Source of the DNA: an uncultured Caulobacter sp.
GTDB lineage: Bacteria > Pseudomonadota > Alphaproteobacteria > Caulobacterales > Caulobacteraceae
Direction of reading: 5' to 3'
Length of the DNA stretch: 64,000 nt
NCBI GenBank assembly: GCA_937991555.1
Contig: CALKHU010000135.1
Location: 1,787 to 65,786, forward strand
The position numbers and the translations under genes were made by a program. The notes under the pieces are model-generated. The model saw only the letters and a list, made by a program, of their open reading frames with translations, did no database searches and was not told the DNA's origin. Positions 1 through 64,000 of this stretch are shown one piece after another. Position 1 is the first letter of the stretch. The number at the start of each line of letters is the position of its first letter.

Positions 1-1203
1 CGCCGCGCTGCCGTTTCCGGGCGCGGCTTCCTCGCCGGTCAGGGGCGCAGCTTCCCATGGAAACTCGATACCGTCGCGCCCGGACAGGCGGGCGATGGAG
101 CGGGCGGCGGCGATCCCCCGCGTGCGAAAGCCGAGGAGCGACCGGGCGGCGTCCGGCTGGAGGAGGATGAGCGGGGGGAGGCAGAAGGCGTCCACGTCCC
201 ACATCACATGGCCGTAGTAGTAGTGGTAGTCGTGCCAGGTCGCGAGGCCGAAGATCGACGTCGCGGACGGCGAGGCCGGGTGCACCGAGCTGTTGAGATA
301 GAAGAAGGCGGCGTCGACCAGCGCCTGGTGCCGCTCCTCCGCGCCCCGGATGACGATCCGACCGCCCCAGAGATCGCGCCAGGCCTCGGCGTTGCGCCGC
401 CGCAGGACGTCGAAGCCGGCCGCCTTTCCCCGCCAGACCCGCCGGACGGCCTCCTCGTCCGGGCGATGGTGCAGCAGCGAGGGGATCATCGCCACGATCT
501 GTCGCAGACGCACCGCGCCGCGTCGTGTCGCGCGCAGGCGATACTCGGTGAGGATCGGCCCTTCCGCGTCCCAGGGGCGGATTGCGCGCGCCGCTTCCCC
601 GGGGGCCAGCACTTCGCTCCAAAACGCGACGCCGCACTGGCTGAGACCGCCCTCGGTCTCCCAGAGCAGGGTTCCGTCGCAGACAGGTTTCGGCTCGCCG
701 GGCGTATCGGTCCGACGCCGCGCCACCCGTCCGCGGACGCCGTCGTGATCGACGAGCGCGCGCAGTCGAAGATCGCAAGGCGCATCGACGCGAACGGTGA
801 CCTCCTGCAGCACCAGCGCCGCCGCGGTGCGGCTGGCGAACGTCAGGACCTCGACCTCGACCCGGCGGCCGGCGGCGGAGAAGACGAAGCGGCTGGTCAG
901 TTCGCCGGTCGCGAAATCATAGGCCTGGACAAGGTCCGATGCGGCCCACGGCTGGTCGCGCAGCCATACGCCGTCGACGGCGATGTCCCCGGCAAGCGGA
1001 TAGGGGACGTTCGCCGCCCCCTCGATGCGACGCTCCGGGTGCTCGCCGACGACGCCGTTGACCAGCGCCATGCCGGCGAGCAGTGGAATCTCACGCACCC
1101 GCAGACCGATCAGGCCGTTGCTGACGTAGGCAGGCAGATCGCCGTTCCGCGGGCCCCTGGCCGCCGGCGGCGAGATCGGCCTGGAAGCGGCGTCGGAGCG
1201 CAT
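1..1203 (-). CDS. Glycoside hydrolase family 65-like protein (trehalose/maltose phosphorylase-like), 3'-truncated by the window edge
   Basis: Not in the ORF track. Hand translation from ATG 1203 gives MRSDAASRP..YVSNGLIGLR.., and in the same frame YYYGHVMWDVDAF and EFPWE, which match the GH65 YxGHxFWD and FPWE motifs. Confidence 0.75.
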   Translation of the reverse strand, partial: MRSDAASRPISPPAARGPRNGDLPAYVSNGLIGLRVREIPLLAGMALVNGVVGEHPERRIEGAANVPYPLAGDIAVDGVWLRDQPWAASDLVQAYDFATGELTSRFVFSAAGRRVEVEVLTFASRTAAALVLQEVTVRVDAPCDLRLRALVDHDGVRGRVARRRTDTPGEPKPVCDGTLLWETEGGLSQCGVAFWSEVLAPGEAARAIRPWDAEGPILTEYRLRATRRGAVRLRQIVAMIPSLLHHRPDEEAVRRVWRGKAAGFDVLRRRNAEAWRDLWGGRIVIRGAEERHQALVDAAFFYLNSSVHPASPSATSIFGLATWHDYHYYYGHVMWDVDAFCLPPLILLQPDAARSLLGFRTRGIAAARSIARLSGRDGIEFPWEAAPLTGEEAAPGNGSAA

Positions 1204-1207
1204 CGGT

Positions 1208-1879
1208 CTACTCCTCGCCGGTCAGCGCATGCGGGGCGCCGACAGGCTTGCTCTCGGGCGAGCCCCGTTCGCGGAGAAAGATCGCCAGCACGATGAGGAC
1301 GGCGGTCGACAGGAACTCGCTCTGCCAGTTCTGGAAGCTCTCGAACCAGAACTCCGGCGTCCCGAGATAGGCGACCAGACCCGGGGCGGCGTCGCCGTGC
1401 CGCTCGGCCTCGTCCATCGCCCTGCGCGCGCTGTTCATCCAGTGCAGCAGGAACGAGGCGGCGAACAGGGTCAGCAACGCGAGACCGAGGGAGTGGGCGT
1501 AGAGCGCCCTGGCCGGTCCGCCGACCCGCACCGGCCAGGGCGCGTCGGGCTTGTCGGCGTCCAGCGCCGGGTCACGCTTCTGGGGCGCAGCGCCGGGATC
1601 ATCGGGGTCGAGCGACTCCTCGGAGCCCCGCTGGAACAGATAGGCCGTCAGCATGACGTAGGCCCACATCTGCAGAAACTCGCTCTCCCAGTTCTCGAAC
1701 AGGGCCGAGAGGAAGGCGCCGCTGCCGAGGTAGGGCAGGAACGATTGAGGACCGAGGTGGTGGTCCATCCGCTCGGCGTTCTCGGCCTGCCAGCCGGTGA
1801 GCGCCTGGCCAACGATGCTGACCGCGAACAGCGCCAGCAGCGCCAGCGTCAGGCCGTTGTCCCGGAAGAACCGCTTCAT
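1208..1879 (-). CDS. DUF6766-type membrane protein
   Basis: Internally duplicated hydrophobic protein with FENWESEFLQ / FQNWQSEFLS repeats and a GSPESKPV tail. Confidence 0.75.
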   Translation of the reverse strand: MKRFFRDNGLTLALLALFAVSIVGQALTGWQAENAERMDHHLGPQSFLPYLGSGAFLSALFENWESEFLQMWAYVMLTAYLFQRGSEESLDPDDPGAAPQKRDPALDADKPDAPWPVRVGGPARALYAHSLGLALLTLFAASFLLHWMNSARRAMDEAERHGDAAPGLVAYLGTPEFWFESFQNWQSEFLSTAVLIVLAIFLRERGSPESKPVGAPHALTGEE

Positions 1880-1991
1880 CTCCGCCGCTCCGTGGAAGGT
1901 TCGACGGCGTTGGAAGCCACGGGGCCGGGACTCGTTCCGGAGTGACGGACGAGGCGAAGGGGCGTCCGGGCCGGTCGTGCGTTGTCTCTCC

Positions 1992-2765
1992 GTGCGTATC
2001 GCGACCTACAACGTCAACGGCGTCACCGCCCGCCTGCAGCGCCTTCTCGAGTGGCTCGAAGAGACGGAGCCGGACGTGGTCTGCCTGCAGGAGCTGAAGA
2101 CGCCGGACGAGCGGTTTCCGGCCGCCGAGCTGGAGGCCCTCGGCTACGGCGCGGTCTGGCGCGGCCAGAAGAGCTGGAACGGCGTCGCCATCCTGGCCCG
2201 GGGACGGCCCATCATCGAGACCCGCCGGAAACTCCCGGGCGAATCCGCCGACGCCCAGGCGCGCTACGTCGAGGCGGCAGTCGATGGCGTCCTCATCGCC
2301 TCGCTGTACGCCCCGAACGGCAACCCTGTCGGCAGTGACCGGTTCGAGGCGAAGCTGCGCTGGTACGACCGGTTCGCCAGCCACGCCGCGCGGCTCCTCG
2401 AGAGCGGCGCGCCGGTCGTGCTGGCCGGCGACTACAACATCATGCCGACGGACCTCGACGTCTATGCGCCGGATCGCTGGCGGGACGACGCCCTCTTCCA
2501 GCCCGCGCTGAAGGACACGTTCGCGAAGCTCGTGGCCGCCGGCTGGACGGACGCGCTCCGGTCCCGGCATCCGGACGAGCGCGTCTATACCTTCTGGAAG
2601 TACCTCCGGAACGCCTACGCCCGAGACGCCGGTCTCCGCATTGACCACCTGCTGCTCAGCCCCGCGGCGGCGGCGCGGATGCGCGATGTCGGCGTCGACC
2701 GCGCGTGGCGGGGACGCCCCGGGGCCAGCGATCACGCGCCGGTCTGGGTCGAGCTCGCCGACTAG
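1992..2765 (+). CDS. xth: Exodeoxyribonuclease III
   Basis: RIATYNVNG, LQELK, GDYN, RIDHLL and SDHAPV motifs; start moved to GTG 1992. Confidence 0.92.
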   Translation: MRIATYNVNGVTARLQRLLEWLEETEPDVVCLQELKTPDERFPAAELEALGYGAVWRGQKSWNGVAILARGRPIIETRRKLPGESADAQARYVEAAVDGVLIASLYAPNGNPVGSDRFEAKLRWYDRFASHAARLLESGAPVVLAGDYNIMPTDLDVYAPDRWRDDALFQPALKDTFAKLVAAGWTDALRSRHPDERVYTFWKYLRNAYARDAGLRIDHLLLSPAAAARMRDVGVDRAWRGRPGASDHAPVWVELAD

Positions 2766-2959
2766 CCGGAGTGGACCATGTCTCGCGCCTGGCTCCGGGC
2801 GATCAGCGCCCTGAGGTCGGCGCGGATCTTCGAGCCGTCCAGATGCGAGTCGATGTGGGTGTAGCCCTCGGCGCTCAGCTTCATCTTGACGTGCAGGATG
2901 TCCGGCGCGTCGCCCGAGGCGGCGAGTTCGTAGGCGCGTTCAATGATGTTCCGGTGCAC
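2762..2959 (-). CDS. Small hypothetical protein (65 aa)
   Basis: GTG start after a GAGGGA RBS; VHRNIIERAYELAASG..KLSAEGY.. It is the 3' end of the otherwise spurious 2762..4864 ORF. Confidence 0.6.
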   Translation of the reverse strand: MHRNIIERAYELAASGDAPDILHVKMKLSAEGYTHIDSHLDGSKIRADLRALIARSQARDMVHSG

Positions 2960-3079
2960 AGGCGGTCTGGTCCCTCTTGATGGAACCCCTCCCGACCTGA
3001 GGGATGCTCGCATAGCATGAAAGCGGCGGTCTGTCGCATTGGCGACAGAAGACGGGGCTTCGCCCGGAAGGGTCGCCGA

Positions 3080-3093
3080 TTGAGCGCGATCAA
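3080..3093. promoter_or_regulatory. FNR/FixK box TTGAGCGCGATCAA
   Basis: Matches TTGA-N6-TCAA, upstream of the USP gene. Confidence 0.8.
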
Positions 3094-3145
3094 TGCCGGC
3101 CGCGACTTTTCGTCCTGATGTGCCGTCACGCAAGGAGAGCCGGCC

Positions 3146-4000
3146 ATGACCTACGCCAACATCCTGACCCTCGCTTCGGGCGGCGAGGAAGACGCCGTCA
3201 CCCTCGCGCTGGCGGCGGACCTCGCCGTGCAGCACGGCGCGATGGCGCGGGTGCTCAGCATCATGCCGGAACTCTGGGCCACCCCCGGCGGCAGTTGGGG
3301 CGAGGGCTTCTACGCCGCCGAGATCTGGAGCGCGCTGCTGGACGCCAACGCCGAGACCCAGAAGAAGCTGCTGGCCCGCGCCAACGCCATCGCGCGCGAG
3401 GCCGGACTGCCCTTCGGGGCGACGGAAGGACCGGGGCTGACGATGCTCGACCAGGCCCTGACGCTCTGGCGCGGCCTGGATTCGGAACTCCCGCTGACCG
3501 ACCTGGTCGTAGCGGGGCCCTGGCATGTCCGCCGCGACGGTCCCTGGCTGGGCGTGCTCGGCGAGGTGGTGATGTCCGGTCACGCCCCGCTTCTGATCGC
3601 GCGCGAGACCAAGGCGCCCGCCGGACGCCCGGCCGTCGTCTTCTGGGACGGCAGCCTGGAGGCGGGCCGGGCGGCCCGCGCCGCCGCGCCGCTGCTTCGC
3701 CAGGCGTCCGAGACGCTGATCGTCCAGCAGGCGGCCCGCCTGGACGACGCCGAACGCGACCATTCCGATCCGGCGCTTCTCGCCGCCTATCTGGGGCGGC
3801 GCGGGGTGGAAAAGGCGTCTGTCGTGCGGACGCTCTCCAGCGGCGAGGACGATCTCGCCGTCGCCGCGATGTCCTACCAGCCCGGCCTGCTGGTCGCGGG
3901 CGCCTACGGCCACTCGCGCCTCGGGGAAAGCCTGTTCGGCGGCGCGACCCGACGCTTCCTCGCCATCGAGGACGGGCCGAGCCTCCTCATCGCCCACTAG
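3146..4000 (+). CDS. Universal stress protein (tandem USP)
   Basis: WDGSLEAGRA and GAYGHSRLGESLFGGATR motifs. Confidence 0.88.
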   Translation: MTYANILTLASGGEEDAVTLALAADLAVQHGAMARVLSIMPELWATPGGSWGEGFYAAEIWSALLDANAETQKKLLARANAIAREAGLPFGATEGPGLTMLDQALTLWRGLDSELPLTDLVVAGPWHVRRDGPWLGVLGEVVMSGHAPLLIARETKAPAGRPAVVFWDGSLEAGRAARAAAPLLRQASETLIVQQAARLDDAERDHSDPALLAAYLGRRGVEKASVVRTLSSGEDDLAVAAMSYQPGLLVAGAYGHSRLGESLFGGATRRFLAIEDGPSLLIAH

Positions 4001-4032
4001 CGGCGTCCGCCGGGGCGCAGTCGCGCCGGGCG

Positions 4033-4800
4033 TCAGCGCGCGGTGTAGCCGCCGTCGATGACCAGTTCGGACCCGGTCACGAAGCGGGACTCGTCCGCGG
4101 CGAGGTAGACGGCGCCCCAGGCGATGTCGTCCGGCTCGCCAAGGTGGCCGAGCGGATGGAGGGCGGATACGGCGGCGACGCCCTCCTCGACATCGCCCAT
4201 CGACTCCAGGTGATGCTGGACCATCGGCGTGCGGATGAAGCCGGGATGGATGGAGTTCACCCGGATCCGGTCGGGCGCATAGGTCAGCGCGTCGGTCTTC
4301 GTCATCAGCCGGACCGCGCCCTTGGAGGCGTGATACGGCGGGACGTCGGGGGCCCCGACGAGGCCGTAGATCGAGGACAGGTTGATGATGCTGCCGCCCC
4401 CGGCCGCACGCAGGGCCGGGATGGCGTGCTTGGTGCAGAAGAAGACGCCCTTGACGTTGATCCCCTGCACGAAGTCCCACTCGGCCTCGGTCAACTCGTG
4501 CGTCGGCTTGTTGGCGCCGGAGACGCCGGCGTTGTTCACCAGCACGTCGATGCGGCCGAAGTGTCGGACGACGTCGGCGAACACCTCGGCGACCTGCTGC
4601 TCGTTCGAGACGTCGCAGCGCCAGTAGCGCGCCTCGCCGCCGCGGACCGCGACGTCCGCCGCCGCGGCTTCGCCTTCGGGATCGAGCAGGTCGAGAATGG
4701 CGACGCGAGCGCCCTCCTGCGCCATACGCAGGGCGATCGCCCGGCCGATGCCGAGTCCGCCGCCGGTGATCACGGCGACCTTGTCCTTGAGCCGTTCCAT
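4033..4800 (-). CDS. SDR family oxidoreductase
   Basis: TGGGLGIG, NNAG and YHASK motifs. Confidence 0.92.
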   Translation of the reverse strand: MERLKDKVAVITGGGLGIGRAIALRMAQEGARVAILDLLDPEGEAAAADVAVRGGEARYWRCDVSNEQQVAEVFADVVRHFGRIDVLVNNAGVSGANKPTHELTEAEWDFVQGINVKGVFFCTKHAIPALRAAGGGSIINLSSIYGLVGAPDVPPYHASKGAVRLMTKTDALTYAPDRIRVNSIHPGFIRTPMVQHHLESMGDVEEGVAAVSALHPLGHLGEPDDIAWGAVYLAADESRFVTGSELVIDGGYTAR

Positions 4801-4894
4801 CAAGGCCTCCCTGGAAGACGTGCAGAGCGGTGACGCCGTTCAAGGCGCCGCGTACTCCGGTCAACGCAGACTAGACGGACGCCGTAGGCGGCCA

Positions 4895-4908
4895 TTGACG
4901 CCGATCAA
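4895..4908. promoter_or_regulatory. FNR/FixK box TTGACGCCGATCAA
   Basis: Consensus match upstream of the SDR gene. Confidence 0.75.
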
Positions 4909-4914
4909 CGGAGC

Positions 4915-5535
4915 TCAGGCGCCGGCCCGGCCGAGGGCCTCCATGCGGCTGAACCAGCGCGCCACCCGCGCCGGAGAGGGCTTCAGCGCGCCGCCCAGGA
5001 TGGTATGGCGCACCGGCTGGACGCCCGTGACCCAGAACAGGCCGCGCTCCAGCGCGCCCAGCCCGTGCCCCCCCAGGACCAGGTGGAAGATCGTCGTCGG
5101 CAGGCCCATGGTGACGATCAGCCGCGCCGACTTTCCGGTCAGGAGGCTCTGCATCGGCCGACTCGGCGAGGACAGCGCGAACCCCCGGCGCAGCAGCTGT
5201 TCGAAGAATCCCTTCAGGTGCGCGGGAAGGCCCCCGAACCAGATGGGGAAGACGATGACGATGTGGTCGGCGGCGGCGACGGCCTCCTGGGCGGCGGCGA
5301 TGTCCGCGGGCATCGGCGCGGCGCCGTACTCTTCCAGCGACCGGATCAGGGGAAAGTCCAGCGCGCCGACGTCCAGCGTCGTCACCTCTCGGCCGGCGGC
5401 GCGCGCCCCGCGGACGTAGGCGGCGGCGAGGGCGGCGCACAGGTGGGTCGGCGCCGGATCGGGATGGCCATTGAGGACCAGGATCCGTCGCGCCCCGCCG
5501 CGCGGCGGGGCCGGGGCGGCCGAGGCGTCGGTCAT
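4915..5535 (-). CDS. NAD(P)H-dependent quinone oxidoreductase, flavodoxin-2 fold
   Basis: ILVLNGHP and FPIWFGGLPAHLKGFFE motifs. Confidence 0.85.
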   Translation of the reverse strand: MTDASAAPAPPRGGARRILVLNGHPDPAPTHLCAALAAAYVRGARAAGREVTTLDVGALDFPLIRSLEEYGAAPMPADIAAAQEAVAAADHIVIVFPIWFGGLPAHLKGFFEQLLRRGFALSSPSRPMQSLLTGKSARLIVTMGLPTTIFHLVLGGHGLGALERGLFWVTGVQPVRHTILGGALKPSPARVARWFSRMEALGRAGA

Positions 5536-5687
5536 GGCGCGGCCGTTCGCGGCGGGCTGACCCACGGCGGAACCGGACGGCTGTAGAGGCAGCCGCCGAC
5601 CACCGCGAGGGCGAGCAGGACGATGGCCGCAGCGACGAGGAGCTGCACCCTTCTGCGCCGGGGGACGCGGGCCGGCTGGTCACTCAT
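5532..5687 (-). CDS. Small single-pass membrane protein (51 aa)
   Basis: Not in the ORF track. AGGAG RBS; MSDQPARVPRRRRVQLLVAAAIVLLALAVVGGCLYSRPVPPW..; ATGA overlap with the downstream reductase. Confidence 0.6.
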   Translation of the reverse strand: MSDQPARVPRRRRVQLLVAAAIVLLALAVVGGCLYSRPVPPWVSPPRTAAP

Positions 5688-5776
5688 GGCGACGACTCCT
5701 GGTCCAGGGCGAACCCCGGGGACGACATGGCGGCGATTGCCACCGTGGAATGTCTGTCCGTCCGGCGTGCGCCGCC

Positions 5777-5790
5777 TTGAGCGAGATCAA
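5777..5790. promoter_or_regulatory. FNR/FixK box TTGAGCGAGATCAA
   Basis: Consensus match in a divergent intergenic region. Confidence 0.78.
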
Positions 5791-5824
5791 GGGCCGGGCG
5801 CGAAGACCATGATCTGGGTCCGGA

Positions 5825-6340
5825 ATGATCGCCACGCATCGATGTCAACGCTACGGCGGCTTCCCGGCTCGTTCCCTCGCCGGCGCAGCGGCCTGCCTGA
5901 TGCTGGCGGGCTGCGTTACGACCACGACCGGATCGGGCTCGTCCTCCATCGATGAAGCGGCGACCGGACCGCTGCGGGACGTCGGCATCGTCCGGCGTGC
6001 TCCCGATCCCGTCCTGGCGGCTGTGGCCGACGCCCCCTATGCGCTGACGGAACCCGTCGACTGCGCCGGCTTACGCGCCGAGATCGCCGTTCTCGACGGC
6101 GTGCTCGGCCCGGACGTTGATGCGACGCCGCAGTCGAAATCCAACGCCGTCGACGACCTGGCGTCCGGTGCGGTGGGCGGCCTGGTGGACGTTCCGTTCC
6201 GGGGCGTCATCCGCCGCCTCTCGGGGTCGGACGCGCGGGACAAGGCGTTGCGCAGGGCGATCCTTGCAGGACAGCTGCGGCGGGCGTTCCTGAAGGGCGT
6301 GGCTGTCGCACGGGCCTGTCCGGCGGCAATCGGTCCCTAG
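5825..6340 (+). CDS. Hypothetical lipoprotein
   Basis: Signal peptide with LAGC lipobox; start uncertain. Confidence 0.65.
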   Translation: MIATHRCQRYGGFPARSLAGAAACLMLAGCVTTTTGSGSSSIDEAATGPLRDVGIVRRAPDPVLAAVADAPYALTEPVDCAGLRAEIAVLDGVLGPDVDATPQSKSNAVDDLASGAVGGLVDVPFRGVIRRLSGSDARDKALRRAILAGQLRRAFLKGVAVARACPAAIGP

Positions 6341-6351
6341 GGCGCCGCCCG

Positions 6352-6365
6352 TTGAGCGAAGTCAA
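6352..6365. promoter_or_regulatory. FNR/FixK box TTGAGCGAAGTCAA
   Basis: Consensus match upstream of the second USP. Confidence 0.78.
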
Positions 6366-6420
6366 CGCCGAAGCCGGCGCCGGCTGCCAGTCTCACCGAA
6401 ACTCCACAGGCGAGGACGCC

Positions 6421-7260
6421 ATGTACCAGGATATCCTGCTTCACCTCGACACCTACCCCGATCCGACGCCGATCGAGGCCCTGCCGGGCCTGATCGACTT
6501 CTGTTCGATGCTGGGCGCCAATGTCACGGCGGCGGTCGCGCAGGTCACTCTGCCCGCCAGGAGCAACAGCATCGCGGAAGGCCTGCTGGGCCTGAGCGAG
6601 ATGGCCAAGGGGCTCGAACTGCGGTGCCGAAAGGAGAGCGACGCATTGCTCGAGCGGTTCGACCAGCTCGCCACGGCGGCCGGTCTCAGGCACGAAGCGT
6701 CCGTCATCCGCGTCAACGCCCAGTTCCTGGCCGAAGAGGTCGCGAGGAGGGCGCGGACGCACGACGTCGCGGTGGTCGCTCGGGCCAGCAACGCCGACGG
6801 CCAGCGCAGCATCGCCGAGGCGGTGCTCTTCGGCGCCGGACGGCCGGTCGTCCTGCTGCCGATCACGGGAGAGCGCTCGGGCAGGGGCCTCAAGCGTGTC
6901 GCGGTGGCCTGGGACGGTTCACGATCAGCGGCGCGCGCCGTCGCCGACGCCATGCCGCTGCTGACGGCCGCCGACGCGGTCGACATCGTCTCGGTGACGT
7001 CGGACAAGCCCAAGCCGGGCGCGGCCACGGTCGCCGAACTCGTAAGTCACCTTGCGCGGCATGGCGTGACCGCCGGCGCCGTGACTCTGGACGCTGCGTC
7101 CGAGTCCGCGGCGTCGCTGATCGCCAGGCACGCGGGGGAGCGCGCCGACCTCCTCGTCATGGGCGGATACGGCCACGCCCGGATGCTGGAGTTCGTGCTC
7201 GGCGGCGTCACCGAAACGATCCTCTCCGATCCTCCGACGCCGGTGTTCCTCTCGCACTGA
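6421..7260 (+). CDS. Universal stress protein
   Basis: AWDGSRSAARA and MGGYGHARMLEFVLGGVT motifs; ATG 6421 after GAGGA. Confidence 0.9.
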   Translation: MYQDILLHLDTYPDPTPIEALPGLIDFCSMLGANVTAAVAQVTLPARSNSIAEGLLGLSEMAKGLELRCRKESDALLERFDQLATAAGLRHEASVIRVNAQFLAEEVARRARTHDVAVVARASNADGQRSIAEAVLFGAGRPVVLLPITGERSGRGLKRVAVAWDGSRSAARAVADAMPLLTAADAVDIVSVTSDKPKPGAATVAELVSHLARHGVTAGAVTLDAASESAASLIARHAGERADLLVMGGYGHARMLEFVLGGVTETILSDPPTPVFLSH

Positions 7261-7284
7261 GACGGACGGCGCCGATGACCGGCT

Positions 7285-7890
7285 TCAGAGCCCCGCGCGG
7301 AAGGCGAGCCGCATAAGGTCCGCCACGGTCCGCGCGCCGGTCTTGGTCATCAGGTTGGCGCGGTAGATCTCGACGGTCCGGGGACTGATGTCGAGTTCGT
7401 GGCCGATCAGCTTGTTCTGCTTGCCGGCCACGACGCCCAGAAGGACGTCGTGCTCCCGCGGCGACAGCGTGGCGATCAACCGTCTCGCCTCCTCGTCGCC
7501 GCCGACGGTCGAGCCGGCCTCGGCGGACGCCAGCGCATTGGAGACGGCCTTCAGCAGCACCGCGTCGTCGAACGGCTTCTCGATGAAGTCGCTGACGCCG
7601 GCCCGCATGGCTTCGACCGCCAGCGGAATGTCGCCGTGCCCCGTCATCACCACCACGGGCGCAGACACGCCGCGCGCCTTGAGCTCCCGAACGAGCTCCA
7701 GCCCGCTCATCCGGGGCATGCGGACATCGGTGACGATGCAGCGGATGGACTGGCCGGGGAGGGCGGCGAGAAACTCCGGCGCCGAGGCGTAGCTGGCGAC
7801 CTCGTAGCCGTGCACATCGAGGAGGAAGGCCAGCGCGTCGCGGACGGCGGCGTCATCGTCGATCACATGGATGAGCACCCTATCGTCCAT
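7285..7890 (-). CDS. fixJ: Response regulator FixJ
   Basis: IDDD..TDVRMP receiver plus LuxR HTH ([16 protein letters not shown]); coupled to fixL. Confidence 0.93.
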
Positions 7891-9367
7891 CGATCGCCTC
7901 CTGGTCCGCCAGCGGCAGGGTGAAGCTGAACGTGGCGCCGCCGCGCTCGTTGCCCTCGGCCCAGATCCGTCCGCCGTGCGACTCGATGATGGTCCTGCAG
8001 ATCGACAGGCCCACGCCCATTCCCTGGGCCTTGGTGGTGAAGAAGGGCTCGAACAGGCGGCTCGCGACCTGTGGCTCGATTCCCGCGCCCGTATCCCGAA
8101 CGATGATCGCCACGGCCTCCTCGCCATACTGCTCGACGGCGAGCTCCAGCTCGCGGACGTCCGATCCGTCCATGGCTTCGATGGCGTTGCGGATCAGGTT
8201 GAGGATTACCTGCTGCACCTGCACCTTGTCGACGACGACCCGGCCCAGATTGCGGCCGAAACGCATCGAGACGCGCATGCCGCGTTCGCGCGCCCCCACA
8301 AGCGCCAGGGCGCTGGCCTCCTCCATAAGCTTGGTGGGGTCCTCGACGGTGTGTTCTGTCTCGCCCTTGGCGACGAACTCGCGCAGACGCTGGATGATCT
8401 CGCCGGCGCGAAGCGCCTGCTCGGCCGCGCGGTCCAGCGCCCGCTCGAGCTTCTCCGGATCAGGCGCTTCCTGCTTCAGCAACGCCTTGCCGCCCCGCAG
8501 GAAGCTGACGATCGCCAGCAGCGGCTGGTTCAGCTCGTGTGCGATCGAGGACGCCATGTCGCCCATGGCGGTCAGCCGCGAGACATGGACGAGCTCGGCC
8601 TGAAGCTCCTGCAGTCGCCGCTCCTGGTCGCGCCGCTCCGTCAGGTCGCGCACGAAGCCGGTGAAGAACCGCTCGGGTCCGACCAGGGCCTCGCCCACCG
8701 CCAGCTCCATCGGAAAGGTGCTGCCGTCCTTGCGCTCGCCGACCACGATGCGGCCGACGCCTATGATGCGCCGCTCGCCCGTGGTCATGTAACGGTCGAG
8801 ATAGCCGTCATGCTCGACCCGGTACGGTTGCGGCATCAGCATGCTGACATTGCGCCCGACCGCCTCGACCTCGCTCCAGCCGAACAGCCGCGTCGCCGCG
8901 GCGCTGAAGGACCGCATGACGCCGTGGGAGTCGATGACGATCATCGCCTCCGGGACCGTGTCCAGGATCGACTGCAGGTGGGCCTCGCGGGCGGCCGTAT
9001 CCCGGGCGCTCCGGCGAAGCCGCTCGCCCACCGAGGCGATGATCGGCGAGAGGACAAGGAAGAGGCCGAGGTTGATCAGGTTCGAGGGGTGTCGCCAGAA
9101 GCCATCGCCGGTCAACGTGATGCAGCCGGCGACGGACAATCCCGCCGCCAGCAGCCCGGGCCGCCAGCCGCCGAGGCCGGACGCCAGAAGCAACACCGGC
9201 ACGTAGAGCATGAAGATCGCGCGATCGCCGATCAGCGGCTCGATCCACACGCGCACCGCGAGCGCCAGGGCCGAACCGCCGATCGCGGCGACGTAACCCC
9301 ATGGGACGCCGCGCGGGAACAGCCGCCGGATGTACCCCGCTATGCCCGGTTGCCCGCTCAGGCTCAT
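7880..9367 (-). CDS. fixL: Heme-PAS O2 sensor histidine kinase FixL
   Basis: N-terminal TM helices, [25 protein letters not shown] heme-PAS, AHELNQP H-box, GMGVGLSI; start approximate. Confidence 0.95.
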
Positions 9368-9427
9368 GGGCCGAAACTCCCCCGTCTCACGGCAGGATAC
9401 TCGCATGGCGCGATCCTGGTGAGCCAG

Positions 9428-9441
9428 TTGATCTGGAACAA
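9428..9441. promoter_or_regulatory. FNR/FixK-like box TTGATCTGGAACAA
   Basis: One mismatch; between divergent fixL and the L,D-transpeptidase. Confidence 0.5.
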
Positions 9442-9475
9442 ACTGTCGCGATGTCCAATGGCGCAGAATTGTTCG

Positions 9476-10972
9476 ATGAACGGGACCTCACCGGACCAGA
9501 TCGCCCGATCGGGCGTGCGCCGCGGACTTCGGCCGGCAGGCGGCGGCCTCTGCGCCGGGCTTCTGATGCTGTTCCTGGCGGTCCAGCCGGCGGGAAGCCA
9601 GACGGCTGCGCCTCTGTCGCCGGCGGACCGCGTGGCGGCCGTATCGGCGGTGCGGGCCTTCACGGGCCATGCGCCGGCCGAGTCGCCGGACGACGCCCTG
9701 CTCGCCGAAGTCGCACGATACGCGGAAGCCGCGCTGGGGCTCAGGCTGTCGCCGCCCGGGCTTGACCGGAACTGGTCGATCGCTCCCCCCGCCCGGGACG
9801 TGGGGGCGGAACTCCAGGCGGCGCGGGCGGCGGGCGGTCTCGCGTCCTGGATCGACGCGCTGGAGCCGCAGGCGCCGCCCTACCGCGCCCTTCTCGCCGT
9901 TCGGGTCCGGTACCAGGCCCTGGTCGACGCCGGAGGCTGGGAGACGCTGCCGGACTCGCCCGCTCTAAGGCCAGGCGACACACACCCCGCTGTCGCCGCG
10001 TTGCGCCGCAGGCTCGCGATGGAGGGCTATGGCGAGGCCGGCCCGGTGGAGGCGGAAACCGCCTTCGACGCCGGTCTGGAAGCAGCCCTGCGGCAGTTCC
10101 AGAGGCAGCATGGCCTGGCCGAAGACGGCATCCTCGGCGGGGAGACGCGCCGCGCCCTCGACGTTCCTGCGTCCGGCCGCCTGCAGCAGATCGACGCCAA
10201 CCTCGAACGCTGGCGATGGCTGCCCAGACCGCTGCCGGCCGACAGGATCGAACTGAACATCGCCCGCCAGGACGTCCTGTACTTGCGCCAGGGACAGGTG
10301 GCGCTGTCCATGCGCGCCATCGTGGGCAAGCCGGCGACCAGGACTCCCATGCTGGCGTCCAGGATCGAGGCGGTGACCCTCAATCCGTCGTGGCACGTCC
10401 CTTCGTCCATCGCGCGCGGCGAGCTCCTGCCGCAGGAGCGCCGGTCGCCCGGCGTCCTCGCCCGGCGCGGTTTCGTCCGGGAGGGGACCAGCCTGCGGCA
10501 GGTTCCGGGGCCGAACAACGCCCTGGGCCAGGTCAAGTTCGAGATGCCCAGCCCCTTCGGCGTCTACCTGCACGATACCCCTTCGCGCAGCCTGTTCGCG
10601 CGCGAGGACCGCCTGTTCAGCCACGGTTGCATGCGGCTGGAAAAGCCGCGCGAACTGGCGACGCTGCTGCTCGGCGACCAGGGCTGGACCGGGGCGGACG
10701 TCGATGCCGCGATCGATGCCGGAACCACGCGCCGTGTCACACTGGACCGGCCCGTGGCGGTGCTGGTCGTCTACTTCACGGCCGGCGTCGATGAATCTGG
10801 CGGCGTCTGGTTCGCCGACGACCCCTACGGCTGGGACCGGAAGCTGATCGCGGCGCTCGCCCGTCTGCCGCGGTCGGGCGCCGGAGGGGGCGGCGCAGCG
10901 GCCGCGGGCAAAAGCATGTTCGCGCTTCCCGTCAGGGTCGCGAGCGAAGGCTGTCATGATCCGCGGCCCTGA
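9476..10972 (+). CDS. L,D-transpeptidase (YcbB/LdtD-like) with peptidoglycan-binding domain
   Basis: [13 protein letters not shown]-binding motif, NLERWRW, YLHDTP..FSHGCMR catalytic motif; the ORF-track extension over fixL is spurious. Confidence 0.88.
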
Positions 10973-10994
10973 ACGCCGGGAGGGTTAGACCCGC

Positions 10995-12005
10995 ATGCGC
11001 GCCATGGTCCTGGAGGCCCCCGGTCGGCCGCTCCGCCTCGTCGATCGCCCCGACCCTCAGCCCGGGAACGGCGAGGTGGTGCTGCGGGTCCTCGCCTGCG
11101 GCGTCTGCCGGACCGACCTGCATGTCGTCGACGGCGACCTGCCTGTGCGCAAGGCCTGTGTGGCGCCGGGGCATGAGGTCGTCGGCAGGGTCGAGCGCCT
11201 GGGGGCGGGCGTGTCCGGCCTGACGACGGGCGACCGGGTCGGCGTGCCCTGGCTGGCCTGGACCTGCGGCGAATGCCGATGGTGCCGATCCGGCGCCGAA
11301 AACCTCTGCGACCGGGCCGAGTTCACCGGCTGGAGCCGGGACGGCGGCTACGCGGACCGGATCGTGGCGGACGCCCGCTTCTGCATCCCGATCCCGGAGG
11401 CATACGGAGACGCGGAGGCGGCGCCGCTGCTCTGCGCGGGCCTGATCGGTTTTCGCGCCTGGCGAAAGGCCTGCGAGGCGCGGCCGGTGACGCGTCTGGG
11501 CCTCTACGGCTTCGGCGCCGCCGCCCATCTGCTGGCCCAGCTCGCGATCGCGGAGGGCCAGGCCGTGTACGCCTTCACGTCTCCGGGCGATGAGGCCGCC
11601 GCGCAGCTGGCGCTGCGGCTGGGCTGCCGGTGGGCGGGGCCGTCGACCGCCCGCCCGCCGGCCCGCCTGGACGCGGCGATCATCTTCGCGCCCGTCGGCG
11701 CCCTGGCGCCGCTCGCGCTGGAAGCGGTCGACAAGGGGGGAACGGTCGTCTGCGCCGGCATCCACATGAGCGACATACCGGCGTTCCCGTACGCTTTGCT
11801 GTGGGAGGAGCGCCGGCTTCTGTCGGTGGCCAATCTGACGCGCGCCGACGGGTTGGACTATTTTCCACGCGCCCTGGCGGCGGGCGTGAGGGCGGAGGTC
11901 CGGACCTACGATCTCGCCGACGCCAATACGGCCCTCGGCGATCTGCGCGAGGGCCGCATCGTGGGCGCAGCCGTCCTGGCTATGGACGCGGCGGAAACCG
12001 CCTAG
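10995..12005 (+). CDS. Zinc-dependent alcohol dehydrogenase
   Basis: CGVCRTDLH, GHE, CGECRWC..C and GFGAAA motifs. Confidence 0.92.
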   Translation: MRAMVLEAPGRPLRLVDRPDPQPGNGEVVLRVLACGVCRTDLHVVDGDLPVRKACVAPGHEVVGRVERLGAGVSGLTTGDRVGVPWLAWTCGECRWCRSGAENLCDRAEFTGWSRDGGYADRIVADARFCIPIPEAYGDAEAAPLLCAGLIGFRAWRKACEARPVTRLGLYGFGAAAHLLAQLAIAEGQAVYAFTSPGDEAAAQLALRLGCRWAGPSTARPPARLDAAIIFAPVGALAPLALEAVDKGGTVVCAGIHMSDIPAFPYALLWEERRLLSVANLTRADGLDYFPRALAAGVRAEVRTYDLADANTALGDLREGRIVGAAVLAMDAAETA

Positions 12006-12661
12006 GCCGGGGCCAGGCGGGCGAGCGCCGCGCGGTGGCGCAGGCGGAAGCGCCGGGCGCCCTGGAACTCGACGATGGCGTCATCCTGGAGTTGCCGCAG
12101 CATCCGGCAGACCGTCTCGATCGTGATGCCGAGGTAGTCGGCGATATCCTGCCGGCCCATCGACAGGTCGATGAGCTCCTTCTTGGACCGGTCGGCGACG
12201 TCGAGGAGGAAGGCCGCGACCTTCTCGCAGGCGCTCTTGCATCCAAGCAGGGTGAGGTGTTCCTGCGTGCGGCGCAGTTCCTGGGCGGTGGCGGCCCAGA
12301 GCGCGCGCTCGATCCTCGCGCCGTCCTCGCCGTAATGCGCGAGCGCCGAACGCTTGATGACCAGGATCACGGTGTCGTTGAGGGCCTCGGCCGAGAATCG
12401 GTGATGGTCGCCGCTCTCGAGCCCGAACAGATCGCCCGGGTAGTAGAAGTCCCCGATCTGGCGACGGCCGTCGCTCAGCAGACGCGTGGTCCGCACGGCG
12501 CCGCTGATCACCCGGTAGACCATGTCGGCCTCTTCCTCCTGGGCGTAGATCTCCTCGCCGGCGGCGTACGGAATGCGAACCCCGATCTTGTCCCAGGGCT
12601 CGGCCATGGCGGCCGCGGCGGCGGATGCGTTCGAGAAGGCGGTCTGGGCTTGAGCGGTCAT
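12002..12661 (-). CDS. fixK: Crp/Fnr regulator, FixK type (no N-terminal Cys cluster)
   Basis: DGRRQIGDF and MGRQDIADYLGITIETVCR; close to fixLJ. Confidence 0.8.
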   Translation of the reverse strand: MTAQAQTAFSNASAAAAAMAEPWDKIGVRIPYAAGEEIYAQEEEADMVYRVISGAVRTTRLLSDGRRQIGDFYYPGDLFGLESGDHHRFSAEALNDTVILVIKRSALAHYGEDGARIERALWAATAQELRRTQEHLTLLGCKSACEKVAAFLLDVADRSKKELIDLSMGRQDIADYLGITIETVCRMLRQLQDDAIVEFQGARRFRLRHRAALARLAPA

Positions 12662-12747
12662 CGCGGTCTCCCTCTGCGATGCGCGCAAGGTCACGCGTCA
12701 GGCCGATCGCCGAAATTCCGGAGCGATGCGTAAGGCCCGGCCCTTAA

Positions 12748-12761
12748 GGGCTGCTACGTAG
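12748..12761 (-). promoter_or_regulatory. Candidate FixJ site CTACGTAGCAGCCC upstream of fixK
   Basis: Resembles the rhizobial FixJ consensus CTAAGTAGTTTCCC as I recall it; about 90 bp upstream of fixK. Confidence 0.4.
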
Positions 12762-13362
12762 GACAGGATGTCGCAGTCGCCGCCGCTTCGGCGACTCGCG
12801 CCCTGACCTGATCCAGCATGTCCGCGGCCGCTTCATCGGCGAGCAGCGAGTGGATCCCGCCGAAGTGGACATGGTCGGCGACCGTCAGGCCGCACACGGC
12901 GGCCACATGGTTGTCGAACACCGCCATCAGCGCCTTGAGCGCGCCGGTCGAGTTCACCCAGTGATCGGGCGCGCCCGAGGTCGAGAAGGTCAGCAGCTTC
13001 CGTCCCACGAGCAGAGGCTTGGAGCCGCCGAAATCGGCCGCGTAACCGAACTTCATGCCGAACACCCGGTCGACGTAGCCTTTCAGGATCGCCGGCGGGG
13101 CATTGAACCAGAACGGATAGACGAACACGAAGAGGTCGGCCTCGGCGAGCAGTTCCCGCTCGCGCACCACGTCCGGCGCGGGCCGGAACCCGCTGTCGCT
13201 CGGCAGCTCGTCCGCCCGCAGCCGGGGATCGAAGTCCATCGCATAGAGGTCCCTCAGCAGGACCGCATGGCCGGCCGCCGTCAGGCTGTCGACGCAGGCC
13301 CTGGCCAGCGAGGCGCAGAAGCTCGTCGCCTTCGGGTGGGCCAGAACGACGGCGCATTTCAT
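12754..13362 (-). CDS. NAD(P)H dehydrogenase (quinone), flavodoxin-2 fold
   Basis: VLAHP..SF and YPFWFNAPPAILKGYVDRVF motifs. Confidence 0.88.
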   Translation of the reverse strand: MKCAVVLAHPKATSFCASLARACVDSLTAAGHAVLLRDLYAMDFDPRLRADELPSDSGFRPAPDVVRERELLAEADLFVFVYPFWFNAPPAILKGYVDRVFGMKFGYAADFGGSKPLLVGRKLLTFSTSGAPDHWVNSTGALKALMAVFDNHVAAVCGLTVADHVHFGGIHSLLADEAAADMLDQVRARVAEAAATATSCPT

Positions 13363-13424
13363 GAGGGACTGCCTCTTCCACGGGTGCTCTGACACCACGC
13401 CTACGCGGCCTTTCATCGGGCGTG

Positions 13425-13438
13425 TTGATCTCGATCAG
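13425..13438. promoter_or_regulatory. FNR/FixK box TTGATCTCGATCAG
   Basis: One mismatch, divergent intergenic region. Confidence 0.65.
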
Positions 13439-13482
13439 TTTCTTTCGCCGGAACCCGCGCATCTTCTCCCCAGGAGGACGTG

Positions 13483-13929
13483 ATGTTGCAGGATGAACGC
13501 ACCCTGGTGGTGGTCGCCGATGGCGGCCAGGCGAGGTTTTTCGAGGAGCGGCGCCTGGGTGGTCCGCTGCGGGAACGGGTGGACTGGTCGGAAGGCCTGA
13601 AGCCTCATCATGCCGGCAGCGGCTCCCCGGGACGCGTGTTCGACCGGTTCGGATCGGGATCGCATCCGGTGGGCGGCGTCGCGCCGCATGACCAGGCCGA
13701 GGCGCGCTTCATGTCCGCCGTGGCCGGCCGTATCGCCGAGCTCGCCACGAAGGACGCCTTCGACGGCGTCGTGCTGATCGCCCCGCCGCGGGCGCTGGGT
13801 CAGCTGCGCGAGGCCCTGTCACCGGCGGTCGCCGCACGCGTGCGACACAGCGAGCCGAAGGATCGGGTGCATGCCGATCTTCAGGGGATCGAGACAGCCG
13901 TCGGAATGATCCGCAGGCACGACGCGTGA
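13483..13929 (+). CDS. Host-attachment (AtsE-like / baeRF-related) protein
   Basis: VVVADGGQARFF and LIAPPRALGQLR motifs. Confidence 0.8.
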   Translation: MLQDERTLVVVADGGQARFFEERRLGGPLRERVDWSEGLKPHHAGSGSPGRVFDRFGSGSHPVGGVAPHDQAEARFMSAVAGRIAELATKDAFDGVVLIAPPRALGQLREALSPAVAARVRHSEPKDRVHADLQGIETAVGMIRRHDA

Positions 13930-15551
13930 CGGCGCAGGGCGCCGTTCAGGTCAGGTTCCACGGCGCGGCCCAGTGCGTGACCGGCTTCTGTGTCGAGGTG
14001 CTGGCCGGCGATAGCCGGGTGCTGGTCGATTGCGGCATGTTCCAGGGGCCGAAGTCCCTGAAAGCGCTGAACTATGAGCCGTTCCCGTTCGACGCCGCCT
14101 CGGTGGACGCCGTCGTCCTGACCCATGCGCACATCGACCATTCCGGCCTGCTGCCGAAACTGATGAAGGCCGGGTTCGAAGGGCCGATCTACGCCACGGC
14201 GGCGACGCGGGACCTGTGCGGCGTCATGCTGCCCGACGCCGGCGGCATCCAGGAATCCGAGGTGCGGTATCGCAACCGCCGCAGCCAGCGGCGCGGGCGC
14301 GATCCGGTCGAACCGATCTACACGGCCGAGGACGGGGCGGCGGTCATCGAGCAGTTCCGGCGGGTCAAGATGCGGGAGCCGGTCGCCGTGACCCCGGACA
14401 TCGAGGCCGAGTTCTGGCCGGCCGGTCATATCCTCGGCGCCGCCTCGATCCTGCTCAGGGTCGGGCACGGCGACAGTGTGCAGACCCTGTTGTTCTCGGG
14501 CGACCTCGGGCCGGGCAGCGAGTTCGTCGCCAACCCGCAGGCCCCCAGCGGCGTCGATCACCTCTTCCTCGAGTCCACCTACGGCGATCGCGTCCGCGGG
14601 CCGCTGGATCCGATCGCCCGGCGGGCCATGCTGGCGAAGGAACTGGCGGAGGCGCACGCGCGCGGCGGGCCGCTGCTGCTGCCGGCCTTCGCCGTGGAGC
14701 GCACCCAGGAGCTGCTGGTCGACCTGCTGACGATGATGGACGAAGGCGCGGCGCCCGACGGCGACGTCTTCCTCGATTCGCCGCTCGCCATTGAAGCGAC
14801 CGAGGTCTTCCTCCAGCGCGGCTGGAATCCAGACAGCGGCGTCAACCCGTTCGAAGTCGCGCGGCCTACCGGGCGTCTGCGCTTCCTGAGCCGCCCCGAC
14901 GAGAGCGACCGGCTGGAATCGCTCAAGGGCTGGCACGTGATCATCGCCGCCAGCGGCATGTGCGACGCGGGGCGCGTGCGCCGGCACCTGAAGCGGCTGC
15001 TCTGGCGCAGCGACGCCACGGTGCTGCTGACCGGCTACCAGGCGGCCGGCACCCTCGGACGCCTGCTCGTCGAAGGCGCCAAGCGGGTGACGATCCAGGG
15101 CGAGGAGATCAAGGTCCGGGCCCAGGTCCGCAGCATCGACGGCTATTCGGGACACGCCGACGCCGAGGGGCTGGAAGCCTGGGCGCAGGGCCGCGCGCCG
15201 ATCACGGGCGCCCTTTTTCTGGCCCATGGCGAGCCGGCCGCGCTCGAGGCCATGGGAGAGCGCCTGAAGGGACTGGTCCCCGACTCGCGCCGCTTCGCGC
15301 CGTCCCTCGGCCAGACCTTCCTGTTGCGGAAGGGGTCCGTCGAGGCGCTGCACGACTGGCATGCCCGGCTTGCGCAGCCGCCGACGCGTCTTGACTGGCA
15401 CAACCAGCGCACGGCCCTGCTCATGGACCTCAACGCCGCCCTCAACCATCTGCCGGACGACGCATCGCGCGAGGCCCTCATCCAGGTGCTGCGCGCGCAG
15501 CTGCCGCCCGCCCCGGACCGCGGCGGAGGACCCGGCGCCACGGCGCTCTAG
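13926..15551 (+). CDS. MBL-fold beta-CASP ribonuclease-like protein
   Basis: VDCGMFQG, THAHIDHSG, AGHILG, ESTYG and YSGHAD motifs. Confidence 0.9.
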   Translation: MTAQGAVQVRFHGAAQCVTGFCVEVLAGDSRVLVDCGMFQGPKSLKALNYEPFPFDAASVDAVVLTHAHIDHSGLLPKLMKAGFEGPIYATAATRDLCGVMLPDAGGIQESEVRYRNRRSQRRGRDPVEPIYTAEDGAAVIEQFRRVKMREPVAVTPDIEAEFWPAGHILGAASILLRVGHGDSVQTLLFSGDLGPGSEFVANPQAPSGVDHLFLESTYGDRVRGPLDPIARRAMLAKELAEAHARGGPLLLPAFAVERTQELLVDLLTMMDEGAAPDGDVFLDSPLAIEATEVFLQRGWNPDSGVNPFEVARPTGRLRFLSRPDESDRLESLKGWHVIIAASGMCDAGRVRRHLKRLLWRSDATVLLTGYQAAGTLGRLLVEGAKRVTIQGEEIKVRAQVRSIDGYSGHADAEGLEAWAQGRAPITGALFLAHGEPAALEAMGERLKGLVPDSRRFAPSLGQTFLLRKGSVEALHDWHARLAQPPTRLDWHNQRTALLMDLNAALNHLPDDASREALIQVLRAQLPPAPDRGGGPGATAL

Positions 15552-15564
15552 GCGGCGCAGGCCG

Positions 15565-17040
15565 TCAGGGCGGTCCGGGCTTTCCGGGGAGGTCGGGAAA
15601 GGCCGGGTCGCGCCATCGCAGCCGCCAGCTCTGCCGCGCGTCCCGGGGATCGCCGAGGTCATGCGCGGACACGACCTTCTCCCACAGGGTCGCGGGGCCA
15701 TGGGGCAGGGGGGCGAGGCGCTCCGACAGGTTCAGCCGGTCTATCGCGCCGATGATGCCCCCCGCATGGGCGACGGCCTGTTCGAAGCGATCGGTCGGGA
15801 CGTCCAGATAGTGCGCGAGCAACGCGTCGCGAAAGGCGCCGATCTTGCGACGGTCGACGGCTGTGCGGGCCTCGACCGCGAGTTCGCACTCGGTGTCAAA
15901 TCCCTCGGAGCGGTTGTTGAGGTTGGCGGAGCCGATCCGGACGATCTCATCGTCGAAGATCCCGACCTTGGAATGGACGATGATGGGCGCCCCTCCCGAC
16001 GTCCGGGGCGCCAGCGCCCGGAAGCGGCCGTGAAGGTCGGCTGCGCGAAGTCGCCTGATCAGCGGATTTCGGGCGTGGTCCATGGTCAGCCGGTCGAACC
16101 AGTTGGGGGAATGACGCGGCGCGATCAGCACGACCTCGGGACCGTCCGCTTCACCCAGGCGCCCGGCGAGCGCCGCCGCGACGTTCGCGCAGGTGAAGTA
16201 CTGGTTCTCGAGATAGATCGTCCGCCGCGCGCGGCGGATGCAGCGGAGAGTCAGCCGCCGGATCTCATCGACCAGCGGCCGGTCGCGCCAGGCCGGCTGG
16301 GTCCTGGCGATGGCCACGTCCGCCGCGGACATGTCGATGCGGGCCGATACAGGCCAGAGGGCTCCGACGGCGTCAGTCGGGCGGGGCGGACTGTCCCCTC
16401 CGGCGTTGCGCCATCGCTCGCCGAACAGGTCGCCCAGCGCGCTCGCGACAGGACCCTCGACGATCATCGTCACCTCGTGCCGCGGCGGATGCGGCCGGCG
16501 TTCGGGCAGGAGGCGTCTGCCGTCGGCGTGAAAGTGCCCGGTCGTGTCCCACCTGTTGGTGACGAAGTCGCCGCCGCCGCAGAACGCGAGCCTGTCGTCG
16601 ATCACCACCAGCTTCTGGTGGTGGCTGGCCCCGAAGGGGACATCCGACGCTTCCCGGAACCTTACCCGGCTGCCGGCGAACGCCCGCCTCGCCCTGTGGC
16701 CCCGCAGGCCCTGGAACCCGTTGATTCCGAGCGCCGACCGCCAGACCAGGATGCGGATGTCGAGTTCCGGCCGGACCGCTGCGAGCTCGATCAGAAGCCG
16801 TCCGATTTCATCGGGGTCGTCGGGCCCCTCGCGGCCGTCGGGCGCCAGCCGCGTGCGCGGATCGAACGCCCAGCCGAGAATCCAGATCGACCGCGTCGCC
16901 GACCTGAGCGCTTCGGCGATCGCCGCAAAGCAGGCTTCGTTGTCGACCAGGAAGCCCGCCCGGTCAGCGCGCTCCACGCGCCAGCAGGTCTCTCCCGGCT
17001 CGAACGCAGGCGTGGGCCCGGATGACGAACGATCACTCAC
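15565..17040 (-). CDS. Phospholipase D-family protein
   Basis: Two HKD motifs: HHQKLVVIDD and HSKVGIFDD..GSANLN. Confidence 0.88.
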   Translation of the reverse strand: MSDRSSSGPTPAFEPGETCWRVERADRAGFLVDNEACFAAIAEALRSATRSIWILGWAFDPRTRLAPDGREGPDDPDEIGRLLIELAAVRPELDIRILVWRSALGINGFQGLRGHRARRAFAGSRVRFREASDVPFGASHHQKLVVIDDRLAFCGGGDFVTNRWDTTGHFHADGRRLLPERRPHPPRHEVTMIVEGPVASALGDLFGERWRNAGGDSPPRPTDAVGALWPVSARIDMSAADVAIARTQPAWRDRPLVDEIRRLTLRCIRRARRTIYLENQYFTCANVAAALAGRLGEADGPEVVLIAPRHSPNWFDRLTMDHARNPLIRRLRAADLHGRFRALAPRTSGGAPIIVHSKVGIFDDEIVRIGSANLNNRSEGFDTECELAVEARTAVDRRKIGAFRDALLAHYLDVPTDRFEQAVAHAGGIIGAIDRLNLSERLAPLPHGPATLWEKVVSAHDLGDPRDARQSWRLRWRDPAFPDLPGKPGPP

Positions 17041-17129
17041 GATTCACCTCGACGCCGCGGCCGGATGCGCTCACCGGCGAACACGAGCGCGGACGCCCGA
17101 CGTCGGTCAAGAGGCGGGCCTGACGCGAA

Positions 17130-17153
17130 CGCCTCCACGCGAGCGTGGAGGCG
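17130..17153 (-). terminator. GC-rich hairpin after the monooxygenase
   Basis: CGCCTCCACGC-GA-GCGTGGAGGCG inverted repeat; weak U tract. Confidence 0.45.
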
Positions 17154-17174
17154 CCGCCGGCCGTTCGGAGGCGT

Positions 17175-18674
17175 CTAGGCGTACCGGAACAGCGGATCGT
17201 CGAGGTCGATGGTCGGGATGACGTCCTTCTCCGTCCAGTAGTCCTGGCTGTGCTGCCATTCCGGCTTGTCGCCCCGGCGAGGCCAGAGGTGCATGCCGCG
17301 CAGCAGGTAGCCGGGATTGAAGTTCTCCTCGTCGATCCAGTCGAGGATCTTCATGTCCTTGTCTTCCGGCCGCAGCGCGACCTCGACCTTGTGCGCCTGA
17401 CGGGCCTGCATGTGGTCGAGCAGGCGGCAGACGAAATCGGCGACGAGATCGGCCCGCAGCGTCCAGCTGGCGCGGAAGTAGCCCATCACCCAGACCATGT
17501 TCGGCACGCCGGTGAACATCATGCCGCGCCAGGTGACGGTGTCGTGGAAGTCGAGCGGCTTGCCGTCGACGGCGAAGTCGATGTCGCCGAGGGCGCTGAG
17601 GTTGAAGCCCGTCGCCGTGACGATGATGTCCGCCTTGAGCTCGCGGCCCGACTTCAGCCGGATGCCTTCCGGGGTGAACCGTTCGATCTCGTCGGTGACG
17701 ACGCTGGCCTTGCCCTTGATGACGGCCTGGAACAGGTCGCCGTCGGGGACGAAGGCGATGCGCTGGCGCCAGGGACGGTAGCTGGGGGTGAAGTGTTGCT
17801 TGACCGCCTCGTCGCCGAGGAAGGCCCGTACGCCGGCGAGCAGTTCCTCGCGCACGGCCTCGGCCTCGTTGAACGCCCGCTCGGTGAACAGCGCCTGGTC
17901 ATGCAGCAGCTTGCGGCGGACGATCTCGTGGATCCAGGTCTCGTCGATCTTCAGCTCGCGCAGGATGTCCGCCAGCTCGTTGGCGTTCCGGCCGGGGATG
18001 AAGTAGGTCGGCGACCGCTGCAGCAGGGTGACGTGCTTCGCATCGTCGGCGATGGCGGGCAGGACCGTCGCGGCGGTGGCACCGGAGCCGATGACGATGA
18101 CTGTCTTGTCCTTGTAGTCGAGGTCTTCGGGCCAGGTCTGCGGATGAATGATCTTGCCCTGGTAGTCCTCCATCCCCTCCCATTCCGGCGTGTAGCCGGT
18201 GTCGTGCCGATAGTACCCCTGGCACATCCAGAGGAAGTTGGCGGTGAAGGTGACGGGCGCGCCGGTCGCGGTCTTGACGGCCTCGATCGTCCAGCGATTG
18301 TCGGTGCTCGACCACGTCGCCTTGAGGATCTTGTGTCCGTAGCGGATGTGACGGCCGAGGTCGTTGTCCTCGATCACCTCGCCCATGTAGGTCAGGATTT
18401 CCTGGGCGGTCGCGATCGGCGGTCCCACCCACGGCTTGAAGCGGTAGCCGAAGGTGTAGAGGTCGCTGTCGGACCGGATGCCCGGATACTTGTGGGTGAG
18501 CCAGGTGCCGCCGAAGCTCTCCAGCGCCTCAAGAACGACGAAGCGGTCGTCCGGCCTGTTCTGAGTCAGGTGCCAGGCGGCCCCGACGCCCGATATGCCC
18601 GCCCCGACGATCAGGACGTCAAAATGCTCCACCGCCGACGCGGCCGGCCGTTCCTTGAGGGTCGATGTGCTCAC
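17175..18674 (-). CDS. Flavin-containing Baeyer-Villiger monooxygenase (EthA/AlmA-like)
   Basis: GAGISG, GGTW..YPGIRSDSD, HPQTWP, GSGATA, QRSP and ATG motifs. Confidence 0.9.
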   Translation of the reverse strand: MSTSTLKERPAASAVEHFDVLIVGAGISGVGAAWHLTQNRPDDRFVVLEALESFGGTWLTHKYPGIRSDSDLYTFGYRFKPWVGPPIATAQEILTYMGEVIEDNDLGRHIRYGHKILKATWSSTDNRWTIEAVKTATGAPVTFTANFLWMCQGYYRHDTGYTPEWEGMEDYQGKIIHPQTWPEDLDYKDKTVIVIGSGATAATVLPAIADDAKHVTLLQRSPTYFIPGRNANELADILRELKIDETWIHEIVRRKLLHDQALFTERAFNEAEAVREELLAGVRAFLGDEAVKQHFTPSYRPWRQRIAFVPDGDLFQAVIKGKASVVTDEIERFTPEGIRLKSGRELKADIIVTATGFNLSALGDIDFAVDGKPLDFHDTVTWRGMMFTGVPNMVWVMGYFRASWTLRADLVADFVCRLLDHMQARQAHKVEVALRPEDKDMKILDWIDEENFNPGYLLRGMHLWPRRGDKPEWQHSQDYWTEKDVIPTIDLDDPLFRYA

Positions 18675-18730
18675 CGCCCGTCCTCCCTGTTGTTCTTCGA
18701 TTTATGTTATCGGCGATAACAGAGCGGGCT

Positions 18731-18744
18731 TTGACCTGGGTCAA
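18731..18744. promoter_or_regulatory. FNR/FixK box TTGACCTGGGTCAA
   Basis: Perfect 6-bp arms, between ccoS and the monooxygenase. Confidence 0.8.
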
Positions 18745-18755
18745 GGGTGAAGGCG

Positions 18756-18917
18756 TCAGTCGGACGCCGGTCCCTCGCGCAGGTGGTCGTCGAGGATGCG
18801 GGCCGCATCGCCCTGGGGATCCTCGTACTGGCCTGAGCGGAGCGTCCACCAGAAGCCGACCAGGCCCATGAAGCCGAGGAACACGGAGATAGGCGCCAGA
18901 AGGTAGAGGATGGTCAT
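18756..18917 (-). CDS. ccoS: cbb3 oxidase maturation protein CcoS/FixS
   Basis: Not in the ORF track. MTILYLLAPISVFLG..FWWTLRSGQYEDPQGDAARIL. Confidence 0.9.
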   Translation of the reverse strand: MTILYLLAPISVFLGFMGLVGFWWTLRSGQYEDPQGDAARILDDHLREGPASD

Positions 18918-21085
18918 GGGCGCTTCTCCCCGAGCCCGAGCCGCAACGCGTTCAGGATGACGACCAGCGACGAGCCGGACATCGCGATGGCCGCCACGAA
19001 CGGATTGACGAGGCCGAGGATCGCGGCGGGGGCCGCGACGATGTTGTAGGCCGCCGAGAAGGTGAAGTTCTCCAGCACGCGGCGGCGCGCCGCGCGGGCG
19101 ACCCTCACCGCTTCCGGCAGGGACGCCAGATCGCCGCCCGAAAAGACGAGGTCAGCCGCGTTCTGGCTGGCGTCGACCGCCGAGCCCGGGGCCATGGAGG
19201 CATGCGCCTTGGCCAGCGCGGCGGCGTCGTTGAGGCCGTCTCCGACCATCAGGACGCGGCGGCCGGCGGCCTGCAGCTGCTCGACCCGCGTGGCCTTGTC
19301 GAAGGGCGTGACGCCGCTGGTCCAGTGCGCGATGCCCACCTCGGCGGCCGCCCGCTCGACCGGACCCGCGACGTCGCCCGACACCACTTCCGCAGTCAGG
19401 CCGAGCGCCTTGAGGTCGGCGATGGCCCTGGCCGCGCCGTCGCGGACGGCGTCCTCGAAGGCGAACCGGACCTTCACATCGCCGTCGAACCCGAACCAGA
19501 GTTCCGTCTCGCCGGCGTGCCGGGAGTCCACGCCGACGAAGGCGGCGCGGCCGAGCCTGGCGCGGCGGCCGTCGATCAACCCCTCGACGCCCATGCCGGG
19601 GACCTCTGTCACTTCCGTAGCCACGTCGCCGCAGCCGGCGGTCTCCACCAGCGCGCGGGCCAGCGGGTGGCGGGAGGCGCGCGCCAGCGGCGCCGCCAGA
19701 GCGACGATGGACGCGGGGGCGTCGATCAGCCGGGGTCGGCCCTCGGTCAGCACGCCGGTCTTGTCGAGGACGACCGTGTCGACCTCGGCCAGTCGCTCGA
19801 GAGCGGCGCCCGACTTCACCAGGATCCCCCGGCGGAAGAGCCGTCCGCTGGCGACGATCTGTACCGCCGGCACAGCGAGGCCGAGGGCGCAGGGGCAGGT
19901 GACGATCAGGACCGCCGCGGCGCGCAGCAGCGCCTCGCGCGGACCCAGGCCGATGGCCCAGACGCCGACGAAGGCCAGCAGGGCGAGCGTATGGACGACC
20001 GGCACGTAGAGCGCGGCGGCTTTGTCCGCGAGGCGGACGTAGCGCGACTTGCTCTGGGCTCCGGCCTCCATCAGGCGCGCGATCTCGGCGACGGCGGAAT
20101 CCTCGGACCGCGCCTGGGCGCGGAGGACCAGGCGGCCGGACAGGTTCAACGCGCCGGCGTGGACGACCGACCCGGGCCCGACCTGGACCGGCGCGGTCTC
20201 GCCGGTGATCAGGGCGTTGTCCAGTTCCGACCCGCCCTGTTCGACGAGGGCGTTGACGGGGATGCGGTCGCCGGGAATCACCGCGAGGGCGTCGCCGACG
20301 TCGACGTCGCCGATCGGCACGACCCGTTCCATCCCGTCGGCGTCGATGCGCGTCGCGACCGGCGCCTGCAGCGCCAGCAGGTCACGGGCGGCGCCCCGGG
20401 CGCGGACGCGCAGCTTGTGGTCCAGGTACCGGCCGATGAGCAGCAGGAAGAGCAGCATCACCGCGGCGTCGAAGTAGGCGTGCTCGCCGTCCTGGATCGT
20501 CTCGGAGAAGCTGACGATCAGGGTCAGGATCACCCCGATCGAGATGGGCACGTCCATGTTGGCCCGGCGACGCTTCAGCGAGGCCCACGCCGACCGGAAG
20601 AAGGGCATGCCGGCGAACAGCGAGCAGGGCGTCGCGACGATGGCCGCGAACCAGTACATGACCTCGCGCGTGGCGGGCGTCAGCTCCTGGCCGAAGAAGC
20701 CGGCCCAGACCGGCACTGTGAACATCATCACATTGCCGGCCCCGAAGCCGGCGACGCCGAGCGCCAGCGCCAGGGCGCGGCCCTCGCGGTCTTCTTCGCG
20801 GATGGCCTTGGCCGGGTCGAACGGCGTCGAGGGATAGCCGGCGCGATCGAGGGCGTCGATCACCGCGGCGGGGTCGCCGGACGGTCCGGCGAAGGTCACG
20901 GCCAGCTTGCCCGTGGTCAGATTGAACCGCGCTGCGCCGACGCCGGGAGTCTCCCGCGCCGTCTTCTCGATCTTGGCGAGGCAGGCGCCGCAGCGGGCGC
21001 CGCGCACCAGCAACTCGAGCCGGCCGTGATCGTCGTCGCCCCGCGCGACGAAGGCCGACAGGTCCCGGGCGACGGTGGCGGTCAT
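18914..21085 (-). CDS. ccoI: Cu-translocating P1B ATPase CcoI/FixI
   Basis: CGAC, TGET, CPCALG, DKTG and GDGLND motifs. Confidence 0.93.
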   Translation of the reverse strand: MTATVARDLSAFVARGDDDHGRLELLVRGARCGACLAKIEKTARETPGVGAARFNLTTGKLAVTFAGPSGDPAAVIDALDRAGYPSTPFDPAKAIREEDREGRALALALGVAGFGAGNVMMFTVPVWAGFFGQELTPATREVMYWFAAIVATPCSLFAGMPFFRSAWASLKRRRANMDVPISIGVILTLIVSFSETIQDGEHAYFDAAVMLLFLLLIGRYLDHKLRVRARGAARDLLALQAPVATRIDADGMERVVPIGDVDVGDALAVIPGDRIPVNALVEQGGSELDNALITGETAPVQVGPGSVVHAGALNLSGRLVLRAQARSEDSAVAEIARLMEAGAQSKSRYVRLADKAAALYVPVVHTLALLAFVGVWAIGLGPREALLRAAAVLIVTCPCALGLAVPAVQIVASGRLFRRGILVKSGAALERLAEVDTVVLDKTGVLTEGRPRLIDAPASIVALAAPLARASRHPLARALVETAGCGDVATEVTEVPGMGVEGLIDGRRARLGRAAFVGVDSRHAGETELWFGFDGDVKVRFAFEDAVRDGAARAIADLKALGLTAEVVSGDVAGPVERAAAEVGIAHWTSGVTPFDKATRVEQLQAAGRRVLMVGDGLNDAAALAKAHASMAPGSAVDASQNAADLVFSGGDLASLPEAVRVARAARRRVLENFTFSAAYNIVAAPAAILGLVNPFVAAIAMSGSSLVVILNALRLGLGEKRP

Positions 21086-21564
21086 CGCCGCACCAGCCGG
21101 CGCTCGGCCGTGAAGCGGGCGCCGTCGGCGCCGACGGCGACGACGCGCACGTCCCAGGCTCCGTCGAGGGTGATCGGCGCGGCGTAGGCGCCGGGATCCA
21201 CGGCCTTCAGATCGACTGAACGACGGCCCTGCTCGGTCGCCGGACGTTCCAGCGTCGCGGTGACCTTGAGGCCTTCGACGGGACGCTGAGCGCGGTCGGC
21301 GATCGTGACCCGCAGCACGCCGCCCGTGTCCGTCAGGGTGGCGCTCCAGCCGAGGGCGTCCTGCCGCGCCTTGTCCTGGAGCGTACGGTTGTAGGCGAGG
21401 CCCGCCTCATAGGGATTGGTCGCGACCTGGCCCGAGAAGGTCCGGTAGGCGAGGACCATGAAGATCGCGTCGGTGACGATCACGATCCCGAAGAACAGGA
21501 CCAGGGCGACGAGAACATGCCAGCCCTTGATGGTGAAGGGCGGCTTCGGGGAGACGGCGGTCAT
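21082..21564 (-). CDS. ccoH: FixH/CcoH
   Basis: GWHVL..FFGIV..F.G....Y pattern; operon position. Confidence 0.9.
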   Translation of the reverse strand: MTAVSPKPPFTIKGWHVLVALVLFFGIVIVTDAIFMVLAYRTFSGQVATNPYEAGLAYNRTLQDKARQDALGWSATLTDTGGVLRVTIADRAQRPVEGLKVTATLERPATEQGRRSVDLKAVDPGAYAAPITLDGAWDVRVVAVGADGARFTAERRLVRR

Positions 21565-23072
21565 CGTGCGTTGGCCTCGCCGGACAGGAAGATGGAACGG
21601 GCCTCGACCGTCTCGCCCGTCGTCGAGGCGACGAAGCGGACCGGCATATTGGCGCTGGAGATCTGGTCCCGCGGCACCGTGACGAACACCCGCACGGCGC
21701 GGACCTGGTCGGGTTGGACGAGCACCGTCAGCGCTTCGCCGGATGCGGGTTCGCCCGGCGTCTTCAGGGTGTCGCCGCGGAGGCCCTCGGCCGTGACGCG
21801 GTACGTCTTCGGCTCGAAGGTGCGGTTGGCGATCTTGAGCGTGTAGCCGTTGCGGATCGCGCCGTCGCTGAGGCGGATGAACGTGGGATTGCGATCACGC
21901 AGGACGTGCAGTTCGGCGGTTCCGCGATGCGTCAGGCCCCAGAGCATGATGCCGCTGAGCAGCGACAGCGCCACGGCGTAGTAGATCGTGCGCGACCGGA
22001 CGAAGCGGTAAAGGCCCTTGTGCTCGCCCGCCTCGCGCGAGGCCACGGCGTGGTCGGTGTCGTAAGAGATCAGGCCCTTGGGGCGGCCGACCTTGGCCAT
22101 CACCTCGTTGCAGGCGTCGATGCACAGGCCGCAGTTGATGCACTCCAGCTGGGCGCCGTCGCGGATGTCGATACCCATCGGGCAGACCACGACGCACTGA
22201 TTGCAGTCGATGCAGTCGCCGCGACCTTCCCAGCTTTCGCTCTTCTTGTGCGGCCCGCGCGGCTCGCCGCGGTCGCGGCGGTAGGTGACCTGCAGCGAGT
22301 GCTTGTCGAGCATGGCGCCCTGGATGCGCGGCCATGGGCACATGTAGGTGCAGACCTGCTCTCGCATCGTGCCGGCGAAGATGTAGGTCGTCGCCGTGAG
22401 GATCGCGCAGGACACATAGGCGGTCATCGGCCCCTGGCCGATCCAGAAATCCCGCAGCAGCGTCGGCGCGTCGTGGAAGTAGAAAATCCAGGCGCCGCCG
22501 GTGCCGAAGGCGATGCCGAGCCAGACCAGATGCTTGCCGGTCTTGCGCCAGAGCTTGTTCAGACTCATCGGCGCCGCGTCGAGTTTCATGCGGGCGTTGC
22601 GGTCGCCCTCGAACAGACGCTCGACGGCGATGTAGAGGTCTGTCCACACCGTCTGCGGGCAGGCGTAGCCGCACCACAGCCGGCCGAACAGCGCCGTCGT
22701 GAGGAACAGCGCAAGGGCCGCCATCACCAGCAGGCCGGTGATGAAATAGACCTCCTGGGGCCAGAGCTGGATCCAGAAGAAGTAGAACCGACGACCGTCG
22801 AAATCGACCAGCACTGCCTGGTCCGGCAGGGATCCGGGACGATCCCAGCGCAGCCAGGGCACGATGTAGTAGACCGCCAGGGTGGCGATCAGCAGCACCC
22901 ATTTGATCATCCGCCACTGGCCATGGACCAGCTTCGGATAGATCGGCACGCGCGCCTTGTAGAGGCCGCCGCCTCCATCCGCCTTCTTGCGGACGGAGGC
23001 CGCGACCGAGACCGGACCCTGGCCTTCCGGGGAGCCGGCGGGACGTTTGGTGCGGTCGATGACGACGGTCAC
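21561..23072 (-). CDS. ccoG: CcoG/FixG polyferredoxin
   Basis: CGYACPQ, CTYMCPW and two CxxCxxCxxxC motifs. Confidence 0.95.
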   Translation of the reverse strand: MTVVIDRTKRPAGSPEGQGPVSVAASVRKKADGGGGLYKARVPIYPKLVHGQWRMIKWVLLIATLAVYYIVPWLRWDRPGSLPDQAVLVDFDGRRFYFFWIQLWPQEVYFITGLLVMAALALFLTTALFGRLWCGYACPQTVWTDLYIAVERLFEGDRNARMKLDAAPMSLNKLWRKTGKHLVWLGIAFGTGGAWIFYFHDAPTLLRDFWIGQGPMTAYVSCAILTATTYIFAGTMREQVCTYMCPWPRIQGAMLDKHSLQVTYRRDRGEPRGPHKKSESWEGRGDCIDCNQCVVVCPMGIDIRDGAQLECINCGLCIDACNEVMAKVGRPKGLISYDTDHAVASREAGEHKGLYRFVRSRTIYYAVALSLLSGIMLWGLTHRGTAELHVLRDRNPTFIRLSDGAIRNGYTLKIANRTFEPKTYRVTAEGLRGDTLKTPGEPASGEALTVLVQPDQVRAVRVFVTVPRDQISSANMPVRFVASTTGETVEARSIFLSGEANAR

Positions 23073-23077
23073 TTCGG

Positions 23078-23947
23078 TTACTGACCCGAGTTGGCGTGGA
23101 TGTAGACGGCGAGGGCCTTGATGGTCTCCTCGTCGAAGCGTTGGCCCCAGGCCGGCATGACGCCGTTGCGGCCATAGTGGATCTGGGCCGAGATCGCAGC
23201 GCGGTCAGAGCCGTAGAGCCAGTCGCCGTCCGTCAGGTTCGGCGCGCCCAGGGCCTGCTGGCCCTTGCCGTCGACGCCGTGGCAGCTCGAGCACTGGTCC
23301 ACGAAGGTCTGCGCGGCGCGACCGACGGCCGCCCGGTCGGCCTGACGGCCGGAGAGGGCGACGACGAACTCGGTCAGGTCCGAGACCTGCCTGGCGTCCA
23401 GCATGCCGTCACGGCCGAAGGCCGGCATCTGGGACATGCGGGCGTCAGGATCGCCGGACCGGATGCCATGCTTCAGCGTGGTCTGGATGTCCTGCAGGCT
23501 GCCGCCCCAGAGCCAGACGTCGTCGCGCAGGTTCGGGTAGCCCTTGGCGCCGGCGCCGCCGGGTCCGTGGCAGGTCGCGCAGTTGTCGCCGAAGACCGAC
23601 TGGCCGACCGACAGGGCGTAGGCCTGAAGGGCCGGATCGCTCTCGATCTGCTCCAGGCTGGCGTTGGTCAGCCTGGCGGCGCTGGCGCCGCGCTGGGTCT
23701 TCAGGTCCGCGAGGGCCGTGGCCACCGCGCGGCGATCGGACTGGCCGAGCATGCCCTGGGTGTAGCTCTTGACGCCGGGCCAGGCCGGCATGGCCACCCA
23801 GTAGCCGACCGAGAACAGCACGGTGGCCCAGAACACCCACAGCCACCAGCGGGGCAGGGGATTGTCGAGTTCACGAATGCCGTCCCACTCGTGGCCCGTC
23901 GTGTCGACGCCGCTGACGGCGTCCTTTTCGCGTTGGGATTCGCTCAT
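23078..23947 (-). CDS. ccoP: cbb3 oxidase subunit III
   Basis: GHEWDGIRELDNPLPRWW; CATCH and CSSCH. Confidence 0.96.
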   Translation of the reverse strand: MSESQREKDAVSGVDTTGHEWDGIRELDNPLPRWWLWVFWATVLFSVGYWVAMPAWPGVKSYTQGMLGQSDRRAVATALADLKTQRGASAARLTNASLEQIESDPALQAYALSVGQSVFGDNCATCHGPGGAGAKGYPNLRDDVWLWGGSLQDIQTTLKHGIRSGDPDARMSQMPAFGRDGMLDARQVSDLTEFVVALSGRQADRAAVGRAAQTFVDQCSSCHGVDGKGQQALGAPNLTDGDWLYGSDRAAISAQIHYGRNGVMPAWGQRFDEETIKALAVYIHANSGQ

Positions 23948-24099
23948 TGATCGTCGTCCGCGAGAGGGAGGTGCTTGGCGCGGGTGAAGGCTTCGCGATT
24001 GCCCGGCCAGAAGGCGTAGGCGCAGCCGGCCAGGAAGATGAGGGCGAAGTAGATCAGCCCTCCCTGCTGGGCGATGCGCGCGATGGTTTCATAGGTCAT
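23944..24099 (-). CDS. ccoQ: cbb3 oxidase subunit IV
   Basis: Not in the ORF track. MTYETIARIAQQGGLIYFALIFLAGCAYAFWPGN.., between ccoO and ccoP. Confidence 0.9.
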   Translation of the reverse strand: MTYETIARIAQQGGLIYFALIFLAGCAYAFWPGNREAFTRAKHLPLADDDQ

Positions 24100-24110
24100 G
24101 TGGCGCGCTC

Positions 24111-24854
24111 CTAGCGTTGGTTGGCCGGTTCGGCCGCCTGGTAGGTGCGCAGGTCCACCATGGTCCCGAGCATCTGCAGATAGGCGATGAGGGCGTCCAT
24201 CTCGGTGATCCGGTCGGGATCGCCGTCGAAGTCGCGGTTCACCACCTTGGCGCCGTAGCGCTTGCGGAGGGCGACCGCGTCCGTGGAGAACGGATCGGCC
24301 TGGGCCTGCAGGTCGGTGACGGCGTTGTCGAGCGCGTCCTGCGTATAGGGCACCCCGAGCGCGGTCATGGCCTGCATCTTGGCGCGGATGTCAGAGACCG
24401 GCAGGTCCTTGCTCGCGAGGAAGGCGTACGGCGGCATCACCGATTCCGGCACCACCGAGCGCGGGTCGACCAGGTGGTCGCGGTGCCAGGTGTCCGAGTA
24501 CTTGCCGCCGACCCGGGCCAGGTCAGGACCCGTGCGCTTGGAGCCCCACTGGAAGGGGTGGTCGTACATGCTCTCGGCCGCCAGGCTGTAGTGGCCGTAG
24601 CGTTCGACCTCGTCCCGCAGGGGGCGGATCATCTGCGAGTGGCAGGTGTAGCAGCCCTCGCGGATGTAGATATCGCGCCCCGCCAGCTCGAGCGGCGTGT
24701 AGGGGCGCACCCCGTCCACCTTCTCGATCGTGCTCTGCAGCCAGAACAGCGGGGCGATCTCGACGAGGCCGCCGATCGAGACGACGACCACGATGCCGAT
24801 GATCAGCAGGAGCGAGTGACGCTCGAGTTTGCCGTGATGTTTCCAGAGTGACAT
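24111..24854 (-). CDS. ccoO: cbb3 oxidase subunit II
   Basis: [11 protein letters not shown] and [12 protein letters not shown] motifs. Confidence 0.96.
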
Positions 24855-24864
24855 GTCGCCGACC

Positions 24865-26508
24865 TCACGCGGCTGCCGGCAGCGGCGCGCTGAGCGCGTC
24901 GGTGCGTTCGACGGACGGCAGCTTCACCGTGCGCCACAGGTTGAAGATCATGATCAGGATGCCGGACAGGTACATCAGGCCGCCGAGCATGCGGATGACG
25001 TTCTCGATGTGCTTGGCCGAGACCGTCTCGATGAAGCTCCAGGCGAGGAAGCCTTCGGGCGTGTATTCCCGCCACATCAGGCCTTCCATGATGCCGGAGA
25101 CCCACATCGCGCAGATGTAGAGCAGGATCCCGGTGGTCGCGATCCAGAAGTGCCACTCGACCAGGCGGTTCGAGTACAGGCCGTTCTTCTTCCACAGCCA
25201 CGGCACCAGGCAGTACATCGCGCCGAAGCTGATGAAGCCGACCCAGCCGAGCGCGCCGGAATGCACGTGGCCGATGGTCCAGTCGGTGTAGTGGCTGAGG
25301 GCGTTGACCGCCCGGATCGACATCACCGGGCCTTCGAAGGTCGACATGCCGTAGAAGGCGATCGAAACGACCATCATCCGGACGACCGGGTCGGTGCGCA
25401 GCTTGTCCCACGCGCCCGAAAGGGTCATCAGGCCGTTGATCATGCCGCCCCAGCTGGGCATCCACAGCATGATCGAGAAGGTCATGCCCAGGGTCTGCGC
25501 CCACTGCGGCAGCGCCGTGTAGTGCAGGTGGTGCGGGCCGGCCCAGATGTAGATGAAGATCAGCGCCCAGAAGTGCACGATCGACAGGCGGTAGCTGTAG
25601 ACCGGCCGCTCAACGCGCTTGGGCACGAAGTAGTACATCATGGCCAGGAAGCCGGCGGTCAGGAAGAAGCCGACCGCGTTGTGGCCGTACCACCACTGGG
25701 TGAGGGCGTCCTGCACGCCGGAGAACAGCGAGTAGCTGCGGTGATGCAGCGGGCTGACCGGCAGCGCGAGGTTGTTGACCACGTGCAGCAGCGCGATGGT
25801 CACGATGAACGCCAGGTAGAACCAGTTGGCGACGTAGATGTGGGGTTCCTTGCGCTTCCAGATCGTGCCCAGGAAGACGAGCAGGTACGCGACCCAGACG
25901 ATGGTCAGCCACAGGTCGACCAGCCATTCCGGCTCGGCGTACTCCTTCGACTGGGTGATCCCGGCCAGGTAGCCGGTGGCCGCCAGCACGATGAACAGCT
26001 GGTAGCCCCAGAACACGAACCACGAGAGCATGCCGCCGAACAGCCGCGCCCGGCAGGTCCGCTGCACGACGTAGAAGGACGTGCAGATCAGGGCGTTGCC
26101 GCCGAAGGCGAAGATCACCCCCGAGGTGTGCAGCGGGCGCAGCCGGCCGAAGTTCAGCCAGCCGATCTCAGGGAAGTAGAGCAGGTCGGGCCAGGACAGC
26201 TGGGCGGCGATCACCACCCCGACGAGCATGCCCACCGCGCCCCAGAACATGGTCGCGATGACGCCCGCCTTGACGACGCCGTCCATGTAGCGGTCCGGTT
26301 CGTCGCGGAAGAGCTTGCCGCTGACGCCCGCCGTCAGGGCGAAGCCGGCGATGACCGCCGCGGCGACGAAGATGAGCGCCTGAAACCTGAACAGCGGATC
26401 ATCGCTGAACAGGGCGGCGAAGAAGAATAGCAGGCCGCCGATCACCGTTGAGGCCAGCAGCGCTGACCCTCCCGGTGTCGGGGCGGATGTTTTGGCGAGT
26501 TGGCTCAT
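24865..26508 (-). CDS. ccoN: cbb3 oxidase subunit I
   Basis: [23 protein letters not shown] and GHVHSG motifs. Confidence 0.97.
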
Positions 26509-26569
26509 TGGCCCGTCAGTCCCCACACGGTTGTCGGGCCCGGGCTACGGCCTGCGGAGAGGGGTCGCC

Positions 26570-26583
26570 TTGATCCATATCAA
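26570..26583. promoter_or_regulatory. Perfect FNR/FixK box TTGATCCATATCAA
   Basis: Exact TTGAT-N4-ATCAA upstream of ccoN. Confidence 0.9.
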
Positions 26584-26635
26584 GGTCGCGGCCCGCGAGG
26601 CGCGGGATGTTGCGTCGCACACGATGGAGATGCCC

Positions 26636-26881
26636 ATGAACGTCCGCGCCCTGACCGCCAAGGCCCCCCTGGAAGCCATTACGCTGCACAGCGGTGCGGG
26701 GGCGCTGGTGCTGTGGTTCGCCGTTCTCTGGAACGAGGCGCCGCGCTGGGCCTACGGCGCGATCTGCAGCGAGGCCCAGGGGCTGATCGGACATTGCCCG
26801 CTGTGCCTGCCCGCCGCGGCCCTGACGGTGATCAGCCTGGCCGGCGGCCTGCGTCTTCTGCAGCAGTGCGGGCGCGACTAG
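26636..26881 (+). CDS. Small membrane protein with C-x8-HCPLC motif
   Basis: GGAG RBS, two hydrophobic segments, divergent from ccoN. Confidence 0.55.
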   Translation: MNVRALTAKAPLEAITLHSGAGALVLWFAVLWNEAPRWAYGAICSEAQGLIGHCPLCLPAAALTVISLAGGLRLLQQCGRD

Positions 26882-27318
26882 ACCGTGGCCTGGACGAGCG
26901 TCGAAAGGACCGCGCCTGGCCCACGCGACAGGGCGGTCCGCAGCGCACGGTCGGCGACTCCCGTCTCGACCTTGAGCCGCTTGCATCCGAGTTGCTGGGC
27001 GACCCGCGTCAGCCCGTCGGCCAGCGCGCGCACGGTCGGCGCGCTGTCGACCAGCGAGACCGCCACGACGCGCTCCACCCACAGAACCTTCCCCGGACCA
27101 ACGTCCGACCGCGTCTCGTACGGCGCGAAGCCGACGATGCGCCCGGCCTTGTCGCGCGCCAGCAGCGCGCCGCCGCGGCCGGCGGCCCAGCGCTTGCCCA
27201 GCCGCCGCCAGCGCGCCGGCGTAAGGTCGGGGAAAGCCAGTCTCGCCAGACCGAATGCCGCGTCGGCGTCGGTCAGCGCGAACCTCGAGACGGTGATACT
27301 GGAGATGGCCTCACTCAT
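26878..27318 (-). CDS. Hypothetical protein, GNAT-like pattern
   Basis: LLARDKAGRIVGF..LWVERV..AQQLGCKRL pattern. Confidence 0.6.
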   Translation of the reverse strand: MSEAISSITVSRFALTDADAAFGLARLAFPDLTPARWRRLGKRWAAGRGGALLARDKAGRIVGFAPYETRSDVGPGKVLWVERVVAVSLVDSAPTVRALADGLTRVAQQLGCKRLKVETGVADRALRTALSRGPGAVLSTLVQATV

Positions 27319-27353
27319 GGCGAGTATCCTGCCGGTGGCCGCCCTCGGAATCG

Positions 27354-27367
27354 TTGACCTGCGTCAA
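27354..27367. promoter_or_regulatory. FNR/FixK box TTGACCTGCGTCAA
   Basis: About 20 bp upstream of the fnrN-like gene, a typical autorepression position. Confidence 0.8.
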
Positions 27368-27387
27368 GACCGCGCGGAGCCCTGCCC

Positions 27388-28134
27388 ATGATCGCCCTCG
27401 ACTCGACAATGCCCTGTGCGGAAGCGCCGGATGTCTGCGCGACCTGTTCGGCGCGCCGCCTCAGCGTCTGCTCGGTGCTGCGCGACGACGGGCTGCGCAA
27501 GCTGAACGCGGTCGCCGACCACGTCGTGTTCGAGCCCGGCGAGGTGCTCGTGCGCGAGGGCGATGCGGCGACCCGCCTGTTCAACATCACCTCCGGCGAC
27601 GTGCGGGTCCACAAGCTGCTCGCCGATGGCCGGCGGCAGATTGTCGGGTTCCTGTCGGCGGGGGACTTCCTGGGCCTGGCCAGCGGCGACCGCTACGCCT
27701 TCACGGCAGAGGCGCTGACCCGCGGCGGCGCCTGCCGCTTCCGCAAGACCGACTACCGCCGGCTGCTGGGCGAGATGCCCGATCTGGAGCACGCGCTGCT
27801 CGACCGCGCGGCCCACGAGCTGAAGGCCGCCCACGACCAGATGCTGCTGCTGGGGCGCAAGACCGCCATGGAGCGGCTGGCGACCTTCCTCGTCGGCCTC
27901 TCGCAGCGCTCGCGGCGCGCCGGCGGCGATGGGCGGCTGCTCGACCTGCCCATGACGCGGGCGGAGATCGCCGACTACCTGGGCCTGACGACCGAGACCG
28001 TCAGCCGCAACACCACCCGCCTGAAGACGCGGGGGGTGATCCGGCTGCTGTCGATGCACAGTCTCAGAATCGAGAAACCCGGCGAGCTCCTGGAGCTCGC
28101 CGGGCTCGATCCCGACGGAGACGTCGCCGTCTAG
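27388..28134 (+). CDS. fnrN: Fe-S FNR-type regulator (FnrN/FnrL-like)
   Basis: N-terminal C-x2-C-x7-C, a central Cys and ETVSR recognition helix. Confidence 0.8.
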   Translation: MIALDSTMPCAEAPDVCATCSARRLSVCSVLRDDGLRKLNAVADHVVFEPGEVLVREGDAATRLFNITSGDVRVHKLLADGRRQIVGFLSAGDFLGLASGDRYAFTAEALTRGGACRFRKTDYRRLLGEMPDLEHALLDRAAHELKAAHDQMLLLGRKTAMERLATFLVGLSQRSRRAGGDGRLLDLPMTRAEIADYLGLTTETVSRNTTRLKTRGVIRLLSMHSLRIEKPGELLELAGLDPDGDVAV

Positions 28135-28778
28135 AACTTCCGGCCGAGGCCGACCGAGACGACCCACGGATCCAGTTCGACGTCGGCCTTCAGCGCGCCG
28201 CCGTTGATGCTGGCTTCCGTGTCGAAGAACACCTTCTTGGCGTCGACGTTGACCGACCAGGGGCCCTTCACCGCGATGTCCACGCCAGCCTGCAGCGAGT
28301 AGCCGAAGCCGTCGTCCAGATCGACCTTGAAGCCGTTCTTGTCGCTGCCGCTGTAGAACAGCATGTAGTTCAGGCCGGCGCCCACATAGGGGCTGACGCG
28401 CGCGGCTGGCATCGGGTGGTACTGGACCGACACGACCGGCGGCAGGACCCAGGTTTCGTGGACACGCACGGGGGCCACGCCGCCGACGGCGTCGATCTCG
28501 TGCTTGGAGGTGCCGAGGATGAGCTCGACGGCCACCTTGTCGGTCACGAAGTACGAGATGCCGAGGCTGGGGATGGTGTCGTCGCTGACCGAGGCCGACA
28601 GCCCCGTCGCCGCGCCCGCGGCGGTCTTGATCGGACCGGATTCATCCGGCGCGACCGAGGTCGCGCGGAAATTCACCATCCAGGTGCCCGCGGCCTTGGG
28701 TTCGAAGTCCTGGGCGCCGGCGGCCGAGGCGCCGGCGAGCAAGGCGATGGCGGCAGCCGCGCCGAGCAGAGTTTTCAT
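28131..28778 (-). CDS. ompW: Outer-membrane protein OmpW
   Basis: Signal peptide, LPP..QYH, PYVGAGLNY, DPWV..G..F. Confidence 0.92.
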   Translation of the reverse strand: MKTLLGAAAAIALLAGASAAGAQDFEPKAAGTWMVNFRATSVAPDESGPIKTAAGAATGLSASVSDDTIPSLGISYFVTDKVAVELILGTSKHEIDAVGGVAPVRVHETWVLPPVVSVQYHPMPAARVSPYVGAGLNYMLFYSGSDKNGFKVDLDDGFGYSLQAGVDIAVKGPWSVNVDAKKVFFDTEASINGGALKADVELDPWVVSVGLGRKF

Positions 28779-28853
28779 GGTCTATCCCCTTGTTCTTTCT
28801 GCGGTTTCAACCGCCTGACACGGGTCTTTTGCGCCTCTCTTCCGGATGCATCG

Positions 28854-28867
28854 CTGACCTGGATCAA
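28854..28867. promoter_or_regulatory. FNR/FixK box CTGACCTGGATCAA
   Basis: One mismatch, upstream of ompW. Confidence 0.7.
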
Positions 28868-28886
28868 TCGTTGTTCCCGCGACCCG

Positions 28887-28923
28887 AAAAAAGAGACCCC
28901 CGGTCAGCAGGGCTGACCGGGGG
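28887..28923 (-). terminator. Rho-independent terminator
   Basis: CCCCCGGTCAGC-AGG-GCTGACCGGGGG stem followed by TCTCTTTTTT on the minus strand. Confidence 0.8.
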
Positions 28924-28955
28924 CAAGGCCGGAGGACGAAAGATCGTGAGGCCGG

Positions 28956-30065
28956 CTATTCGGCCGCCATGGCGCGCGGCGTGACCGGCAGCGGCTTCTC
29001 GAGGGTCGCCCAGTCGATCAGGCCGTCGTGGACGTCATCCTCGAAGCGCAGGACGCCGAGCGCCTCGAACTTCGGACGCACCGCCTCGGTGAGCAGGCCG
29101 ATCCGCTTCAGGTTCGGGATCATCCGGGCGAACAGGAAGTCGCGGAAGGCGCCGCCCGCCTGGGCGTTGTGGTTGATCTCGCGGGCTTCCTCGAGCGTGA
29201 AGCCGTACTCCTGCGGCACGTCCACGCTGAACAGCCGCTCACGCATGATGACGCAGGCCTCGTAGGCGAACTGCGCGCGTTCCTCGATCTCGTGCTCGGG
29301 CAGGGCGCGGATCCAGTCCTCGAGGTAGTTGACGCCGAAGGCCACATGCCGGCCCTCGTCGCGCATCACCAGCTCCAGGATCTGCCGCAGCAGCGGATCG
29401 CGCGTGCTCTGGGTCATCGCCTGGAAGGCCGCCAGGGCCAGGCCCTCGATCAGCACCTGCATGCCGATGAACTTCAGGTCCCAGCGCTCGTCGGTCAGGA
29501 CCTTGTCGAGCAGCAGCTTGAGGTTCGGGTTGATCGGGTAGACCAGCTTGCAGCGTTCGCTCAGGTATTTGTGGAAGACCTCCACGTGCCGCGCCTCGTC
29601 GAAGGTCTGCGACGAGGCGTAGAGCTTCGCGTCGTAGGTCGGGGCGCAGCTGACCAGCTGGCTGGCGACCAGCATCGCGCCCTGCTCGCCGTGCAGGAAC
29701 TGCGACAGCGTCTGGGCATGGCTGCGCCAGGCGAACTCCAGCTTCTGCTCCTCGCTCAGGGCCTCGTACTTGGGGTGGCCGGCGAAGGCGTTCTGGGCCG
29801 GATCGTTGGGAAACTCGGACTTCGGGAAGGGCGCATCCCAGTCGACGTCCATCTGGGCGTCCCAGTTGAAGCGCTTGCCGAGCTCGTACAGCTTCCTGAT
29901 CCGCGCGTTGGCGTCGTGATAGTCCCAGTTGTACGAGCCGGTCAGCGGCGTCTTGAAGATCTCGCGGATCACCTCGACATCGGCCGGCGTCAGCACGTCG
30001 GTCAGCTCATTGTCGAAGACCTGGACCTCGCGCGGCGGCCCGTCGACCTGGTGAACATTCAGCAT
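28956..30065 (-). CDS. Ferritin-like diiron protein (AurF/R2-like fold)
   Basis: HGEQGA, DEARH, IEGLA and DEGRH diiron motifs. Confidence 0.82.
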   Translation of the reverse strand: MLNVHQVDGPPREVQVFDNELTDVLTPADVEVIREIFKTPLTGSYNWDYHDANARIRKLYELGKRFNWDAQMDVDWDAPFPKSEFPNDPAQNAFAGHPKYEALSEEQKLEFAWRSHAQTLSQFLHGEQGAMLVASQLVSCAPTYDAKLYASSQTFDEARHVEVFHKYLSERCKLVYPINPNLKLLLDKVLTDERWDLKFIGMQVLIEGLALAAFQAMTQSTRDPLLRQILELVMRDEGRHVAFGVNYLEDWIRALPEHEIEERAQFAYEACVIMRERLFSVDVPQEYGFTLEEAREINHNAQAGGAFRDFLFARMIPNLKRIGLLTEAVRPKFEALGVLRFEDDVHDGLIDWATLEKPLPVTPRAMAAE

Positions 30066-30141
30066 GGTGTTTCTTCCCTGATCCCGCTCGAAAAGATGAC
30101 GCAGGCGTCACTTTTGTCTCGCGGCAGGGCCTTGCCGGTCG

Positions 30142-30185
30142 TTGACCTGGATCAAGAGTGATCGTGCGGGATTGATCCGCGTCAA
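30142..30185. promoter_or_regulatory. Tandem FNR/FixK boxes TTGACCTGGATCAA (30142-30155) and TTGATCCGCGTCAA (30172-30185)
   Basis: Two consensus boxes between the divergent diiron gene and hemN. Confidence 0.85.
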
Positions 30186-30256
30186 GGAAGGGGAGGGGCC
30201 GGGCCGCCTAGAGAGTCCCGACGCCGCTCGCTTTCCTGCCATCGGAACTGACGCCC

Positions 30257-31642
30257 TTGAACACCATAACGACGCCCGCCCCGTCCCGCGACGCGTTGAT
30301 CGCCCGCTATGACGGCCGCGCGCCGCGCTACACGAGCTACCCCACCGCCGTGCAGTTCTCCGCGGAGGTCGACGCCGCCGTCCACGCCGACTGGCTGGCG
30401 AGCCTCGATCCGGCGCAGGCGGTCTCGGTCTATCTGCACATCCCCTTCTGCAAGCGGCTGTGCTGGTACTGCGGCTGCCACACCCGCGCGACCACCCGCG
30501 CCGAGCCGGTGTCCGACTACGTGACGGGACTGATCGAGGAGATGGCGCTCGTCGAGGCCGCCCTGCCGGGGCGGTTGCGGGCCCGCGAGATCCATCTCGG
30601 CGGCGGGACGCCGAACATGCTGTCGCGGGACGACCTCACCCGGCTGTTCTCGGCGCTGCGGCATGTGTTCGCCTTCTCGCCCGGCGCCTCGGTAGCCGCT
30701 GAGCTCGACCCGGAGGTGCTGACCCGCGAATGGGTGCAGGCGGCGGCCTACCACGGGCTCAGCCGCGCCAGCCTGGGCGTCCAGGACCTGTCGCCGCGCG
30801 TCCAGCGGGCGGTGAACCGGATCGAGTCGTTCGAGGTCATCAAGGCGGCGGTGGGCTGGCTCCGTGAAGCCGGCGTGCTGTCAGTCAACCTTGACCTCAT
30901 GTACGGCCTGCCGACCCAGAGCGTGGCCGACGTGGTCGCCACCCTCGACCAGGTGCTCACCCTGAGGCCGGAACGGCTCGCCCTGTTCGGCTACGCCCAT
31001 GTGCCGTGGATGAAGGCCAACCAGCAGCTGATCCGCGAGGCGGACCTACCGGGGCCGGCCGAGCGCTTCGACCAGAGCGAGGCGGCGGCAGAGCGGCTGG
31101 CCGCCGAGGGCTATGTCCGTATCGGCCTCGATCACTACGCCCTGCCGGACGACGAGCTCGCGGTAGCGCTGGCCGAGCACCGCCTGCATCGCAACTTCCA
31201 GGGCTACACGACCGACGCCAACGCCGTGCTCATCGGCCTGGGGGCCTCGTCGATCAGCCGTCTGCCGAACGGCTTCGTCCAGAACCAGGCCCAGGAGCGG
31301 CTCTGGCGCGAAGCGGTGGCCGCCGGCCGGCTGCCGACCGCACGGGGCGTCGCCCTGACGGCGGAGGACCGTCTTCGCGGCGAGATCATCGAGCGGCTCA
31401 TGTGCGACCTTGCGGTCGATCTGCGCGAGGTCCGCGCCCGGCACGGCCAGGCGATGACGCACCTCCCGGACCTCGGCGACGCCGTTGAGCGGCTCAAGCC
31501 GTTTTTCGAGGACGGGCTGGCGGTCGCGGATGGAGACCGGATCATCGTCACCGACGCCGGACGGCCGCTCGTGCGCTCGATCGCGGCCGTGTTCGACGCC
31601 TATCTGGACCCGTCCGCCGTCCGGCACTCCAGGAGCGTCTGA
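30257..31642 (+). CDS. hemN: O2-independent coproporphyrinogen III oxidase
   Basis: PRYTSYPT, HIPFCKRLCWYCGC, GGGTP and RNFQGY motifs. Confidence 0.96.
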   Translation: MNTITTPAPSRDALIARYDGRAPRYTSYPTAVQFSAEVDAAVHADWLASLDPAQAVSVYLHIPFCKRLCWYCGCHTRATTRAEPVSDYVTGLIEEMALVEAALPGRLRAREIHLGGGTPNMLSRDDLTRLFSALRHVFAFSPGASVAAELDPEVLTREWVQAAAYHGLSRASLGVQDLSPRVQRAVNRIESFEVIKAAVGWLREAGVLSVNLDLMYGLPTQSVADVVATLDQVLTLRPERLALFGYAHVPWMKANQQLIREADLPGPAERFDQSEAAAERLAAEGYVRIGLDHYALPDDELAVALAEHRLHRNFQGYTTDANAVLIGLGASSISRLPNGFVQNQAQERLWREAVAAGRLPTARGVALTAEDRLRGEIIERLMCDLAVDLREVRARHGQAMTHLPDLGDAVERLKPFFEDGLAVADGDRIIVTDAGRPLVRSIAAVFDAYLDPSAVRHSRSV

Positions 31643-32214
31643 TGCGGCGTCGCGTCCTGGTCATCAACGGCCATCCGGACCCGTCCGGCGACCGGTTCTG
31701 CACGGCGCTGGCGGCCGCCTATCTGCGCGGCGCCGACCGCGGCGGCCACCAGATCCGCCGCCTCGATGTCGGGACCCTCAACTTCGATCCGGTCGCCTCG
31801 CCCGCCGAGTTCATGGGCCATCCCGGCGAGGCCGCGAAGGCCGCGCAGGACGACATCCTGTGGGCCGACCACGTCGTCATCGTCTATCCGCTGTGGCTCG
31901 GGTCGCCGCCCGCCGCCCTGAAGGCCTTCCTCGAACAGGTGTTCCGCTACGGCTTCGCGCTCGGCAAACCGGGCTCGGGCAAGATGGGCCTGCTCGGCGG
32001 CCGCACCGCCCGGGTTGTGGTCACGATGGGGATGCCGGCGCCCTTCTTCAGCGTGATCTTCGACGGCGCCGGCCTCAAGTGCCTGACCAGAGGCATCCTG
32101 CGGCTGGCCGGCTTCCGGGTCGCCAGCACGGTCATCGGCTCGGTCGAGAGTTCGTTCGAGCGACGCCGGAGCTGGCTTCGCCGGATCGAGGCGCTGGGCG
32201 CCCGCGCCGTCTGA
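31642..32214 (+). CDS. NAD(P)H-dependent quinone oxidoreductase, flavodoxin-2 fold
   Basis: VINGHP and YPLWLGSPPAALKAFLE motifs. Confidence 0.88.
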   Translation: MRRRVLVINGHPDPSGDRFCTALAAAYLRGADRGGHQIRRLDVGTLNFDPVASPAEFMGHPGEAAKAAQDDILWADHVVIVYPLWLGSPPAALKAFLEQVFRYGFALGKPGSGKMGLLGGRTARVVVTMGMPAPFFSVIFDGAGLKCLTRGILRLAGFRVASTVIGSVESSFERRRSWLRRIEALGARAV

Positions 32215-32228
32215 GCTCCGACCGGCGG

Positions 32229-32489
32229 TCAGGCGGCCGAGGCGGGACGGGCCTCCGGCGCCGGCTCCGCCGCAGGCGAAGGCGGCGGGCAGAGGAAACG
32301 CCCGGCCAGTTCGCCCGTTCTCAGATGAATTCGCAGCTCGACGTAGTCGCCGCGGGCCGCGAGCGCGGCGGCCAGCCTGCGGGCCGCGCGTTCGGCCCGC
32401 GCCCCGCTGCGGAACAGCATCTCGTTCGCGATCGCCGGCGAACGAACGGCCCAGCCGCTTCCGGCCGGCACGACGGAGACAGTTTCCAT
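32229..32489 (-). CDS. Small hypothetical protein
   Basis: GGAGG RBS and plausible 86-aa ORF. Confidence 0.65.
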   Translation of the reverse strand: METVSVVPAGSGWAVRSPAIANEMLFRSGARAERAARRLAAALAARGDYVELRIHLRTGELAGRFLCPPPSPAAEPAPEARPASAA

Positions 32490-32550
32490 GTCATCCTCCC
32501 TGACAACCTAGCGCTGATCTAGTCGCCGTATCCGCCGCCGCAAGAGCCGG

Positions 32551-32736
32551 TCACGCATCCTGCGCCGGCATGCTGACCCGCGCGATCTCGCGCAACACCA
32601 GGGCGGCGGCGACCGCGCGCTCGCGGACGAGGCCTCGCGCCGTCTCCCGCCCCTCCGGGTCACGGACGACCCAGGACCAGCCGCCTTCGACAGGGCCGAT
32701 CGAGAACCGGAGATACTTCAGCGCGGGGCTGCACAT
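32551..32736 (-). CDS. Small hypothetical protein
   Basis: 61-aa ORF directly downstream of an ECF-type promoter. Confidence 0.55.
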   Translation of the reverse strand: MCSPALKYLRFSIGPVEGGWSWVVRDPEGRETARGLVRERAVAAALVLREIARVSMPAQDA

Positions 32737-32781
32737 TCGACGTCTTCCTGTCTGGGTGTGGCGCCCCGCTCCGCCGCTCGA

Positions 32782-32806
32782 AACGGCAGCAGAGCGCGGG
32801 GGTTCC
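32782..32806 (-). promoter_or_regulatory. SigT/EcfG-type promoter GGAAC-N16-CGTT
   Basis: Minus strand reads GGAAC ccccgcgctctgctgc CGTT. Confidence 0.65.
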
Positions 32807-32932
32807 TCGACCCGGAGCCGTGTCCGGAACCCGACATGGCGACGGCTTGGGAGCGCTGGGTCCGGTTCAGGACATAAGGGACTCTTCGGCCCGTCGACGC
32901 GTAGAGGGAGCCTCCAAGTTCAGAGGACGGCG

Positions 32933-33832
32933 ATGACCAGCGAGATTTTCGATCACGGCGACGCTTGGGCCGGCGAGGCCTTCCAGCGTCGTCTGGCGCG
33001 ATGGAACCGCGAGCGGCTCGCGGTCGGCAAACCCCACCCGCACTGGGCCGCGGATCTGGTCGAAGAGGCGGCGATGCGGCGGCTCGAGGGCGCCTTCATC
33101 GAAGCCATGCGCCTGGAGGTGGTTGAGTGGGCAGAGGCCGCCCCGAACGATCCGGACGGGTTCGTCGCCTGGTTCGAGGCGCTGAAGGAGAACGGTCCCG
33201 GCCAGAACGACCCGCTGTTCCCGTGGCTGGCCGACGCGGCGACCCTGGAGGACATGCGCTGGTTCCTCCTCCAGGAAGTGGCCGGCGAGGCGGGCTTCGA
33301 CGACCTGGTGGCGATGACGCAGGTGAAGATGCCCACCCGGGCCAAGCTGGAGCTGGCTCGCAACTACTGGGACGAGATGGGGCACGGCGGAGAGCCCGGC
33401 ATGCACGGCCCCATGCTGGATCGTCTGGCCCGGGCGCTGGACCTGAATCCGACCATCGAGGGCGCCCTCGCGCCGTCGCTGGCGCTGGGAAACACCCTGG
33501 TGGCCTTCGCCACGACGCGGCGGTACGCCTATCACGCGGTGGGCGCCCTCGGCGCCGTGGAGCTGACCGCGCCCTGGCGCGCCGCCCATGTCGCCTCCGG
33601 CCTCAAGCGGCTCGGCGTCGGCAAGGAGCGTCGCTACTTCGCGCTGCACGCCACGCTCGACGTGAAACATTCGGAGACCTGGAACGCCGAGGTGCTCCGC
33701 CCGTTGGTCGCCGCGGATCCGGACTGCGCGAGGTTTATCGCCGAGGGCGCCCTGATGCGGCTTCGCTGCGGCGAACGCTGCTTCGACGCCTATCGCGAGG
33801 CGCTCTGGACGCCGATGCGGGTGGCCGTCTGA
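32933..33832 (+). CDS. Heme-oxygenase-like diiron (iron-containing redox enzyme) protein
   Basis: NYWDEMGHG....HG, E, and YFALHATLDVKH ligand pattern. Confidence 0.82.
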   Translation: MTSEIFDHGDAWAGEAFQRRLARWNRERLAVGKPHPHWAADLVEEAAMRRLEGAFIEAMRLEVVEWAEAAPNDPDGFVAWFEALKENGPGQNDPLFPWLADAATLEDMRWFLLQEVAGEAGFDDLVAMTQVKMPTRAKLELARNYWDEMGHGGEPGMHGPMLDRLARALDLNPTIEGALAPSLALGNTLVAFATTRRYAYHAVGALGAVELTAPWRAAHVASGLKRLGVGKERRYFALHATLDVKHSETWNAEVLRPLVAADPDCARFIAEGALMRLRCGERCFDAYREALWTPMRVAV

Positions 33833-34188
33833 TGGGCCGCGCCCTGGTCCTGACCGAAGGCGGGGCGGCGGCGCTGGCTCGCGCTCTGGCCGAGCAGGGA
33901 TGGACGGTGGACGCCTGCGCCCCGGCCGCCGCTGCGGAGGCCGCGGACCTGGCGGTGGATCTCATCGCCTGCCCGTTCACCTACGGCGCCGGACAGAACG
34001 GCCCGCACCTGCTCGCGGACCTGCTTGAGCAGCATCCCGAAGCGGGCGCGCTGTTGTTCGGGGACAGGATGCCGGACGGCTTCGCCGACACGCTCGGCGC
34101 GGTCCCTGGCGTCCCGACCGTCCGGGCGGCGCCGGACGCGCGGCTGCTTCGGATCGTCGTCGACTGCGCGCTCGCCCGCCCTCATTGA
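33832..34188 (+). CDS. Hypothetical protein, degenerate receiver-like
   Basis: TGATG coupling to the upstream gene; alpha/beta pattern without the phosphoacceptor consensus. Confidence 0.5.
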   Translation: MGRALVLTEGGAAALARALAEQGWTVDACAPAAAAEAADLAVDLIACPFTYGAGQNGPHLLADLLEQHPEAGALLFGDRMPDGFADTLGAVPGVPTVRAAPDARLLRIVVDCALARPH

Positions 34189-34209
34189 GGAAGAGCGAAC
34201 GGCGGCCGG

Positions 34210-34413
34210 TCAGCGGAAGGCGTTGCCGGGCTTGAGTCCCATCGCCTTGAACGCCTTCGCCGCCGGGCAGAAGCCGGTGAAGGCCGCCTGCAGCATGTTG
34301 AGGCCGGCGAAGGCGGCGAGGCCGATCCACCAGGGATGCACCGTGAGGCTGAGGGCGATCCCCGCCAGCACGACAATGCCGGCGAAGGCGAAGACGGCGC
34401 GGTCGATGTTCAT
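34210..34413 (-). CDS. DUF2892/YgaP-like membrane protein
   Basis: MNIDR..LQAAFTGFCP pattern. Confidence 0.85.
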   Translation of the reverse strand: MNIDRAVFAFAGIVVLAGIALSLTVHPWWIGLAAFAGLNMLQAAFTGFCPAAKAFKAMGLKPGNAFR

Positions 34414-34509
34414 GATTGCGGCTCCGGGAATGAAGCCCCCGCGGGGGCTCGAAGGGCTTGGGCGGCGCAGTCGCCGTGGAGGGGCCTGGCGGCGTGACCG
34501 GCGCGACGA

Positions 34510-35793
34510 TCAGTCCTTGATCTTCCGCGCGCCGATGATGTCCAGGGCGAGCTTCTCGTAGAAGGGCTCGCTCTCGCCGCGCTTCACCTTCGACAGGAAG
34601 TACTTCTCGAACGCGACCTTAGCGAGGTGAACCCATTTGCCGCTCGCCGCCCAGTTCACGTTGCGGGGCGGGATCTGCGGCTGGGCGACGAAGGCCACGC
34701 CGCCATCGCCGAAATCGGCGAGGCAGATCGCGTTCCACGTCGCCTCGTGCGTCGGTTCGGCGCCGGCAGTCGCCTCGGCGAGGTTGTGGGCGACGGCGGT
34801 GACCATGCTCTCGATCATGAAGCCGGTCTTCGGCACGCCGACCGGGACGGGGGTCGGTCCCATCGGGGGGATCGCGACGCAGACGCCGACCGCGTAGATC
34901 TCGGGGAAGGTCGGATTGCGCTGGTGCTTGTCCACGATGATGAAGCCGCGGGGATTGGTCAGACCCTCGATGCCGCGAACGGCCTCGACCCCCCGGAAGG
35001 CCGGGAGCATCATCGCGTACCGGAACGGCAGGTCATGGCTCGCGGCGACAGACCCGTCCTGCGCCACCTCCTCGACGGCCATTCCGCCCTCGGTGACTTC
35101 CTTCACGCGGGCGTTGACGATCCACTTGATGTGCCGTTGCCGGAGTTCGCTCTCCAGCAGGCCCTTGGTGTCGCCCACGCCGTCGAGGCCCAGGTGGCCG
35201 ATGTAGGGCTCGGACGTGACGAAGGTCATCGGCACCCGGTCGCGCACCTTTCGGCGGCGGAGCTCGGTGTCGAGGATCAGGGCGAACTCATAGGCCGGCC
35301 CGAAGCAGGACGCGCCCTGCACGGCTCCGACGACGACGGGACCGGGATTGGCCGCAAGGGCGTCGAAGGCGTCGGCGGCGGTCTCGGCGTGGGCGACGTG
35401 GCAGACGGACTGGGTGAAGCCGCCATGCGGCCCGAGGCCCGGAATTTCGTCGAAGGCCAGCTCGGGACCGGTGGCGATCACCAGGTAGTCGTAGGTCACC
35501 GTGCCGCCGTCGTTCAGTTCGATCTGCCGTCGGGTCGGGTCGAGCCGCTTCGCGCCGGCGTCGGTGAAGGCGATCCCCTTGCGCGCGAACACGGGCGCCA
35601 GCGGCACTTCGATGGCCTTCCGCTTGCGCCAGCGGACAGCGACCCAGGGGTTGGACGGCGTGAAGTGGAACCGGTCCTCCCTGGCCACGACGGTGATCGT
35701 GGCGCGATTACCGACGGCCGCCTTGATTTCATAGGCGGCGATGGTTCCGCCAAGGCCGGCGCCAAGGACGACGATGTGGGGTTTGCCGTTCAT
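34510..35793 (-). CDS. sqr: Sulfide:quinone oxidoreductase (type I-like)
   Basis: GAGLGG, SVC, GASCFGPAYE, VPKTGFMIESM and CLADFGD motifs. Confidence 0.9.
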   Translation of the reverse strand: MNGKPHIVVLGAGLGGTIAAYEIKAAVGNRATITVVAREDRFHFTPSNPWVAVRWRKRKAIEVPLAPVFARKGIAFTDAGAKRLDPTRRQIELNDGGTVTYDYLVIATGPELAFDEIPGLGPHGGFTQSVCHVAHAETAADAFDALAANPGPVVVGAVQGASCFGPAYEFALILDTELRRRKVRDRVPMTFVTSEPYIGHLGLDGVGDTKGLLESELRQRHIKWIVNARVKEVTEGGMAVEEVAQDGSVAASHDLPFRYAMMLPAFRGVEAVRGIEGLTNPRGFIIVDKHQRNPTFPEIYAVGVCVAIPPMGPTPVPVGVPKTGFMIESMVTAVAHNLAEATAGAEPTHEATWNAICLADFGDGGVAFVAQPQIPPRNVNWAASGKWVHLAKVAFEKYFLSKVKRGESEPFYEKLALDIIGARKIKD

Positions 35794-35859
35794 GACCCTT
35801 CGGGACCTCCATTGGTCGGGCGGGTTCATGCCCGCCCTGTCGCTTCCGCTTGACTACAT

Positions 35860-35891
35860 ATTCATAAATGCGCATATACGCAATTATGAAT
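35860..35891. promoter_or_regulatory. AT-rich near-palindromic operator (tandem ATTC-N8-GAAT-like boxes)
   Basis: ATTCATAAATGCGCAT ATACGCAATTATGAAT between divergent sqr and rhodanese. Confidence 0.7.
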
Positions 35892-35939
35892 TTTCTTCGG
35901 TCACTGACTGGGGCCCTGGGGCTCCTTGGAGGCAAGTCT

Positions 35940-36299
35940 ATGTCGGGCCAACTCATTGACATTGCGCCGGATCAACTGCGCGAGGCGATGGAGGCGGGCG
36001 AGGTCCTGCTCGTCGACGTCCGGGAACCGGCGGAGTTCGCCGTCGCGCGGATCCATGGCGCGGTGAATCATCCGCTGTCGACCTTCGACCCCAGGGCGCT
36101 GCTGTCGGAAGCCAACCCCCGGCACGTGATCCTCCAGTGCGGCTCGGGAAAGCGCTCGGCCATGGCGGCGGCGCGTTGCCAGGCCGCCGGGTTTGACGTC
36201 GACAAGCATCTGGCCGGCGGGATCCAGGCCTGGGCGGCCGCCGGGCTGCCTCTGATCGATATCAATGCGGCCACCGGCCAGCTGCGGGATCCGGGCTGA
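35940..36299 (+). CDS. Rhodanese / sulfurtransferase
   Basis: DVREPAEF, CGSGKRS and LAGGIQAW motifs. Confidence 0.9.
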   Translation: MSGQLIDIAPDQLREAMEAGEVLLVDVREPAEFAVARIHGAVNHPLSTFDPRALLSEANPRHVILQCGSGKRSAMAAARCQAAGFDVDKHLAGGIQAWAAAGLPLIDINAATGQLRDPG

Positions 36300-36331
36300 G
36301 CGTAACAGCGGCTATCGAGGGGTTGCGGCCG

Positions 36332-37363
36332 ATGAACATCCTGCGAACCGTGTGGCTGCCCGCCGTGCTGGCGGCGACGCTGACGGCCTGTGGCGGCGGC
36401 GAGGCCGAGAAGACCGAGGTCAAGGCGGCGCCCGTCAGCGGCCGGCTGTCCGTGGTCGAGCGCGTCGTGCCCGAGACGAAGCCGGTCGCCGGCGAGATCA
36501 CCACCCGTGACCTCGCCGAGGCGCGCGCCCGCATCGGCGGAACGGTGAGTATTCTCAAGGTCCGCGAAGGCGACATGGTCAAGGCGGGCCAGCTCCTCGC
36601 CGTTGTGTCCGACGCAAGGCTGGCCATGGAGACGTCGGCCTACGACGCCCTGGTCAGCGCCGCCGCAGGCGAGGCGGCCCGGGCCCGGGCCGACCTGGCG
36701 CGGACGAAGACCCTGTACGACCAGGGCGTCTACGCCAAGGCTCGCCTGGACCAGGTTGAAGCCGCCGCCAAGGCCGCGGAGGGCAACCTGGCCGCCGCCC
36801 GGGCGCGCCGCGCCGCCAGCGCAGAGGTCGGCGCCCAGGGCGCGATCCTGGCTCCCGCCACCGGTCGTATCCTCAAGGCGGACACGCCGCTCGGATCGGT
36901 CGTCGGCGCCGGACAGAGCGTCGCGACGGTGACGTCGGGACCGATCCTCGTCCGCATCACCCTGCCCGAAGGCGAGGCGCGTGCGCTGGTCGTCGGGGCG
37001 GCGGTGCAGATCTGGCCCGACGGCCCTGCCGGCGGCATGGTGACCGGTTCGGTCGCCCAGGTGTATCCGGCCGTCGACGCAGGCCTGGTCACCGCCGACG
37101 TCACCGTGCCGGGCCTGACCGACAACCTGATCGGCCGTCGCCTGGCGGCCCGGGTGGAGATCGGTCGTCGCAAGGCGATCGTGCTGCCGCGGCGCTACGT
37201 GGTCACGCGGTTCGGCATCGACTACGTGCGTCTGATCCGTCGTGACGGCTCGGTGGCGGACAGTCCCGTGCAGACGGCGCCCGGACCGACCCCCGCCGAG
37301 ATCGAGATCCTGTCCGGCCTCGCCGCCGGGGATGCGATCGCCCTGCCGGAGGCGGGCAAGTGA
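36332..37363 (+). CDS. RND periplasmic adaptor (lipoprotein)
   Basis: LTAC lipobox, VREGDMVKAGQLL, coiled coil. Confidence 0.88.
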   Translation: MNILRTVWLPAVLAATLTACGGGEAEKTEVKAAPVSGRLSVVERVVPETKPVAGEITTRDLAEARARIGGTVSILKVREGDMVKAGQLLAVVSDARLAMETSAYDALVSAAAGEAARARADLARTKTLYDQGVYAKARLDQVEAAAKAAEGNLAAARARRAASAEVGAQGAILAPATGRILKADTPLGSVVGAGQSVATVTSGPILVRITLPEGEARALVVGAAVQIWPDGPAGGMVTGSVAQVYPAVDAGLVTADVTVPGLTDNLIGRRLAARVEIGRRKAIVLPRRYVVTRFGIDYVRLIRRDGSVADSPVQTAPGPTPAEIEILSGLAAGDAIALPEAGK

Positions 37364-40300
37364 AGCTCGGGCTCTCCGGACGGCTCACCGCGGCGACCAT
37401 CCGGTCGCCGCTGACTCCGCTTTTCCTGATCGCCGCGATCGCCATGGGCCTGCTCGCCCTGGCCAGCATCCCGCGCGAGGAAGAACCCCAGATCAGCGTC
37501 CCCATGGTGGACGTCATGGTCGCCGCGCCGGGTCTGGCCGCGCCCGACGCGGCCGAGCTGGTCGCCAAGCCGCTCGAGATCATCGTCAAGGCGATCCCGG
37601 ACGTCGACCACGTCTACAGCTTCGTCGAGGACGACCAGGTGATGGTCGTCGCCCGGTTCAAGGTCGGTTCGGATCCGGACGACGCCGTGGTGCGGGTGCA
37701 CGAGAAGATCCGCGCCAACATCGGCCGCATCCCCGCCGGAATCCCGGAGCCCGTCGTCGAGGCGCGCGGAATCAACGACGTTCCCGTGCTGGTGCTGACG
37801 CTGTCCCCCGATCAGGGGCAGGCCGGCCGCTGGGACGAGGCGACGCTTCATTCCGTCGCCCAACGCCTCCAGTCCGAGGTCGCAAAGGTCGATGACGTCG
37901 GCCTCACCTTCATCGTCGGGGGGCGGCCGGAGGAGATCCGGGTCCAGCCCGATCCCGCCCGCATGGCGGCGCGCGACGTTTCGCTGGGCGCGCTGATCGA
38001 GGCGATCCGGCAGGCGAACCGCACGTTTCCGGCCGGCTCAATCCGCGACGGCGGCGGCGCGACCTCGGTGGTCGCCGGCCGCACGCTCACCGACACCACC
38101 GAGATCGGTCTCCTGACCGTTCCCGACGCCCAGGGACGGCCGGTCGCGGTCCGCGATGTCGCCGATGTGGTCCGCGGCCCGACCGAGCAGCAGTCGCAGG
38201 TCTGGCGCTGGGCGAAGACGGGCGGCGGCTGGAGCCAGGCTCCGGCGGTCAGCCTCGCGATCGCCAAGCGCCCGGGCGCCAACGCCGTCAAGGTCTCCGA
38301 AGCGATCCTCGAACGGGTCGAGGGCCTGAAGGGCCGTCTCATCCCCGAGGGCCTCAACGTCGCGGTCACCCGCGACTACGGCGAGACCGCCAACGAGAAG
38401 GCCAACGAGCTCCTGTTCCACCTCGGGCTGGCCACCGTTTCCATCGTGGTCCTGATCGGCTTCGCGATCGGCTGGCGCGAGGCCGGGGTCACCGCCGTCG
38501 TCATCCCGACCACAATCCTGCTGACGCTCTTCGCGTCCAACCTGATGGGCTACACCATCAACCGGGTCAGCCTGTTCGCCCTGATCTTCTCGATCGGCAT
38601 TCTCGTCGACGACGCCATCGTCGTGATCGAGAACATCGCCCGTCACTGGGCGATGAAGGACGACCGCCCGCGCCTGCAGGCCGCGGTCGAGGCGGTGGCG
38701 GAAGTCGGCAACCCGACCATCATCGCCACCCTGACCGTGGTCGCGGCGCTGTTGCCGATGCTGTTCGTGTCGGGACTGATGGGACCCTACATGGCGCCGA
38801 TCCCGGTCAACGCCTCCGCGGCGATGGTGTTCAGCTTCTTCGTCGCCATGGTCATCGCTCCGTGGCTGATGGTGCGCTTCGCCCGCCGGACGCTGGCCGA
38901 AGGGCATGGCCACGAGCACGGCGAGGGCCGTCTGGGCGCTGTCTATCGCCGCGTCGCCGGCCGGGTGATCGCGACCCGGCGCTCGGCCTGGACCTTCCTG
39001 CTCGCCGTTGGCGTCGCGACCCTGCTGGCGATGGCCATGTTCGCCACCAAGGGCGTGACGGTGAAGCTGCTGCCGTTCGACAACAAGTCGGAACTGCAGG
39101 TTGTCGTCGACATGCCCGAGGGCGCCGCCCTGGAGACCACCGGGCGGGTTCTGCAGGACGCCGCCGCCATCGCCCGCGACCTGCCGGAGGTGACGGCCGT
39201 GGACGGCTACGCCGGCGCGGCCTCGCCGTTCAACTTCAACGGCCTGGTCCGGCACTACTATCTCCGCGCCAGGCCGGAGCAGGGCGACCTCGCCGTCATG
39301 CTGAGCCACAAGAGCGAACGTGATCGCAGCAGCCATGCCATCGCGCTGGACCTGCGGCGTCGCCTGCAGGCTCTCAGGCTGCCGGCCGGCGCCAGCGTGC
39401 GCGTCGTCGAGGCCCCGCCCGGGCCGCCGGTCATGGCGACCCTGCTGGCGGAGGTCTACGGGCCCACCGCCGAGGCCCGGCGCGCCACGGCGCAGCGCCT
39501 GAAGACGCTGTTCGCCTCGGTTCCCTACATCGTCGACATCGACGACAGCTGGGGCCAGCCTCGTCCGCGCCTGCGGCTGGTTCCGGACCGCGCCCAGCTG
39601 GAACGCTATGGCGCCTCCGAACAGCAGGTGCTCGACTCGATCGGCGCCGTGCTCGGCGGCCAGACCGTCGGCTACGCCCATCGCGGCGAAGGTCGCTACC
39701 CGACGCCCATCACGGTCCGCCTGCCGCAGTCGGGCCGGACCTGGAGCGAGACCATGGCCTCGACTCCCGTCGCTGTCGGAGGCGAGGGCGGCGTGCGCCG
39801 TCTGGTCACCCTGGGCGAGCTGGCCACCGCCTCTCAGGAGGCCGGTTCGACGCAGATCTTCCGCCGCGACGGTCGCGACGTCGACATGGTCCTGGCCGAG
39901 CTCGCCGGTCAGTACGAGGCGCCGATCTACGGCATGCTCGCCGTGGACAAGGCGGTCCGCGACGCCGACTGGGGCGCGGGCGGTCCGCCGGAGATCCGCC
40001 TGAACGGCCAGCCCAGCGACGAGTCCCGCACGACGATCCTGTGGGACGGCGAATGGGAGATCACCTGGGTGACCTTCCGCGACATGGGCGCGGCGTTCGG
40101 CGTGGCCCTGCTCGGCATCTACGTGCTGGTGGTCATGCAGTTCGGCAGCTTCAAGCTGCCGCTCGTGATCCTGACCCCGATACCGCTGACCCTGGTCGGC
40201 ATCGTCATCGGGCACATGCTGTTCAGGGCGCCGTTCACAGCGACATCGATGATCGGCTTCATCGCCCTCGCCGGCATCATCGTCCGCAACTCGATCCTGC

Positions 40301-40578
40301 TCGTGGACTTCATCCGGCACAGCCAGGGCGCCGGCCGGCCGCTGCGGGCGGTGCTGCTGGAAGCGGGGGCCATCCGGTTCAAGCCGATCCTGCTGACCGC
40401 CCTGGCGGCGATGATCGGCGCCGCGGTGATCCTCTTCGACCCGATCTTCCAGGGTCTGGCGATCTCGCTGCTGTTCGGGCTGGCGTCCTCCACGCTGCTC
40501 ACCGTGCTGGTCATCCCGGCCATCTACGTGGTCCTGCGCGACGACGGCCGGCCCGAACGGGAGGCGGCGGCCGGATGA
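37360..40578 (+). CDS. RND efflux permease
   Basis: PREEEPQI, GILVDDAIVVIENI and RFKPILLT motifs. Confidence 0.93.
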   Translation: MKLGLSGRLTAATIRSPLTPLFLIAAIAMGLLALASIPREEEPQISVPMVDVMVAAPGLAAPDAAELVAKPLEIIVKAIPDVDHVYSFVEDDQVMVVARFKVGSDPDDAVVRVHEKIRANIGRIPAGIPEPVVEARGINDVPVLVLTLSPDQGQAGRWDEATLHSVAQRLQSEVAKVDDVGLTFIVGGRPEEIRVQPDPARMAARDVSLGALIEAIRQANRTFPAGSIRDGGGATSVVAGRTLTDTTEIGLLTVPDAQGRPVAVRDVADVVRGPTEQQSQVWRWAKTGGGWSQAPAVSLAIAKRPGANAVKVSEAILERVEGLKGRLIPEGLNVAVTRDYGETANEKANELLFHLGLATVSIVVLIGFAIGWREAGVTAVVIPTTILLTLFASNLMGYTINRVSLFALIFSIGILVDDAIVVIENIARHWAMKDDRPRLQAAVEAVAEVGNPTIIATLTVVAALLPMLFVSGLMGPYMAPIPVNASAAMVFSFFVAMVIAPWLMVRFARRTLAEGHGHEHGEGRLGAVYRRVAGRVIATRRSAWTFLLAVGVATLLAMAMFATKGVTVKLLPFDNKSELQVVVDMPEGAALETTGRVLQDAAAIARDLPEVTAVDGYAGAASPFNFNGLVRHYYLRARPEQGDLAVMLSHKSERDRSSHAIALDLRRRLQALRLPAGASVRVVEAPPGPPVMATLLAEVYGPTAEARRATAQRLKTLFASVPYIVDIDDSWGQPRPRLRLVPDRAQLERYGASEQQVLDSIGAVLGGQTVGYAHRGEGRYPTPITVRLPQSGRTWSETMASTPVAVGGEGGVRRLVTLGELATASQEAGSTQIFRRDGRDVDMVLAELAGQYEAPIYGMLAVDKAVRDADWGAGGPPEIRLNGQPSDESRTTILWDGEWEITWVTFRDMGAAFGVALLGIYVLVVMQFGSFKLPLVILTPIPLTLVGIVIGHMLFRAPFTATSMIGFIALAGIIVRNSILLVDFIRHSQGAGRPLRAVLLEAGAIRFKPILLTALAAMIGAAVILFDPIFQGLAISLLFGLASSTLLTVLVIPAIYVVLRDDGRPEREAAAG

Positions 40579-40630
40579 CGCGGCCCCACGCCGTTGTGGG
40601 GCGGAGCGCCGGTCGCCATATTGGCGGGCG

Positions 40631-40969
40631 ATGATCAGCAAGACGTCCATAGCGAGGCCCGCCGCAGACGAACTCGGCGAACTCGAGGCCAGTGCAGCCG
40701 CAGCGACGCGGCTGATGAAGCTGCTCGCCAACGAGCAGCGGCTGATCCTGCTGTGCCGTCTGATCGAGGGCGAATGCTCGGTCGGGGATCTGGCGGACTA
40801 CGTCGGGCTGGCCCAGTCGGCGGCCTCGCAGCATCTGGCGAAGCTGCGGGCCGAGGGCGTCGTCGCCACCCGGCGCGAGGCCCAGACGATCTACTACCGC
40901 CTCACCGATCCCGCCGCGGCCCGGGTCATCGACACCCTCTGCGAGATCTACCGCGGGCCGAAGCGCTGA
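40631..40969 (+). CDS. ArsR/SmtB repressor, BigR/SqrR-like
   Basis: LANEQRLILLC and QSAASQHLAKLR..TRREAQTIYY motifs. Confidence 0.88.
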   Translation: MISKTSIARPAADELGELEASAAAATRLMKLLANEQRLILLCRLIEGECSVGDLADYVGLAQSAASQHLAKLRAEGVVATRREAQTIYYRLTDPAAARVIDTLCEIYRGPKR

Positions 40970-40972
40970 GGG

Positions 40973-41752
40973 TCAGCCGGCCAGCCCCCGCCAGGCGACG
41001 TAGGCTGCGACCACCAGGATGAGGCCCGCGAACAGCCGTCGCGCCAGGACCGTGCGGCCGGCGAGCCGTCGCGCGATCCGCATGCCGACGACGCCGCCGG
41101 CCAGGCCGCCGAGAACGAAGAGTCCGGCGACCGGCCAGTTCACCTGGCCGGTGAAGGCGTAGTTCGAGGCGGTGGCGGCGCCGAAGAGCGCCACGGAGAC
41201 CAGCGACGAGGCGGCGGCGTTGGCGAGGCTCATCCCGGTCGCCGCCATCAGGCCCGGGACGATCAGGAATCCGCCGCCGATGCCGAAGAAGCCGGCGGCG
41301 AGACCGGTGGCGAGCCCGAGCGGGGCCAGCTTCAGGGTCCGCCGCGCGTCGATGCGGACGTCGGCATCGCCCGCCTCCCCGGCGCCGCGCAGCATCGACA
41401 GCGCGATGGCGGCCATCGCGCCCGCGAAGAAGACCAGCAGCACCTGCCCGTCGATCTGCTTGGCGATCGTGGAGCCGACCAGCGATCCGACGAGGCCCGC
41501 CGCCGCGAAGACCAGGGCGCAGGGCCACTTCACGCGGCCCGCGCGCGCGTGGCCGGCCAGTCCCGTCAGCGCATTGACGGCGACGGCCGCGGCGGACGTT
41601 CCGATCGCGACGTGCGGGTCGGTGACGCCCACGAGGTAGATCAGCAGCGGGGTCGCCAGCACCGAGCCGCCTCCCCCGAAGACGGAGAGCAGAAGGCCGA
41701 CCACCGCGCCGCTGGCGATCGCCAGGGCGGCGGATTCGGGTGACAGGATCAT
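40973..41752 (-). CDS. TauE/SafE sulfite exporter
   Basis: GGGGSVLATP and GIGGGFLIVP repeats. Confidence 0.88.
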   Translation of the reverse strand: MILSPESAALAIASGAVVGLLLSVFGGGGSVLATPLLIYLVGVTDPHVAIGTSAAAVAVNALTGLAGHARAGRVKWPCALVFAAAGLVGSLVGSTIAKQIDGQVLLVFFAGAMAAIALSMLRGAGEAGDADVRIDARRTLKLAPLGLATGLAAGFFGIGGGFLIVPGLMAATGMSLANAAASSLVSVALFGAATASNYAFTGQVNWPVAGLFVLGGLAGGVVGMRIARRLAGRTVLARRLFAGLILVVAAYVAWRGLAG

Positions 41753-42090
41753 CGGACGCTCCCGGCGGCGCGTCGCCGCTCCATGACCTCGGCGAGGGCG
41801 CCGACGAGGACCAGCACGTCCGGGTCGGCGATGCGATAGAAGATGGTCTGGCCATCGCGGCGCGTGGCGACGATCCGGTCAGCGCGCATCTTCGCCAGAT
41901 GCTGCGACAGCGCCGACTGGGAGAGGCCGATATGGTCGGCCATTTCTCCCACGGACGCCTCGCCGCCGCGCAGGGCGCACAGGACCTGCAGGCGGTGAGG
42001 ATTGGCGAGCAGGCGCAGCAGGTCCGCCGCGTCCTGCGCGTTTTCCTGGACGTGCCCGATGTCGATCGATCCGGCGTTCATGGCGGGCAT
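41749..42090 (-). CDS. ArsR/SmtB repressor, BigR-like
   Basis: LANPHRLQVLC and QSALSQHLAKMR motifs; start 42090 or 42081. Confidence 0.85.
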   Translation of the reverse strand: MPAMNAGSIDIGHVQENAQDAADLLRLLANPHRLQVLCALRGGEASVGEMADHIGLSQSALSQHLAKMRADRIVATRRDGQTIFYRIADPDVLVLVGALAEVMERRRAAGSVR

Positions 42091-42127
42091 TATATTCAAT
42101 CTTGTTAAATTAGAAAGAGCGAATATA
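42091..42127. promoter_or_regulatory. AT-rich inverted repeat TATATTC..GAATATA, probable ArsR operator
   Basis: Low-GC patch between the divergent ArsR and persulfide dioxygenase genes. Confidence 0.6.
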
Positions 42128-42148
42128 TTGGCGTCAAGGAGATGCCCC

Positions 42149-43024
42149 ATGACCGACCAACCCGTCGCCTTCTTCCATGCCGCCACCTCGACCGTGACGT
42201 ATCTCGTCTGGGATCCGGCGAGCCGTCAGGCGGCCCTGATCGATCCCGTCCTCGACTATGAGCCGAAGGGCGGCGTCGTTTCGACCGCCTTCGCCGACGG
42301 ACTTCTGGACGCCGTCGCCGAGCGCGACCTGCGCCTCGCCTATGTGCTCGAGACCCACGCCCACGCCGATCACCTTTCGGCGGCCGACTACATTCGCCGC
42401 CGCACGGGCGCGAAGGTGGTCATCGGCGAACACATCACGGCGGTGCAGGCGCACTTCGCGCCGGTGTTCGAAGCCGACGACGTCACGCCGGATGGTTCGG
42501 CCTTCGATGTGCTGGTGCGGGACGGCGACATCCTGCCGCTCGGCGAGCGCAAGGTCGCGGTGATGCACACGCCCGGCCATACCGCGGCCTGCGTCACCTA
42601 CGTCATCGACGACATGGCCTTCGTCGGCGACACCCTGTTCATGCCGGACTACGGCACGGCGCGGACCGACTTTCCGGGCGGTGACGCGAGGGCGCTCTAC
42701 CGCTCGATCCGGCGGATCCTGTCGTTGCCCGCGACCACCCGCATCCTCGTCGGTCACGACTATCTGCCCCAGGGGCGAGACGCCTATGCCTGGGAGACCA
42801 CGGTGGCGGAGCAACGACGCGACAACGTCCACGTCCACGACGGCATGGGCGAAGCCGACTTCGTCGCGCTCCGTCAGGCCCGGGACGCCACCCTGGCGCC
42901 GCCGGTGCTGATCCTGCCCTCGCTGCAGGTCAACATCCGCGCCGGCGCCCTGCCGCCGCCGACGGACAGGGGCGGGGTCTTCTTCCGCATTCCGGTCCGG
43001 GGCGCGGCCGCGCTGGGGGCCTAG
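42149..43024 (+). CDS. Persulfide dioxygenase (ETHE1/Blh-like MBL hydrolase)
   Basis: ETHAHADH, TPGHT, GDTLFMPDYGTARTDFPGG, GHDY and QVNIRAG motifs. Confidence 0.9.
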   Translation: MTDQPVAFFHAATSTVTYLVWDPASRQAALIDPVLDYEPKGGVVSTAFADGLLDAVAERDLRLAYVLETHAHADHLSAADYIRRRTGAKVVIGEHITAVQAHFAPVFEADDVTPDGSAFDVLVRDGDILPLGERKVAVMHTPGHTAACVTYVIDDMAFVGDTLFMPDYGTARTDFPGGDARALYRSIRRILSLPATTRILVGHDYLPQGRDAYAWETTVAEQRRDNVHVHDGMGEADFVALRQARDATLAPPVLILPSLQVNIRAGALPPPTDRGGVFFRIPVRGAAALGA

Positions 43025-43080
43025 CGGAGCGCATGCCGCCCGGAGGCGGAGCCACGGCGGCGGCCCGGCGTTAGGGTCCC

Positions 43081-43797
43081 ATGGCCCTTGCGTCCGGAAA
43101 CCATTTCCTCGACAGCCTCGCGCCCGCCGACCATGCGGTGCTGCGGCCCCACCTCCGGGAGGCGGCGCTGCGGGCGGGCGCGGTGCTGATCGAGCAGGAG
43201 GCGCCGGTCACCGTCGCGGTCTTTCCCGTCGACGCCCAGCTGGCCAACGTCATCTACCTCGGCGACGGCGCGTCCATCGAGGTCTCGATGGTGGGTCACG
43301 AGGGCCTCGCCGGCCTCGCGCCGATCATGACCAACAAGCCCTGCGGCTGGCAGGTCGCCGTCCGCGCGCCCGGCAGGGCGTGGACCGCGCCGGCGCCGCT
43401 GATCCGCGAGCTCCAGGCGTCGAGCGCGAGCTTTCTCGGCAGGCTGCTCGATCTCACCCAGTTCTACCAGGACCAGGCGGCGCAGATCGCCGCCTGCAAT
43501 GGCGCGCATCGCATGCAGGCGCGGCTGGCGCGCTGGCTGCTCATGGCCCTCGATCTCGCCCCGGGCGACACCGTGCAGGTGACCCAGGAGCATCTCGCCG
43601 CCCTGCTCGGCGGCCAGCGGACGACCGTCAATGAAGCCGCCCAGAATCTGAAGGCGCTCGGGGCCATCCGCTATGGACGCGGTCGGATCCGCGTCCTCGA
43701 CCGGACCAGGCTCGCCGCCGCCGCCTGCTCCTGCTACGAGGCCATCCGCCAGCGGGGCGAGGATCTCGGCATCCGCATGCAGGTCGCGTTCTCCTGA
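43081..43797 (+). CDS. Crp/Fnr family regulator
   Basis: GHEG, ACNGAH..RLARWLL and TQEHLAALLG motifs. Confidence 0.88.
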   Translation: MALASGNHFLDSLAPADHAVLRPHLREAALRAGAVLIEQEAPVTVAVFPVDAQLANVIYLGDGASIEVSMVGHEGLAGLAPIMTNKPCGWQVAVRAPGRAWTAPAPLIRELQASSASFLGRLLDLTQFYQDQAAQIAACNGAHRMQARLARWLLMALDLAPGDTVQVTQEHLAALLGGQRTTVNEAAQNLKALGAIRYGRGRIRVLDRTRLAAAACSCYEAIRQRGEDLGIRMQVAFS

Positions 43798-43822
43798 AGA
43801 CGGGGCGCCGTCGAAGCCGGAG

Positions 43823-43836
43823 TTGCGCCACGTCAA
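43823..43836. promoter_or_regulatory. FixK-like box TTGCGCCACGTCAA
   Basis: TTGC variant upstream of the phosphorylase gene. Confidence 0.6.
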
Positions 43837-43906
43837 GTCGCGCCGGCGACGCTCGCCTGATAGTCAGCCCCAGACGCCCGCCGCGGGGGCGACCGGAGCG
43901 CAGAGC

Positions 43907-45394
43907 TTGCTGAAGGCGAAACTGATCGGCCTCGACACCTTCCACGAGAACGTGGTGGTGCTGGCCCGCAACTGCACGGCGGTGCGGCCCGAGCGGCTGA
44001 GGGGCACCCGCAAGGTCGAGGTGCGGCTGAACGGGCGGGCCATTCTCGCCGACATCGTCATCGCCGACGACCCCGCCACGGTCGCGCCGGACGAGATCGG
44101 CCTGACCCAGCCCGCCTTCCGCCGCCTGGCGGCCTCAGCCGGCGCGAAGGTCGAGGTGACGCCTGCCGCGCCGGTCGCCAGCATGGACGCCGTCCGCGCC
44201 AAGGTCCGCGGCGAAACGCTCGGCGACGTGGCCTTGCACGAGATCGTCCAGGACCTGGCCGCCCATCGCTACTCGGACGTGGAGGTCGCGTCCTTCCTGA
44301 TCGCCTGCGCCGCGTTCATGACGCCGGACGAGACGCTCGGCCTGACCCGCGCGATGGTCGACGCCGGCCAGCGCCTGGTCTGGGATCGCCCGGTGGTGGT
44401 CGACAAGCACTGCATCGGCGGCATTCCGGGCAACCGGACCTCGCCCATCGTGGTCGCCATCGTCGCCGCGCACGGTCTGCTGATTCCCAAGACCTCTTCC
44501 CGCGCCATCACCTCGCCGGCCGGCACGGCCGACACCATGGAGGTGCTCAGCCGAGTCACCCTGTCGGAGGACGAGATGCGCGACGTGGTCGACCGCTGCG
44601 GCGGTTGCCTGGTCTGGGGCGGCAGGGTCGACATCTCTCCGGCGGACGACGTGCTGATCTCGGTCGAGCGTCCGCTGGCGATCGACGCGCCGGAGCAGAT
44701 GGTCGCCTCCATCCTGTCGAAGAAGCTGGCGGCCGGTTCGAGCCACATCGTGATGGATCTCCCGGTCGGACCCTACGCCAAGCTGCGGGATCCTTCGGCG
44801 GCTCTCCGGCTGCGCAAGCTCTTCGAGTTCGTCGGGTCCCGCGTCGGACTGAGCATCGACATCGTGACCACGGACGGTTCCCAGCCCATAGGGCGCGGGG
44901 TGGGGCCGGTGCTGGAGGCGCGGGACGTGCTGGCGGTGCTCCACAACCGCGCCGACGGTCCCGCGGACCTGCGCGACAAGGCGCTGATGCTGGCGGGCCG
45001 TATCCTGGAGTTTGATCCGGAGGTCGCCGGCGGTCGCGGCGTGGAGCGGGCCCGCGAACTGCTGGAGTCCGGGGCCGCGCGGGCGAAACTGGAGGCGATC
45101 GCCGAGGCCCAGGGACCGTCGCCGCTGCGCAACGAAGTCGCGCCGCTCTGCTACGAAGTGCTGGCTGGCCGCAGCGGCTGGGTCGAGGCCATCGACTGCC
45201 TGCGCATCGCCAGGATCGCGCGCTACGCCGGCGCGCCGACGGACCCCGGAGCCGGGCTCGAACTGCTCAGGCGGAAGGGCGACCCCGTCCGCGCCGGCGA
45301 CCCCCTGTACCGGATCTACGGCCTCGATCCGTCCGACTTCGCCTTCGCGAGGGACGCCGCCGACGAGGTCTCCGGCTTCCAGGTGACGCCGTGA
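43907..45394 (+). CDS. Thymidine phosphorylase family protein, AMP-phosphorylase-like
   Basis: DKHCIGGIPGNRT and KTSSRAITSPAGTADTME motifs with an extra N-terminal domain; start approximate (TTG after GGAG). Confidence 0.88.
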   Translation: MLKAKLIGLDTFHENVVVLARNCTAVRPERLRGTRKVEVRLNGRAILADIVIADDPATVAPDEIGLTQPAFRRLAASAGAKVEVTPAAPVASMDAVRAKVRGETLGDVALHEIVQDLAAHRYSDVEVASFLIACAAFMTPDETLGLTRAMVDAGQRLVWDRPVVVDKHCIGGIPGNRTSPIVVAIVAAHGLLIPKTSSRAITSPAGTADTMEVLSRVTLSEDEMRDVVDRCGGCLVWGGRVDISPADDVLISVERPLAIDAPEQMVASILSKKLAAGSSHIVMDLPVGPYAKLRDPSAALRLRKLFEFVGSRVGLSIDIVTTDGSQPIGRGVGPVLEARDVLAVLHNRADGPADLRDKALMLAGRILEFDPEVAGGRGVERARELLESGAARAKLEAIAEAQGPSPLRNEVAPLCYEVLAGRSGWVEAIDCLRIARIARYAGAPTDPGAGLELLRRKGDPVRAGDPLYRIYGLDPSDFAFARDAADEVSGFQVTP

Positions 45395-46257
45395 TCGTCC
45401 TGGCGTTCGCGGACGAAGCCGCCCCGGCCGGCCGCCTCGCGGCGGCGCTGGGAGCGACGCTCGGCGTCATCCAGCTGCACGACTTTCCCGACGGCGAGGT
45501 GCTCCCGCGGGTAGAAGCGGCGTCTCCGCGGGCAGTGATCTACCGCTCGCTGGACCGGCCGAACGAGAAGATCATTCCCCTGCTGCTGGCGGCCGACGCC
45601 GCGCGCCGCGCCGGGGCGGAGAGGCTGGAGCTGGTCTGTCCCTATCTCTGCTACCTGCGCCAGGACACGGTGTTCACGCCCGGGGAGCCGCTCAGCCGCG
45701 ATGTCGTGCTGCCTCTGCTCGGGCGGGCCTTCGATCGTGTGCTGACGGTGGACGCGCACCTTCACCGCACCGCCGACCTCTCGACCGTGATGGGGGTGAG
45801 CGCGGAGTCCCTGTCGGCGGCGCCGGTCCTGGCGGCGGCGCTGGGCGGCGGCGATGCGCCCCTCGTGGTCGCCCCCGACAGCGAGGCGCGGCCCTGGGCG
45901 GACGGCATCGCCAAGAGTCTCGGCGGGGACCTCCTGGTCCTGGAGAAGCGCCGCGACGCCGCGCGCCGCGTGACCTTCGCCGGAGCGGAGCTCGGCGCCG
46001 CCCGCGGCCGTCGCGCCGTCATCGTCGATGACGTGGCCTCAAGCGGGTCCACCCTGGTCGCCGTCGCCGGGATGCTCCGCGAGGCGGGCGCGGCCTCGAT
46101 CGAGGTCGCCGTCACCCACGCCCTGTTCGGGGAGGACCTGCGCCGCCGTCTCGAGACCGTCGGCGTGCGGCGGCTCGTCTCGACGGACTCGGTCGTGCGC
46201 GGGGAAGACGCGGCGCCCCTGGCCGGCATCCTGGCGGAGGCGCTTCGGCGCACCTGA
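45391..46257 (+). CDS. Ribose-phosphate pyrophosphokinase-like protein
   Basis: FPDGE, PYLCYLRQD, VDAHLH and IVDDVASSGST motifs. Confidence 0.88.
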   Translation: MIVLAFADEAAPAGRLAAALGATLGVIQLHDFPDGEVLPRVEAASPRAVIYRSLDRPNEKIIPLLLAADAARRAGAERLELVCPYLCYLRQDTVFTPGEPLSRDVVLPLLGRAFDRVLTVDAHLHRTADLSTVMGVSAESLSAAPVLAAALGGGDAPLVVAPDSEARPWADGIAKSLGGDLLVLEKRRDAARRVTFAGAELGAARGRRAVIVDDVASSGSTLVAVAGMLREAGAASIEVAVTHALFGEDLRRRLETVGVRRLVSTDSVVRGEDAAPLAGILAEALRRT

Positions 46258-46263
46258 ACAAAG

Positions 46264-47451
46264 TCAGCGGGGCGTCGCCCTGACGCTGACGCCGTCCTTC
46301 AGCCGGTCACCGGGATAGGCGACGACGCTGTCGCCCTCGCCCAGACCCTCCTGCACCTCCGCGAAGTCCTCGTTGCGGCGCCCGACCTTCACCCTGACCA
46401 GTTCGGCCCGGCCGCGCGCGACGCGGTAGACGGCCCAGTCCTCGCCCTGCCTGAACAGGGCGCTGGCCGGAACCCTCACCACGCTCGGCGCCGACCAGGT
46501 GACGATGCGGGCGGTGACCCGGTAGTCGTGGCCAAGGGCGGCCGCCTGCGCCGGCGTGGCGAAGTCGAGGTAGGTCAGCACCCGCTGCTCCTCGACCCCG
46601 AGGGCGGATACCTTGGTGAATCCGGCCGGCTCGACCCGGCGCACGCGCGCCTGCAAGGGCTGGCCGCCCCAGCCTTCTATGGCGGCGTCCGCGCCGGGCT
46701 TCACCTCCACGGCGTCGGTGGACAGCAGTTCCACGATCACGTCGATGTCGGCCGGATCCCCGATCTGGAGGATGGGCTGCCCGGCCTGCACCACCTGTTC
46801 GCTCTCGCGGTCGACCCGCAGGACCCTGCCGCCGACCGGCGCGCGGACGGCGATGGTCCCCTGGTCCGAGTCTGCAGGACGGGCGAGTCGGCTGCGAAGG
46901 CTGTCGCGTTCGCGCTGGCGCACGGCGACGGCGGCGCGGGCCTCGGCCACCGCGGCCCTGGCCGTCTCGTGCGCGAGCCGCCTCTGGTCAAGGGCCTGGG
47001 CGGCAATCACGCCCTGCGCGTTGAGAGTCTGCCCTCGGCGCAACTCGGCCTCGGCGTAGGTCGCCTGCGCCTCGGCGCGCCGGAGTTCGGCCCGCGCCAG
47101 TTGCACCGCCGCTTCGGCGGCGTCGACCGACGCCCGCACTTCCCGCTCGGACCGCGCGTCGATCAGCGGCGGATCCGCCGGACGGATCAGGGCGACGGTG
47201 TCGCCGGCCTTGACCCGGTCGCCGGCGTGCAGCGTGACGCGCACCGTCTTGCCGGTCAGCGGGGCGGAGACGACGTAGACCTCGCGCACCCGGGTCCGGC
47301 CCTGTTCGGCGACCCAGGTCGAAAGCGGCCCCCGTGTCACCCTCACGATCTCGACCGGCGTGGGCTGGGGCCGCAGCATCCAGACGAGCACGCCGACCGC
47401 GAGCCCGGAGAGGACGAGGGCCAGGATGATGCGCGGGGAGGGGAGCTTCAT
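46264..47451 (-). CDS. Efflux membrane-fusion protein (MacA/HlyD-like)
   Basis: N-terminal TM helix, coiled coil, FTKVSALGVEEQRV. Confidence 0.88.
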   Translation of the reverse strand: MKLPSPRIILALVLSGLAVGVLVWMLRPQPTPVEIVRVTRGPLSTWVAEQGRTRVREVYVVSAPLTGKTVRVTLHAGDRVKAGDTVALIRPADPPLIDARSEREVRASVDAAEAAVQLARAELRRAEAQATYAEAELRRGQTLNAQGVIAAQALDQRRLAHETARAAVAEARAAVAVRQRERDSLRSRLARPADSDQGTIAVRAPVGGRVLRVDRESEQVVQAGQPILQIGDPADIDVIVELLSTDAVEVKPGADAAIEGWGGQPLQARVRRVEPAGFTKVSALGVEEQRVLTYLDFATPAQAAALGHDYRVTARIVTWSAPSVVRVPASALFRQGEDWAVYRVARGRAELVRVKVGRRNEDFAEVQEGLGEGDSVVAYPGDRLKDGVSVRATPR

Positions 47452-47453
47452 GG

Positions 47454-49820
47454 TCAGTCTCGGGTCTTGAGCACGGCGACGAGATCCAGCCTGTCGATCC
47501 GTTCGCGGATGATCAGCGCCGAAATCGCGGCGGCGCCGAGGGCGACCAGGGCGGCGCGGGCGTAGGTCTTCGGGGAAACGATAAGCGGAATGCGGAACAG
47601 TTCGCTGTCGAAAGCCTCGACCATGGTCGCGGCCAGGCCGTAGCCCAGCGCCCAGCCGAGGGGGACGGACAGGGCGACGAGTATGCCCAGTTCCATGAGC
47701 AACACGCGCGAGGTCTCGCCCGCCGTGAAGCCGAGCACGCGCAGGCTTGCCAGTTCCCGCGCGCTTTCCGACAGCTGGATCCGCGCGCTGTTGTAGATGA
47801 CGCCGAAGGCGACGGTCATGGCCAGCCCCAGGTAGGTCGCCATCATGACATTGATGTTCTGCGCCATCGTGGCCCGGAACTGCTGCAATGCGCGTCCCTG
47901 GAGTTGCAGCGCGCCGATCGCCGGACTGGCCTTCACCGCCGCGAAGAAGTCCCGTGCGCGGGCGGTATCGTAGCGCACATAGGCGCCGGACACCCGCGGC
48001 CCCTCGCCGAGCAACCGGGCCAGCGCCTCCGGGTGCATGTAGGTCGACAGCCCCATGTAGCTTTCGACGACCGCCGAGACCCGGAGGCGGGCAGACCGCC
48101 GTTCGCCCTCCAGCACCTCGACGTCGATGATGTCGCCCGGCCCGGCGCGAAGGATGTCGGCGAGCTTGGCGCTGAGCACGATGCCCGATTCAGGCACGTC
48201 GACTGCACGACTGGCGGCGTCCAGCGCCCGGCTCAGGTCTCCGTCGGGCGCCTTGGCGACCACCACCGTGCGCCGGCTGACCGGGCCGCTCCGCAACCGC
48301 ACCGGCGCGGCGCGGTAGGGCTCGGCGCGCAGGACCCCCGGCATGTGCCGCACGTCGTCGAGCACCGCGGGTCCGCGCGGCTCGAAGAACACGAGCGTCG
48401 CGTTCTGCCGGTCGGCCCGGTTGAAGGTGACGTCGATCATCTCCTCCAGCGAGTCGAGGGTGAACAGCGAGCCGACCAGGAGCGCGATGGCGAGGCCCAG
48501 CCCCAGCGCGGTGAGCACCGATCGCAGAGGCCACCGGATCAGGCGCCGGAGCGCCATCATGCTGAGCTGCGAGCGGGCCACGGGCGCGACCAGGTGCTCA
48601 AGCGGCGAATGCGAGAAGCTCGGCGGCGGCGCCGGCGCCATGGCCGCGGCCGGCGCCAGCCGCGTGATCGACCAGACCGCCCGCGCCGCGCCGAGCACCG
48701 CCGCGCCGGCCCCCGTCAGCACCGCCCACAGGTACATGCGGGGATCCTGCACGAACACCAGGAAAGGGAAGTGGAAGAACTCGGTGTAGAGCCGGGTCGT
48801 CCCGTGGCCGAGCCACAGCCCGGCGGCGAGGCCGATGGCGATGCCCACGGCCGAGATCAGCAGCGCCAGCTTCACATAGTGCCAGCCGATCGGCAGGGCG
48901 CTGTAGCCCAACGCCTTGAACAGCCCGATCTGCTCCCGCTCCAGCGTCAGAAGGCGCGTCAGGGTCATGTTGATCAGGAAGGCCGACACGATCAGGAAGA
49001 TCGGCGGCAGCACGCGGCGCATGGCGTCGAGCTGCTGCAGCTCGTTGTCGAGGTAGCTGTTCGAGGCGTGGTCCTTGCGGCCGTACGCGCCGGAGCCGCC
49101 ATAGGGCGCCAGCAGGTCGTCCAGCCGGCGGATCACCTCTGCCTCGTTGGCTCCGGGCCAGAGCTTCAGCGAGACATTGTTGAAGGCGCCCTCGAGGTCG
49201 AAGGCGGCCTCCAGCGTCTCGCGGGGCATCCAGACGATCCCGAACCGCCGGTCGTCGGGGACGATGTCGCCCGGACCCATGGCGTAGACATACTCGGGCG
49301 ACAGGGCGACGCCGACGACCCGCAAGGTGCGTTCCCGGCCGTTCATGATCACCTCGAACCGGTCGCCGCTGCGAAAGCCGTGCGCGGTCGCGAAGGCCTC
49401 GCTGATGACGGCCTCGTCGGCCTTGCCGGGATCCGGAAGCCGGCCGGAGCGCAGCGTGAGCCGGTTGAGGCGCGGCTGGCGCCCCTCCGGGATGGACACC
49501 AGGGCCGCCGAAGCCGGCTCCATCACCCCCGGCAGGTCGAGCAGGGCCCCGTGCAAGATGCGCGTCTCGGCGATCGAGACCCCGGGGAGCGCGCCGATCT
49601 CGCGAGCGAGGCCCTCCGGCGCGCGCCGCGCCTGGGCGAAGACGTCGGCGAAGGCGCCCCGGTCATAATAGGCCGCCCGGGTTTCGCTGATCGACCTGTA
49701 GGCCCCGTCGCCGATCACCAGGGTCGCGACGCCGGAGGCCATCACCAGCGCGATCGCCAGCGCCTGCGCCCAGAGACGGCGCAGGTCGCGGACGAGTTTC
49801 CGGTCGAGCACGCTCACCAC
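47454..49820 (-). CDS. ABC transporter permease (FtsX/MacB-like, duplicated)
   Basis: [13 protein letters not shown] and [11 protein letters not shown] repeats. Confidence 0.9.
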
Positions 49821-50533
49821 GAAAGCTCTGCGGGCGACTTGCGGCGGGCGTTGGTCTCGACCCGGCTGACCCGGCCGTCCCCGAAGTAGAGCACCCTGTG
49901 CGCCATCTCCCGGATCGAGGTGTTGTGGGTGATGACGGCGGTGGTGGCCCCGAGGGTGTCGTTGATGAGGGCGAGCGCCTCAAGAACCCGCACCCCGGTG
50001 GCGAGGTCCAGCGCACCGGTCGGCTCGTCGCAGAGCAGCACCTTCGGCCGCTTGGCGATGGCGCGCGCGATGGCGACCCGCTGCTGCTCGCCACCGGAAA
50101 GCTGGGCCGGGAAGTGATGGGCGCGGGCGGTGAGGCCCACCATCTCCAGCGCCTCGTCCGGAGACATGGGCGCGTCGGCGATCTCGGTGACGAGCGCCAC
50201 GTTCTCCCGGGCGGTCAGGCTTGGCACCAGATTGTAGAACTGGAACACGAATCCGACGTTGCGGCGCCGGTACCGGGTGAGCGCCGCGTCGTTCAGGGTC
50301 GTCAGTTCGAGGCCCTCGAACCGCGCCGATCCGCTGGTGGCGCGGTCAAGGCCGCCGAGGATGTTGAACAGGGTCGACTTGCCGCTGCCGGACGGCCCGA
50401 GGAACACCGCGAACTCGCCGGAGTACAGGTCGAGGTCCAGCCCACGGAGGGCCTGCACCTCCAGCTCGCCGGAGCGGTAGGTCTTGGTCAGGCCACGGGC
50501 CTCGAAGACGGGGGCTGGCGCGCTTTGGTCCAT
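49814..50533 (-). CDS. ABC transporter ATPase
   Basis: [16 protein letters not shown] and DEPTGALD motifs. Confidence 0.93.
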
Positions 50534-50568
50534 GCCGACCTTTCTCGCCTGACACGGCGGCGGCGCCC

Positions 50569-50582
50569 TTGAGGGAAATCAA
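50569..50582. promoter_or_regulatory. FNR/FixK box TTGAGGGAAATCAA
   Basis: Upstream of the ABC operon; last box seen in the window. Confidence 0.7.
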
Positions 50583-50588
50583 CGGCAG

Positions 50589-52355
50589 TCAGGACGGGCC
50601 CGGCGGCTCCGCGGCCGCGCGGCGCGTCGGGTCGGTCGACGGCGCGAGCCGGCCTTCCTCCAGGGCCAGGATCCGGTCGCAGACGGCCAGGCTTTCGGCG
50701 CGATGGGCGATGATCAGCAGGGTCGGCCGCGGCTCGAGCGCCATGAGGCGGGCGAGGACGGCCTGTTCCGATTTCACGTCGAGCGCGCTTCCCGCCTCGT
50801 CGAGGACGAGCAGCCGCGGTCGTCTCAGCAACGCCCGGGCGAGGGCCAGCCGCTGGCGCTCGCCGCCCGAAAGCCGCGCGCCGCGTTCGCCGACGGGAGT
50901 GTCGAGACCCAGGTCCATGCGCCGGACAAGGTCGTCCGCCCCGACCGCTTCCAGGACCGTCCAGAGGTCGGCCTCGCTCGCGCCCGGCGCGGCCCAGGCG
51001 AGGTTCCGGCGCAGGGTGTCGTGGAACAGGTAGGGATCCTGCGAGACATAGGCGACCTGGTCCCGCCAGGCGGTCCGGGCGGCCCCTTTCAGCCTCACGC
51101 CGCCCGCGCTGATCGCGCCCTCCTGGGGCTCGAGAATACCGGCCAGCAGGTCCGCGAGGGTCGTCTTGCCGGCGCCGGACGGCCCGCACAGGCCGACCGC
51201 TTCGCCGGGGTGCAGCACCAGGTCGACGCCGTCCAGGCAGGGTCGCCCATCGGCGTGCCGGTAGGCGACGCCGGCCGCCACCACCGGACCGTCCGGAATC
51301 CCGATGCCGGCGTCGGAGGGCGGCGACGGGCTCCTCGCCAGGTCCGCCGTCAGGGTCTGGAGCGCCCCGTAGGCGGGCAGGGCGTGGACCAGCTGCTGGA
51401 CCCCCTGCTGCAGCTGCGCGGCGGGTCCGCTCATCCGGGACAGGATCAGCAGCGTTGCGATCAGCGTCGGTCCGTCCGTCCCCGACCATACGCCGGCTGC
51501 CAGGACGACGACCCCTGTCAGGGCGGTGGCGGCGGCGGTGACCAGCCGCAGGTTGCTCTGCTGGCGCGCGAAGGCGAGCTGTCGGTCGACGAGCGCGTCC
51601 GCGTCGGCCTCGAAGGCCGCCACGAAGCGCGCCTGCAGGTTCTGGGCGAAGGCCAGCTTCAGTCCGCCCAGGAAGCGCGCGGCCGCGTCGGCCATCGTCA
51701 GCTGCCCTGCCGTCAGGGCTTCGCCGATCCGGCGGGCGCGCCGCAGGACCGGGAGCAGCAGGAGCGCGCCGACGACCATCACCGCCACGGCCGCGACGGC
51801 CATGCCGGGGGCGACCCAGAGCGCCAGGGCGGACTGCGCGGCCAGCACGACGACCGAGACGGCGCAGGCCATCAGCACATGGACGGCCCCGGCGACCTGC
51901 GCGATGTCGATGCCGAGCGCCTTGGTCACCCGCGCGTGGCGGAGGCCTGCGGCCTCGCGCCATTCCGCGCCGGCCAGCGCCCGGATGAGGCGCCGACGGC
52001 TGTGCTCGACGAATCCCGCCTGAAGACCCGCGACCTGCCGGTCGCGCAACGCCAGCAGCAGCGAGCGGACCACGACCAGCGCCGCGAAGCCGCCGACCAG
52101 GACCAGCAACTGCGCCTGACGGCCTTCGGCGCCGGTCACGGCGAAGGCGCGCTCGGCGATGACCTGGAGCTCGCCGCCCGCCGCACCGGTCAGCACGGCG
52201 ATGAGCGGGATCAGCAGCAGAAGCCCCACCCCCTCGACCAGCGCGCCGGCGAGCATCAGCGCCAGGGTCGTCGCGGCCTTCCAGCCGGCGAAGCGGGCCA
52301 GGTCGAGTGCGAAACCGGGGATCGTGGCGCGAAGCGCATCGCCGGCGGCGGTCAC
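50589..52355 (-). CDS. ABC exporter (fused TMD-NBD), RiPP-cluster transporter
   Basis: TM region plus GPSGAGKT, LSGGERQR, LDEA; GTG start after GAAG. Confidence 0.88.
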   Translation of the reverse strand: MTAAGDALRATIPGFALDLARFAGWKAATTLALMLAGALVEGVGLLLLIPLIAVLTGAAGGELQVIAERAFAVTGAEGRQAQLLVLVGGFAALVVVRSLLLALRDRQVAGLQAGFVEHSRRRLIRALAGAEWREAAGLRHARVTKALGIDIAQVAGAVHVLMACAVSVVVLAAQSALALWVAPGMAVAAVAVMVVGALLLLPVLRRARRIGEALTAGQLTMADAAARFLGGLKLAFAQNLQARFVAAFEADADALVDRQLAFARQQSNLRLVTAAATALTGVVVLAAGVWSGTDGPTLIATLLILSRMSGPAAQLQQGVQQLVHALPAYGALQTLTADLARSPSPPSDAGIGIPDGPVVAAGVAYRHADGRPCLDGVDLVLHPGEAVGLCGPSGAGKTTLADLLAGILEPQEGAISAGGVRLKGAARTAWRDQVAYVSQDPYLFHDTLRRNLAWAAPGASEADLWTVLEAVGADDLVRRMDLGLDTPVGERGARLSGGERQRLALARALLRRPRLLVLDEAGSALDVKSEQAVLARLMALEPRPTLLIIAHRAESLAVCDRILALEEGRLAPSTDPTRRAAAEPPGPS

Positions 52356-52435
52356 GGCGTCTTCGCCCTGACCCGGAGGCGGCGCCGTTCGATCGACCGC
52401 TTGATCCGGCGCCGCGATGCGGTCTTCATCGGGGC

Positions 52436-52681
52436 ATGATCCAGGTCGCTCACCGCTTCCTCCGCGCCCTCCGGGCCGACGCCGCGCTCCGCGCGCGTGT
52501 CGCGGATCTGGGTCCGGACGCCGGTCTGGACGACATCGCCGCCCTGGCCGCGGACGCCGGTCACGCCTGTGATCCAGAGTCGCTGCGGGAGGCCTGGCGT
52601 CAAGACTGGACGCTGCGCTGGCTGGCGAACGGATCGGCCACCGGGAACCGGGCCTCCAGCGCCCGCGCCAGCGACGAATAG
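52436..52681 (+). CDS. Nif11-like protein (81 aa)
   Basis: AHRFLRALRADAALRARV..LDDIAALAADAGHACDPESL matches the Nif11 leader pattern; Trp-rich tail WRQDWTLRW. Confidence 0.7.
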   Translation: MIQVAHRFLRALRADAALRARVADLGPDAGLDDIAALAADAGHACDPESLREAWRQDWTLRWLANGSATGNRASSARASDE

Positions 52682-53727
52682 CTCTGCCCGCCCTGGAAGA
52701 AGCTCCGGAAGAAGGCTTCGGGCCTGTCGAGAAAGATCGGCAGGATAAACCGGCGGAGCCGGTCGAGCTCGACGCCGATGGCGGATTGGACCCGGCGGCT
52801 GTGCTCCAGCCCGTCGTCGTCCGCCGTCGTCCCGGCGAGCTTGGCTGCGATGACCTCGCCGGCGATGGCGCCGCTGGCGAGCGCGTATCGTATCCCCTCG
52901 CCCAGGATCGGGTCGACCAGTCCCGCCGCGTCTCCCACCAGACAGACGCGCCGCGTGGAGATGGGGGCCGGGCCCTCGTAGAGCGGGATGGGGTGGCCGC
53001 GGCGGACCTGGCCGAGGATGACGCCCCTGGGCAGGGCGCGGTCCAGATAGGCGTCGAGCAGTCCGGGCATGCCGTCCCGGCGAGTCCACGACCCGATGCC
53101 GCAGGACAGGTGGTCCCGCTTGGGGAAGATCCAGCCATAGCCGCCGGGCGCGCAGGCGAAGTTGAAGCTCATCCGTCCGCCTTCGGCCTCCCAGCCCTCG
53201 GCGGTGACCTCGACCTCGGCGTCGATGGCCACGCCGGGTCGGGTTCGCCGGGAGAGGCCGACGGCGGCGGCCGTGCGTCCGGCCGCGCCGTCGGCGCCGA
53301 CCACGAACCGCGCGCGCAGCCGCTCGCCGGACCGGGCGATGACGGTGACGGCGTCGGCCTCTTCCTCGACATGCGCCACGCCGAAGTCATCGCGCAGCTC
53401 CACGGCGCCCCGTGACAACGCGCGCTCCACGATGTGGAGGTCGAAATCGCGGCGGCCCACCATCCAGGCGCCGTAGGCGCTGTCCTTGTCGACGGCCGGC
53501 CCGAAATCGAGCTGCCACCGCGAGGCGGCGACCTGCGCCTCGATCATCGGCATGAAGTCCCAGTCCAGCGTCGCGCGAACCGGCCCGGGCGTCAGCGCGC
53601 CACCGCAGGCCTTGTCCCGGGGCAGTTTGCGGGCCTCCAGGACCAGCACCCGCGCGCCGGCCTCGGCGAGCTTGAGCGCGGCCATCCCTCCGGCCGGACC
53701 GGTCCCGACGACGATGGCGTCATGCAT
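52600..53727 (-). CDS. Geranylgeranyl reductase-family FAD oxidoreductase
   Basis: GTGPAG, RDKACGG, GADG, GYGWIFPK and GDAAGLVDPILGEGI motifs. Confidence 0.88.
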   Translation of the reverse strand: MHDAIVVGTGPAGGMAALKLAEAGARVLVLEARKLPRDKACGGALTPGPVRATLDWDFMPMIEAQVAASRWQLDFGPAVDKDSAYGAWMVGRRDFDLHIVERALSRGAVELRDDFGVAHVEEEADAVTVIARSGERLRARFVVGADGAAGRTAAAVGLSRRTRPGVAIDAEVEVTAEGWEAEGGRMSFNFACAPGGYGWIFPKRDHLSCGIGSWTRRDGMPGLLDAYLDRALPRGVILGQVRRGHPIPLYEGPAPISTRRVCLVGDAAGLVDPILGEGIRYALASGAIAGEVIAAKLAGTTADDDGLEHSRRVQSAIGVELDRLRRFILPIFLDRPEAFFRSFFQGGQSYSSLARALEARFPVADPFASQRSVQS

Positions 53728-54754
53728 GGGCGGTCAGCTCCGGACTGCGGACAGGGGCGAGCGCGAGGTAGGCCTTGGCCGGCAGGGGGGCGCCGTCCTT
53801 CAGGTTCAGCTTCACGTGGCTGATGAAGGCGCTGAACGCGTCGAGGCGACCCCTTGCGGTGGCGAGGTCGCGCGAGATCAGCGTCTCGGGCCAGGGGAGG
53901 GCGCGGTCCATCGGCGTCACGGCCCCCCGCCAGCCGGCCGCGGCCTCGACCCGCGCCGGCTCGGCGAGACCGGTCCCGGCCAGCCAGTCGAGCAGCGCCG
54001 ACTGGGCCGCTTCTCCCGCCTCGTCGCGCGGATGGATGACCTCGAAGCCGAGGTCGGGGGCGAGGGCCGGGGTGAAGCCCAGCACCAGACGCGTGGCGTC
54101 CCCGACCAGTGGTCCCCGCCCCATCAGGTCGGCCAGCCGGTCGATGTCGCCCGGCCATCCCGCCTCGGCCAGGAAGCGCCGCACCCGGTCGGTCTCCAGA
54201 TCCCGGATCATGCAGCGGAGCTGGGCGTCGCGGGACAGCATCACCCCGACCATGCGGCCCGGCGTCAGGCCATGGGCGACGGCGATCTCGAGCGTCGAGA
54301 CCAGCGTCCTCCAGCCCTCCAGGCCTTCGGGCGCCATCGCCGCCACGAAGCGTTCTCCCGCGGCGATTCCGTCGAGGACCGTGCCGTCGAAGGCCGCGAA
54401 GACGGCGGGCGCGGCGACGCCCTCGTCGTGTTCCAGGCCGATCTCGGTGATGGCCGCGAGTGCGGGATCCTCCGCCCAGGCGCCGGCGAAGGCCGCGAGG
54501 CGCGACCATGCGGGACCGCTCTGCCGCCGCGCCAGCGCCAGCAGCCTGCCCGCCCCGCCGTCCGCGGCGAAGAAGTGCTGCGACACGTCCACGGCCCGGT
54601 CGCTTCCCGCCAGGCGGCACTCGAAATAGACCACCACGTCGGCCGCCACCGCCGGCGCGGCCCGCCGCAGCGTGCCGGCGCCGCCGTCCGGCAGCAGCGC
54701 CGCGGGGAACCGGGCCAGCGCCAGGTCCATCGTCTGGACAGCCAGGACGCTCAT
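53720..54754 (-). CDS. Hypothetical protein, possibly an ABBA-type prenyltransferase
   Basis: Translationally coupled on both sides; FECRL..D, LEHD, GVMLSR..R, GFE and SHVK..KAYL pattern. Function is an inference. Confidence 0.5.
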   Translation of the reverse strand: MSVLAVQTMDLALARFPAALLPDGGAGTLRRAAPAVAADVVVYFECRLAGSDRAVDVSQHFFAADGGAGRLLALARRQSGPAWSRLAAFAGAWAEDPALAAITEIGLEHDEGVAAPAVFAAFDGTVLDGIAAGERFVAAMAPEGLEGWRTLVSTLEIAVAHGLTPGRMVGVMLSRDAQLRCMIRDLETDRVRRFLAEAGWPGDIDRLADLMGRGPLVGDATRLVLGFTPALAPDLGFEVIHPRDEAGEAAQSALLDWLAGTGLAEPARVEAAAGWRGAVTPMDRALPWPETLISRDLATARGRLDAFSAFISHVKLNLKDGAPLPAKAYLALAPVRSPELTAHA

Positions 54755-55707
54755 GCGAACAGGCGCCGCCGCAGAAGGGCGGCCATCGCCGGCAGGGCGT
54801 CGAGGTCGTCGGGCAGGCTCAGCGTCCGGATCGGCGTGGCCGCGGCGACTCGCGCCAGCAGGGACAGCTCCTGCCGCCGCTGTTCGCGCCCGGGCGTGAT
54901 CATCCCGATCAGGTTGGCCGCCAGTTCCGCGAGCCGCTCGCCGGGCGGCAGATCCTCGATCAGCGGCTCGGCCAGACCGGCGATGCGCGGCGTCATACGG
55001 TAGATGGCGTGCAGTCGAACCGGCGTCGCCTGGAACCGGGCCGGATCGTGGACGCTGACCTTGGCCATCTCGGTGGTGGTCGGAAACAGTGTGGTGGCCG
55101 TGGCGTCGCTGACGCCCAGCCTGCGCGCCGAGTCCGGCCACATGCGCAACCGGGCCCGCCCCGGCTGCACCAGAAAGCCGTCGGCGTCCCCGACCAGCCC
55201 GACGAGGTCGTCAGTGACCAGCCGGCAACCCTCGTCGATCAGGGCCCAGGCCAGGCTCGACTTTCCCACGCCCGACGCGCCCATCAGCGCGATGGCCCGT
55301 CCCTCCGCGGCCAGGGCGGTGGCGTGCACGCAGGGTCGACCCGCCAGCCTGAGGGCGCGCCCCAGGATCGGTCCCTCGATCAGATTGGCGATTTCGGCGT
55401 CGGTCTCGCCTTCGCCGGCCTGGACGGTGATCTCGCACCCGTCACTGCGGATGCCGAAGTCGGCGACATGTCCGCGATAGTCATACCGCAGTCGGTACCA
55501 GCCGCCGTCGGACGAGCGCCAGTACTCGACCTTCGCCCAGTCGGGCGTCAGCTCGGACCCTTCGGGATGTTCGAGCCACTCCAGTCCGTCAGCGGGCGCG
55601 CCCCGGCGAATGCAGATCACAACGTCCGCAACGCCTGCGGCGTCCAGCAAACCGGACAGCGCGATCTCGCTCGCGACCTCCGCCGCGCCCAGTCGGTAGC
55701 GGCGCAT
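54751..55707 (-). CDS. HPr-kinase-like lasso peptide kinase
   Basis: VHATAL, GASGVGKSS Walker A and TDD; directly downstream of the precursor. Confidence 0.85.
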   Translation of the reverse strand: MRRYRLGAAEVASEIALSGLLDAAGVADVVICIRRGAPADGLEWLEHPEGSELTPDWAKVEYWRSSDGGWYRLRYDYRGHVADFGIRSDGCEITVQAGEGETDAEIANLIEGPILGRALRLAGRPCVHATALAAEGRAIALMGASGVGKSSLAWALIDEGCRLVTDDLVGLVGDADGFLVQPGRARLRMWPDSARRLGVSDATATTLFPTTTEMAKVSVHDPARFQATPVRLHAIYRMTPRIAGLAEPLIEDLPPGERLAELAANLIGMITPGREQRRQELSLLARVAAATPIRTLSLPDDLDALPAMAALLRRRLFA

Positions 55708-55725
55708 GACGGGAAGGGCTGGCGT

Positions 55726-55863
55726 CTAGGACGTGTACGAGCCGGGGCCGTTGGCGTCGTTCGGCCCGTTGGTCGTGGCCGTGTTGGTCATGCTGCGGAT
55801 CGTGCCATGTTCGGTCAGGCGCGGCGCCTGGTACGGCATCTTCTTGGCAGGTTGTTCCGACAT
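55726..55863 (-). CDS. Lasso peptide precursor (A): 27-aa leader plus core TATTNGPNDANGPGSYTS
   Basis: Leader YQAPRLTEHGTIRSMTN = Y(-17)xxP(-14)xL(-12)xxxG(-8)xxxxxT(-2); Asp at core position 9; follows B1/B2. Confidence 0.9.
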   Translation of the reverse strand: MSEQPAKKMPYQAPRLTEHGTIRSMTNTATTNGPNDANGPGSYTS

Positions 55864-55940
55864 GAGCTTCCCCAGTAAGCCTTCGTGGTCGACGGTAACT
55901 GCCGCGGCCGGGGCACCCGAGCGCGCGCGTCGGTTGTCAT

Positions 55941-56384
55941 TTAGCCGCTGTTTGTCGCTCTGCGCCAGAGGCAATTGTAGGTGGCGTCCAGGTCCGCAGG
56001 TTCGTTGACCGGCTCGCCGTCGATTTCAACCCAGGCATGGGCGTCGAATTCGCCCACGGTCCGGGTTCCCAGGCAGAGATCGGCGGCGATCCCCCGTCGC
56101 CGCAAGGAACCGGCGAGCAGCAGCGCGCGGGGCAGGCAGCGGGCGTCGAACGGCATGCGGTCGGCGATCCGGCCGATGGCGCGGGCCTGGGCTTCGGCCA
56201 GGGGTCTCGGCTCCAGCCTGTTCGGGCGCGGCGGCGGCAACCGGTCGGCCAGCCGCCAGACAATGCTCGCCGACCGCTGCAACCCGAGGCTGTGCACCAG
56301 GAGCGACATGGCGCCCAGGGCCGCCGCCACCGGCGCGGCCTGGACGAGGGCCTTCAGCCTACCCGGCGGCGACGAGGAGGCCAT
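55941..56384 (-). CDS. Lasso leader peptidase (B2, transglutaminase-like)
   Basis: CLPRAL..LRRRG..G..AHAWVE Cys/His motif. Confidence 0.92.
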   Translation of the reverse strand: MASSSPPGRLKALVQAAPVAAALGAMSLLVHSLGLQRSASIVWRLADRLPPPRPNRLEPRPLAEAQARAIGRIADRMPFDARCLPRALLLAGSLRRRGIAADLCLGTRTVGEFDAHAWVEIDGEPVNEPADLDATYNCLWRRATNSG

Positions 56385-56649
56385 GGTTGCGGAGCTCGAT
56401 GGCCAGCCTGGCGATGTCCTGCTCGATCGTCTCCAGCGGCGCGTCGTAGACTTCGGCGACGGCCCTGGCGGCGGCGCCGATGGTCTCGGCGGTCTCCATC
56501 GCCTGCCACATCCGGGTGCCGACCTCGTCGAGCCCGAAGTAGGTCTCGGTCTCGAGGTTCAGCAGGGCGGCGTTTCCGGCCACCTCCTGGAACAGGACGT
56601 AGTCGGGAACCTCGGCCTTTGCGCCCAGAATAATTTCGATCTCGGTCAT
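56359..56649 (-). CDS. RiPP recognition element (B1, PqqD family)
   Basis: LLNLETETYFGLDEVGTRMW..Y..DI..L..GLL pattern. Confidence 0.92.
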   Translation of the reverse strand: MTEIEIILGAKAEVPDYVLFQEVAGNAALLNLETETYFGLDEVGTRMWQAMETAETIGAAARAVAEVYDAPLETIEQDIARLAIELRNHGLLVAAG

Positions 56650-56666
56650 TGCTCCTCCGCGTTGGG

Positions 56667-56695
56667 GCTATAGGCTTGCGCGCCAAAGGCTGCAA
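56667..56695 (-). promoter_or_regulatory. Sigma70-like promoter TTGCAG-N17-TATAGC for the B1-B2-A-kinase operon
   Basis: Read on the minus strand just upstream of the GGAGGAG RBS of B1. Confidence 0.55.
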
Positions 56696-56712
56696 TCGGG
56701 CTGTAGAAAACC

Positions 56713-58545
56713 ATGGCGCGCGACACCCCGGGGGACCATGCGAGGCTCGACCTCTGCCTCGTCGTTCCCCCGTTCGACCAGATCAAGATTCCGCTGCTCG
56801 GGCCCGCCATCCTGACCGCCGCCTGCCGGAATCGCGGCCTGTCGGTGAAGACGGTCTTCGGCAGCATCATGCTGGCCGCCCGGGTCGGCTATGAGCCCTA
56901 CAAGGCGGTGTCGCGCTACTACCTCGACTGCATCGTCGGGGAACGGTTGTTCCGGCCCCATGCCTGGCCGCCGGAGATCGACGCGACCCTTCCGCCGCTG
57001 CCGCCGCTGGCGGAGAAGCCGGCCGCGCTCTGCGACCTGCTGGCCCCGCAGATCGGGCCCTTCGTCGACGACTTTGTCGCCGCGGTCCTCGCCGACCGCC
57101 CCCGTATCGTGGCGATCACCTCGACGTTCGAGCAGATCATGGCCGGCTCGGCCCTCGCCTGGCGGATCAAGCAGGCTGACCCCGATATCTGCGTGGTCAT
57201 GGGCGGCGCAAACATCGCCTCGCCGATGGGCCAGGCCTTCGCCCAGGTCTTTCCATGGGTGGACCATTTCTTCGCGGGCGAGGCGGACGTCGCCTTTCCG
57301 GACTTCTGCGAACGGCTTGTGCGCACGGGCGAGCGTCCGGTCGAACGCGTCGTGGAATGCGCGCCCATCGAGCGGATCGACCAGGCGCCGGCGCCGGACT
57401 TCAGCGATTTCATTGCGGCGTTGCGCCAGGCCCAGGCGGACGGCCGCCTGCCGGCGGACCTGCCCGAAGGACTGCCCCTGGAGAGCTCTCGCGGCTGCTG
57501 GTGGGGCATGAAGCACCACTGTGTCTTCTGCGGCCTGAACGGCGACACGATGGACTTCCGCATCAAGCCGCCCGAGCGGATGATCGGCGAGATCCGCGAC
57601 CTCGTCGAGCAGTGGGACCCCGACCGGCTGTCGTTCACCGACAACATCATGCCGATGGGCTACCTGCAGACCGTACTGCCGGAACTGGCGACCTGGGAGC
57701 GCAAGCCGGGACTGTTCTACGAGGTCAAGGCGAACCTCCGCTTCGACCAGCTCGAGCTGATGCGGCGTGCGGGCATGGTGCAGATCCAGCCGGGCTTGGA
57801 GTCGCTGTCGACCAACGTGCTCCGGATCATGCGCAAGGGGGTCTCGGCCCTGCAGAACCTGGCGCTGCTGCGCGACTGCGCCTCGCTGGACATCTACGTA
57901 CTGTGGAACATCCTCTACGGCTTCCCGGGCGAGACGACGGCGGACTACGCCGGGCTGCCGGACCTCTTCCCGAAGATCGAGCATTTCCGGCCGCCGCAGT
58001 ACTGCGTGCCGATCGTGATCGACCGCTTCAGCCCCCACCACCGCGACCCGCAGGCGTTCGGCATCGACTCCTATGCCCCGTATCCGGGGTTCGCCGCGCT
58101 GTTCCCGCCCGGAGCGCCGGTGATGGATCTCGCCTACCACTTCATCGGCCAGCACACGACGGACTTCATGCGGGACGAGGGCCTGGTCGCGGCGGTGCAC
58201 GCGGCTTACGACGCTTGGACCGAGCGGTGGGCCGGTCGCCCGCCGATCCTCGCGGCGCTCGACATCGGCGGCGCCGTGGTCGTCGCCGACACGCGGCGGG
58301 CGGCCGTCCAGCGCATGACGCCGCTGTCGCCGGCGGCGGACGACCTGCTGCGCCACCTCGAAAAGCCCCGCCGACGCGACAGTCTCGACCCGGCCTCGGC
58401 CGAGGTGCTGGCCGACCTGCTGGCGCGCCACTTCGTCATCGAGCACGAGGACCTGCTGATCAGCGTGGTCACCCGCCCGCCCGCGAAGGGGCAGGCGCCG
58501 GCGCTGACCCGACCGGCGCGGAGCGCCGTGCCGACCGTCGTCTGA
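56713..58545 (+). CDS. B12-dependent RiPP-maturation radical SAM C-methyltransferase
   Basis: MGGAN..GEAD cobalamin domain, ESSRGCWWGMKHHCVFCGLNG, YEVKANL, QPGLESL, WNILYGFPGE and DRFSP motifs. Confidence 0.88.
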   Translation: MARDTPGDHARLDLCLVVPPFDQIKIPLLGPAILTAACRNRGLSVKTVFGSIMLAARVGYEPYKAVSRYYLDCIVGERLFRPHAWPPEIDATLPPLPPLAEKPAALCDLLAPQIGPFVDDFVAAVLADRPRIVAITSTFEQIMAGSALAWRIKQADPDICVVMGGANIASPMGQAFAQVFPWVDHFFAGEADVAFPDFCERLVRTGERPVERVVECAPIERIDQAPAPDFSDFIAALRQAQADGRLPADLPEGLPLESSRGCWWGMKHHCVFCGLNGDTMDFRIKPPERMIGEIRDLVEQWDPDRLSFTDNIMPMGYLQTVLPELATWERKPGLFYEVKANLRFDQLELMRRAGMVQIQPGLESLSTNVLRIMRKGVSALQNLALLRDCASLDIYVLWNILYGFPGETTADYAGLPDLFPKIEHFRPPQYCVPIVIDRFSPHHRDPQAFGIDSYAPYPGFAALFPPGAPVMDLAYHFIGQHTTDFMRDEGLVAAVHAAYDAWTERWAGRPPILAALDIGGAVVVADTRRAAVQRMTPLSPAADDLLRHLEKPRRRDSLDPASAEVLADLLARHFVIEHEDLLISVVTRPPAKGQAPALTRPARSAVPTVV

Positions 58546-58548
58546 TCC

Positions 58549-59733
58549 TTGGCCGATCGGTCCCCCGAGCTTGGGCTGCTGGCGGCCTGCATGCTCTGGC
58601 CGCCGTCCGAGGCGCGGTCGCGGGCCGTGGCGCAGGCCGCGGCCGACCCCGCTCTCGACTGGGAGGCCTTCGCCAGAACCGTCGACCGGCACCGCGCCGC
58701 CGCCTTCGCCCATGACGGCCTGACCCGGGCGGGCGCGACCGCCGCGCCGGCCGCCTTCCGCGCAACGCTGGCGCGGCGGGCGGCGGCCGACGGCCTGATC
58801 AACAGGGCCTACGTCCGCGAAGGCGAGCGTCTGGTCGCGGCGCTGCGCGACGCCGGCCTTGAGGTCATGGTCCTGAAGGGGGCCGGGCTGGTCGCGGCCG
58901 CCTACGGCGATCTGGGCGTGCGCCAGATCCGGGACCTCGACCTGCTGGTCCGACCGGAGGCCCTGGGCCGCGCCGGCGAGATCTGCGAGGCCGCCGGATA
59001 CGTCCGCCTGCAGCCGCCGCCGGGGTCGACGCCGGCGCAGCTGGCCGCCTGGATGCGGTGGCGCAAGGATATCCTCTATCGCCACGGCGCGAGCGGCCTG
59101 ACCCTCGAACTGCACTACCGCCCGACGCTCAGTCCCGGGCTCGCGGCGCGGCTGGACCTGTGGAGCGCCGGCGCGGAGGTGACCCTGCCGGGCGGCGGGA
59201 CGACGCCGGCCGCCACGGGCGAGGCCCTCTACGCCTACCTCTGCCTGCATGGCGGCTTCTGCGCCTGGTTCCGGCTCAAATGGCTTGCGGACATCGCCGC
59301 CCTCACGGCGGGCCTGGCGCCGGACGCCCTCGCGGGCCTGCACGAGGCCGCCCGGGCGCGAGGCGCGGGGCGTGCCTCCGCCCAGGCCCTTCTGCTCGTC
59401 GAGCAGGTGTTCGACCGGCCGCTTCCGCCGGATCTGCGGCGCAGGATCGTGTCCGACCGGACGGTTCGCCGCCTGGTCCGTTTCGCCCTGGCGGTGCTGT
59501 CCGACCCGCGCGAGCCCGAACAGGTTCCCTTGCGCTCGACCGCGATCCAGCTGCACCGGCTGCTGCTGATCGAGGACTGGCGCGACCGGATCGAGGACGT
59601 CCGCGGCATGCTGGTCGACTGGCCGTTGGTCTTCGCCCTGCCGCTGCCGCGACCGCTCTGGTTCCTCTACCCGCTGCTCAGGGGGCCGGCCTGGGCCTTG
59701 CGCAAGCTTCGCCGCCGCAGGCCGTCGTCATGA
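58549..59733 (+). CDS. Nucleotidyltransferase family protein (lasso-cluster type)
   Basis: LKG..Y..R..RDLDLLV, ELH and H..WFRLKWLADI motifs. Confidence 0.85.
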   Translation: MADRSPELGLLAACMLWPPSEARSRAVAQAAADPALDWEAFARTVDRHRAAAFAHDGLTRAGATAAPAAFRATLARRAAADGLINRAYVREGERLVAALRDAGLEVMVLKGAGLVAAAYGDLGVRQIRDLDLLVRPEALGRAGEICEAAGYVRLQPPPGSTPAQLAAWMRWRKDILYRHGASGLTLELHYRPTLSPGLAARLDLWSAGAEVTLPGGGTTPAATGEALYAYLCLHGGFCAWFRLKWLADIAALTAGLAPDALAGLHEAARARGAGRASAQALLLVEQVFDRPLPPDLRRRIVSDRTVRRLVRFALAVLSDPREPEQVPLRSTAIQLHRLLLIEDWRDRIEDVRGMLVDWPLVFALPLPRPLWFLYPLLRGPAWALRKLRRRRPSS

Positions 59734-61657
59734 CCGGCTCGAACACCTCGGCGACCCGACGGGCGCCGCGGTCGTTGAGGTGGCCCGCGTCGCGATAGAA
59801 GGCTCCGCGCGCGTCGGACAGCCGGCAGATCGACCCGTCGCACAGGCGCAGCCCGGGCCTCAGCAGGCGCAGGAGGCCTCTCTGCTGCAGGGCCTCCGCC
59901 GGCGGACGCTGCCCCGACAACTGCATGCGGTACTCGTCCAGCCCGATCGTCGCCGACGGGGGGCGGCCCAGGACCGCCGCCTTGGCCAGGCGATCGGGCG
60001 AGGCCGAGAGCGCATAGGGCGTGTCCTCCACGAAGTAGACGGTCACCCCCAGCCGGGTCAGCGCGGCCACCGTCCGTTCGAGCGCCCTCCGGGCCTCGGC
60101 CGCCGCGAGGTACGGCTGACGCCGTCCGTGCTCGCTCCAGACGCCGCGGAAGTCAGGACGGATGAACGGGCCCATGGCGGGGCCCCATTTGCCGGCCAGG
60201 ATCACAGCGGCCGGACGCTCTGCGGCGATCACCTCCAGCACCCGGCGGTTGCGCGCTTCGCAGGCCGGCCCCGAACCTGAAAAGCCGATCAGCGGCGCGC
60301 AGCCGAGTTCGGTGAGATCGAAGCCCGCCGCGCCGCGCCGTGTCGCGAGGTCATCCAGCCCGGCCCGGTACATCGCCGCATGGGAGTCGCCCCACAGAAT
60401 GAAGGTCGGACGCGCCCTCGGATCCCCGAGCCGGCACTCCGCCCCGGCGCGTGTTTCGAGCGGCCGGCCGGCGCAGGGAAAGTCGGCGCGGGAGTCCGGA
60501 TCGGCCAGCCGCAAGACCGGCTCGGCGAACCGCTGGGGCAGGCCGTCCAGGGCGCGCAGCGCCACGCCGTAGAGCCCCAGGACGATGCTGCTCGCCGACA
60601 GCAGGACGATGAGCCTTCTGCGTGACAGCCAGCCGTCCGGCCCCCGGAACGGCTGCTCCACATACCGCCAGGAGAGCCAGGCGACCGGGACCGCGACCGC
60701 GGCCATCGCCATCCGCACCGGCGTCGCCCAGGCTTCGTCGAGCATGTAGTAGCCGCCGAACACGATCAGCGGCCAATGCCAGAGATAGAGCGAGTAGGAG
60801 ATCAGCCCGAGCCCGGCCAGAGGTCGAAAGGCCAGCAGGCGGGCGACCCGCGAGCCGGGGGCCTGCGTCCCGTGAATGACGAGGGCCGCGCCCAGGCAGG
60901 GCGCGAGCGCGTTGACGCCGGGAAACGGGTCTGCCGGGGTGAGCCGCCAGATCGCCCAGACGATGGCGGCCATCCCGGCCGCCGCCAGCGCGTCCCCGGT
61001 CCGGCGGCCCGGCGCCGGCAGCACCCCGAGGGCCAGCAGGGCGCCGAGCAGGAACTCCCAGGCGCGCGACAGCGGCGAGTAGAAGGCCAGGTTGGGCGCC
61101 TGTCCCGCCGTCCACACGCTGTAGCCGAAGGACAGGGCCGCGATCAGCCCGAGCGCGGCGACGAGCGTCGGCCGGCCGCGCCGGGCCGCCAGGACCAGCA
61201 GGACGGGAAAGATGAGGTAGAACTGCTCCTCGATCGACAGGGACCAGGTATGCAGCAGCGGCGCGGAGCCGCTCGCCATCCCGAAGTAGTCGTTCCAGCG
61301 GGCGAACTGGACGTTCGAGAGAAAGACGATCATCGCCGCGAGGCTCGAGCCGAACCGCTGCAGGTCGGCCGGCAACAGCATCAGCGCCAGACCCCCGCTG
61401 ACGGCCAGCATGAACAGCAGGGCCGGGAGGATCCGGCGCGCCCGCCGCTCGTAGAAGTCCGCGAAGGAGAAACGTCCTCCGGCCCGGTCGGCCAGGATCA
61501 GGCGGGCGATGAGATAGCCTGAGATCACGAAGAAGACGTCGACCCCGACGAAGCCGCCGGACAGTCCCGGCGCGCGCGCGTGGAACAGCACCACGGCCGC
61601 CACGGCGATTCCCCGCAGGCCGTCGATCTCGGGTCGTTGACCGGGCCGGGACGCCAT
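59678..61657 (-). CDS. Acyltransferase-3 / SGNH fusion (OafA-like)
   Basis: IDGLRG, GVDVFFVISG, HTWSLSIEEQFY, SYSLYLWHWP, GDSHA and DAGH motifs. Confidence 0.92.
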   Translation of the reverse strand: MASRPGQRPEIDGLRGIAVAAVVLFHARAPGLSGGFVGVDVFFVISGYLIARLILADRAGGRFSFADFYERRARRILPALLFMLAVSGGLALMLLPADLQRFGSSLAAMIVFLSNVQFARWNDYFGMASGSAPLLHTWSLSIEEQFYLIFPVLLVLAARRGRPTLVAALGLIAALSFGYSVWTAGQAPNLAFYSPLSRAWEFLLGALLALGVLPAPGRRTGDALAAAGMAAIVWAIWRLTPADPFPGVNALAPCLGAALVIHGTQAPGSRVARLLAFRPLAGLGLISYSLYLWHWPLIVFGGYYMLDEAWATPVRMAMAAVAVPVAWLSWRYVEQPFRGPDGWLSRRRLIVLLSASSIVLGLYGVALRALDGLPQRFAEPVLRLADPDSRADFPCAGRPLETRAGAECRLGDPRARPTFILWGDSHAAMYRAGLDDLATRRGAAGFDLTELGCAPLIGFSGSGPACEARNRRVLEVIAAERPAAVILAGKWGPAMGPFIRPDFRGVWSEHGRRQPYLAAAEARRALERTVAALTRLGVTVYFVEDTPYALSASPDRLAKAAVLGRPPSATIGLDEYRMQLSGQRPPAEALQQRGLLRLLRPGLRLCDGSICRLSDARGAFYRDAGHLNDRGARRVAEVFEPVMTTACGGEACARPRPAP

Positions 61658-61665
61658 GCCGCCGG

Positions 61666-62991
61666 TCAGGGTCTGCGGCACCAGAAGTGATACATGCCGG
61701 AGAACAGCTCCGGCTCGCGCCACTCCGTCGCCGCCCAGGCGTCGAAGTCGCGGAACCACGGGTCGTGCGGATGCTCGGACCGGTACCGGGCGCGTCGCGT
61801 CTTCCCCGGAAGCTCGAAGCCGAGGAACTCGAGGCCGAGCGACTCGATCCCGCGCCGGATGCGCGGCACGTCGAACAGGTCCTCGTGCCGGTTGAACAGC
61901 AGGTCGTGGACGCCGCCCAGCGAGGCGAAGTCCGGCGACCAGGTCAGGGCGTGTACAGGGTCGGCGAGCAGCCGCCCGCGTGCTTCGCGCAGCAGGTCGT
62001 CATCCACCGGCCGGTCCAGCAGGTCGGCGATCCGGTGCTGGGCCGACCGGACGCGCAGCCGGGCCAGCTTGCTGTAGACCATGATGCTCATCACCCCGCC
62101 CGGCTTCAGGGCCTCCACCAGCCTGGCCCAGTCCGCTTCCGGCGAGGGCAGGTGATGCAGCACGCCCGAACAGCTGATCAGGTCGAAGCGGCCCAGCGCC
62201 GGCGCATCGCGCAGGTCTCTCTGCTCCCAGCGGACGTTGGTGATACCCAGCGAAGCCCAGCGTTCGGCGGCATAGGCCAGGGACGCGGCGCTGAGGTCTA
62301 TGGCCGTGATCCGCGCTTCCGGCGCCCGCATGGCGATGAGCGCCGTCTCGCGGCCGGTCCCGCAGCCAGCGACCAGGATCGAGGGCGCCTCGGGCAGTTC
62401 GATCGGCTCCGGACCGAGCCTTGCGATCATGCCGGCGAGCGTGTCGCCGCGCGGCCTGGTGACCCTTTCCCAGACCGGATAGGGCCAGATTTCGTACTGC
62501 TCGGCGACCGCGCGCTTGACGGGGGACGGGTTGGCGATCGCCGGGCCAGGTCGGGGACGTTTCGGCAGATAGGCGGCGGCCAGCACGGCCCCGTCCGGTC
62601 GCGCGAGCGCGGCCCGCTCCTCGTCGTCGAACGGCCAGGCGCCGCCATTGCGCGCGGCCTGGGCGACAAGGGCGGCCGTGAGCGCCGGGAAACCGGCCGC
62701 ACGGCCGGACAGCAGCAGCCAGCGACGCAACGCTGTCAGCGCCCGTTCCGAGGGCGGATGGGTGACGCATGTCTCGGTCAGGAAGGCCAGGGCGGGGCCG
62801 CTCGCCTCGACCCTCCGCGCGCCCTCTTCGTCGGGAGAGGGGAGGCGCCCGGTCTCGGCCAGGATTTCCCAGCCCGCGCGGGCCGGCTGGATCGGGTCCA
62901 CGGCCGGGTCGGTCGCCAGGGCGCGCAACCCATCGAGAGCTGCGTCCGTCGCGCCGGCGCCGGCCAGTCGGCGCGCCTCATCGAGTTCCAT
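61666..62991 (-). CDS. Class I SAM-dependent methyltransferase
   Basis: QYEIWPYP, LVAGCGTG, IDLS, SGVLHH and LKPGG motifs. Confidence 0.88.
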   Translation of the reverse strand: MELDEARRLAGAGATDAALDGLRALATDPAVDPIQPARAGWEILAETGRLPSPDEEGARRVEASGPALAFLTETCVTHPPSERALTALRRWLLLSGRAAGFPALTAALVAQAARNGGAWPFDDEERAALARPDGAVLAAAYLPKRPRPGPAIANPSPVKRAVAEQYEIWPYPVWERVTRPRGDTLAGMIARLGPEPIELPEAPSILVAGCGTGRETALIAMRAPEARITAIDLSAASLAYAAERWASLGITNVRWEQRDLRDAPALGRFDLISCSGVLHHLPSPEADWARLVEALKPGGVMSIMVYSKLARLRVRSAQHRIADLLDRPVDDDLLREARGRLLADPVHALTWSPDFASLGGVHDLLFNRHEDLFDVPRIRRGIESLGLEFLGFELPGKTRRARYRSEHPHDPWFRDFDAWAATEWREPELFSGMYHFWCRRP

Positions 62992-63008
62992 CACGGCACG
63001 CTCTTCGG

Positions 63009-63037
63009 TTGCCCGGCCCAGGGCGACTTTCTATAGC
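63009..63037 (+). promoter_or_regulatory. Sigma70-like promoter TTGCCC-N17-TATAGC for the cyclase
   Basis: Same spacing and -10 hexamer as the B1 promoter. Confidence 0.55.
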
Positions 63038-63074
63038 GTGTCGGCGGGGGCGCAAGGCGCGGGCGAACGGATCA

Positions 63075-64000
63075 ATGACGGGCTTTGCCGGCTTCATCGG
63101 GCCCCGGGGGGCGGCCCCGGACCCCGCCCTTTCACAGGCCATGCGCGCCGCCATCGCCTACATGGGCCCGGACCGCCGGGACCACTGTGAGTCGGACGGC
63201 GTCCTGCTCGCCCAAGCCCTGCTCGCCACCACGCTTGAGGAGCGCGGCGACCGCCAGCCCCTGACCTTCGACGGTCGCGCGCATCTGGTCGCGGACGCCC
63301 GAATCGACGGCAGGTCCGCGCTCATCGCGGAACTGCAAGCCGCCGGACGCCGGGTGGCCGCCGATGCGCCCGACAGCGCCCTGATCCTGCATGCCTGGCA
63401 CGTCTGGGGAGAGTCCGCGCCGGAGCACCTGATCGGCGATTTCGCCTTCGTCGTCTGGGACAGCGAGGCGCGCCGCCTGTTCGCCGCCCGTGACCATTTC
63501 GGCAGCGTGCCGTTCTACTTCGCCAGGGTCGGCGAGACCTTCCTGTTCGGCAACGCCGTGCCCGCCCTGCTCGCCCATCCTGGCCTCGACCGTTCCCTGA
63601 ACCCGGTGGCGGTCGGCGATTACCTGATGTTCGGCCACAGCCTCGACCAGGGGTCCGGCTTCTACCGCGCCATCGACCGGCTGCCGCCGGCGCACAGCCT
63701 GTCGTTCGCCGACGGGACCGTCCGGATGCGCCGTTACTGGACGTTGCCGCCGCCCGACTTCGAGGCCGCCCGGACGCTGCGTCCCGACGCCCTGGCCGAG
63801 CAGTTCGGGGCGATCCTGGCGCAGGCCGTCAGCGACAGGGTCCGCCTCGACAAGGTCGCCACCACGCTCAGCGGCGGAATGGACTCGACCCTGATCACCG
63901 CCCTCGCCATGCGCGGATCGTCGGCCCGCATCGACAGCTACTCCTTCGGCGGCGACTGGCTGACGCCCGACGTCGAGCGGCACTGGGCCTGGCGCTGCGC
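63075..64000 (+). CDS. Asparagine-synthetase-like lasso cyclase (C), truncated by the window edge
   Basis: Not in the ORF track. MTGFAG (no Cys nucleophile)..GPD..ADARID..GDFAF..ARDHFG..LSGGMDS PP-loop. Confidence 0.88.
   Translation, partial: MTGFAGFIGPRGAAPDPALSQAMRAAIAYMGPDRRDHCESDGVLLAQALLATTLEERGDRQPLTFDGRAHLVADARIDGRSALIAELQAAGRRVAADAPDSALILHAWHVWGESAPEHLIGDFAFVVWDSEARRLFAARDHFGSVPFYFARVGETFLFGNAVPALLAHPGLDRSLNPVAVGDYLMFGHSLDQGSGFYRAIDRLPPAHSLSFADGTVRMRRYWTLPPPDFEAARTLRPDALAEQFGAILAQAVSDRVRLDKVATTLSGGMDSTLITALAMRGSSARIDSYSFGGDWLTPDVERHWAWRC

Follow-up and report, generated by a model that had tools for sequence, protein, structure and literature searches.

What does a lasso-peptide locus make when its core genes are interleaved with this many putative tailoring genes? 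The window analysed here, 64,000 nucleotides of DNA from an uncultured Caulobacter sp., ends inside such a locus, which spans from window position 50589 to the end of the cyclase gene at contig position 64880. The core machinery comprises the precursor A, B1, B2, the cyclase and an ABC exporter. To it are added an HprK-type kinase, a PF14907 nucleotidyltransferase, a TIGR03975 B12-radical-SAM (rSAM) C-methyltransferase, a class I methyltransferase, an OafA (AT3 + SGNH) acyltransferase, a flavoenzyme of the geranylgeranyl-reductase (GGR) family, a Nif11-like gene and an unannotated 344-aa protein. Gene identities were assigned by Pfam and NCBIfam searches, and a GC3 frame profile served as a further check on the genes. 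The source assembly is a fragmented MAG of 279 contigs, 88% complete.

An Intact Split-B Lasso Cluster

The genes enumerated by a first-pass annotation of this DNA were all found intact, at or near the positions it had assigned to them, and the locus is a real and intact lasso-peptide gene cluster of the split-B type. The 45-aa precursor A (55726..55863, reverse strand), recognised from its translation and from weak matches to the lasso leader models NF033521 and NF033528, has a YxxPxL...T leader and a core that ends in GPGSYTS, with a single Asp and no Trp. On the same strand, the leader peptidase B2 (55941..56384) matches Pfam Transglut_core3 (1e-23) and scores 78 bits with NF033537, lasso_biosyn_B2 (cut-off 33). 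The PqqD-like RRE protein B1 (56359..56649, reverse strand) matches Pfam PqqD (1.6e-14) and, below their cut-offs, the NCBIfam lasso PqqD chaperone models. The 601-aa cyclase C (Pfam Asn_synthase, GATase_7) lies on the forward strand at 63075..64000 and reaches 880 nt beyond the window end; its top NCBIfam match, which with 250 bits falls short of the cut-off of 525, is NF033535, the lasso isopeptide bond-forming cyclase. A 74-aa ORF at 56646-56870 was rejected as a gene, being the antisense shadow of the rSAM N-terminus.

The McjD-like ABC exporter (50589..52355, reverse strand; Pfam ABC_tran) combines permease and ATPase and starts, according to the frame profile, with GTG at 52355. Its residues 28-571 are spanned by NCBIfam matches to MsbA, HepA and type I secretion models, and the NHLP peptidase-type exporter is matched only from profile position 187 onwards, indicating that the peptidase part is missing. 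At the other end, the cluster had been expected to continue past the window. This holds for the cyclase 3' end, with nothing evident after it; since the genes 3' of the cyclase in the sister locus are unrelated, we place the cluster end at the cyclase.

Recomputation of the hand-calculated mass of 1705.7 Da gave 1705.718 for an 18-residue core cyclised between Thr1 and Asp9. The leader/core register is uncertain, and so therefore is the predicted mass. The Thr(-2) rule, when applied to the orthologues, yields a 10-residue ring in three of them, a ring size that is not known from lasso peptides.

Related Loci and a Fixed Gene Module

Ten related alphaproteobacterial loci all carry rSAM, B1, B2, C, A, kinase, prenyltransferase (the predicted function of the 344-aa protein), GGR and Nif11 together. 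A lack of synteny between the tailoring genes and lasso genes in other genomes had been named among the observations that would refute the first-pass reading, and rSAM, kinase, 344-aa protein, GGR and Nif11 indeed accompany A/B1/B2/C in 10/10 loci. Leader, Asp, Tyr and C-terminal Ser are all conserved in the precursor orthologues at eight loci. Across the ten related loci, the nine precursors retain this C-terminal residue (as Thr in the frameshifted L026), and so do those of the more distant L049, L050, L052 and L054; the L055 peptide ends in Gln. The sole cultured carrier is Sphingomonas rustica HF-S3 (L024).

The identical set and order of 13 genes, including nucleotidyltransferase, OafA, methyltransferase and ABC exporter, recurs in one other Caulobacter MAG (L013, the same as L022), the only other genome in which nucleotidyltransferase, OafA and ABC genes occur together. 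Within the ten loci the exporter is otherwise found only in L022, and the more distant L050 also has one. The genes for nucleotidyltransferase, OafA, methyltransferase and ABC exporter are accessory. No characterised cluster with the same enzyme set was found in the literature searched, in agreement with what had been claimed. Split B combined with a kinase had also been described as the paeninodin/pseudomycoidin architecture; however, kinase-bearing split-B lasso clusters have already been described in Proteobacteria, e.g., that of SyanK.

Kinase, Predicted Prenyltransferase and Reductase

The genes for kinase, 344-aa protein and flavoenzyme are translationally coupled and lie directly behind the precursor. 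The HprK-like peptide kinase (318 aa, 54751..55707, reverse strand) matches Pfam Hpr_kinase_C and the NCBIfam HprK-related models, and its motif residues, H128, G143xxGxGKS150 and D166D167, show the same spacing as H148...D186D187 of BsfK (PMC10368454). C-terminal Ser phosphorylation has been demonstrated for PadeK, ThcoK, SyanK and PsmK, and in the case of the sphingomonad SyanK it extends to (poly)phosphorylation. The kinase stop overlaps the start of the 344-aa gene by 4 nt (ATGA). Distant loci keep the adjacency of A, kinase and prenyltransferase, among them L055, where B1, A, kinase and a prenyltransferase-cyclase are present with neither B2 nor C; this points to the A peptide as substrate of both kinase and prenyltransferase.

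The 344-aa protein (53720..54754, reverse strand) has no sequence match in Pfam, NCBIfam or PDB. Its AF2 model (pLDDT 88, pTM 0.86) consists of five beta-beta-alpha-alpha units, and each of the 50 best Foldseek hits is an ABBA prenyltransferase. VIA-align gave Z scores of 14-16.5 over 255-295 residues, along the whole length, and its language-model neighbours include the Trp_DMAT and PTase_Orf2 clusters. With a profile of the family, 2290 representatives were found. Relatives include fusion proteins of ~700 aa, and an hhalign comparison of the 344-aa protein with their N-terminal domain returned 100% probability and an E value of 2.3e-53, so that at the level of sequence profiles the homology of this domain is certain. 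Among 65 long relatives, the C-terminus is a squalene-hopene-cyclase-like domain in 44 and a CMAS-type (cyclopropane-synthase-like) methyltransferase domain in 13. The presence of a terpene-cyclase-like or olefin-methyltransferase-like partner in 57/65 fusions points to an isoprenoid substrate. From fold and domain fusions, we predict the 344-aa protein to be an ABBA-barrel (PT-barrel) prenyltransferase, and the +68n mass shift guessed in the first-pass annotation thereby gains a candidate enzyme. A characterised enzyme with this architecture is NctPC, which attaches geranylgeranyl to the Trp of a peptide and cyclises it afterwards (PMC13290415); the lasso core, in contrast, offers no Trp.

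The start of the flavoenzyme gene (375 aa, 52600..53727, reverse strand) overlaps the stop of the 344-aa gene by 8 nt. The protein matches Pfam FAD_binding_3 and GGR_cat and scores 207 bits with TIGR02032, above the curated cut-off of 158.8. All three GGR hallmarks, as defined in PMC6309074, are present: Cys41 (KACGG), YxWxFPx7GxG at 197-212 and GEG at 276-278. A prenyltransferase-like fold coupled to a prenyl reductase makes a lipid-tagged product probable.

A quite different function for this pair, which we regard as very improbable, would have the ABBA barrel bind or process a (poly)phosphorylated C-terminal Ser, with the flavoenzyme acting as a peptide oxidoreductase or hydroxylase. A shared fold alone does not establish function, the 344-aa protein does not belong by sequence to any prenyltransferase family, and it is closely coupled to a kinase with homologues that produce Ser-O-polyphosphates, groups that resemble diphosphates. 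Weaker Pfam and NCBIfam matches also connect the flavoenzyme to flavin monooxygenases and halogenases, with which the GGR family has its fold in common. However, the fused terpene-cyclase-like and olefin-methyltransferase-like domains, the flavoenzyme score above the curated GGR cut-off together with its GGR-specific motifs, and the occurrence of the prenyltransferase family in L051 and L053 without any kinase all argue for prenyl transfer and reduction.

The Nif11-Like Companion

An 81-aa Nif11-like protein (52436..52681, forward strand) is encoded by a gene that converges on the reductase gene and shares 82 nt with the 3' end of the latter; the protein matches PF07862 (21.5 bits) and TIGR03798 (21.8 bits), both below the cut-offs. 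An orthologue with an ATG start is present at the same position in 10/10 related loci, and across the orthologues the third codon position is the most variable. The gene is likewise found beside more remote relatives of the prenyltransferase. Of the 17 distinct loci examined that have a relative of this prenyltransferase, 16 have a Nif11-like gene converging on the prenyltransferase (or partner) gene at its 3' end. These include L051 and L053, which lack kinase, A, B and C genes. This prenyltransferase family has the Nif11-like protein as an obligate companion, and the presence of the latter even at lasso-free loci means that it could be a second substrate.

Since Nif11 domains are known as RiPP leaders (TIGR03798) and the related NctPC prenylates Trp, the Nif11-like peptide could even be the true acceptor, perhaps through a Trp of the conserved DWxLRW motif that follows its Nif11 domain. 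The locus would then make two products: a lasso peptide that is only phosphorylated, and possibly glycosylated and methylated, and a second RiPP on which prenyltransferase and GGR act. We consider this unlikely. The Nif11-like protein has no Gly-Gly cleavage site and the exporter no peptidase domain; the stretch that follows the Nif11 domain shows conservation, not hypervariability; and the protein of Sphingomonas rustica contains no Trp. Moreover, L050 combines A, kinase, prenyltransferase and GGR with no Nif11-like ORF within 14.5 kb. The position of the prenyltransferase gene, coupled to the kinase and behind A, and its retention beside B1, A and kinase in the cyclase-free L055, also speak for the lasso precursor as acceptor.

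Genes Between B1 and the Cyclase

The rSAM gene (610 aa, 56713..58545, forward strand) diverges from B1 across 63 nt. Its product, a cobalamin-dependent RiPP C-methyltransferase, scores 525 bits with TIGR03975 (cut-off 282), matches Pfam Radical_SAM and, weakly, the Pfam B12-binding domain, and carries a Cx7Cx2C cluster at 262-273; orthologues at nine loci are 53-77% identical. Only 3 nt downstream follows the nucleotidyltransferase-like protein (394 aa, 58549..59733, forward strand; Pfam NTP_transf_5, 3e-40), with an orthologue in L022; L026, L049, L052 and L054 have more remotely related ones. The OafA-type membrane O-acyltransferase (59678..61657, reverse strand; Pfam Acyl_transf_3 and SGNH) most likely starts with the ATG at 61657 rather than at 61759, and a 65% identical orthologue occupies the same position in L022 only. 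The class I methyltransferase (442 aa, 61666..62994, reverse strand) matches Pfam Methyltransf_12, _25 and _31, with no Pfam match for its N-terminal 190 aa even at E 10; it has orthologues in L020 and L022.

OafA-type AT3-SGNH enzymes usually acylate glycans of the cell envelope, and the OafA, methyltransferase and nucleotidyltransferase set is absent from 8/10 related loci. OafA and the class I methyltransferase, perhaps together with the nucleotidyltransferase, might thus be ordinary envelope or housekeeping genes, placed by chance between rSAM and the cyclase, that leave the peptide untouched, a reading we hold to be improbable. In the second genome the genes between rSAM and C keep order and orientation at only 61-67% protein identity, the gap between rSAM and nucleotidyltransferase is minimal, and PF14907 genes recur in distant lasso/kinase/prenyltransferase loci. 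PsmN, which adds hexoses to phospho-Ser, provides a precedent for a sugar that an O-acyltransferase could acylate.

Proposed Pathway

The best explanation, with a probability of roughly 0.68, is a functional cluster whose product is a C-terminally phosphorylated lasso peptide that bears a reduced isoprenoid. By family precedent, B1 would bind the YxxPxL leader, and the kinase, like PadeK, ThcoK, SyanK and PsmK, would phosphorylate the C-terminal Ser of the linear precursor. The rSAM enzyme may C-methylate at least one unactivated carbon, after which B2 would cut off the leader and C would close the ring onto the sole Asp. As fold, domain fusions and gene coupling suggest, the 344-aa protein would place an isoprenoid, most plausibly C15-C20, on the peptide, with the invariant Tyr three residues from the C-terminus as the likeliest acceptor, and the GGR-family enzyme would then saturate its double bonds. 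The weakest links concern the accessory genes. In this genome, the PF14907 protein might further add a sugar to the phospho-Ser in a PsmN-like manner, the OafA-type enzyme might O-acylate this sugar on the membrane's outer face, a methyl group might come from the class I methyltransferase, and the ABC pump might export the product.

The first-pass proposal of a multiply modified lasso peptide is thus partly supported, through gene set and synteny; some of the seven enzymes may have a substrate other than the lasso peptide. The cluster belongs to a small alphaproteobacterial family with the fixed module A/B1/B2/C/rSAM/kinase/prenyltransferase/GGR/Nif11, and its product is probably a lasso peptide, phosphorylated and lipid-tagged, of a so far uncharacterised kind.

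Gene Content and Extent of the Cluster

Given the G+C content of about 72% in this region, genes were called by third-position GC first and by family searches next. Together they recovered intact all thirteen genes that the first-pass annotation had assigned to a multiply tailored lasso peptide cluster. Family searches identified an ABC exporter (50589-52355, minus strand), a Nif11-like gene (52436-52681, plus), a flavoenzyme of the geranylgeranyl reductase (GGR) family (52600-53727, minus), an HprK-like kinase (54751-55707, minus), the leader peptidase B2 (55941-56384, minus), the RRE protein B1 (56359-56649, minus), a B12-radical-SAM enzyme (56713-58545, plus), a PF14907 nucleotidyltransferase (58549-59733, plus), a class I methyltransferase (61666-62994, minus) and the cyclase C, which starts at 63075 on the plus strand. 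The acyltransferase (59678-61657, minus) combines an AT3 domain (Acyl_transf_3, residues 43-364) with an SGNH domain (residues 438-675). The remaining two genes encode the 45-residue precursor A (55726-55863, minus) and an unannotated protein of 344 residues (53720-54754, minus) with no family match.

The lasso core is of the split-B type, with the Pfam families Asn_synthase and GATase_7 marking C, Transglut_core3 marking B2 and PqqD marking B1. B2 also scores above the cut-off of NF033537, and NF033535 is the best match for C but stays under its cut-off. The kinase stop and the start of the 344-residue protein share an ATGA, and the next junction is an 8-nt overlap, so that precursor, kinase, 344-residue protein and reductase form one translational unit. 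A 74-residue open reading frame at 56646-56870 (minus), apparently coupled to B1 and overlapping the radical SAM start, was rejected as a shadow frame, because its tblastn "orthologues" span only the stretch antisense to the conserved radical SAM N-terminus.

The window covers positions 1787-65786 of a 66.8-kb contig in a fragmented genome (279 contigs, 88% complete). The earlier statement that the cluster runs past the window holds for the 3' end of the cyclase, which lies 880 nt beyond it, but not for anything further: in the metagenome-assembled genome (MAG) carrying the sister cluster, a beta-lactamase and an autotransporter come after the cyclase, indicating that the cluster ends there. 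On the other side, the genes at 46264-50533 (minus) encode a MacB-type ABC efflux system (HlyD-like adaptor, FtsX/MacB permease and ATPase) that abuts the lasso exporter. These MacAB/HlyD genes are absent beside the sister cluster and were rejected as part of the cluster, to which they are probably unrelated.

A Predicted ABBA Prenyltransferase Fold

The 344-residue protein matched nothing in Pfam or NCBIfam and no PDB sequence at E 10, and a profile search of the PDB returned nothing meaningful. The ABBA (PT-barrel) fold is a ten-stranded antiparallel barrel of five alpha-beta-beta-alpha units. The AlphaFold2 model, built with 21 homologues (pLDDT 88, pTM 0.86), displays five beta-beta-alpha-alpha units as its predicted fold. 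All of the top 50 Foldseek matches are ABBA-barrel aromatic prenyltransferases, among them NphB/Orf2, EpzP, AmbP1, DMATS, TleC, MpnD and CymD. Re-alignment with VIA-align gave Z scores of 14-16.5 over 255-295 residues, covering residues 3-337, again with ABBA prenyltransferases exclusively. Neighbours in a protein language model include Trp_DMAT and PTase_Orf2 clusters at 0.88-0.89, which we treat as a lead only.

In ABBA prenyltransferases, basic and tyrosine residues line the barrel and hold the prenyl diphosphate. The 344-residue family has invariant R47, R167, R175, R180, K315, K327, Y43, Y329 and H313, with R222 nearly so, and in the model these sit on predicted strands, in alternating spacing. 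Judged by this predicted fold, the protein would work like an ABBA-type enzyme, in a family of its own outside the curated prenyltransferase families (Trp_DMAT, PTase_Orf2 and the cyanobactin enzymes).

A profile of the family retrieved 2,290 representative proteins at E <=0.001 and 1,231 at <=1e-10. Among the best 149 members, 65 are 550-790 residues long and carry a C-terminal extension, which resembles squalene-hopene cyclases (SQHop_cyclase-like) in 44 of the 65 and a cyclopropane-synthase-type methyltransferase in 13. Alignment of the 344-residue family with the N-terminal domain of these 65 fusions by hhalign gave a probability of 100% and an E-value of 2.3e-53 over 345 columns. The fusion domain shares invariant E, R, D, H, K and Y positions with the window protein, and most of the basic, tyrosine and histidine positions listed above recur in it. 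By sequence comparison, the two are unambiguously homologous.

A close described parallel is NctPC (Hubrich et al. 2024), in which, according to the review PMC13290415, a peptide prenyltransferase of ABBA fold is joined to a class II terpene cyclase and attaches geranylgeranyl to Trp prior to cyclisation. The NctPC prenyltransferase domain has little similarity to the cyanobactin enzymes and is combined with an isoprenoid-processing enzyme, as would be the case here. The fusions found in our searches have the NctPC architecture and, from architecture alone, may belong to the same family. Unlike NctPC, the window prenyltransferase is a free-standing protein paired with a separate GGR-family reductase, which would saturate the isoprenoid instead of cyclising it. 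The abstract of the NctPC report is said to predict such maturases for Nif11-like and lasso peptides.

The Flavoenzyme and Isoprenoid Supply

Known GGRs (archaeal GGR, ChlP/BchP and MenJ) reduce the side chains of lipids, chlorophyll or quinones, or prenyl diphosphates. The window flavoenzyme resembles them in passing the family cut-off (TIGR02032, 207 bits against 158.8) and in carrying three motifs: the active-site cysteine C41 (KACGG), YxWxFPx7GxG (Y197-G212) and GEG, a variant of GGG (G276-E-G278). An active-site Cys, YxWxFPx7-8GxG and GGG/GEG are the hallmarks of active GGRs (PMC6309074). In the searched literature we found no GGR in a RiPP pathway.

We propose that the prenyltransferase would install an isoprenoid on the peptide, after which the GGR would saturate its double bonds. 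This order of events is suggested by the prenyltransferase fold, by the coupling of its gene to that of the GGR and by the fusion of relatives to terpene cyclases or olefin methyltransferases; installation followed by processing of double bonds most simply accounts for these features. A dehydroalanine route, in which the kinase, a 344-residue "lyase" and a flavin reductase would convert Ser/Thr via dehydro residues to Ala/Abu in the manner of lanthipeptides, was dropped on account of the prenyltransferase-barrel fold and of the flavoenzyme passing the GGR tests.

The source genome encodes three trans-polyprenyl diphosphate synthases, on contigs C188, C147 and C245. The third, beyond the usual pair for FPP and octaprenyl diphosphate, could supply a GGPP-type donor.

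Conservation of the Module Across Loci

In a collection of 5.8 billion proteins, the 344-residue protein has 38 close relatives at 44-63% identity, all of them unnamed proteins, with records from Caulobacter, Brevundimonas, Sphingopyxis and Sphingomonas. The contigs of these relatives, together with nine loci from species-representative genomes, provided ten independent neighbourhoods. A tblastn matrix places the radical SAM enzyme, B1, B2, C, A, kinase, 344-residue protein, GGR and Nif11-like gene in every complete locus; in these, the Nif11-like gene without exception sits at the reductase 3' end, on the opposite strand. Other components are more sporadic. The class I methyltransferase occurs in two further loci, whereas, among the ten related loci, the OafA-type acyltransferase and the ABC exporter are found in only one other Caulobacter MAG, and the nucleotidyltransferase in that MAG and in L026, from an uncultured alphaproteobacterium. 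The Caulobacter MAG repeats the full thirteen-gene order at 54-78% protein identity. The tailoring genes are hence syntenic with lasso genes elsewhere, and the lack of synteny that would have counted against the first-pass annotation was not seen in the ten loci.

Several loci depart from the common pattern. In a Sphingopyxis locus, a PrmA-like methyltransferase (L015:12395-13531) follows the reductase and replaces the 442-residue class I methyltransferase; methylation thus seems to be a recurrent add-on, independently recruited. The L026 prenyltransferase is about 41% identical to that of the window, and the cyclase, kinase, prenyltransferase and reductase match only piecewise, which suggests frameshifts by assembly error or decay. 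Gene order in L026 also differs, with the radical SAM gene downstream of the nucleotidyltransferase, and the precursor ends in Thr, not Ser. At the more distant, lower-GC locus L050 (8480-14563), genes for a CobA/BtuR-type adenosyltransferase, a TonB-dependent receptor, FecCD-type uptake and CbiA come directly after the lasso, kinase, prenyltransferase, GGR and ABC genes. These cobalamin-related genes are present though the locus has no B12-radical-SAM gene.

The Nif11-Like Gene and the Prenyl Acceptor

The small Nif11-like open reading frame is a real gene: it has an ATG at the equivalent place in every locus, its products are 44-62% identical and its third codon positions vary most. The window protein falls under the family cut-offs (TIGR03798, 21.8 against 32.3; Pfam, 21.5 against 23.8), and its orthologues at other loci carry PF07862.

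Well outside the Alphaproteobacteria, too, the gene accompanies the prenyltransferase family, and the loci concerned have a G+C content of 44-72%. In L049 it occurs with B1, B2, C, A, kinase, prenyltransferase, GGR and nucleotidyltransferase; in L052 with C, A, kinase, a prenyltransferase-methyltransferase fusion and nucleotidyltransferase; and in L054 with nucleotidyltransferase, B1, C, A, kinase and a prenyltransferase-cyclase fusion. L055 combines it with B1, A, kinase and a prenyltransferase-cyclase fusion but has neither B2 nor C, and L051 and L053 pair it with a prenyltransferase-cyclase fusion alone, without lasso genes. L050 is the only locus without a Nif11-like frame, within 14.5 kb.

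The existence of this pairing where lasso genes are absent, along with a conserved DWxLRW motif in the Nif11-like peptide, suggests that this peptide, rather than the lasso peptide, could be the prenyl substrate. Other observations argue otherwise: the protein has no Gly-Gly cleavage site, the segment following its domain is conserved and not variable, the exporter is devoid of a peptidase domain, and the Nif11-like protein of the only cultured carrier contains zero Trp. Moreover, even without the lasso cyclase, A, kinase and prenyltransferase stay next to one another, and the RRE stays with them. Weighing both sides, we give the lasso tail about twice the odds of the Nif11-like peptide as prenyl acceptor, with the invariant Tyr three residues from the precursor C-terminus as the likeliest prenylation site.

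Individual loci add further detail. In the cultured carrier, Sphingomonas rustica HF-S3 (L024:12158-12376), the Trp-free Nif11-like protein is also without the DW..RW motif, and the rest of the module is intact. L055 (6510-10357) encodes a B1-like RRE, a 41-residue peptide with a lasso-type leader and a core without Asp/Glu, the kinase, the prenyltransferase-cyclase fusion and the Nif11-like protein, with no B2 or cyclase gene within 8 kb; the locus resembles a leader/RRE system of lasso origin that now serves a non-lasso lipidated peptide. In L051 (6171-9326) and L053 (7195-10569), where kinase and lasso genes are absent, the Nif11-like gene is convergent with the fusion gene. Both fusions adjoin a PEP-CTERM-type secreted protein and a large phosphodiesterase/sulfotransferase protein, with an exosortase gene in L051.

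The B12-Radical-SAM Enzyme

The radical SAM enzyme is the best conserved protein of the cluster. It scores 525 bits against a cut-off of 282 for TIGR03975 and holds a C262x7Cx2C cluster motif; in Pfam, B12 binding is matched only weakly, at 21 bits where the cut-off is 32. Strong TIGR03975 membership and the Cx7Cx2C motif are shared with B12-radical-SAM C-methyltransferases of proteusins and other RiPPs. Unlike the proteusin-type enzymes, it stands back-to-back with a lasso B1 gene. Five homologues at about 38% identity were detected in 200 genomes of the same bacterial family, none of them in a lasso context, a result without bearing on the present cluster. A 2026 lasso review makes no mention of radical SAM. 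The Nif11-like peptide as substrate of this enzyme is unlikely as a general rule, since Nif11-like genes accompany the prenyltransferase family in six loci without a radical SAM gene; radical SAM paralogues of the same bacterial family have no Nif11-like frame close by. The C-terminal 130 residues of the radical SAM enzyme and the N-terminal 190 residues of the methyltransferase have no Pfam match at E 10.

Kinase, Nucleotidyltransferase and Acyltransferase

The kinase displays the motif His...GxxGxGKS...DD (H128, G143-S150, D166D167) with spacing identical to that of BsfK, in which the motif residues have been shown to be essential. Its nearest counterparts in 400 sampled Alphaproteobacteria are distant HprK-like proteins of at most 35% identity. 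The precursor C-terminal Ser is kept in related loci (Thr in the frameshifted L026), with the L055 peptide alone ending in Gln. As far as the accessible reports describe, (poly)phosphorylation of the linear precursor at its C-terminal Ser has been demonstrated for PadeK, ThcoK, PsmK and SyanK from a sphingomonad.

The clusters of paeninodin (PadeK), ThcoK, SyanK (Sphingobium yanoikuyae), pseudomycoidin (PsmK/PsmN) and BsfK, as presented in those reports, resemble the window cluster: B is split into B1 and B2, the HprK-like kinase carries the same motif, the precursor has a C-terminal Ser, and there is an ABC exporter and, in some, a PF14907-type nucleotidyltransferase. In contrast, the accessible descriptions of these clusters include no B12-radical-SAM enzyme, ABBA prenyltransferase, GGR, Nif11-like gene or OafA-type enzyme, all of which the window cluster has or is predicted to have. 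PsmN decorates the phospho-Ser of pseudomycoidin with one or two hexoses and is described as a member of an uncharacterised nucleotidyltransferase family. The window protein (PF14907 at 3e-40) fits this description and may act similarly. Among the ten related loci, the OafA-type AT3-SGNH enzyme occurs only where the nucleotidyltransferase and exporter are also present. It would acylate the peptide sugar during or after export; putative sugar acylation of this kind is a reasonable inference.

Register and Mass of the Core Peptide

The precursor contains a YxxPxL leader motif and a single Asp; lasso precursors are expected to have that motif, a Thr at -2 and an Asp or Glu at core position 7-9. 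Under the Thr(-2) rule, cleavage before Thr1 would leave an 18-residue core with a Thr1-Asp9 ring and a mass of 1705.718 Da, in agreement with the value calculated by hand in the first-pass annotation. The same rule yields 10-residue rings in L019, L024 and L026, with L019 also having a Glu at position 8. If the cut is moved by one or two residues, the rings are of 7-9 in every case, at the cost of the Thr(-2) rule. Owing to this ambiguity of register, 1705.718 Da should be used alongside the alternatives 1604.670 Da, for Ala1-Asp8, and 1533.633 Da, for Thr1-Asp7.

Relation to Known Lasso Peptides and Implications

Astexin and caulosegnin clusters, of the same RiPP class and also from Caulobacteraceae, have a fused B protein, an isopeptidase and little tailoring. 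The window cluster differs from them in its split B1/B2, and no isopeptidase gene was found within the window. Prenylation itself, proposed here, is a likeness to the Trp-prenylated lasso peptides, in which the prenyl group is reportedly added after threading and independently of the leader (Harris et al. 2024; collinodin 2025; both as cited in PMC13352647 and PMC12715784). As described there, those systems act on Trp, whereas the window core has none, and the accessible text mentions no reductase, kinase or radical SAM enzyme, which the window cluster has.

Kinase-bearing lasso clusters of the split-B type, including proteobacterial ones, are already known, as are PsmN-type nucleotidyltransferases and Trp prenylation of lasso peptides. 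The lasso tailoring list of the 2026 review comprises phosphorylation, glycosylation, acylation, Trp prenylation and few others. The first-pass annotation knew of no characterised cluster with this enzyme set, and our search agrees: the searchable literature yielded no GGR-family reductase partnering a peptide prenyltransferase, no B12-radical-SAM enzyme fixed beside lasso B1, no OafA-type acyltransferase in a lasso cluster, and no kinase, prenyltransferase and Nif11 cassette as a unit.

A more far-reaching reading, to which we give a probability of roughly 0.35, is that the precursor and RRE, together with kinase, ABBA prenyltransferase and Nif11-like protein, make up a cross-phylum peptide-lipidation cassette whose last enzyme is interchangeable (reductase in the window, terpene cyclase or olefin methyltransferase at other loci). 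In the window, it would produce a saturated, phytanyl-like isoprenoid, the first on a ribosomal peptide. The isoprenoid would sit on a lasso peptide with further phospho-glycosylation, O-acylation and C-methylation, the last by the B12-radical-SAM enzyme, and the Nif11-like protein would be a novel type of trans-acting partner of the prenyltransferase and not a precursor.

Lasso peptides are prized as scaffolds, and few kinds of tailoring are known for them. From the cluster, a reduced long-chain isoprenoid and B12-dependent C-methylation are predicted; in the searched literature we found neither described for lasso peptides. About 2,300 representative clusters of an unannotated prenyltransferase-like family would gain a name, and the modular pairing of prenyltransferase with reductase, cyclase or methyltransferase leads to hypotheses testable by mass spectrometry. 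With Sphingomonas rustica HF-S3 as a cultured carrier, the core module is accessible without synthetic reconstruction.

Follow-up and report, generated by a model that had tools for sequence, protein, structure and literature searches.

The locus considered here lies in a 64,000-nucleotide stretch of DNA (the window) from a Caulobacter-like alphaproteobacterial MAG, and it raises the question of whether the Ser that ends a lasso precursor is phosphorylated and then extended, and which of the surrounding enzymes share in its modification. This locus belongs to the split-B type of lasso peptide gene clusters, and the genes of B1, B2, precursor A, kinase K, and cyclase C were all identified through Pfam and NCBIfam searches (Table 1), and the same gene order was found again in seven other genomes. 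Of the features of a class II lasso cluster, a leader motif with Thr at position -2, B1 (RRE), B2 (protease), and C (an Asn-synthetase-like cyclase) are present. The cyclase starts at Met103 of a long ORF and its gene extends 880 bases past the window end (L001:2076-3881); orthologues at 64-71% identity occur in all related clusters. A cluster devoid of a cyclase was considered and ruled out, since the cyclase sits at the edge of the window. The gene for the B12-binding radical-SAM C-methyltransferase is divergent from B1 and present in eight of eight clusters. The class I SAM methyltransferase is found in the clusters of the window and of genomes G431 and G295, and exporter D belongs to the cluster in just two cases, the window and G431.

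Table 1. Features of the lasso peptide locus in the window, in order of position, with the evidence for each assignment.
Feature	Position	Strand	Evidence
ABC exporter D (permease/ATPase fusion)	50589..52355	-	PF00005 and MsbA/HlyB-type NCBIfam matches
Small Nif11-domain gene	52436..52681	+	PF07862, 22.9 bits (cut-off 23.8); 27.3 bits in locus L003
Geranylgeranyl-reductase-family flavoprotein	52600..53727	-	TIGR02032, 207.1 bits (cut-off 158.8)
Predicted ABBA-fold prenyltransferase, 344 aa	53720..54754	-	AF2 fold comparison; no family match
HPr-kinase-like lasso tailoring kinase K, 318 aa	54751..55707	-	PF07475 Hpr_kinase_C, 34.5 bits (cut-off 33.3)
Lasso precursor A, 45 aa	55726..55863	-	ORF and sequence; C-terminus GPGSYTS-stop
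Lasso leader peptidase B2	55941..56384	-	PF13471, 83.8 bits; NF033537 lasso_biosyn_B2, 77.9 bits
Lasso B1 (PqqD-type leader-recognition protein)	56359..56649	-	PF05402, 54.4 bits
B12-binding radical-SAM RiPP C-methyltransferase	56713..58545	+	TIGR03975, 524.8 bits (cut-off 281.85)
PF14907 nucleotidyltransferase N (PsmN/LppN family), 394 aa	58549..59733	+	PF14907, 138.8 bits (cut-off 31.2)
AT3-SGNH acyltransferase	59678..61759	-	PF01757 and PF19040
Class I SAM methyltransferase, 200-aa N-terminal extension	61666..62994	-	Methyltransf_12/25
Lasso cyclase C	63075..64000	+	NF033535 lasso cyclase, best NCBIfam match, 248.5 bits, under its cut-off

The initial annotation had described a precursor ending in SYTS-stop with an HPr-type kinase as the next gene and a nucleotidyltransferase within range of the cluster, and all three observations hold: the ORFs are as described, the kinase starts 18 nt past the precursor stop and matches PF07475, and the nucleotidyltransferase matches PF14907 with its Asp-x-Asp motif intact. 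The precursor leader carries the lasso pattern Y11-x-x-P14-x-L16-x3-G20-x5-T26 and gives weak matches to the NCBIfam lasso leader models. All 20 related precursors end in the same Ser and share the Y-x-S end (Tyr43 and Ser45) and Asp36, with variation at positions -1 and -3, so that the short conserved C-terminal tail reads G-P-G-x-Y-x-S; the core contains no Trp. Since the final Ser is invariant in these 20 sequences and the gene order is repeated in seven genomes, neither the precursor nor its Ser end can be attributed to chance. The earlier label "Ser18" presupposes a particular leader cleavage site, on which the family alignment is ambiguous: Asp36, the candidate residue for ring closure, would in the window be core position 9 if the core begins at residue 28, position 8 if it begins at 29, and position 7 if it begins at 30, whereas in four relatives the canonical core start places it at position 10, as against the Asp/Glu expected at 7-9.

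All sequence-level features of lasso-tailoring kinases are found for K, namely the HPr domain, the His-Lys-Asp-Asp motif, a lasso cluster, and a Ser-ended precursor. Its residues H128, K149, D166, and D167 and its P-loop G143-S150 are invariant in an alignment of 18 sequences, the profile of which matches the PDB entry of HPrK/P, 1jb1, over the catalytic segment (E 6.1e-9), and D166/D167 are read, by motif rather than by alignment with PsmK itself, as the counterpart of PsmK D158/D159. Approximately 35 metagenomic homologues of the kinase were found at 60-71% identity; a scan of metagenome contigs with a single kinase sequence gave just two short spurious matches. Some distant kinase loci hold lasso-type precursors without a terminal Ser. 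A hunt for precursors by regular expression at 80 distant kinase loci returned 11 candidates, and because these were few and several of them doubtful, and because Bacillota precursors were missed, it is no test of whether the kinase implies a terminal Ser. [quoted passage not shown] This phosphorylation is very probable on the strength of homology, and it is well supported because the terminal Ser is invariant in the related precursors.

The gene for N begins 3 nt after the radical-SAM gene and approximately 3 kb from K. In the encoded protein, K110, G111, D129, D131, H234, and D248 are invariant (30-32 sequences), and Cys238 occupies a position at which 88% of the relatives have His. The nearest folds that Foldseek retrieved for its AF2 model (pLDDT 93.8) are MenT1 (E 4e-5), LnuA, ANT(2'') (5cfs/4xje), and FKRP; ANT(2''), in the structures 5cfs and 4xje, is also the structural relative reported for PsmN (PMC6993621). 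Genes in the psmN position of the Bacillota loci L030 and L039, i.e., between B2/K and the exporter, match PF14907 as well, and N shares this Pfam family with them, the comparison with PsmN being made by family and position and not by alignment of its own sequence. The Asp-x-Asp residues D129/D131 are taken to correspond to D134/D136 of PsmN.

The occurrence of N is less regular. Of 80 distant kinase loci, 33 encode a homologue of N no more than 10 kb from the kinase, and among genomes of the same genus, which are related and therefore not independent samples, PF14907 is present in 13 of the 15 kinase-positive and 3 of the 112 kinase-negative ones. N is nevertheless an accessory part of the cluster, since only one of the seven related clusters contains it. 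The claim that the Ser is phosphorylated and then extended is favored by the kinase motifs and the invariant Ser, but its second half is weakened by this absence. Where N and exporter D are both present, the two adjoin in 13 of 20 loci, and G295 and G443 each carry an N-D pair at an unlinked locus; N is thereby linked no less closely to export than to the kinase. The AT3-SGNH gene is convergent on N and present only in the two N-holding clusters (the G431 orthologue is 65% identical), with the other clusters lacking it. In the second step that we propose, N would act on the Ser45 phosphate through a metal site at Asp129-x-Asp131 to yield a nucleotide-derived or sugar-type group on the phosphate, which the AT3-SGNH acyltransferase may then acylate. 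This step, drawn by analogy with PsmN, is tentative, and we place its chance slightly below even. It is an optional elaboration, because sister clusters lack N in cis and some have it beside an exporter elsewhere in the genome.

A reading confined to the kinase and the nucleotidyltransferase overlooks the constant partners of the kinase. A 4-nt overlap joins the gene of the 344-aa protein to the stop codon of the kinase, and one of 8 nt joins it to the reductase gene; the three are consecutive in six of the six related clusters that extend that far. Searches with the 344-aa protein gave no match in Pfam or NCBIfam, even at E 10, and none among PDB sequences. Its AF2 model (pLDDT 94.5), in which the order H-H-E-E is repeated five times, aligns with CymD over 291 residues (Z 16.2, rmsd 4.0; VIA-align); 130 chains reach a Z of at least 8, and the 50 entries listed among them are prenyltransferases. 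The protein is, as a prediction by fold only, an ABBA prenyltransferase outside the described sequence families, and some of its homologues are fused to SQHop-cyclase-like or CMAS-like methyltransferase domains. We propose that this protein and the reductase-family enzyme would modify the conserved C-terminal tail of the precursor as well; it is probable that both act on this same tail, and they may share the target of the kinase. Convergent on the reductase gene is the small Nif11-domain gene, which is conserved in seven of seven checkable relatives and encodes a protein that is Trp-rich in this genus and not in Sphingomonas. A minus-strand 83-aa ORF at 52352-52603 has the better GC3 pattern, but it was rejected as a gene, having no homologues, in favor of the conserved plus-strand Nif11 ORF. 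The Nif11-domain protein was also rejected as a second Ser-ended kinase substrate, since its C-terminus varies and one copy is truncated by an early stop.

The full explanation that we favor, in which K phosphorylates Ser45, N elaborates the phosphate, and the prenyltransferase and reductase act on the tail, is on balance probable. Several alternatives compete with it. In one, which is unlikely, the ABBA-fold enzyme would place an isoprenoid on the Ser45 phosphate or on Tyr43, the reductase would then saturate it, and N would be peripheral, the product being a lipidated and possibly phospholipid-like lasso peptide. The overlapping genes, consecutive in all six clusters, and the unambiguous ABBA fold agree with this, although the acceptor residue is not assignable from the sequence and the prenyltransferase could act on the conserved Nif11-domain protein instead. 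Moreover, the fusions to terpene-cyclase-like and CMAS-like domains agree with RiPP prenyltransferase-cyclases of the NctPC type; however, this characterised relative prenylates Trp, which is not found in a core where Tyr43 and Ser45 are nonetheless invariant. To our knowledge, prenyl transfer to a phosphate is without precedent, which counts against the isoprenoid route. It is quite improbable that the Ser phosphate is a handle for two optional branches, one in which the prenyltransferase and the reductase add a saturated isoprenoid anchor to it or next to it, giving a phospholipid-like peptide, and one in which N and the AT3-SGNH enzyme build an acylated polar head; were this true, the lasso peptide would be membrane-anchored or surface-displayed rather than free.

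It is somewhat unlikely that N spares the peptide phosphate and works instead with the ABC exporter, in an export-coupled step or in self-protection of the producer, or that it takes part with the AT3-SGNH enzyme in modifying a glycan of the envelope. Proteins with the AT3-SGNH fusion typically transfer acyl groups to glycans outside the cytoplasm, and the restriction of this enzyme to N-holding clusters, along with the adjacency of N to D and the free-standing N-D pairs, is consistent with such a role. The genetic results diverge, since deletion of lppN was without phenotype and changed nothing in B. subtilis (PMC13381572), whereas deletion of psmN abolished the hexosylated phospho-forms, which complementation restored and the D134A/D136A mutant did not (PMC6993621); the genome-by-genome co-occurrence of PF14907 and the kinase in the genus likewise counts against N sparing the phosphate. 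Finally, phosphorylation could be transient, priming Ser45 or another Ser/Thr of the tail either for elimination or as a site that a later enzyme recognises, with a final product free of phosphate, which we consider highly improbable. A 2026 review lists a dehydroalanine-containing lasso peptide that a hybrid system produces, and the unphosphorylated precursor of linear polyphosphorylated peptides (LPPs) is poorly processed, so phosphate can be a processing signal (PMC13381572); the present cluster, however, holds no lyase-like gene, and all characterised lasso kinases give stable phospho-products.

Natural variants of a single cluster exist in the genus: N is in cis in the window and G431, forms a pair with an exporter at a separate locus in G295 and G443, and may be missing altogether from G461, whose genome, 76% complete, yielded no N. 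These variants form a ready comparison for settling the role of the PF14907 enzymes. That the kinase is so closely coupled to a predicted prenyltransferase and prenyl reductase also suggests a lipidated lasso peptide.

Among known systems, the pseudomycoidin cluster of Bacillus pseudomycoides (psmC-A-K-B1-B2-N-D; Zyubko et al. 2019, PMC6993621) resembles the present one as a split-B lasso cluster with K beside a Ser-ended precursor, a PF14907-type N with Asp-x-Asp, and an ABC exporter. PsmN was shown in E. coli to be needed for the hexose on the pseudomycoidin phosphate, although the authors could not exclude a host glycosyltransferase as the source of the hexose (PMC6993621). The phyla differ, the N and K homologues of Bacillota loci being 21-29% and 24-36% identical, respectively, in the best tblastn segments; N follows the radical-SAM gene in the window and lies between B2 and D in psm, which lacks the radical-SAM, prenyltransferase-like, reductase, methyltransferase, AT3-SGNH, and Nif11 genes. 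The literature on this system and on the paeninodin kinase had been described accurately in the initial annotation, but the alphaproteobacterial setting that it pointed out is not new: SyanK of Sphingobium yanoikuyae ATCC 51230 has been characterised, and lasso clusters with K and N occur in Sphingomonas, Erythrobacter, and the same genus. SyanK, PadeK, and ThcoK are reported to (poly)phosphorylate the C-terminal Ser of the linear precursor (Zhu et al. 2016, as reviewed in PMC9266682 and PMC8498205), and the His-Lys-Asp-Asp motif is conserved and essential in lasso tailoring kinases (PMC9266682). Compared by description, these kinases, of which SyanK is alphaproteobacterial, share with K the motif and the C-terminal Ser target; no prenyltransferase, reductase, or radical-SAM enzyme is mentioned for their clusters. 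The LPP clusters (lppA-K-B-S-D-N; Popov et al. 2026, PMC13381572), in which N is next to D, have the enzyme set of K, RRE, D, and N in common with the window; however, they employ a signal-peptidase-like protease and no cyclase to give linear products, in contrast to B2 and C.

RiPP prenyltransferase-cyclases of the NctPC type are reported to be ABBA barrels that bear little likeness to cyanobactin prenyltransferases and use Trp as the acceptor (Hubrich et al. 2024, as reviewed in PMC13290415). Compared by that description, the 344-aa protein shares the ABBA barrel and its relatives have a fused terpene-cyclase-like domain, but it differs from NctPC in standing alone, without a cyclase, and in being paired with a reductase. 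Hubrich and colleagues reportedly predict NctPC-type maturases for lasso peptides too; in the list of lasso modifications of the 2026 review, Trp prenylation is the sole prenyl modification. Tailoring of a C-terminal Ser by a kinase and a nucleotidyltransferase is already accepted for lasso peptides and LPPs, and to it the locus adds a member, not a principle; what sets the locus apart is that its kinase is coupled to a predicted pair of a prenyltransferase and a prenyl-reductase-like enzyme.

The locus in the window is a complete split-B lasso cluster, since genes for B1, B2, a precursor, the HPr-kinase-like protein K and the cyclase C were all identified. The source MAG comprises 3.18 Mb and is 88% complete; the window has a G+C content of ~72%, and its gene calls are based on GC3 periodicity. 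The precursor, kinase and nucleotidyltransferase (N) named in the initial annotation are all real and positioned as claimed, and its alphaproteobacterial host agrees with the NCBI labels of close K homologues (Caulobacter, Sphingopyxis, Brevundimonas and Sphingomonas). Eight clusters were compared: that of the window, six found by searching 127 species genomes of the same genus, and one from Sphingomonas rustica. In each of them the radical-SAM gene and B1 stand back-to-back. The G+C content steps from ~0.68 over the radical-SAM gene to ~0.76 over the N gene (window 56500-59500), which is compatible with separate origins of these neighbours.

Features of the lasso cluster in the window, and free-standing exporter-nucleotidyltransferase pairs in two same-genus genomes
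Feature	Position	Strand	Remark
ABC exporter D	50589-52355	-	
Small Nif11-domain gene	52436-52681	+	convergent on the reductase gene, 82-bp overlap with its 3' end
Geranylgeranyl-reductase-family flavoprotein	52600-53727	-	
Gene without family match, 344 aa	53720-54754	-	
HPr-kinase-like K	54751-55707	-	
Lasso precursor, 45 aa	55726-55863	-	
B2	55941-56384	-	
B1/PqqD	56359-56649	-	
B12 radical-SAM RiPP C-methyltransferase	56713-58545	+	TIGR03975, 524.8 bits; divergent from B1
PF14907 nucleotidyltransferase N	58549-59733	+	3 nt past the radical-SAM gene
AT3-SGNH acyltransferase	59678-61759	-	
SAM methyltransferase	between the AT3-SGNH gene and C	-	
Lasso cyclase C	from 63075, running 880 bases beyond the window end	+	
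Free-standing D-N pair, G295	L111 7581-10638 (G295:C1)		
Free-standing D-N pair, G443	L113 2346-5238 (G443:C49)		

The translated precursor ends in ...PYQAPRLTEHGTIRSMTN-TATTNGPNDANGPGSYTS-stop. The family was represented by 20 precursors: 11 came from the protein collection (including one that shares 98% identity with the precursor of the window), 8 came from genomes, and the last is that of the window itself. Every one terminates in Y-(T/V)-S. The final Ser is invariant while positions -1 (T/V) and -3 (S/N/T/F) of the tail vary, and it is therefore under a constraint of its own. Invariant core residues are Asp36, Gly39, Gly41, Tyr43 and Ser45, and the core contains no Trp. In the canonical register, with Thr26 at -2, the core starts at Thr28, the ring spans Thr1-Asp9 and Ser45 becomes the 'Ser18' of the initial annotation. 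This label is called into question by four of the 20 precursors (seen in alignment A2 and loci L003, L096 and L098, with window 55729-55782, minus strand, for comparison), in which an extra residue ahead of the invariant ring Asp would demand a 10-residue ring; the core numbering is thus provisional. A core start at residue 29 gives rings of 8 or 9 residues, and a start at residue 30 gives rings of 7 or 8 with Thr28 at -2 (Ile in one sequence); a case of Ile at -2 has been published (PMC10368454).

Lasso kinases that have been studied include PadeK, ThcoK, PsmK and the alphaproteobacterial SyanK. Reviews describe a His-Lys-Asp-Asp motif that such tailoring enzymes have in common and that is essential (PMC9266682, PMC8498205); their substrate is the linear precursor, of which the C-terminal Ser is required (PMC9266682, PMC8498205, PMC6993621). 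In K, residues H128, K149, D166 and D167 as well as the P-loop are invariant in an alignment of 18 relatives, and the catalytic segment aligns with HPrK/P structures. We infer that K is likely to phosphorylate Ser45 of the precursor. Elsewhere, K-containing loci L004, L005, L006, L009, L026 and L049 (from Acidobacteriota, Gemmatimonadota and Chloroflexota) encode precursors that have good lasso leaders and do not terminate in Ser, their ends being TSF, GAG, SRM, TSG, SAD and EKA; the terminal-Ser rule may not be valid for every kinase subfamily. Further distant K-family genes (G295:C1:218105, G428:C134:19599, G461:C5:136748 and C7:98083), one or two per genome alongside the kinase-prenyltransferase cluster, possibly belong to other peptide clusters.

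N is a clear PF14907 member. In Bacillota loci, the genes lying where psmN does, between B2/K and D, are members as well. K110, G111, D129, D131, H234 and D248 are invariant among 30-32 cluster-associated relatives, and we read D129-x-D131 as the counterpart of D134/D136 in PsmN of the pseudomycoidin system, mutation of which abolished hexosylation (PMC6993621). N was modelled with confidence (pLDDT 93.8), and the folds closest to the model are those of MenT1, LnuA, FKRP and ANT(2'')-Ia, the last represented by 5cfs and 4xje, the structures also reported for PsmN. Given these motif residues and structural relatives, N looks intact and PsmN-like. These structural relatives would allow either nucleotidylyl transfer to an oxygen nucleophile or, as in FKRP, a reaction in which an NDP-alcohol donates a phospho-alcohol.

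The radical-SAM gene, B1, B2, precursor and K are present in all seven related clusters, and the 344-aa gene, reductase, Nif11-domain gene and C in all six whose contig extends that far. Only G431 shares with the window N, the AT3-SGNH gene and D inside the cluster. The G295 cluster has the methyltransferase and lacks N, and the radical-SAM gene is directly followed by C in G461, G439 and G428. The kinase-prenyltransferase lasso clusters of G295 and G443 hold neither N nor D; both genomes carry these as unlinked neighbours (N homologue 58-59% identical, D homologue 43-45%), and N is located elsewhere in the genomes of G439 and G428. N and D are directly adjacent at 13 of the 20 loci having both, and clusters for linear polyphosphorylated peptides (LPP) likewise end in D-N (PMC13381572). 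Within the genus, 15 genomes have the K family, 16 have PF14907 (15 over the family cut-off) and 13 have both; as the genomes are related to one another, these counts lack statistical independence. G440 and G411, which are among these genomes, contain ordinary K-N-D-C-B lasso clusters. In a concatenated tree, the clusters lacking N group in one tight clade, and the deep branches, two in number, are those of the window and G431; the tree does not decide between gain and loss of N.

The initial annotation had proposed that the phosphorylated Ser is then extended by N. The kinase motif, the invariant final Ser and the PsmN-like N fit this route, but N is optional in related clusters. Moreover, in a 2026 study deletion of lppN was without effect, for which a missing partner was proposed (PMC13381572), and a host glycosyltransferase could not be excluded by the authors as the source of the hexose on pseudomycoidin (PMC6993621). 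On these grounds, action of N on the Ser45 phosphate is plausible but tentative, being optional and chemically undefined. The AT3-SGNH gene occurs only in the two clusters with N in cis (window and G431), and its product is a candidate partner of N. With the start as annotated, the AT3-SGNH gene would overlap that of the methyltransferase by 94 nt, and the true start is therefore probably further inside the gene.

What the initial annotation overlooked is the pair of genes coupled to K. The 344-aa gene overlaps K by 4 nt and the reductase gene by 8 nt, being translationally coupled to K upstream and to the reductase gene downstream; the three are consecutive in all six relatives reaching that far. 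The 344-aa protein has 676 homologues and no match in Pfam, NCBIfam or PDB sequences. Its very confident model (pLDDT 94.5) has five alpha-alpha-beta-beta repeats, and the matches listed by Foldseek and VIA-align are all ABBA prenyltransferases, with CymD (Z 16.2) followed by MpnD, NphB, AmbP1 and DMATS enzymes, which predicts this fold for the protein. Because it adjoins a geranylgeranyl-reductase-family gene, the simplest reading would be that the enzyme lipidates the lasso peptide and the neighbouring reductase then saturates the lipid. Among ten longer homologues checked, five carry a squalene-hopene-cyclase-like fusion and three a CMAS-like methyltransferase fusion. These fusions, compared by description, fit NctPC, which PMC13290415 describes as a RiPP prenyltransferase-cyclase geranylgeranylating Trp; NctPC thus has a Trp acceptor, whereas the core in the window lacks this residue. 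The prenyl acceptor could be Tyr43, a tail hydroxyl or, most speculatively, the phosphate itself. Lipidation is therefore treated as a less probable rival to the route through N.

The Nif11-domain gene is conserved in each of the seven relatives in which it could be checked. In the genus, its product has the motif AWRQDWxLRWLA; since the G431 copy terminates immediately past this motif, it is improbable that the tail serves as a core peptide.

K together with N on a Ser-terminated precursor has been termed 'typical' of paeninodin-like lasso clusters (PMC13381572), and SyanK had already been characterised from an alphaproteobacterium (PMC9266682), so that an alphaproteobacterial route is not new. 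Neither radical-SAM methylation nor long-chain prenylation is among the lasso modifications that a 2026 review lists. The K-plus-N finding itself adds to a known theme; the whole cluster is a richer variant of it, with a radical-SAM C-methyltransferase, an ABBA prenyltransferase-like enzyme, a reductase, a Nif11-domain protein, a methyltransferase and an AT3-SGNH enzyme.
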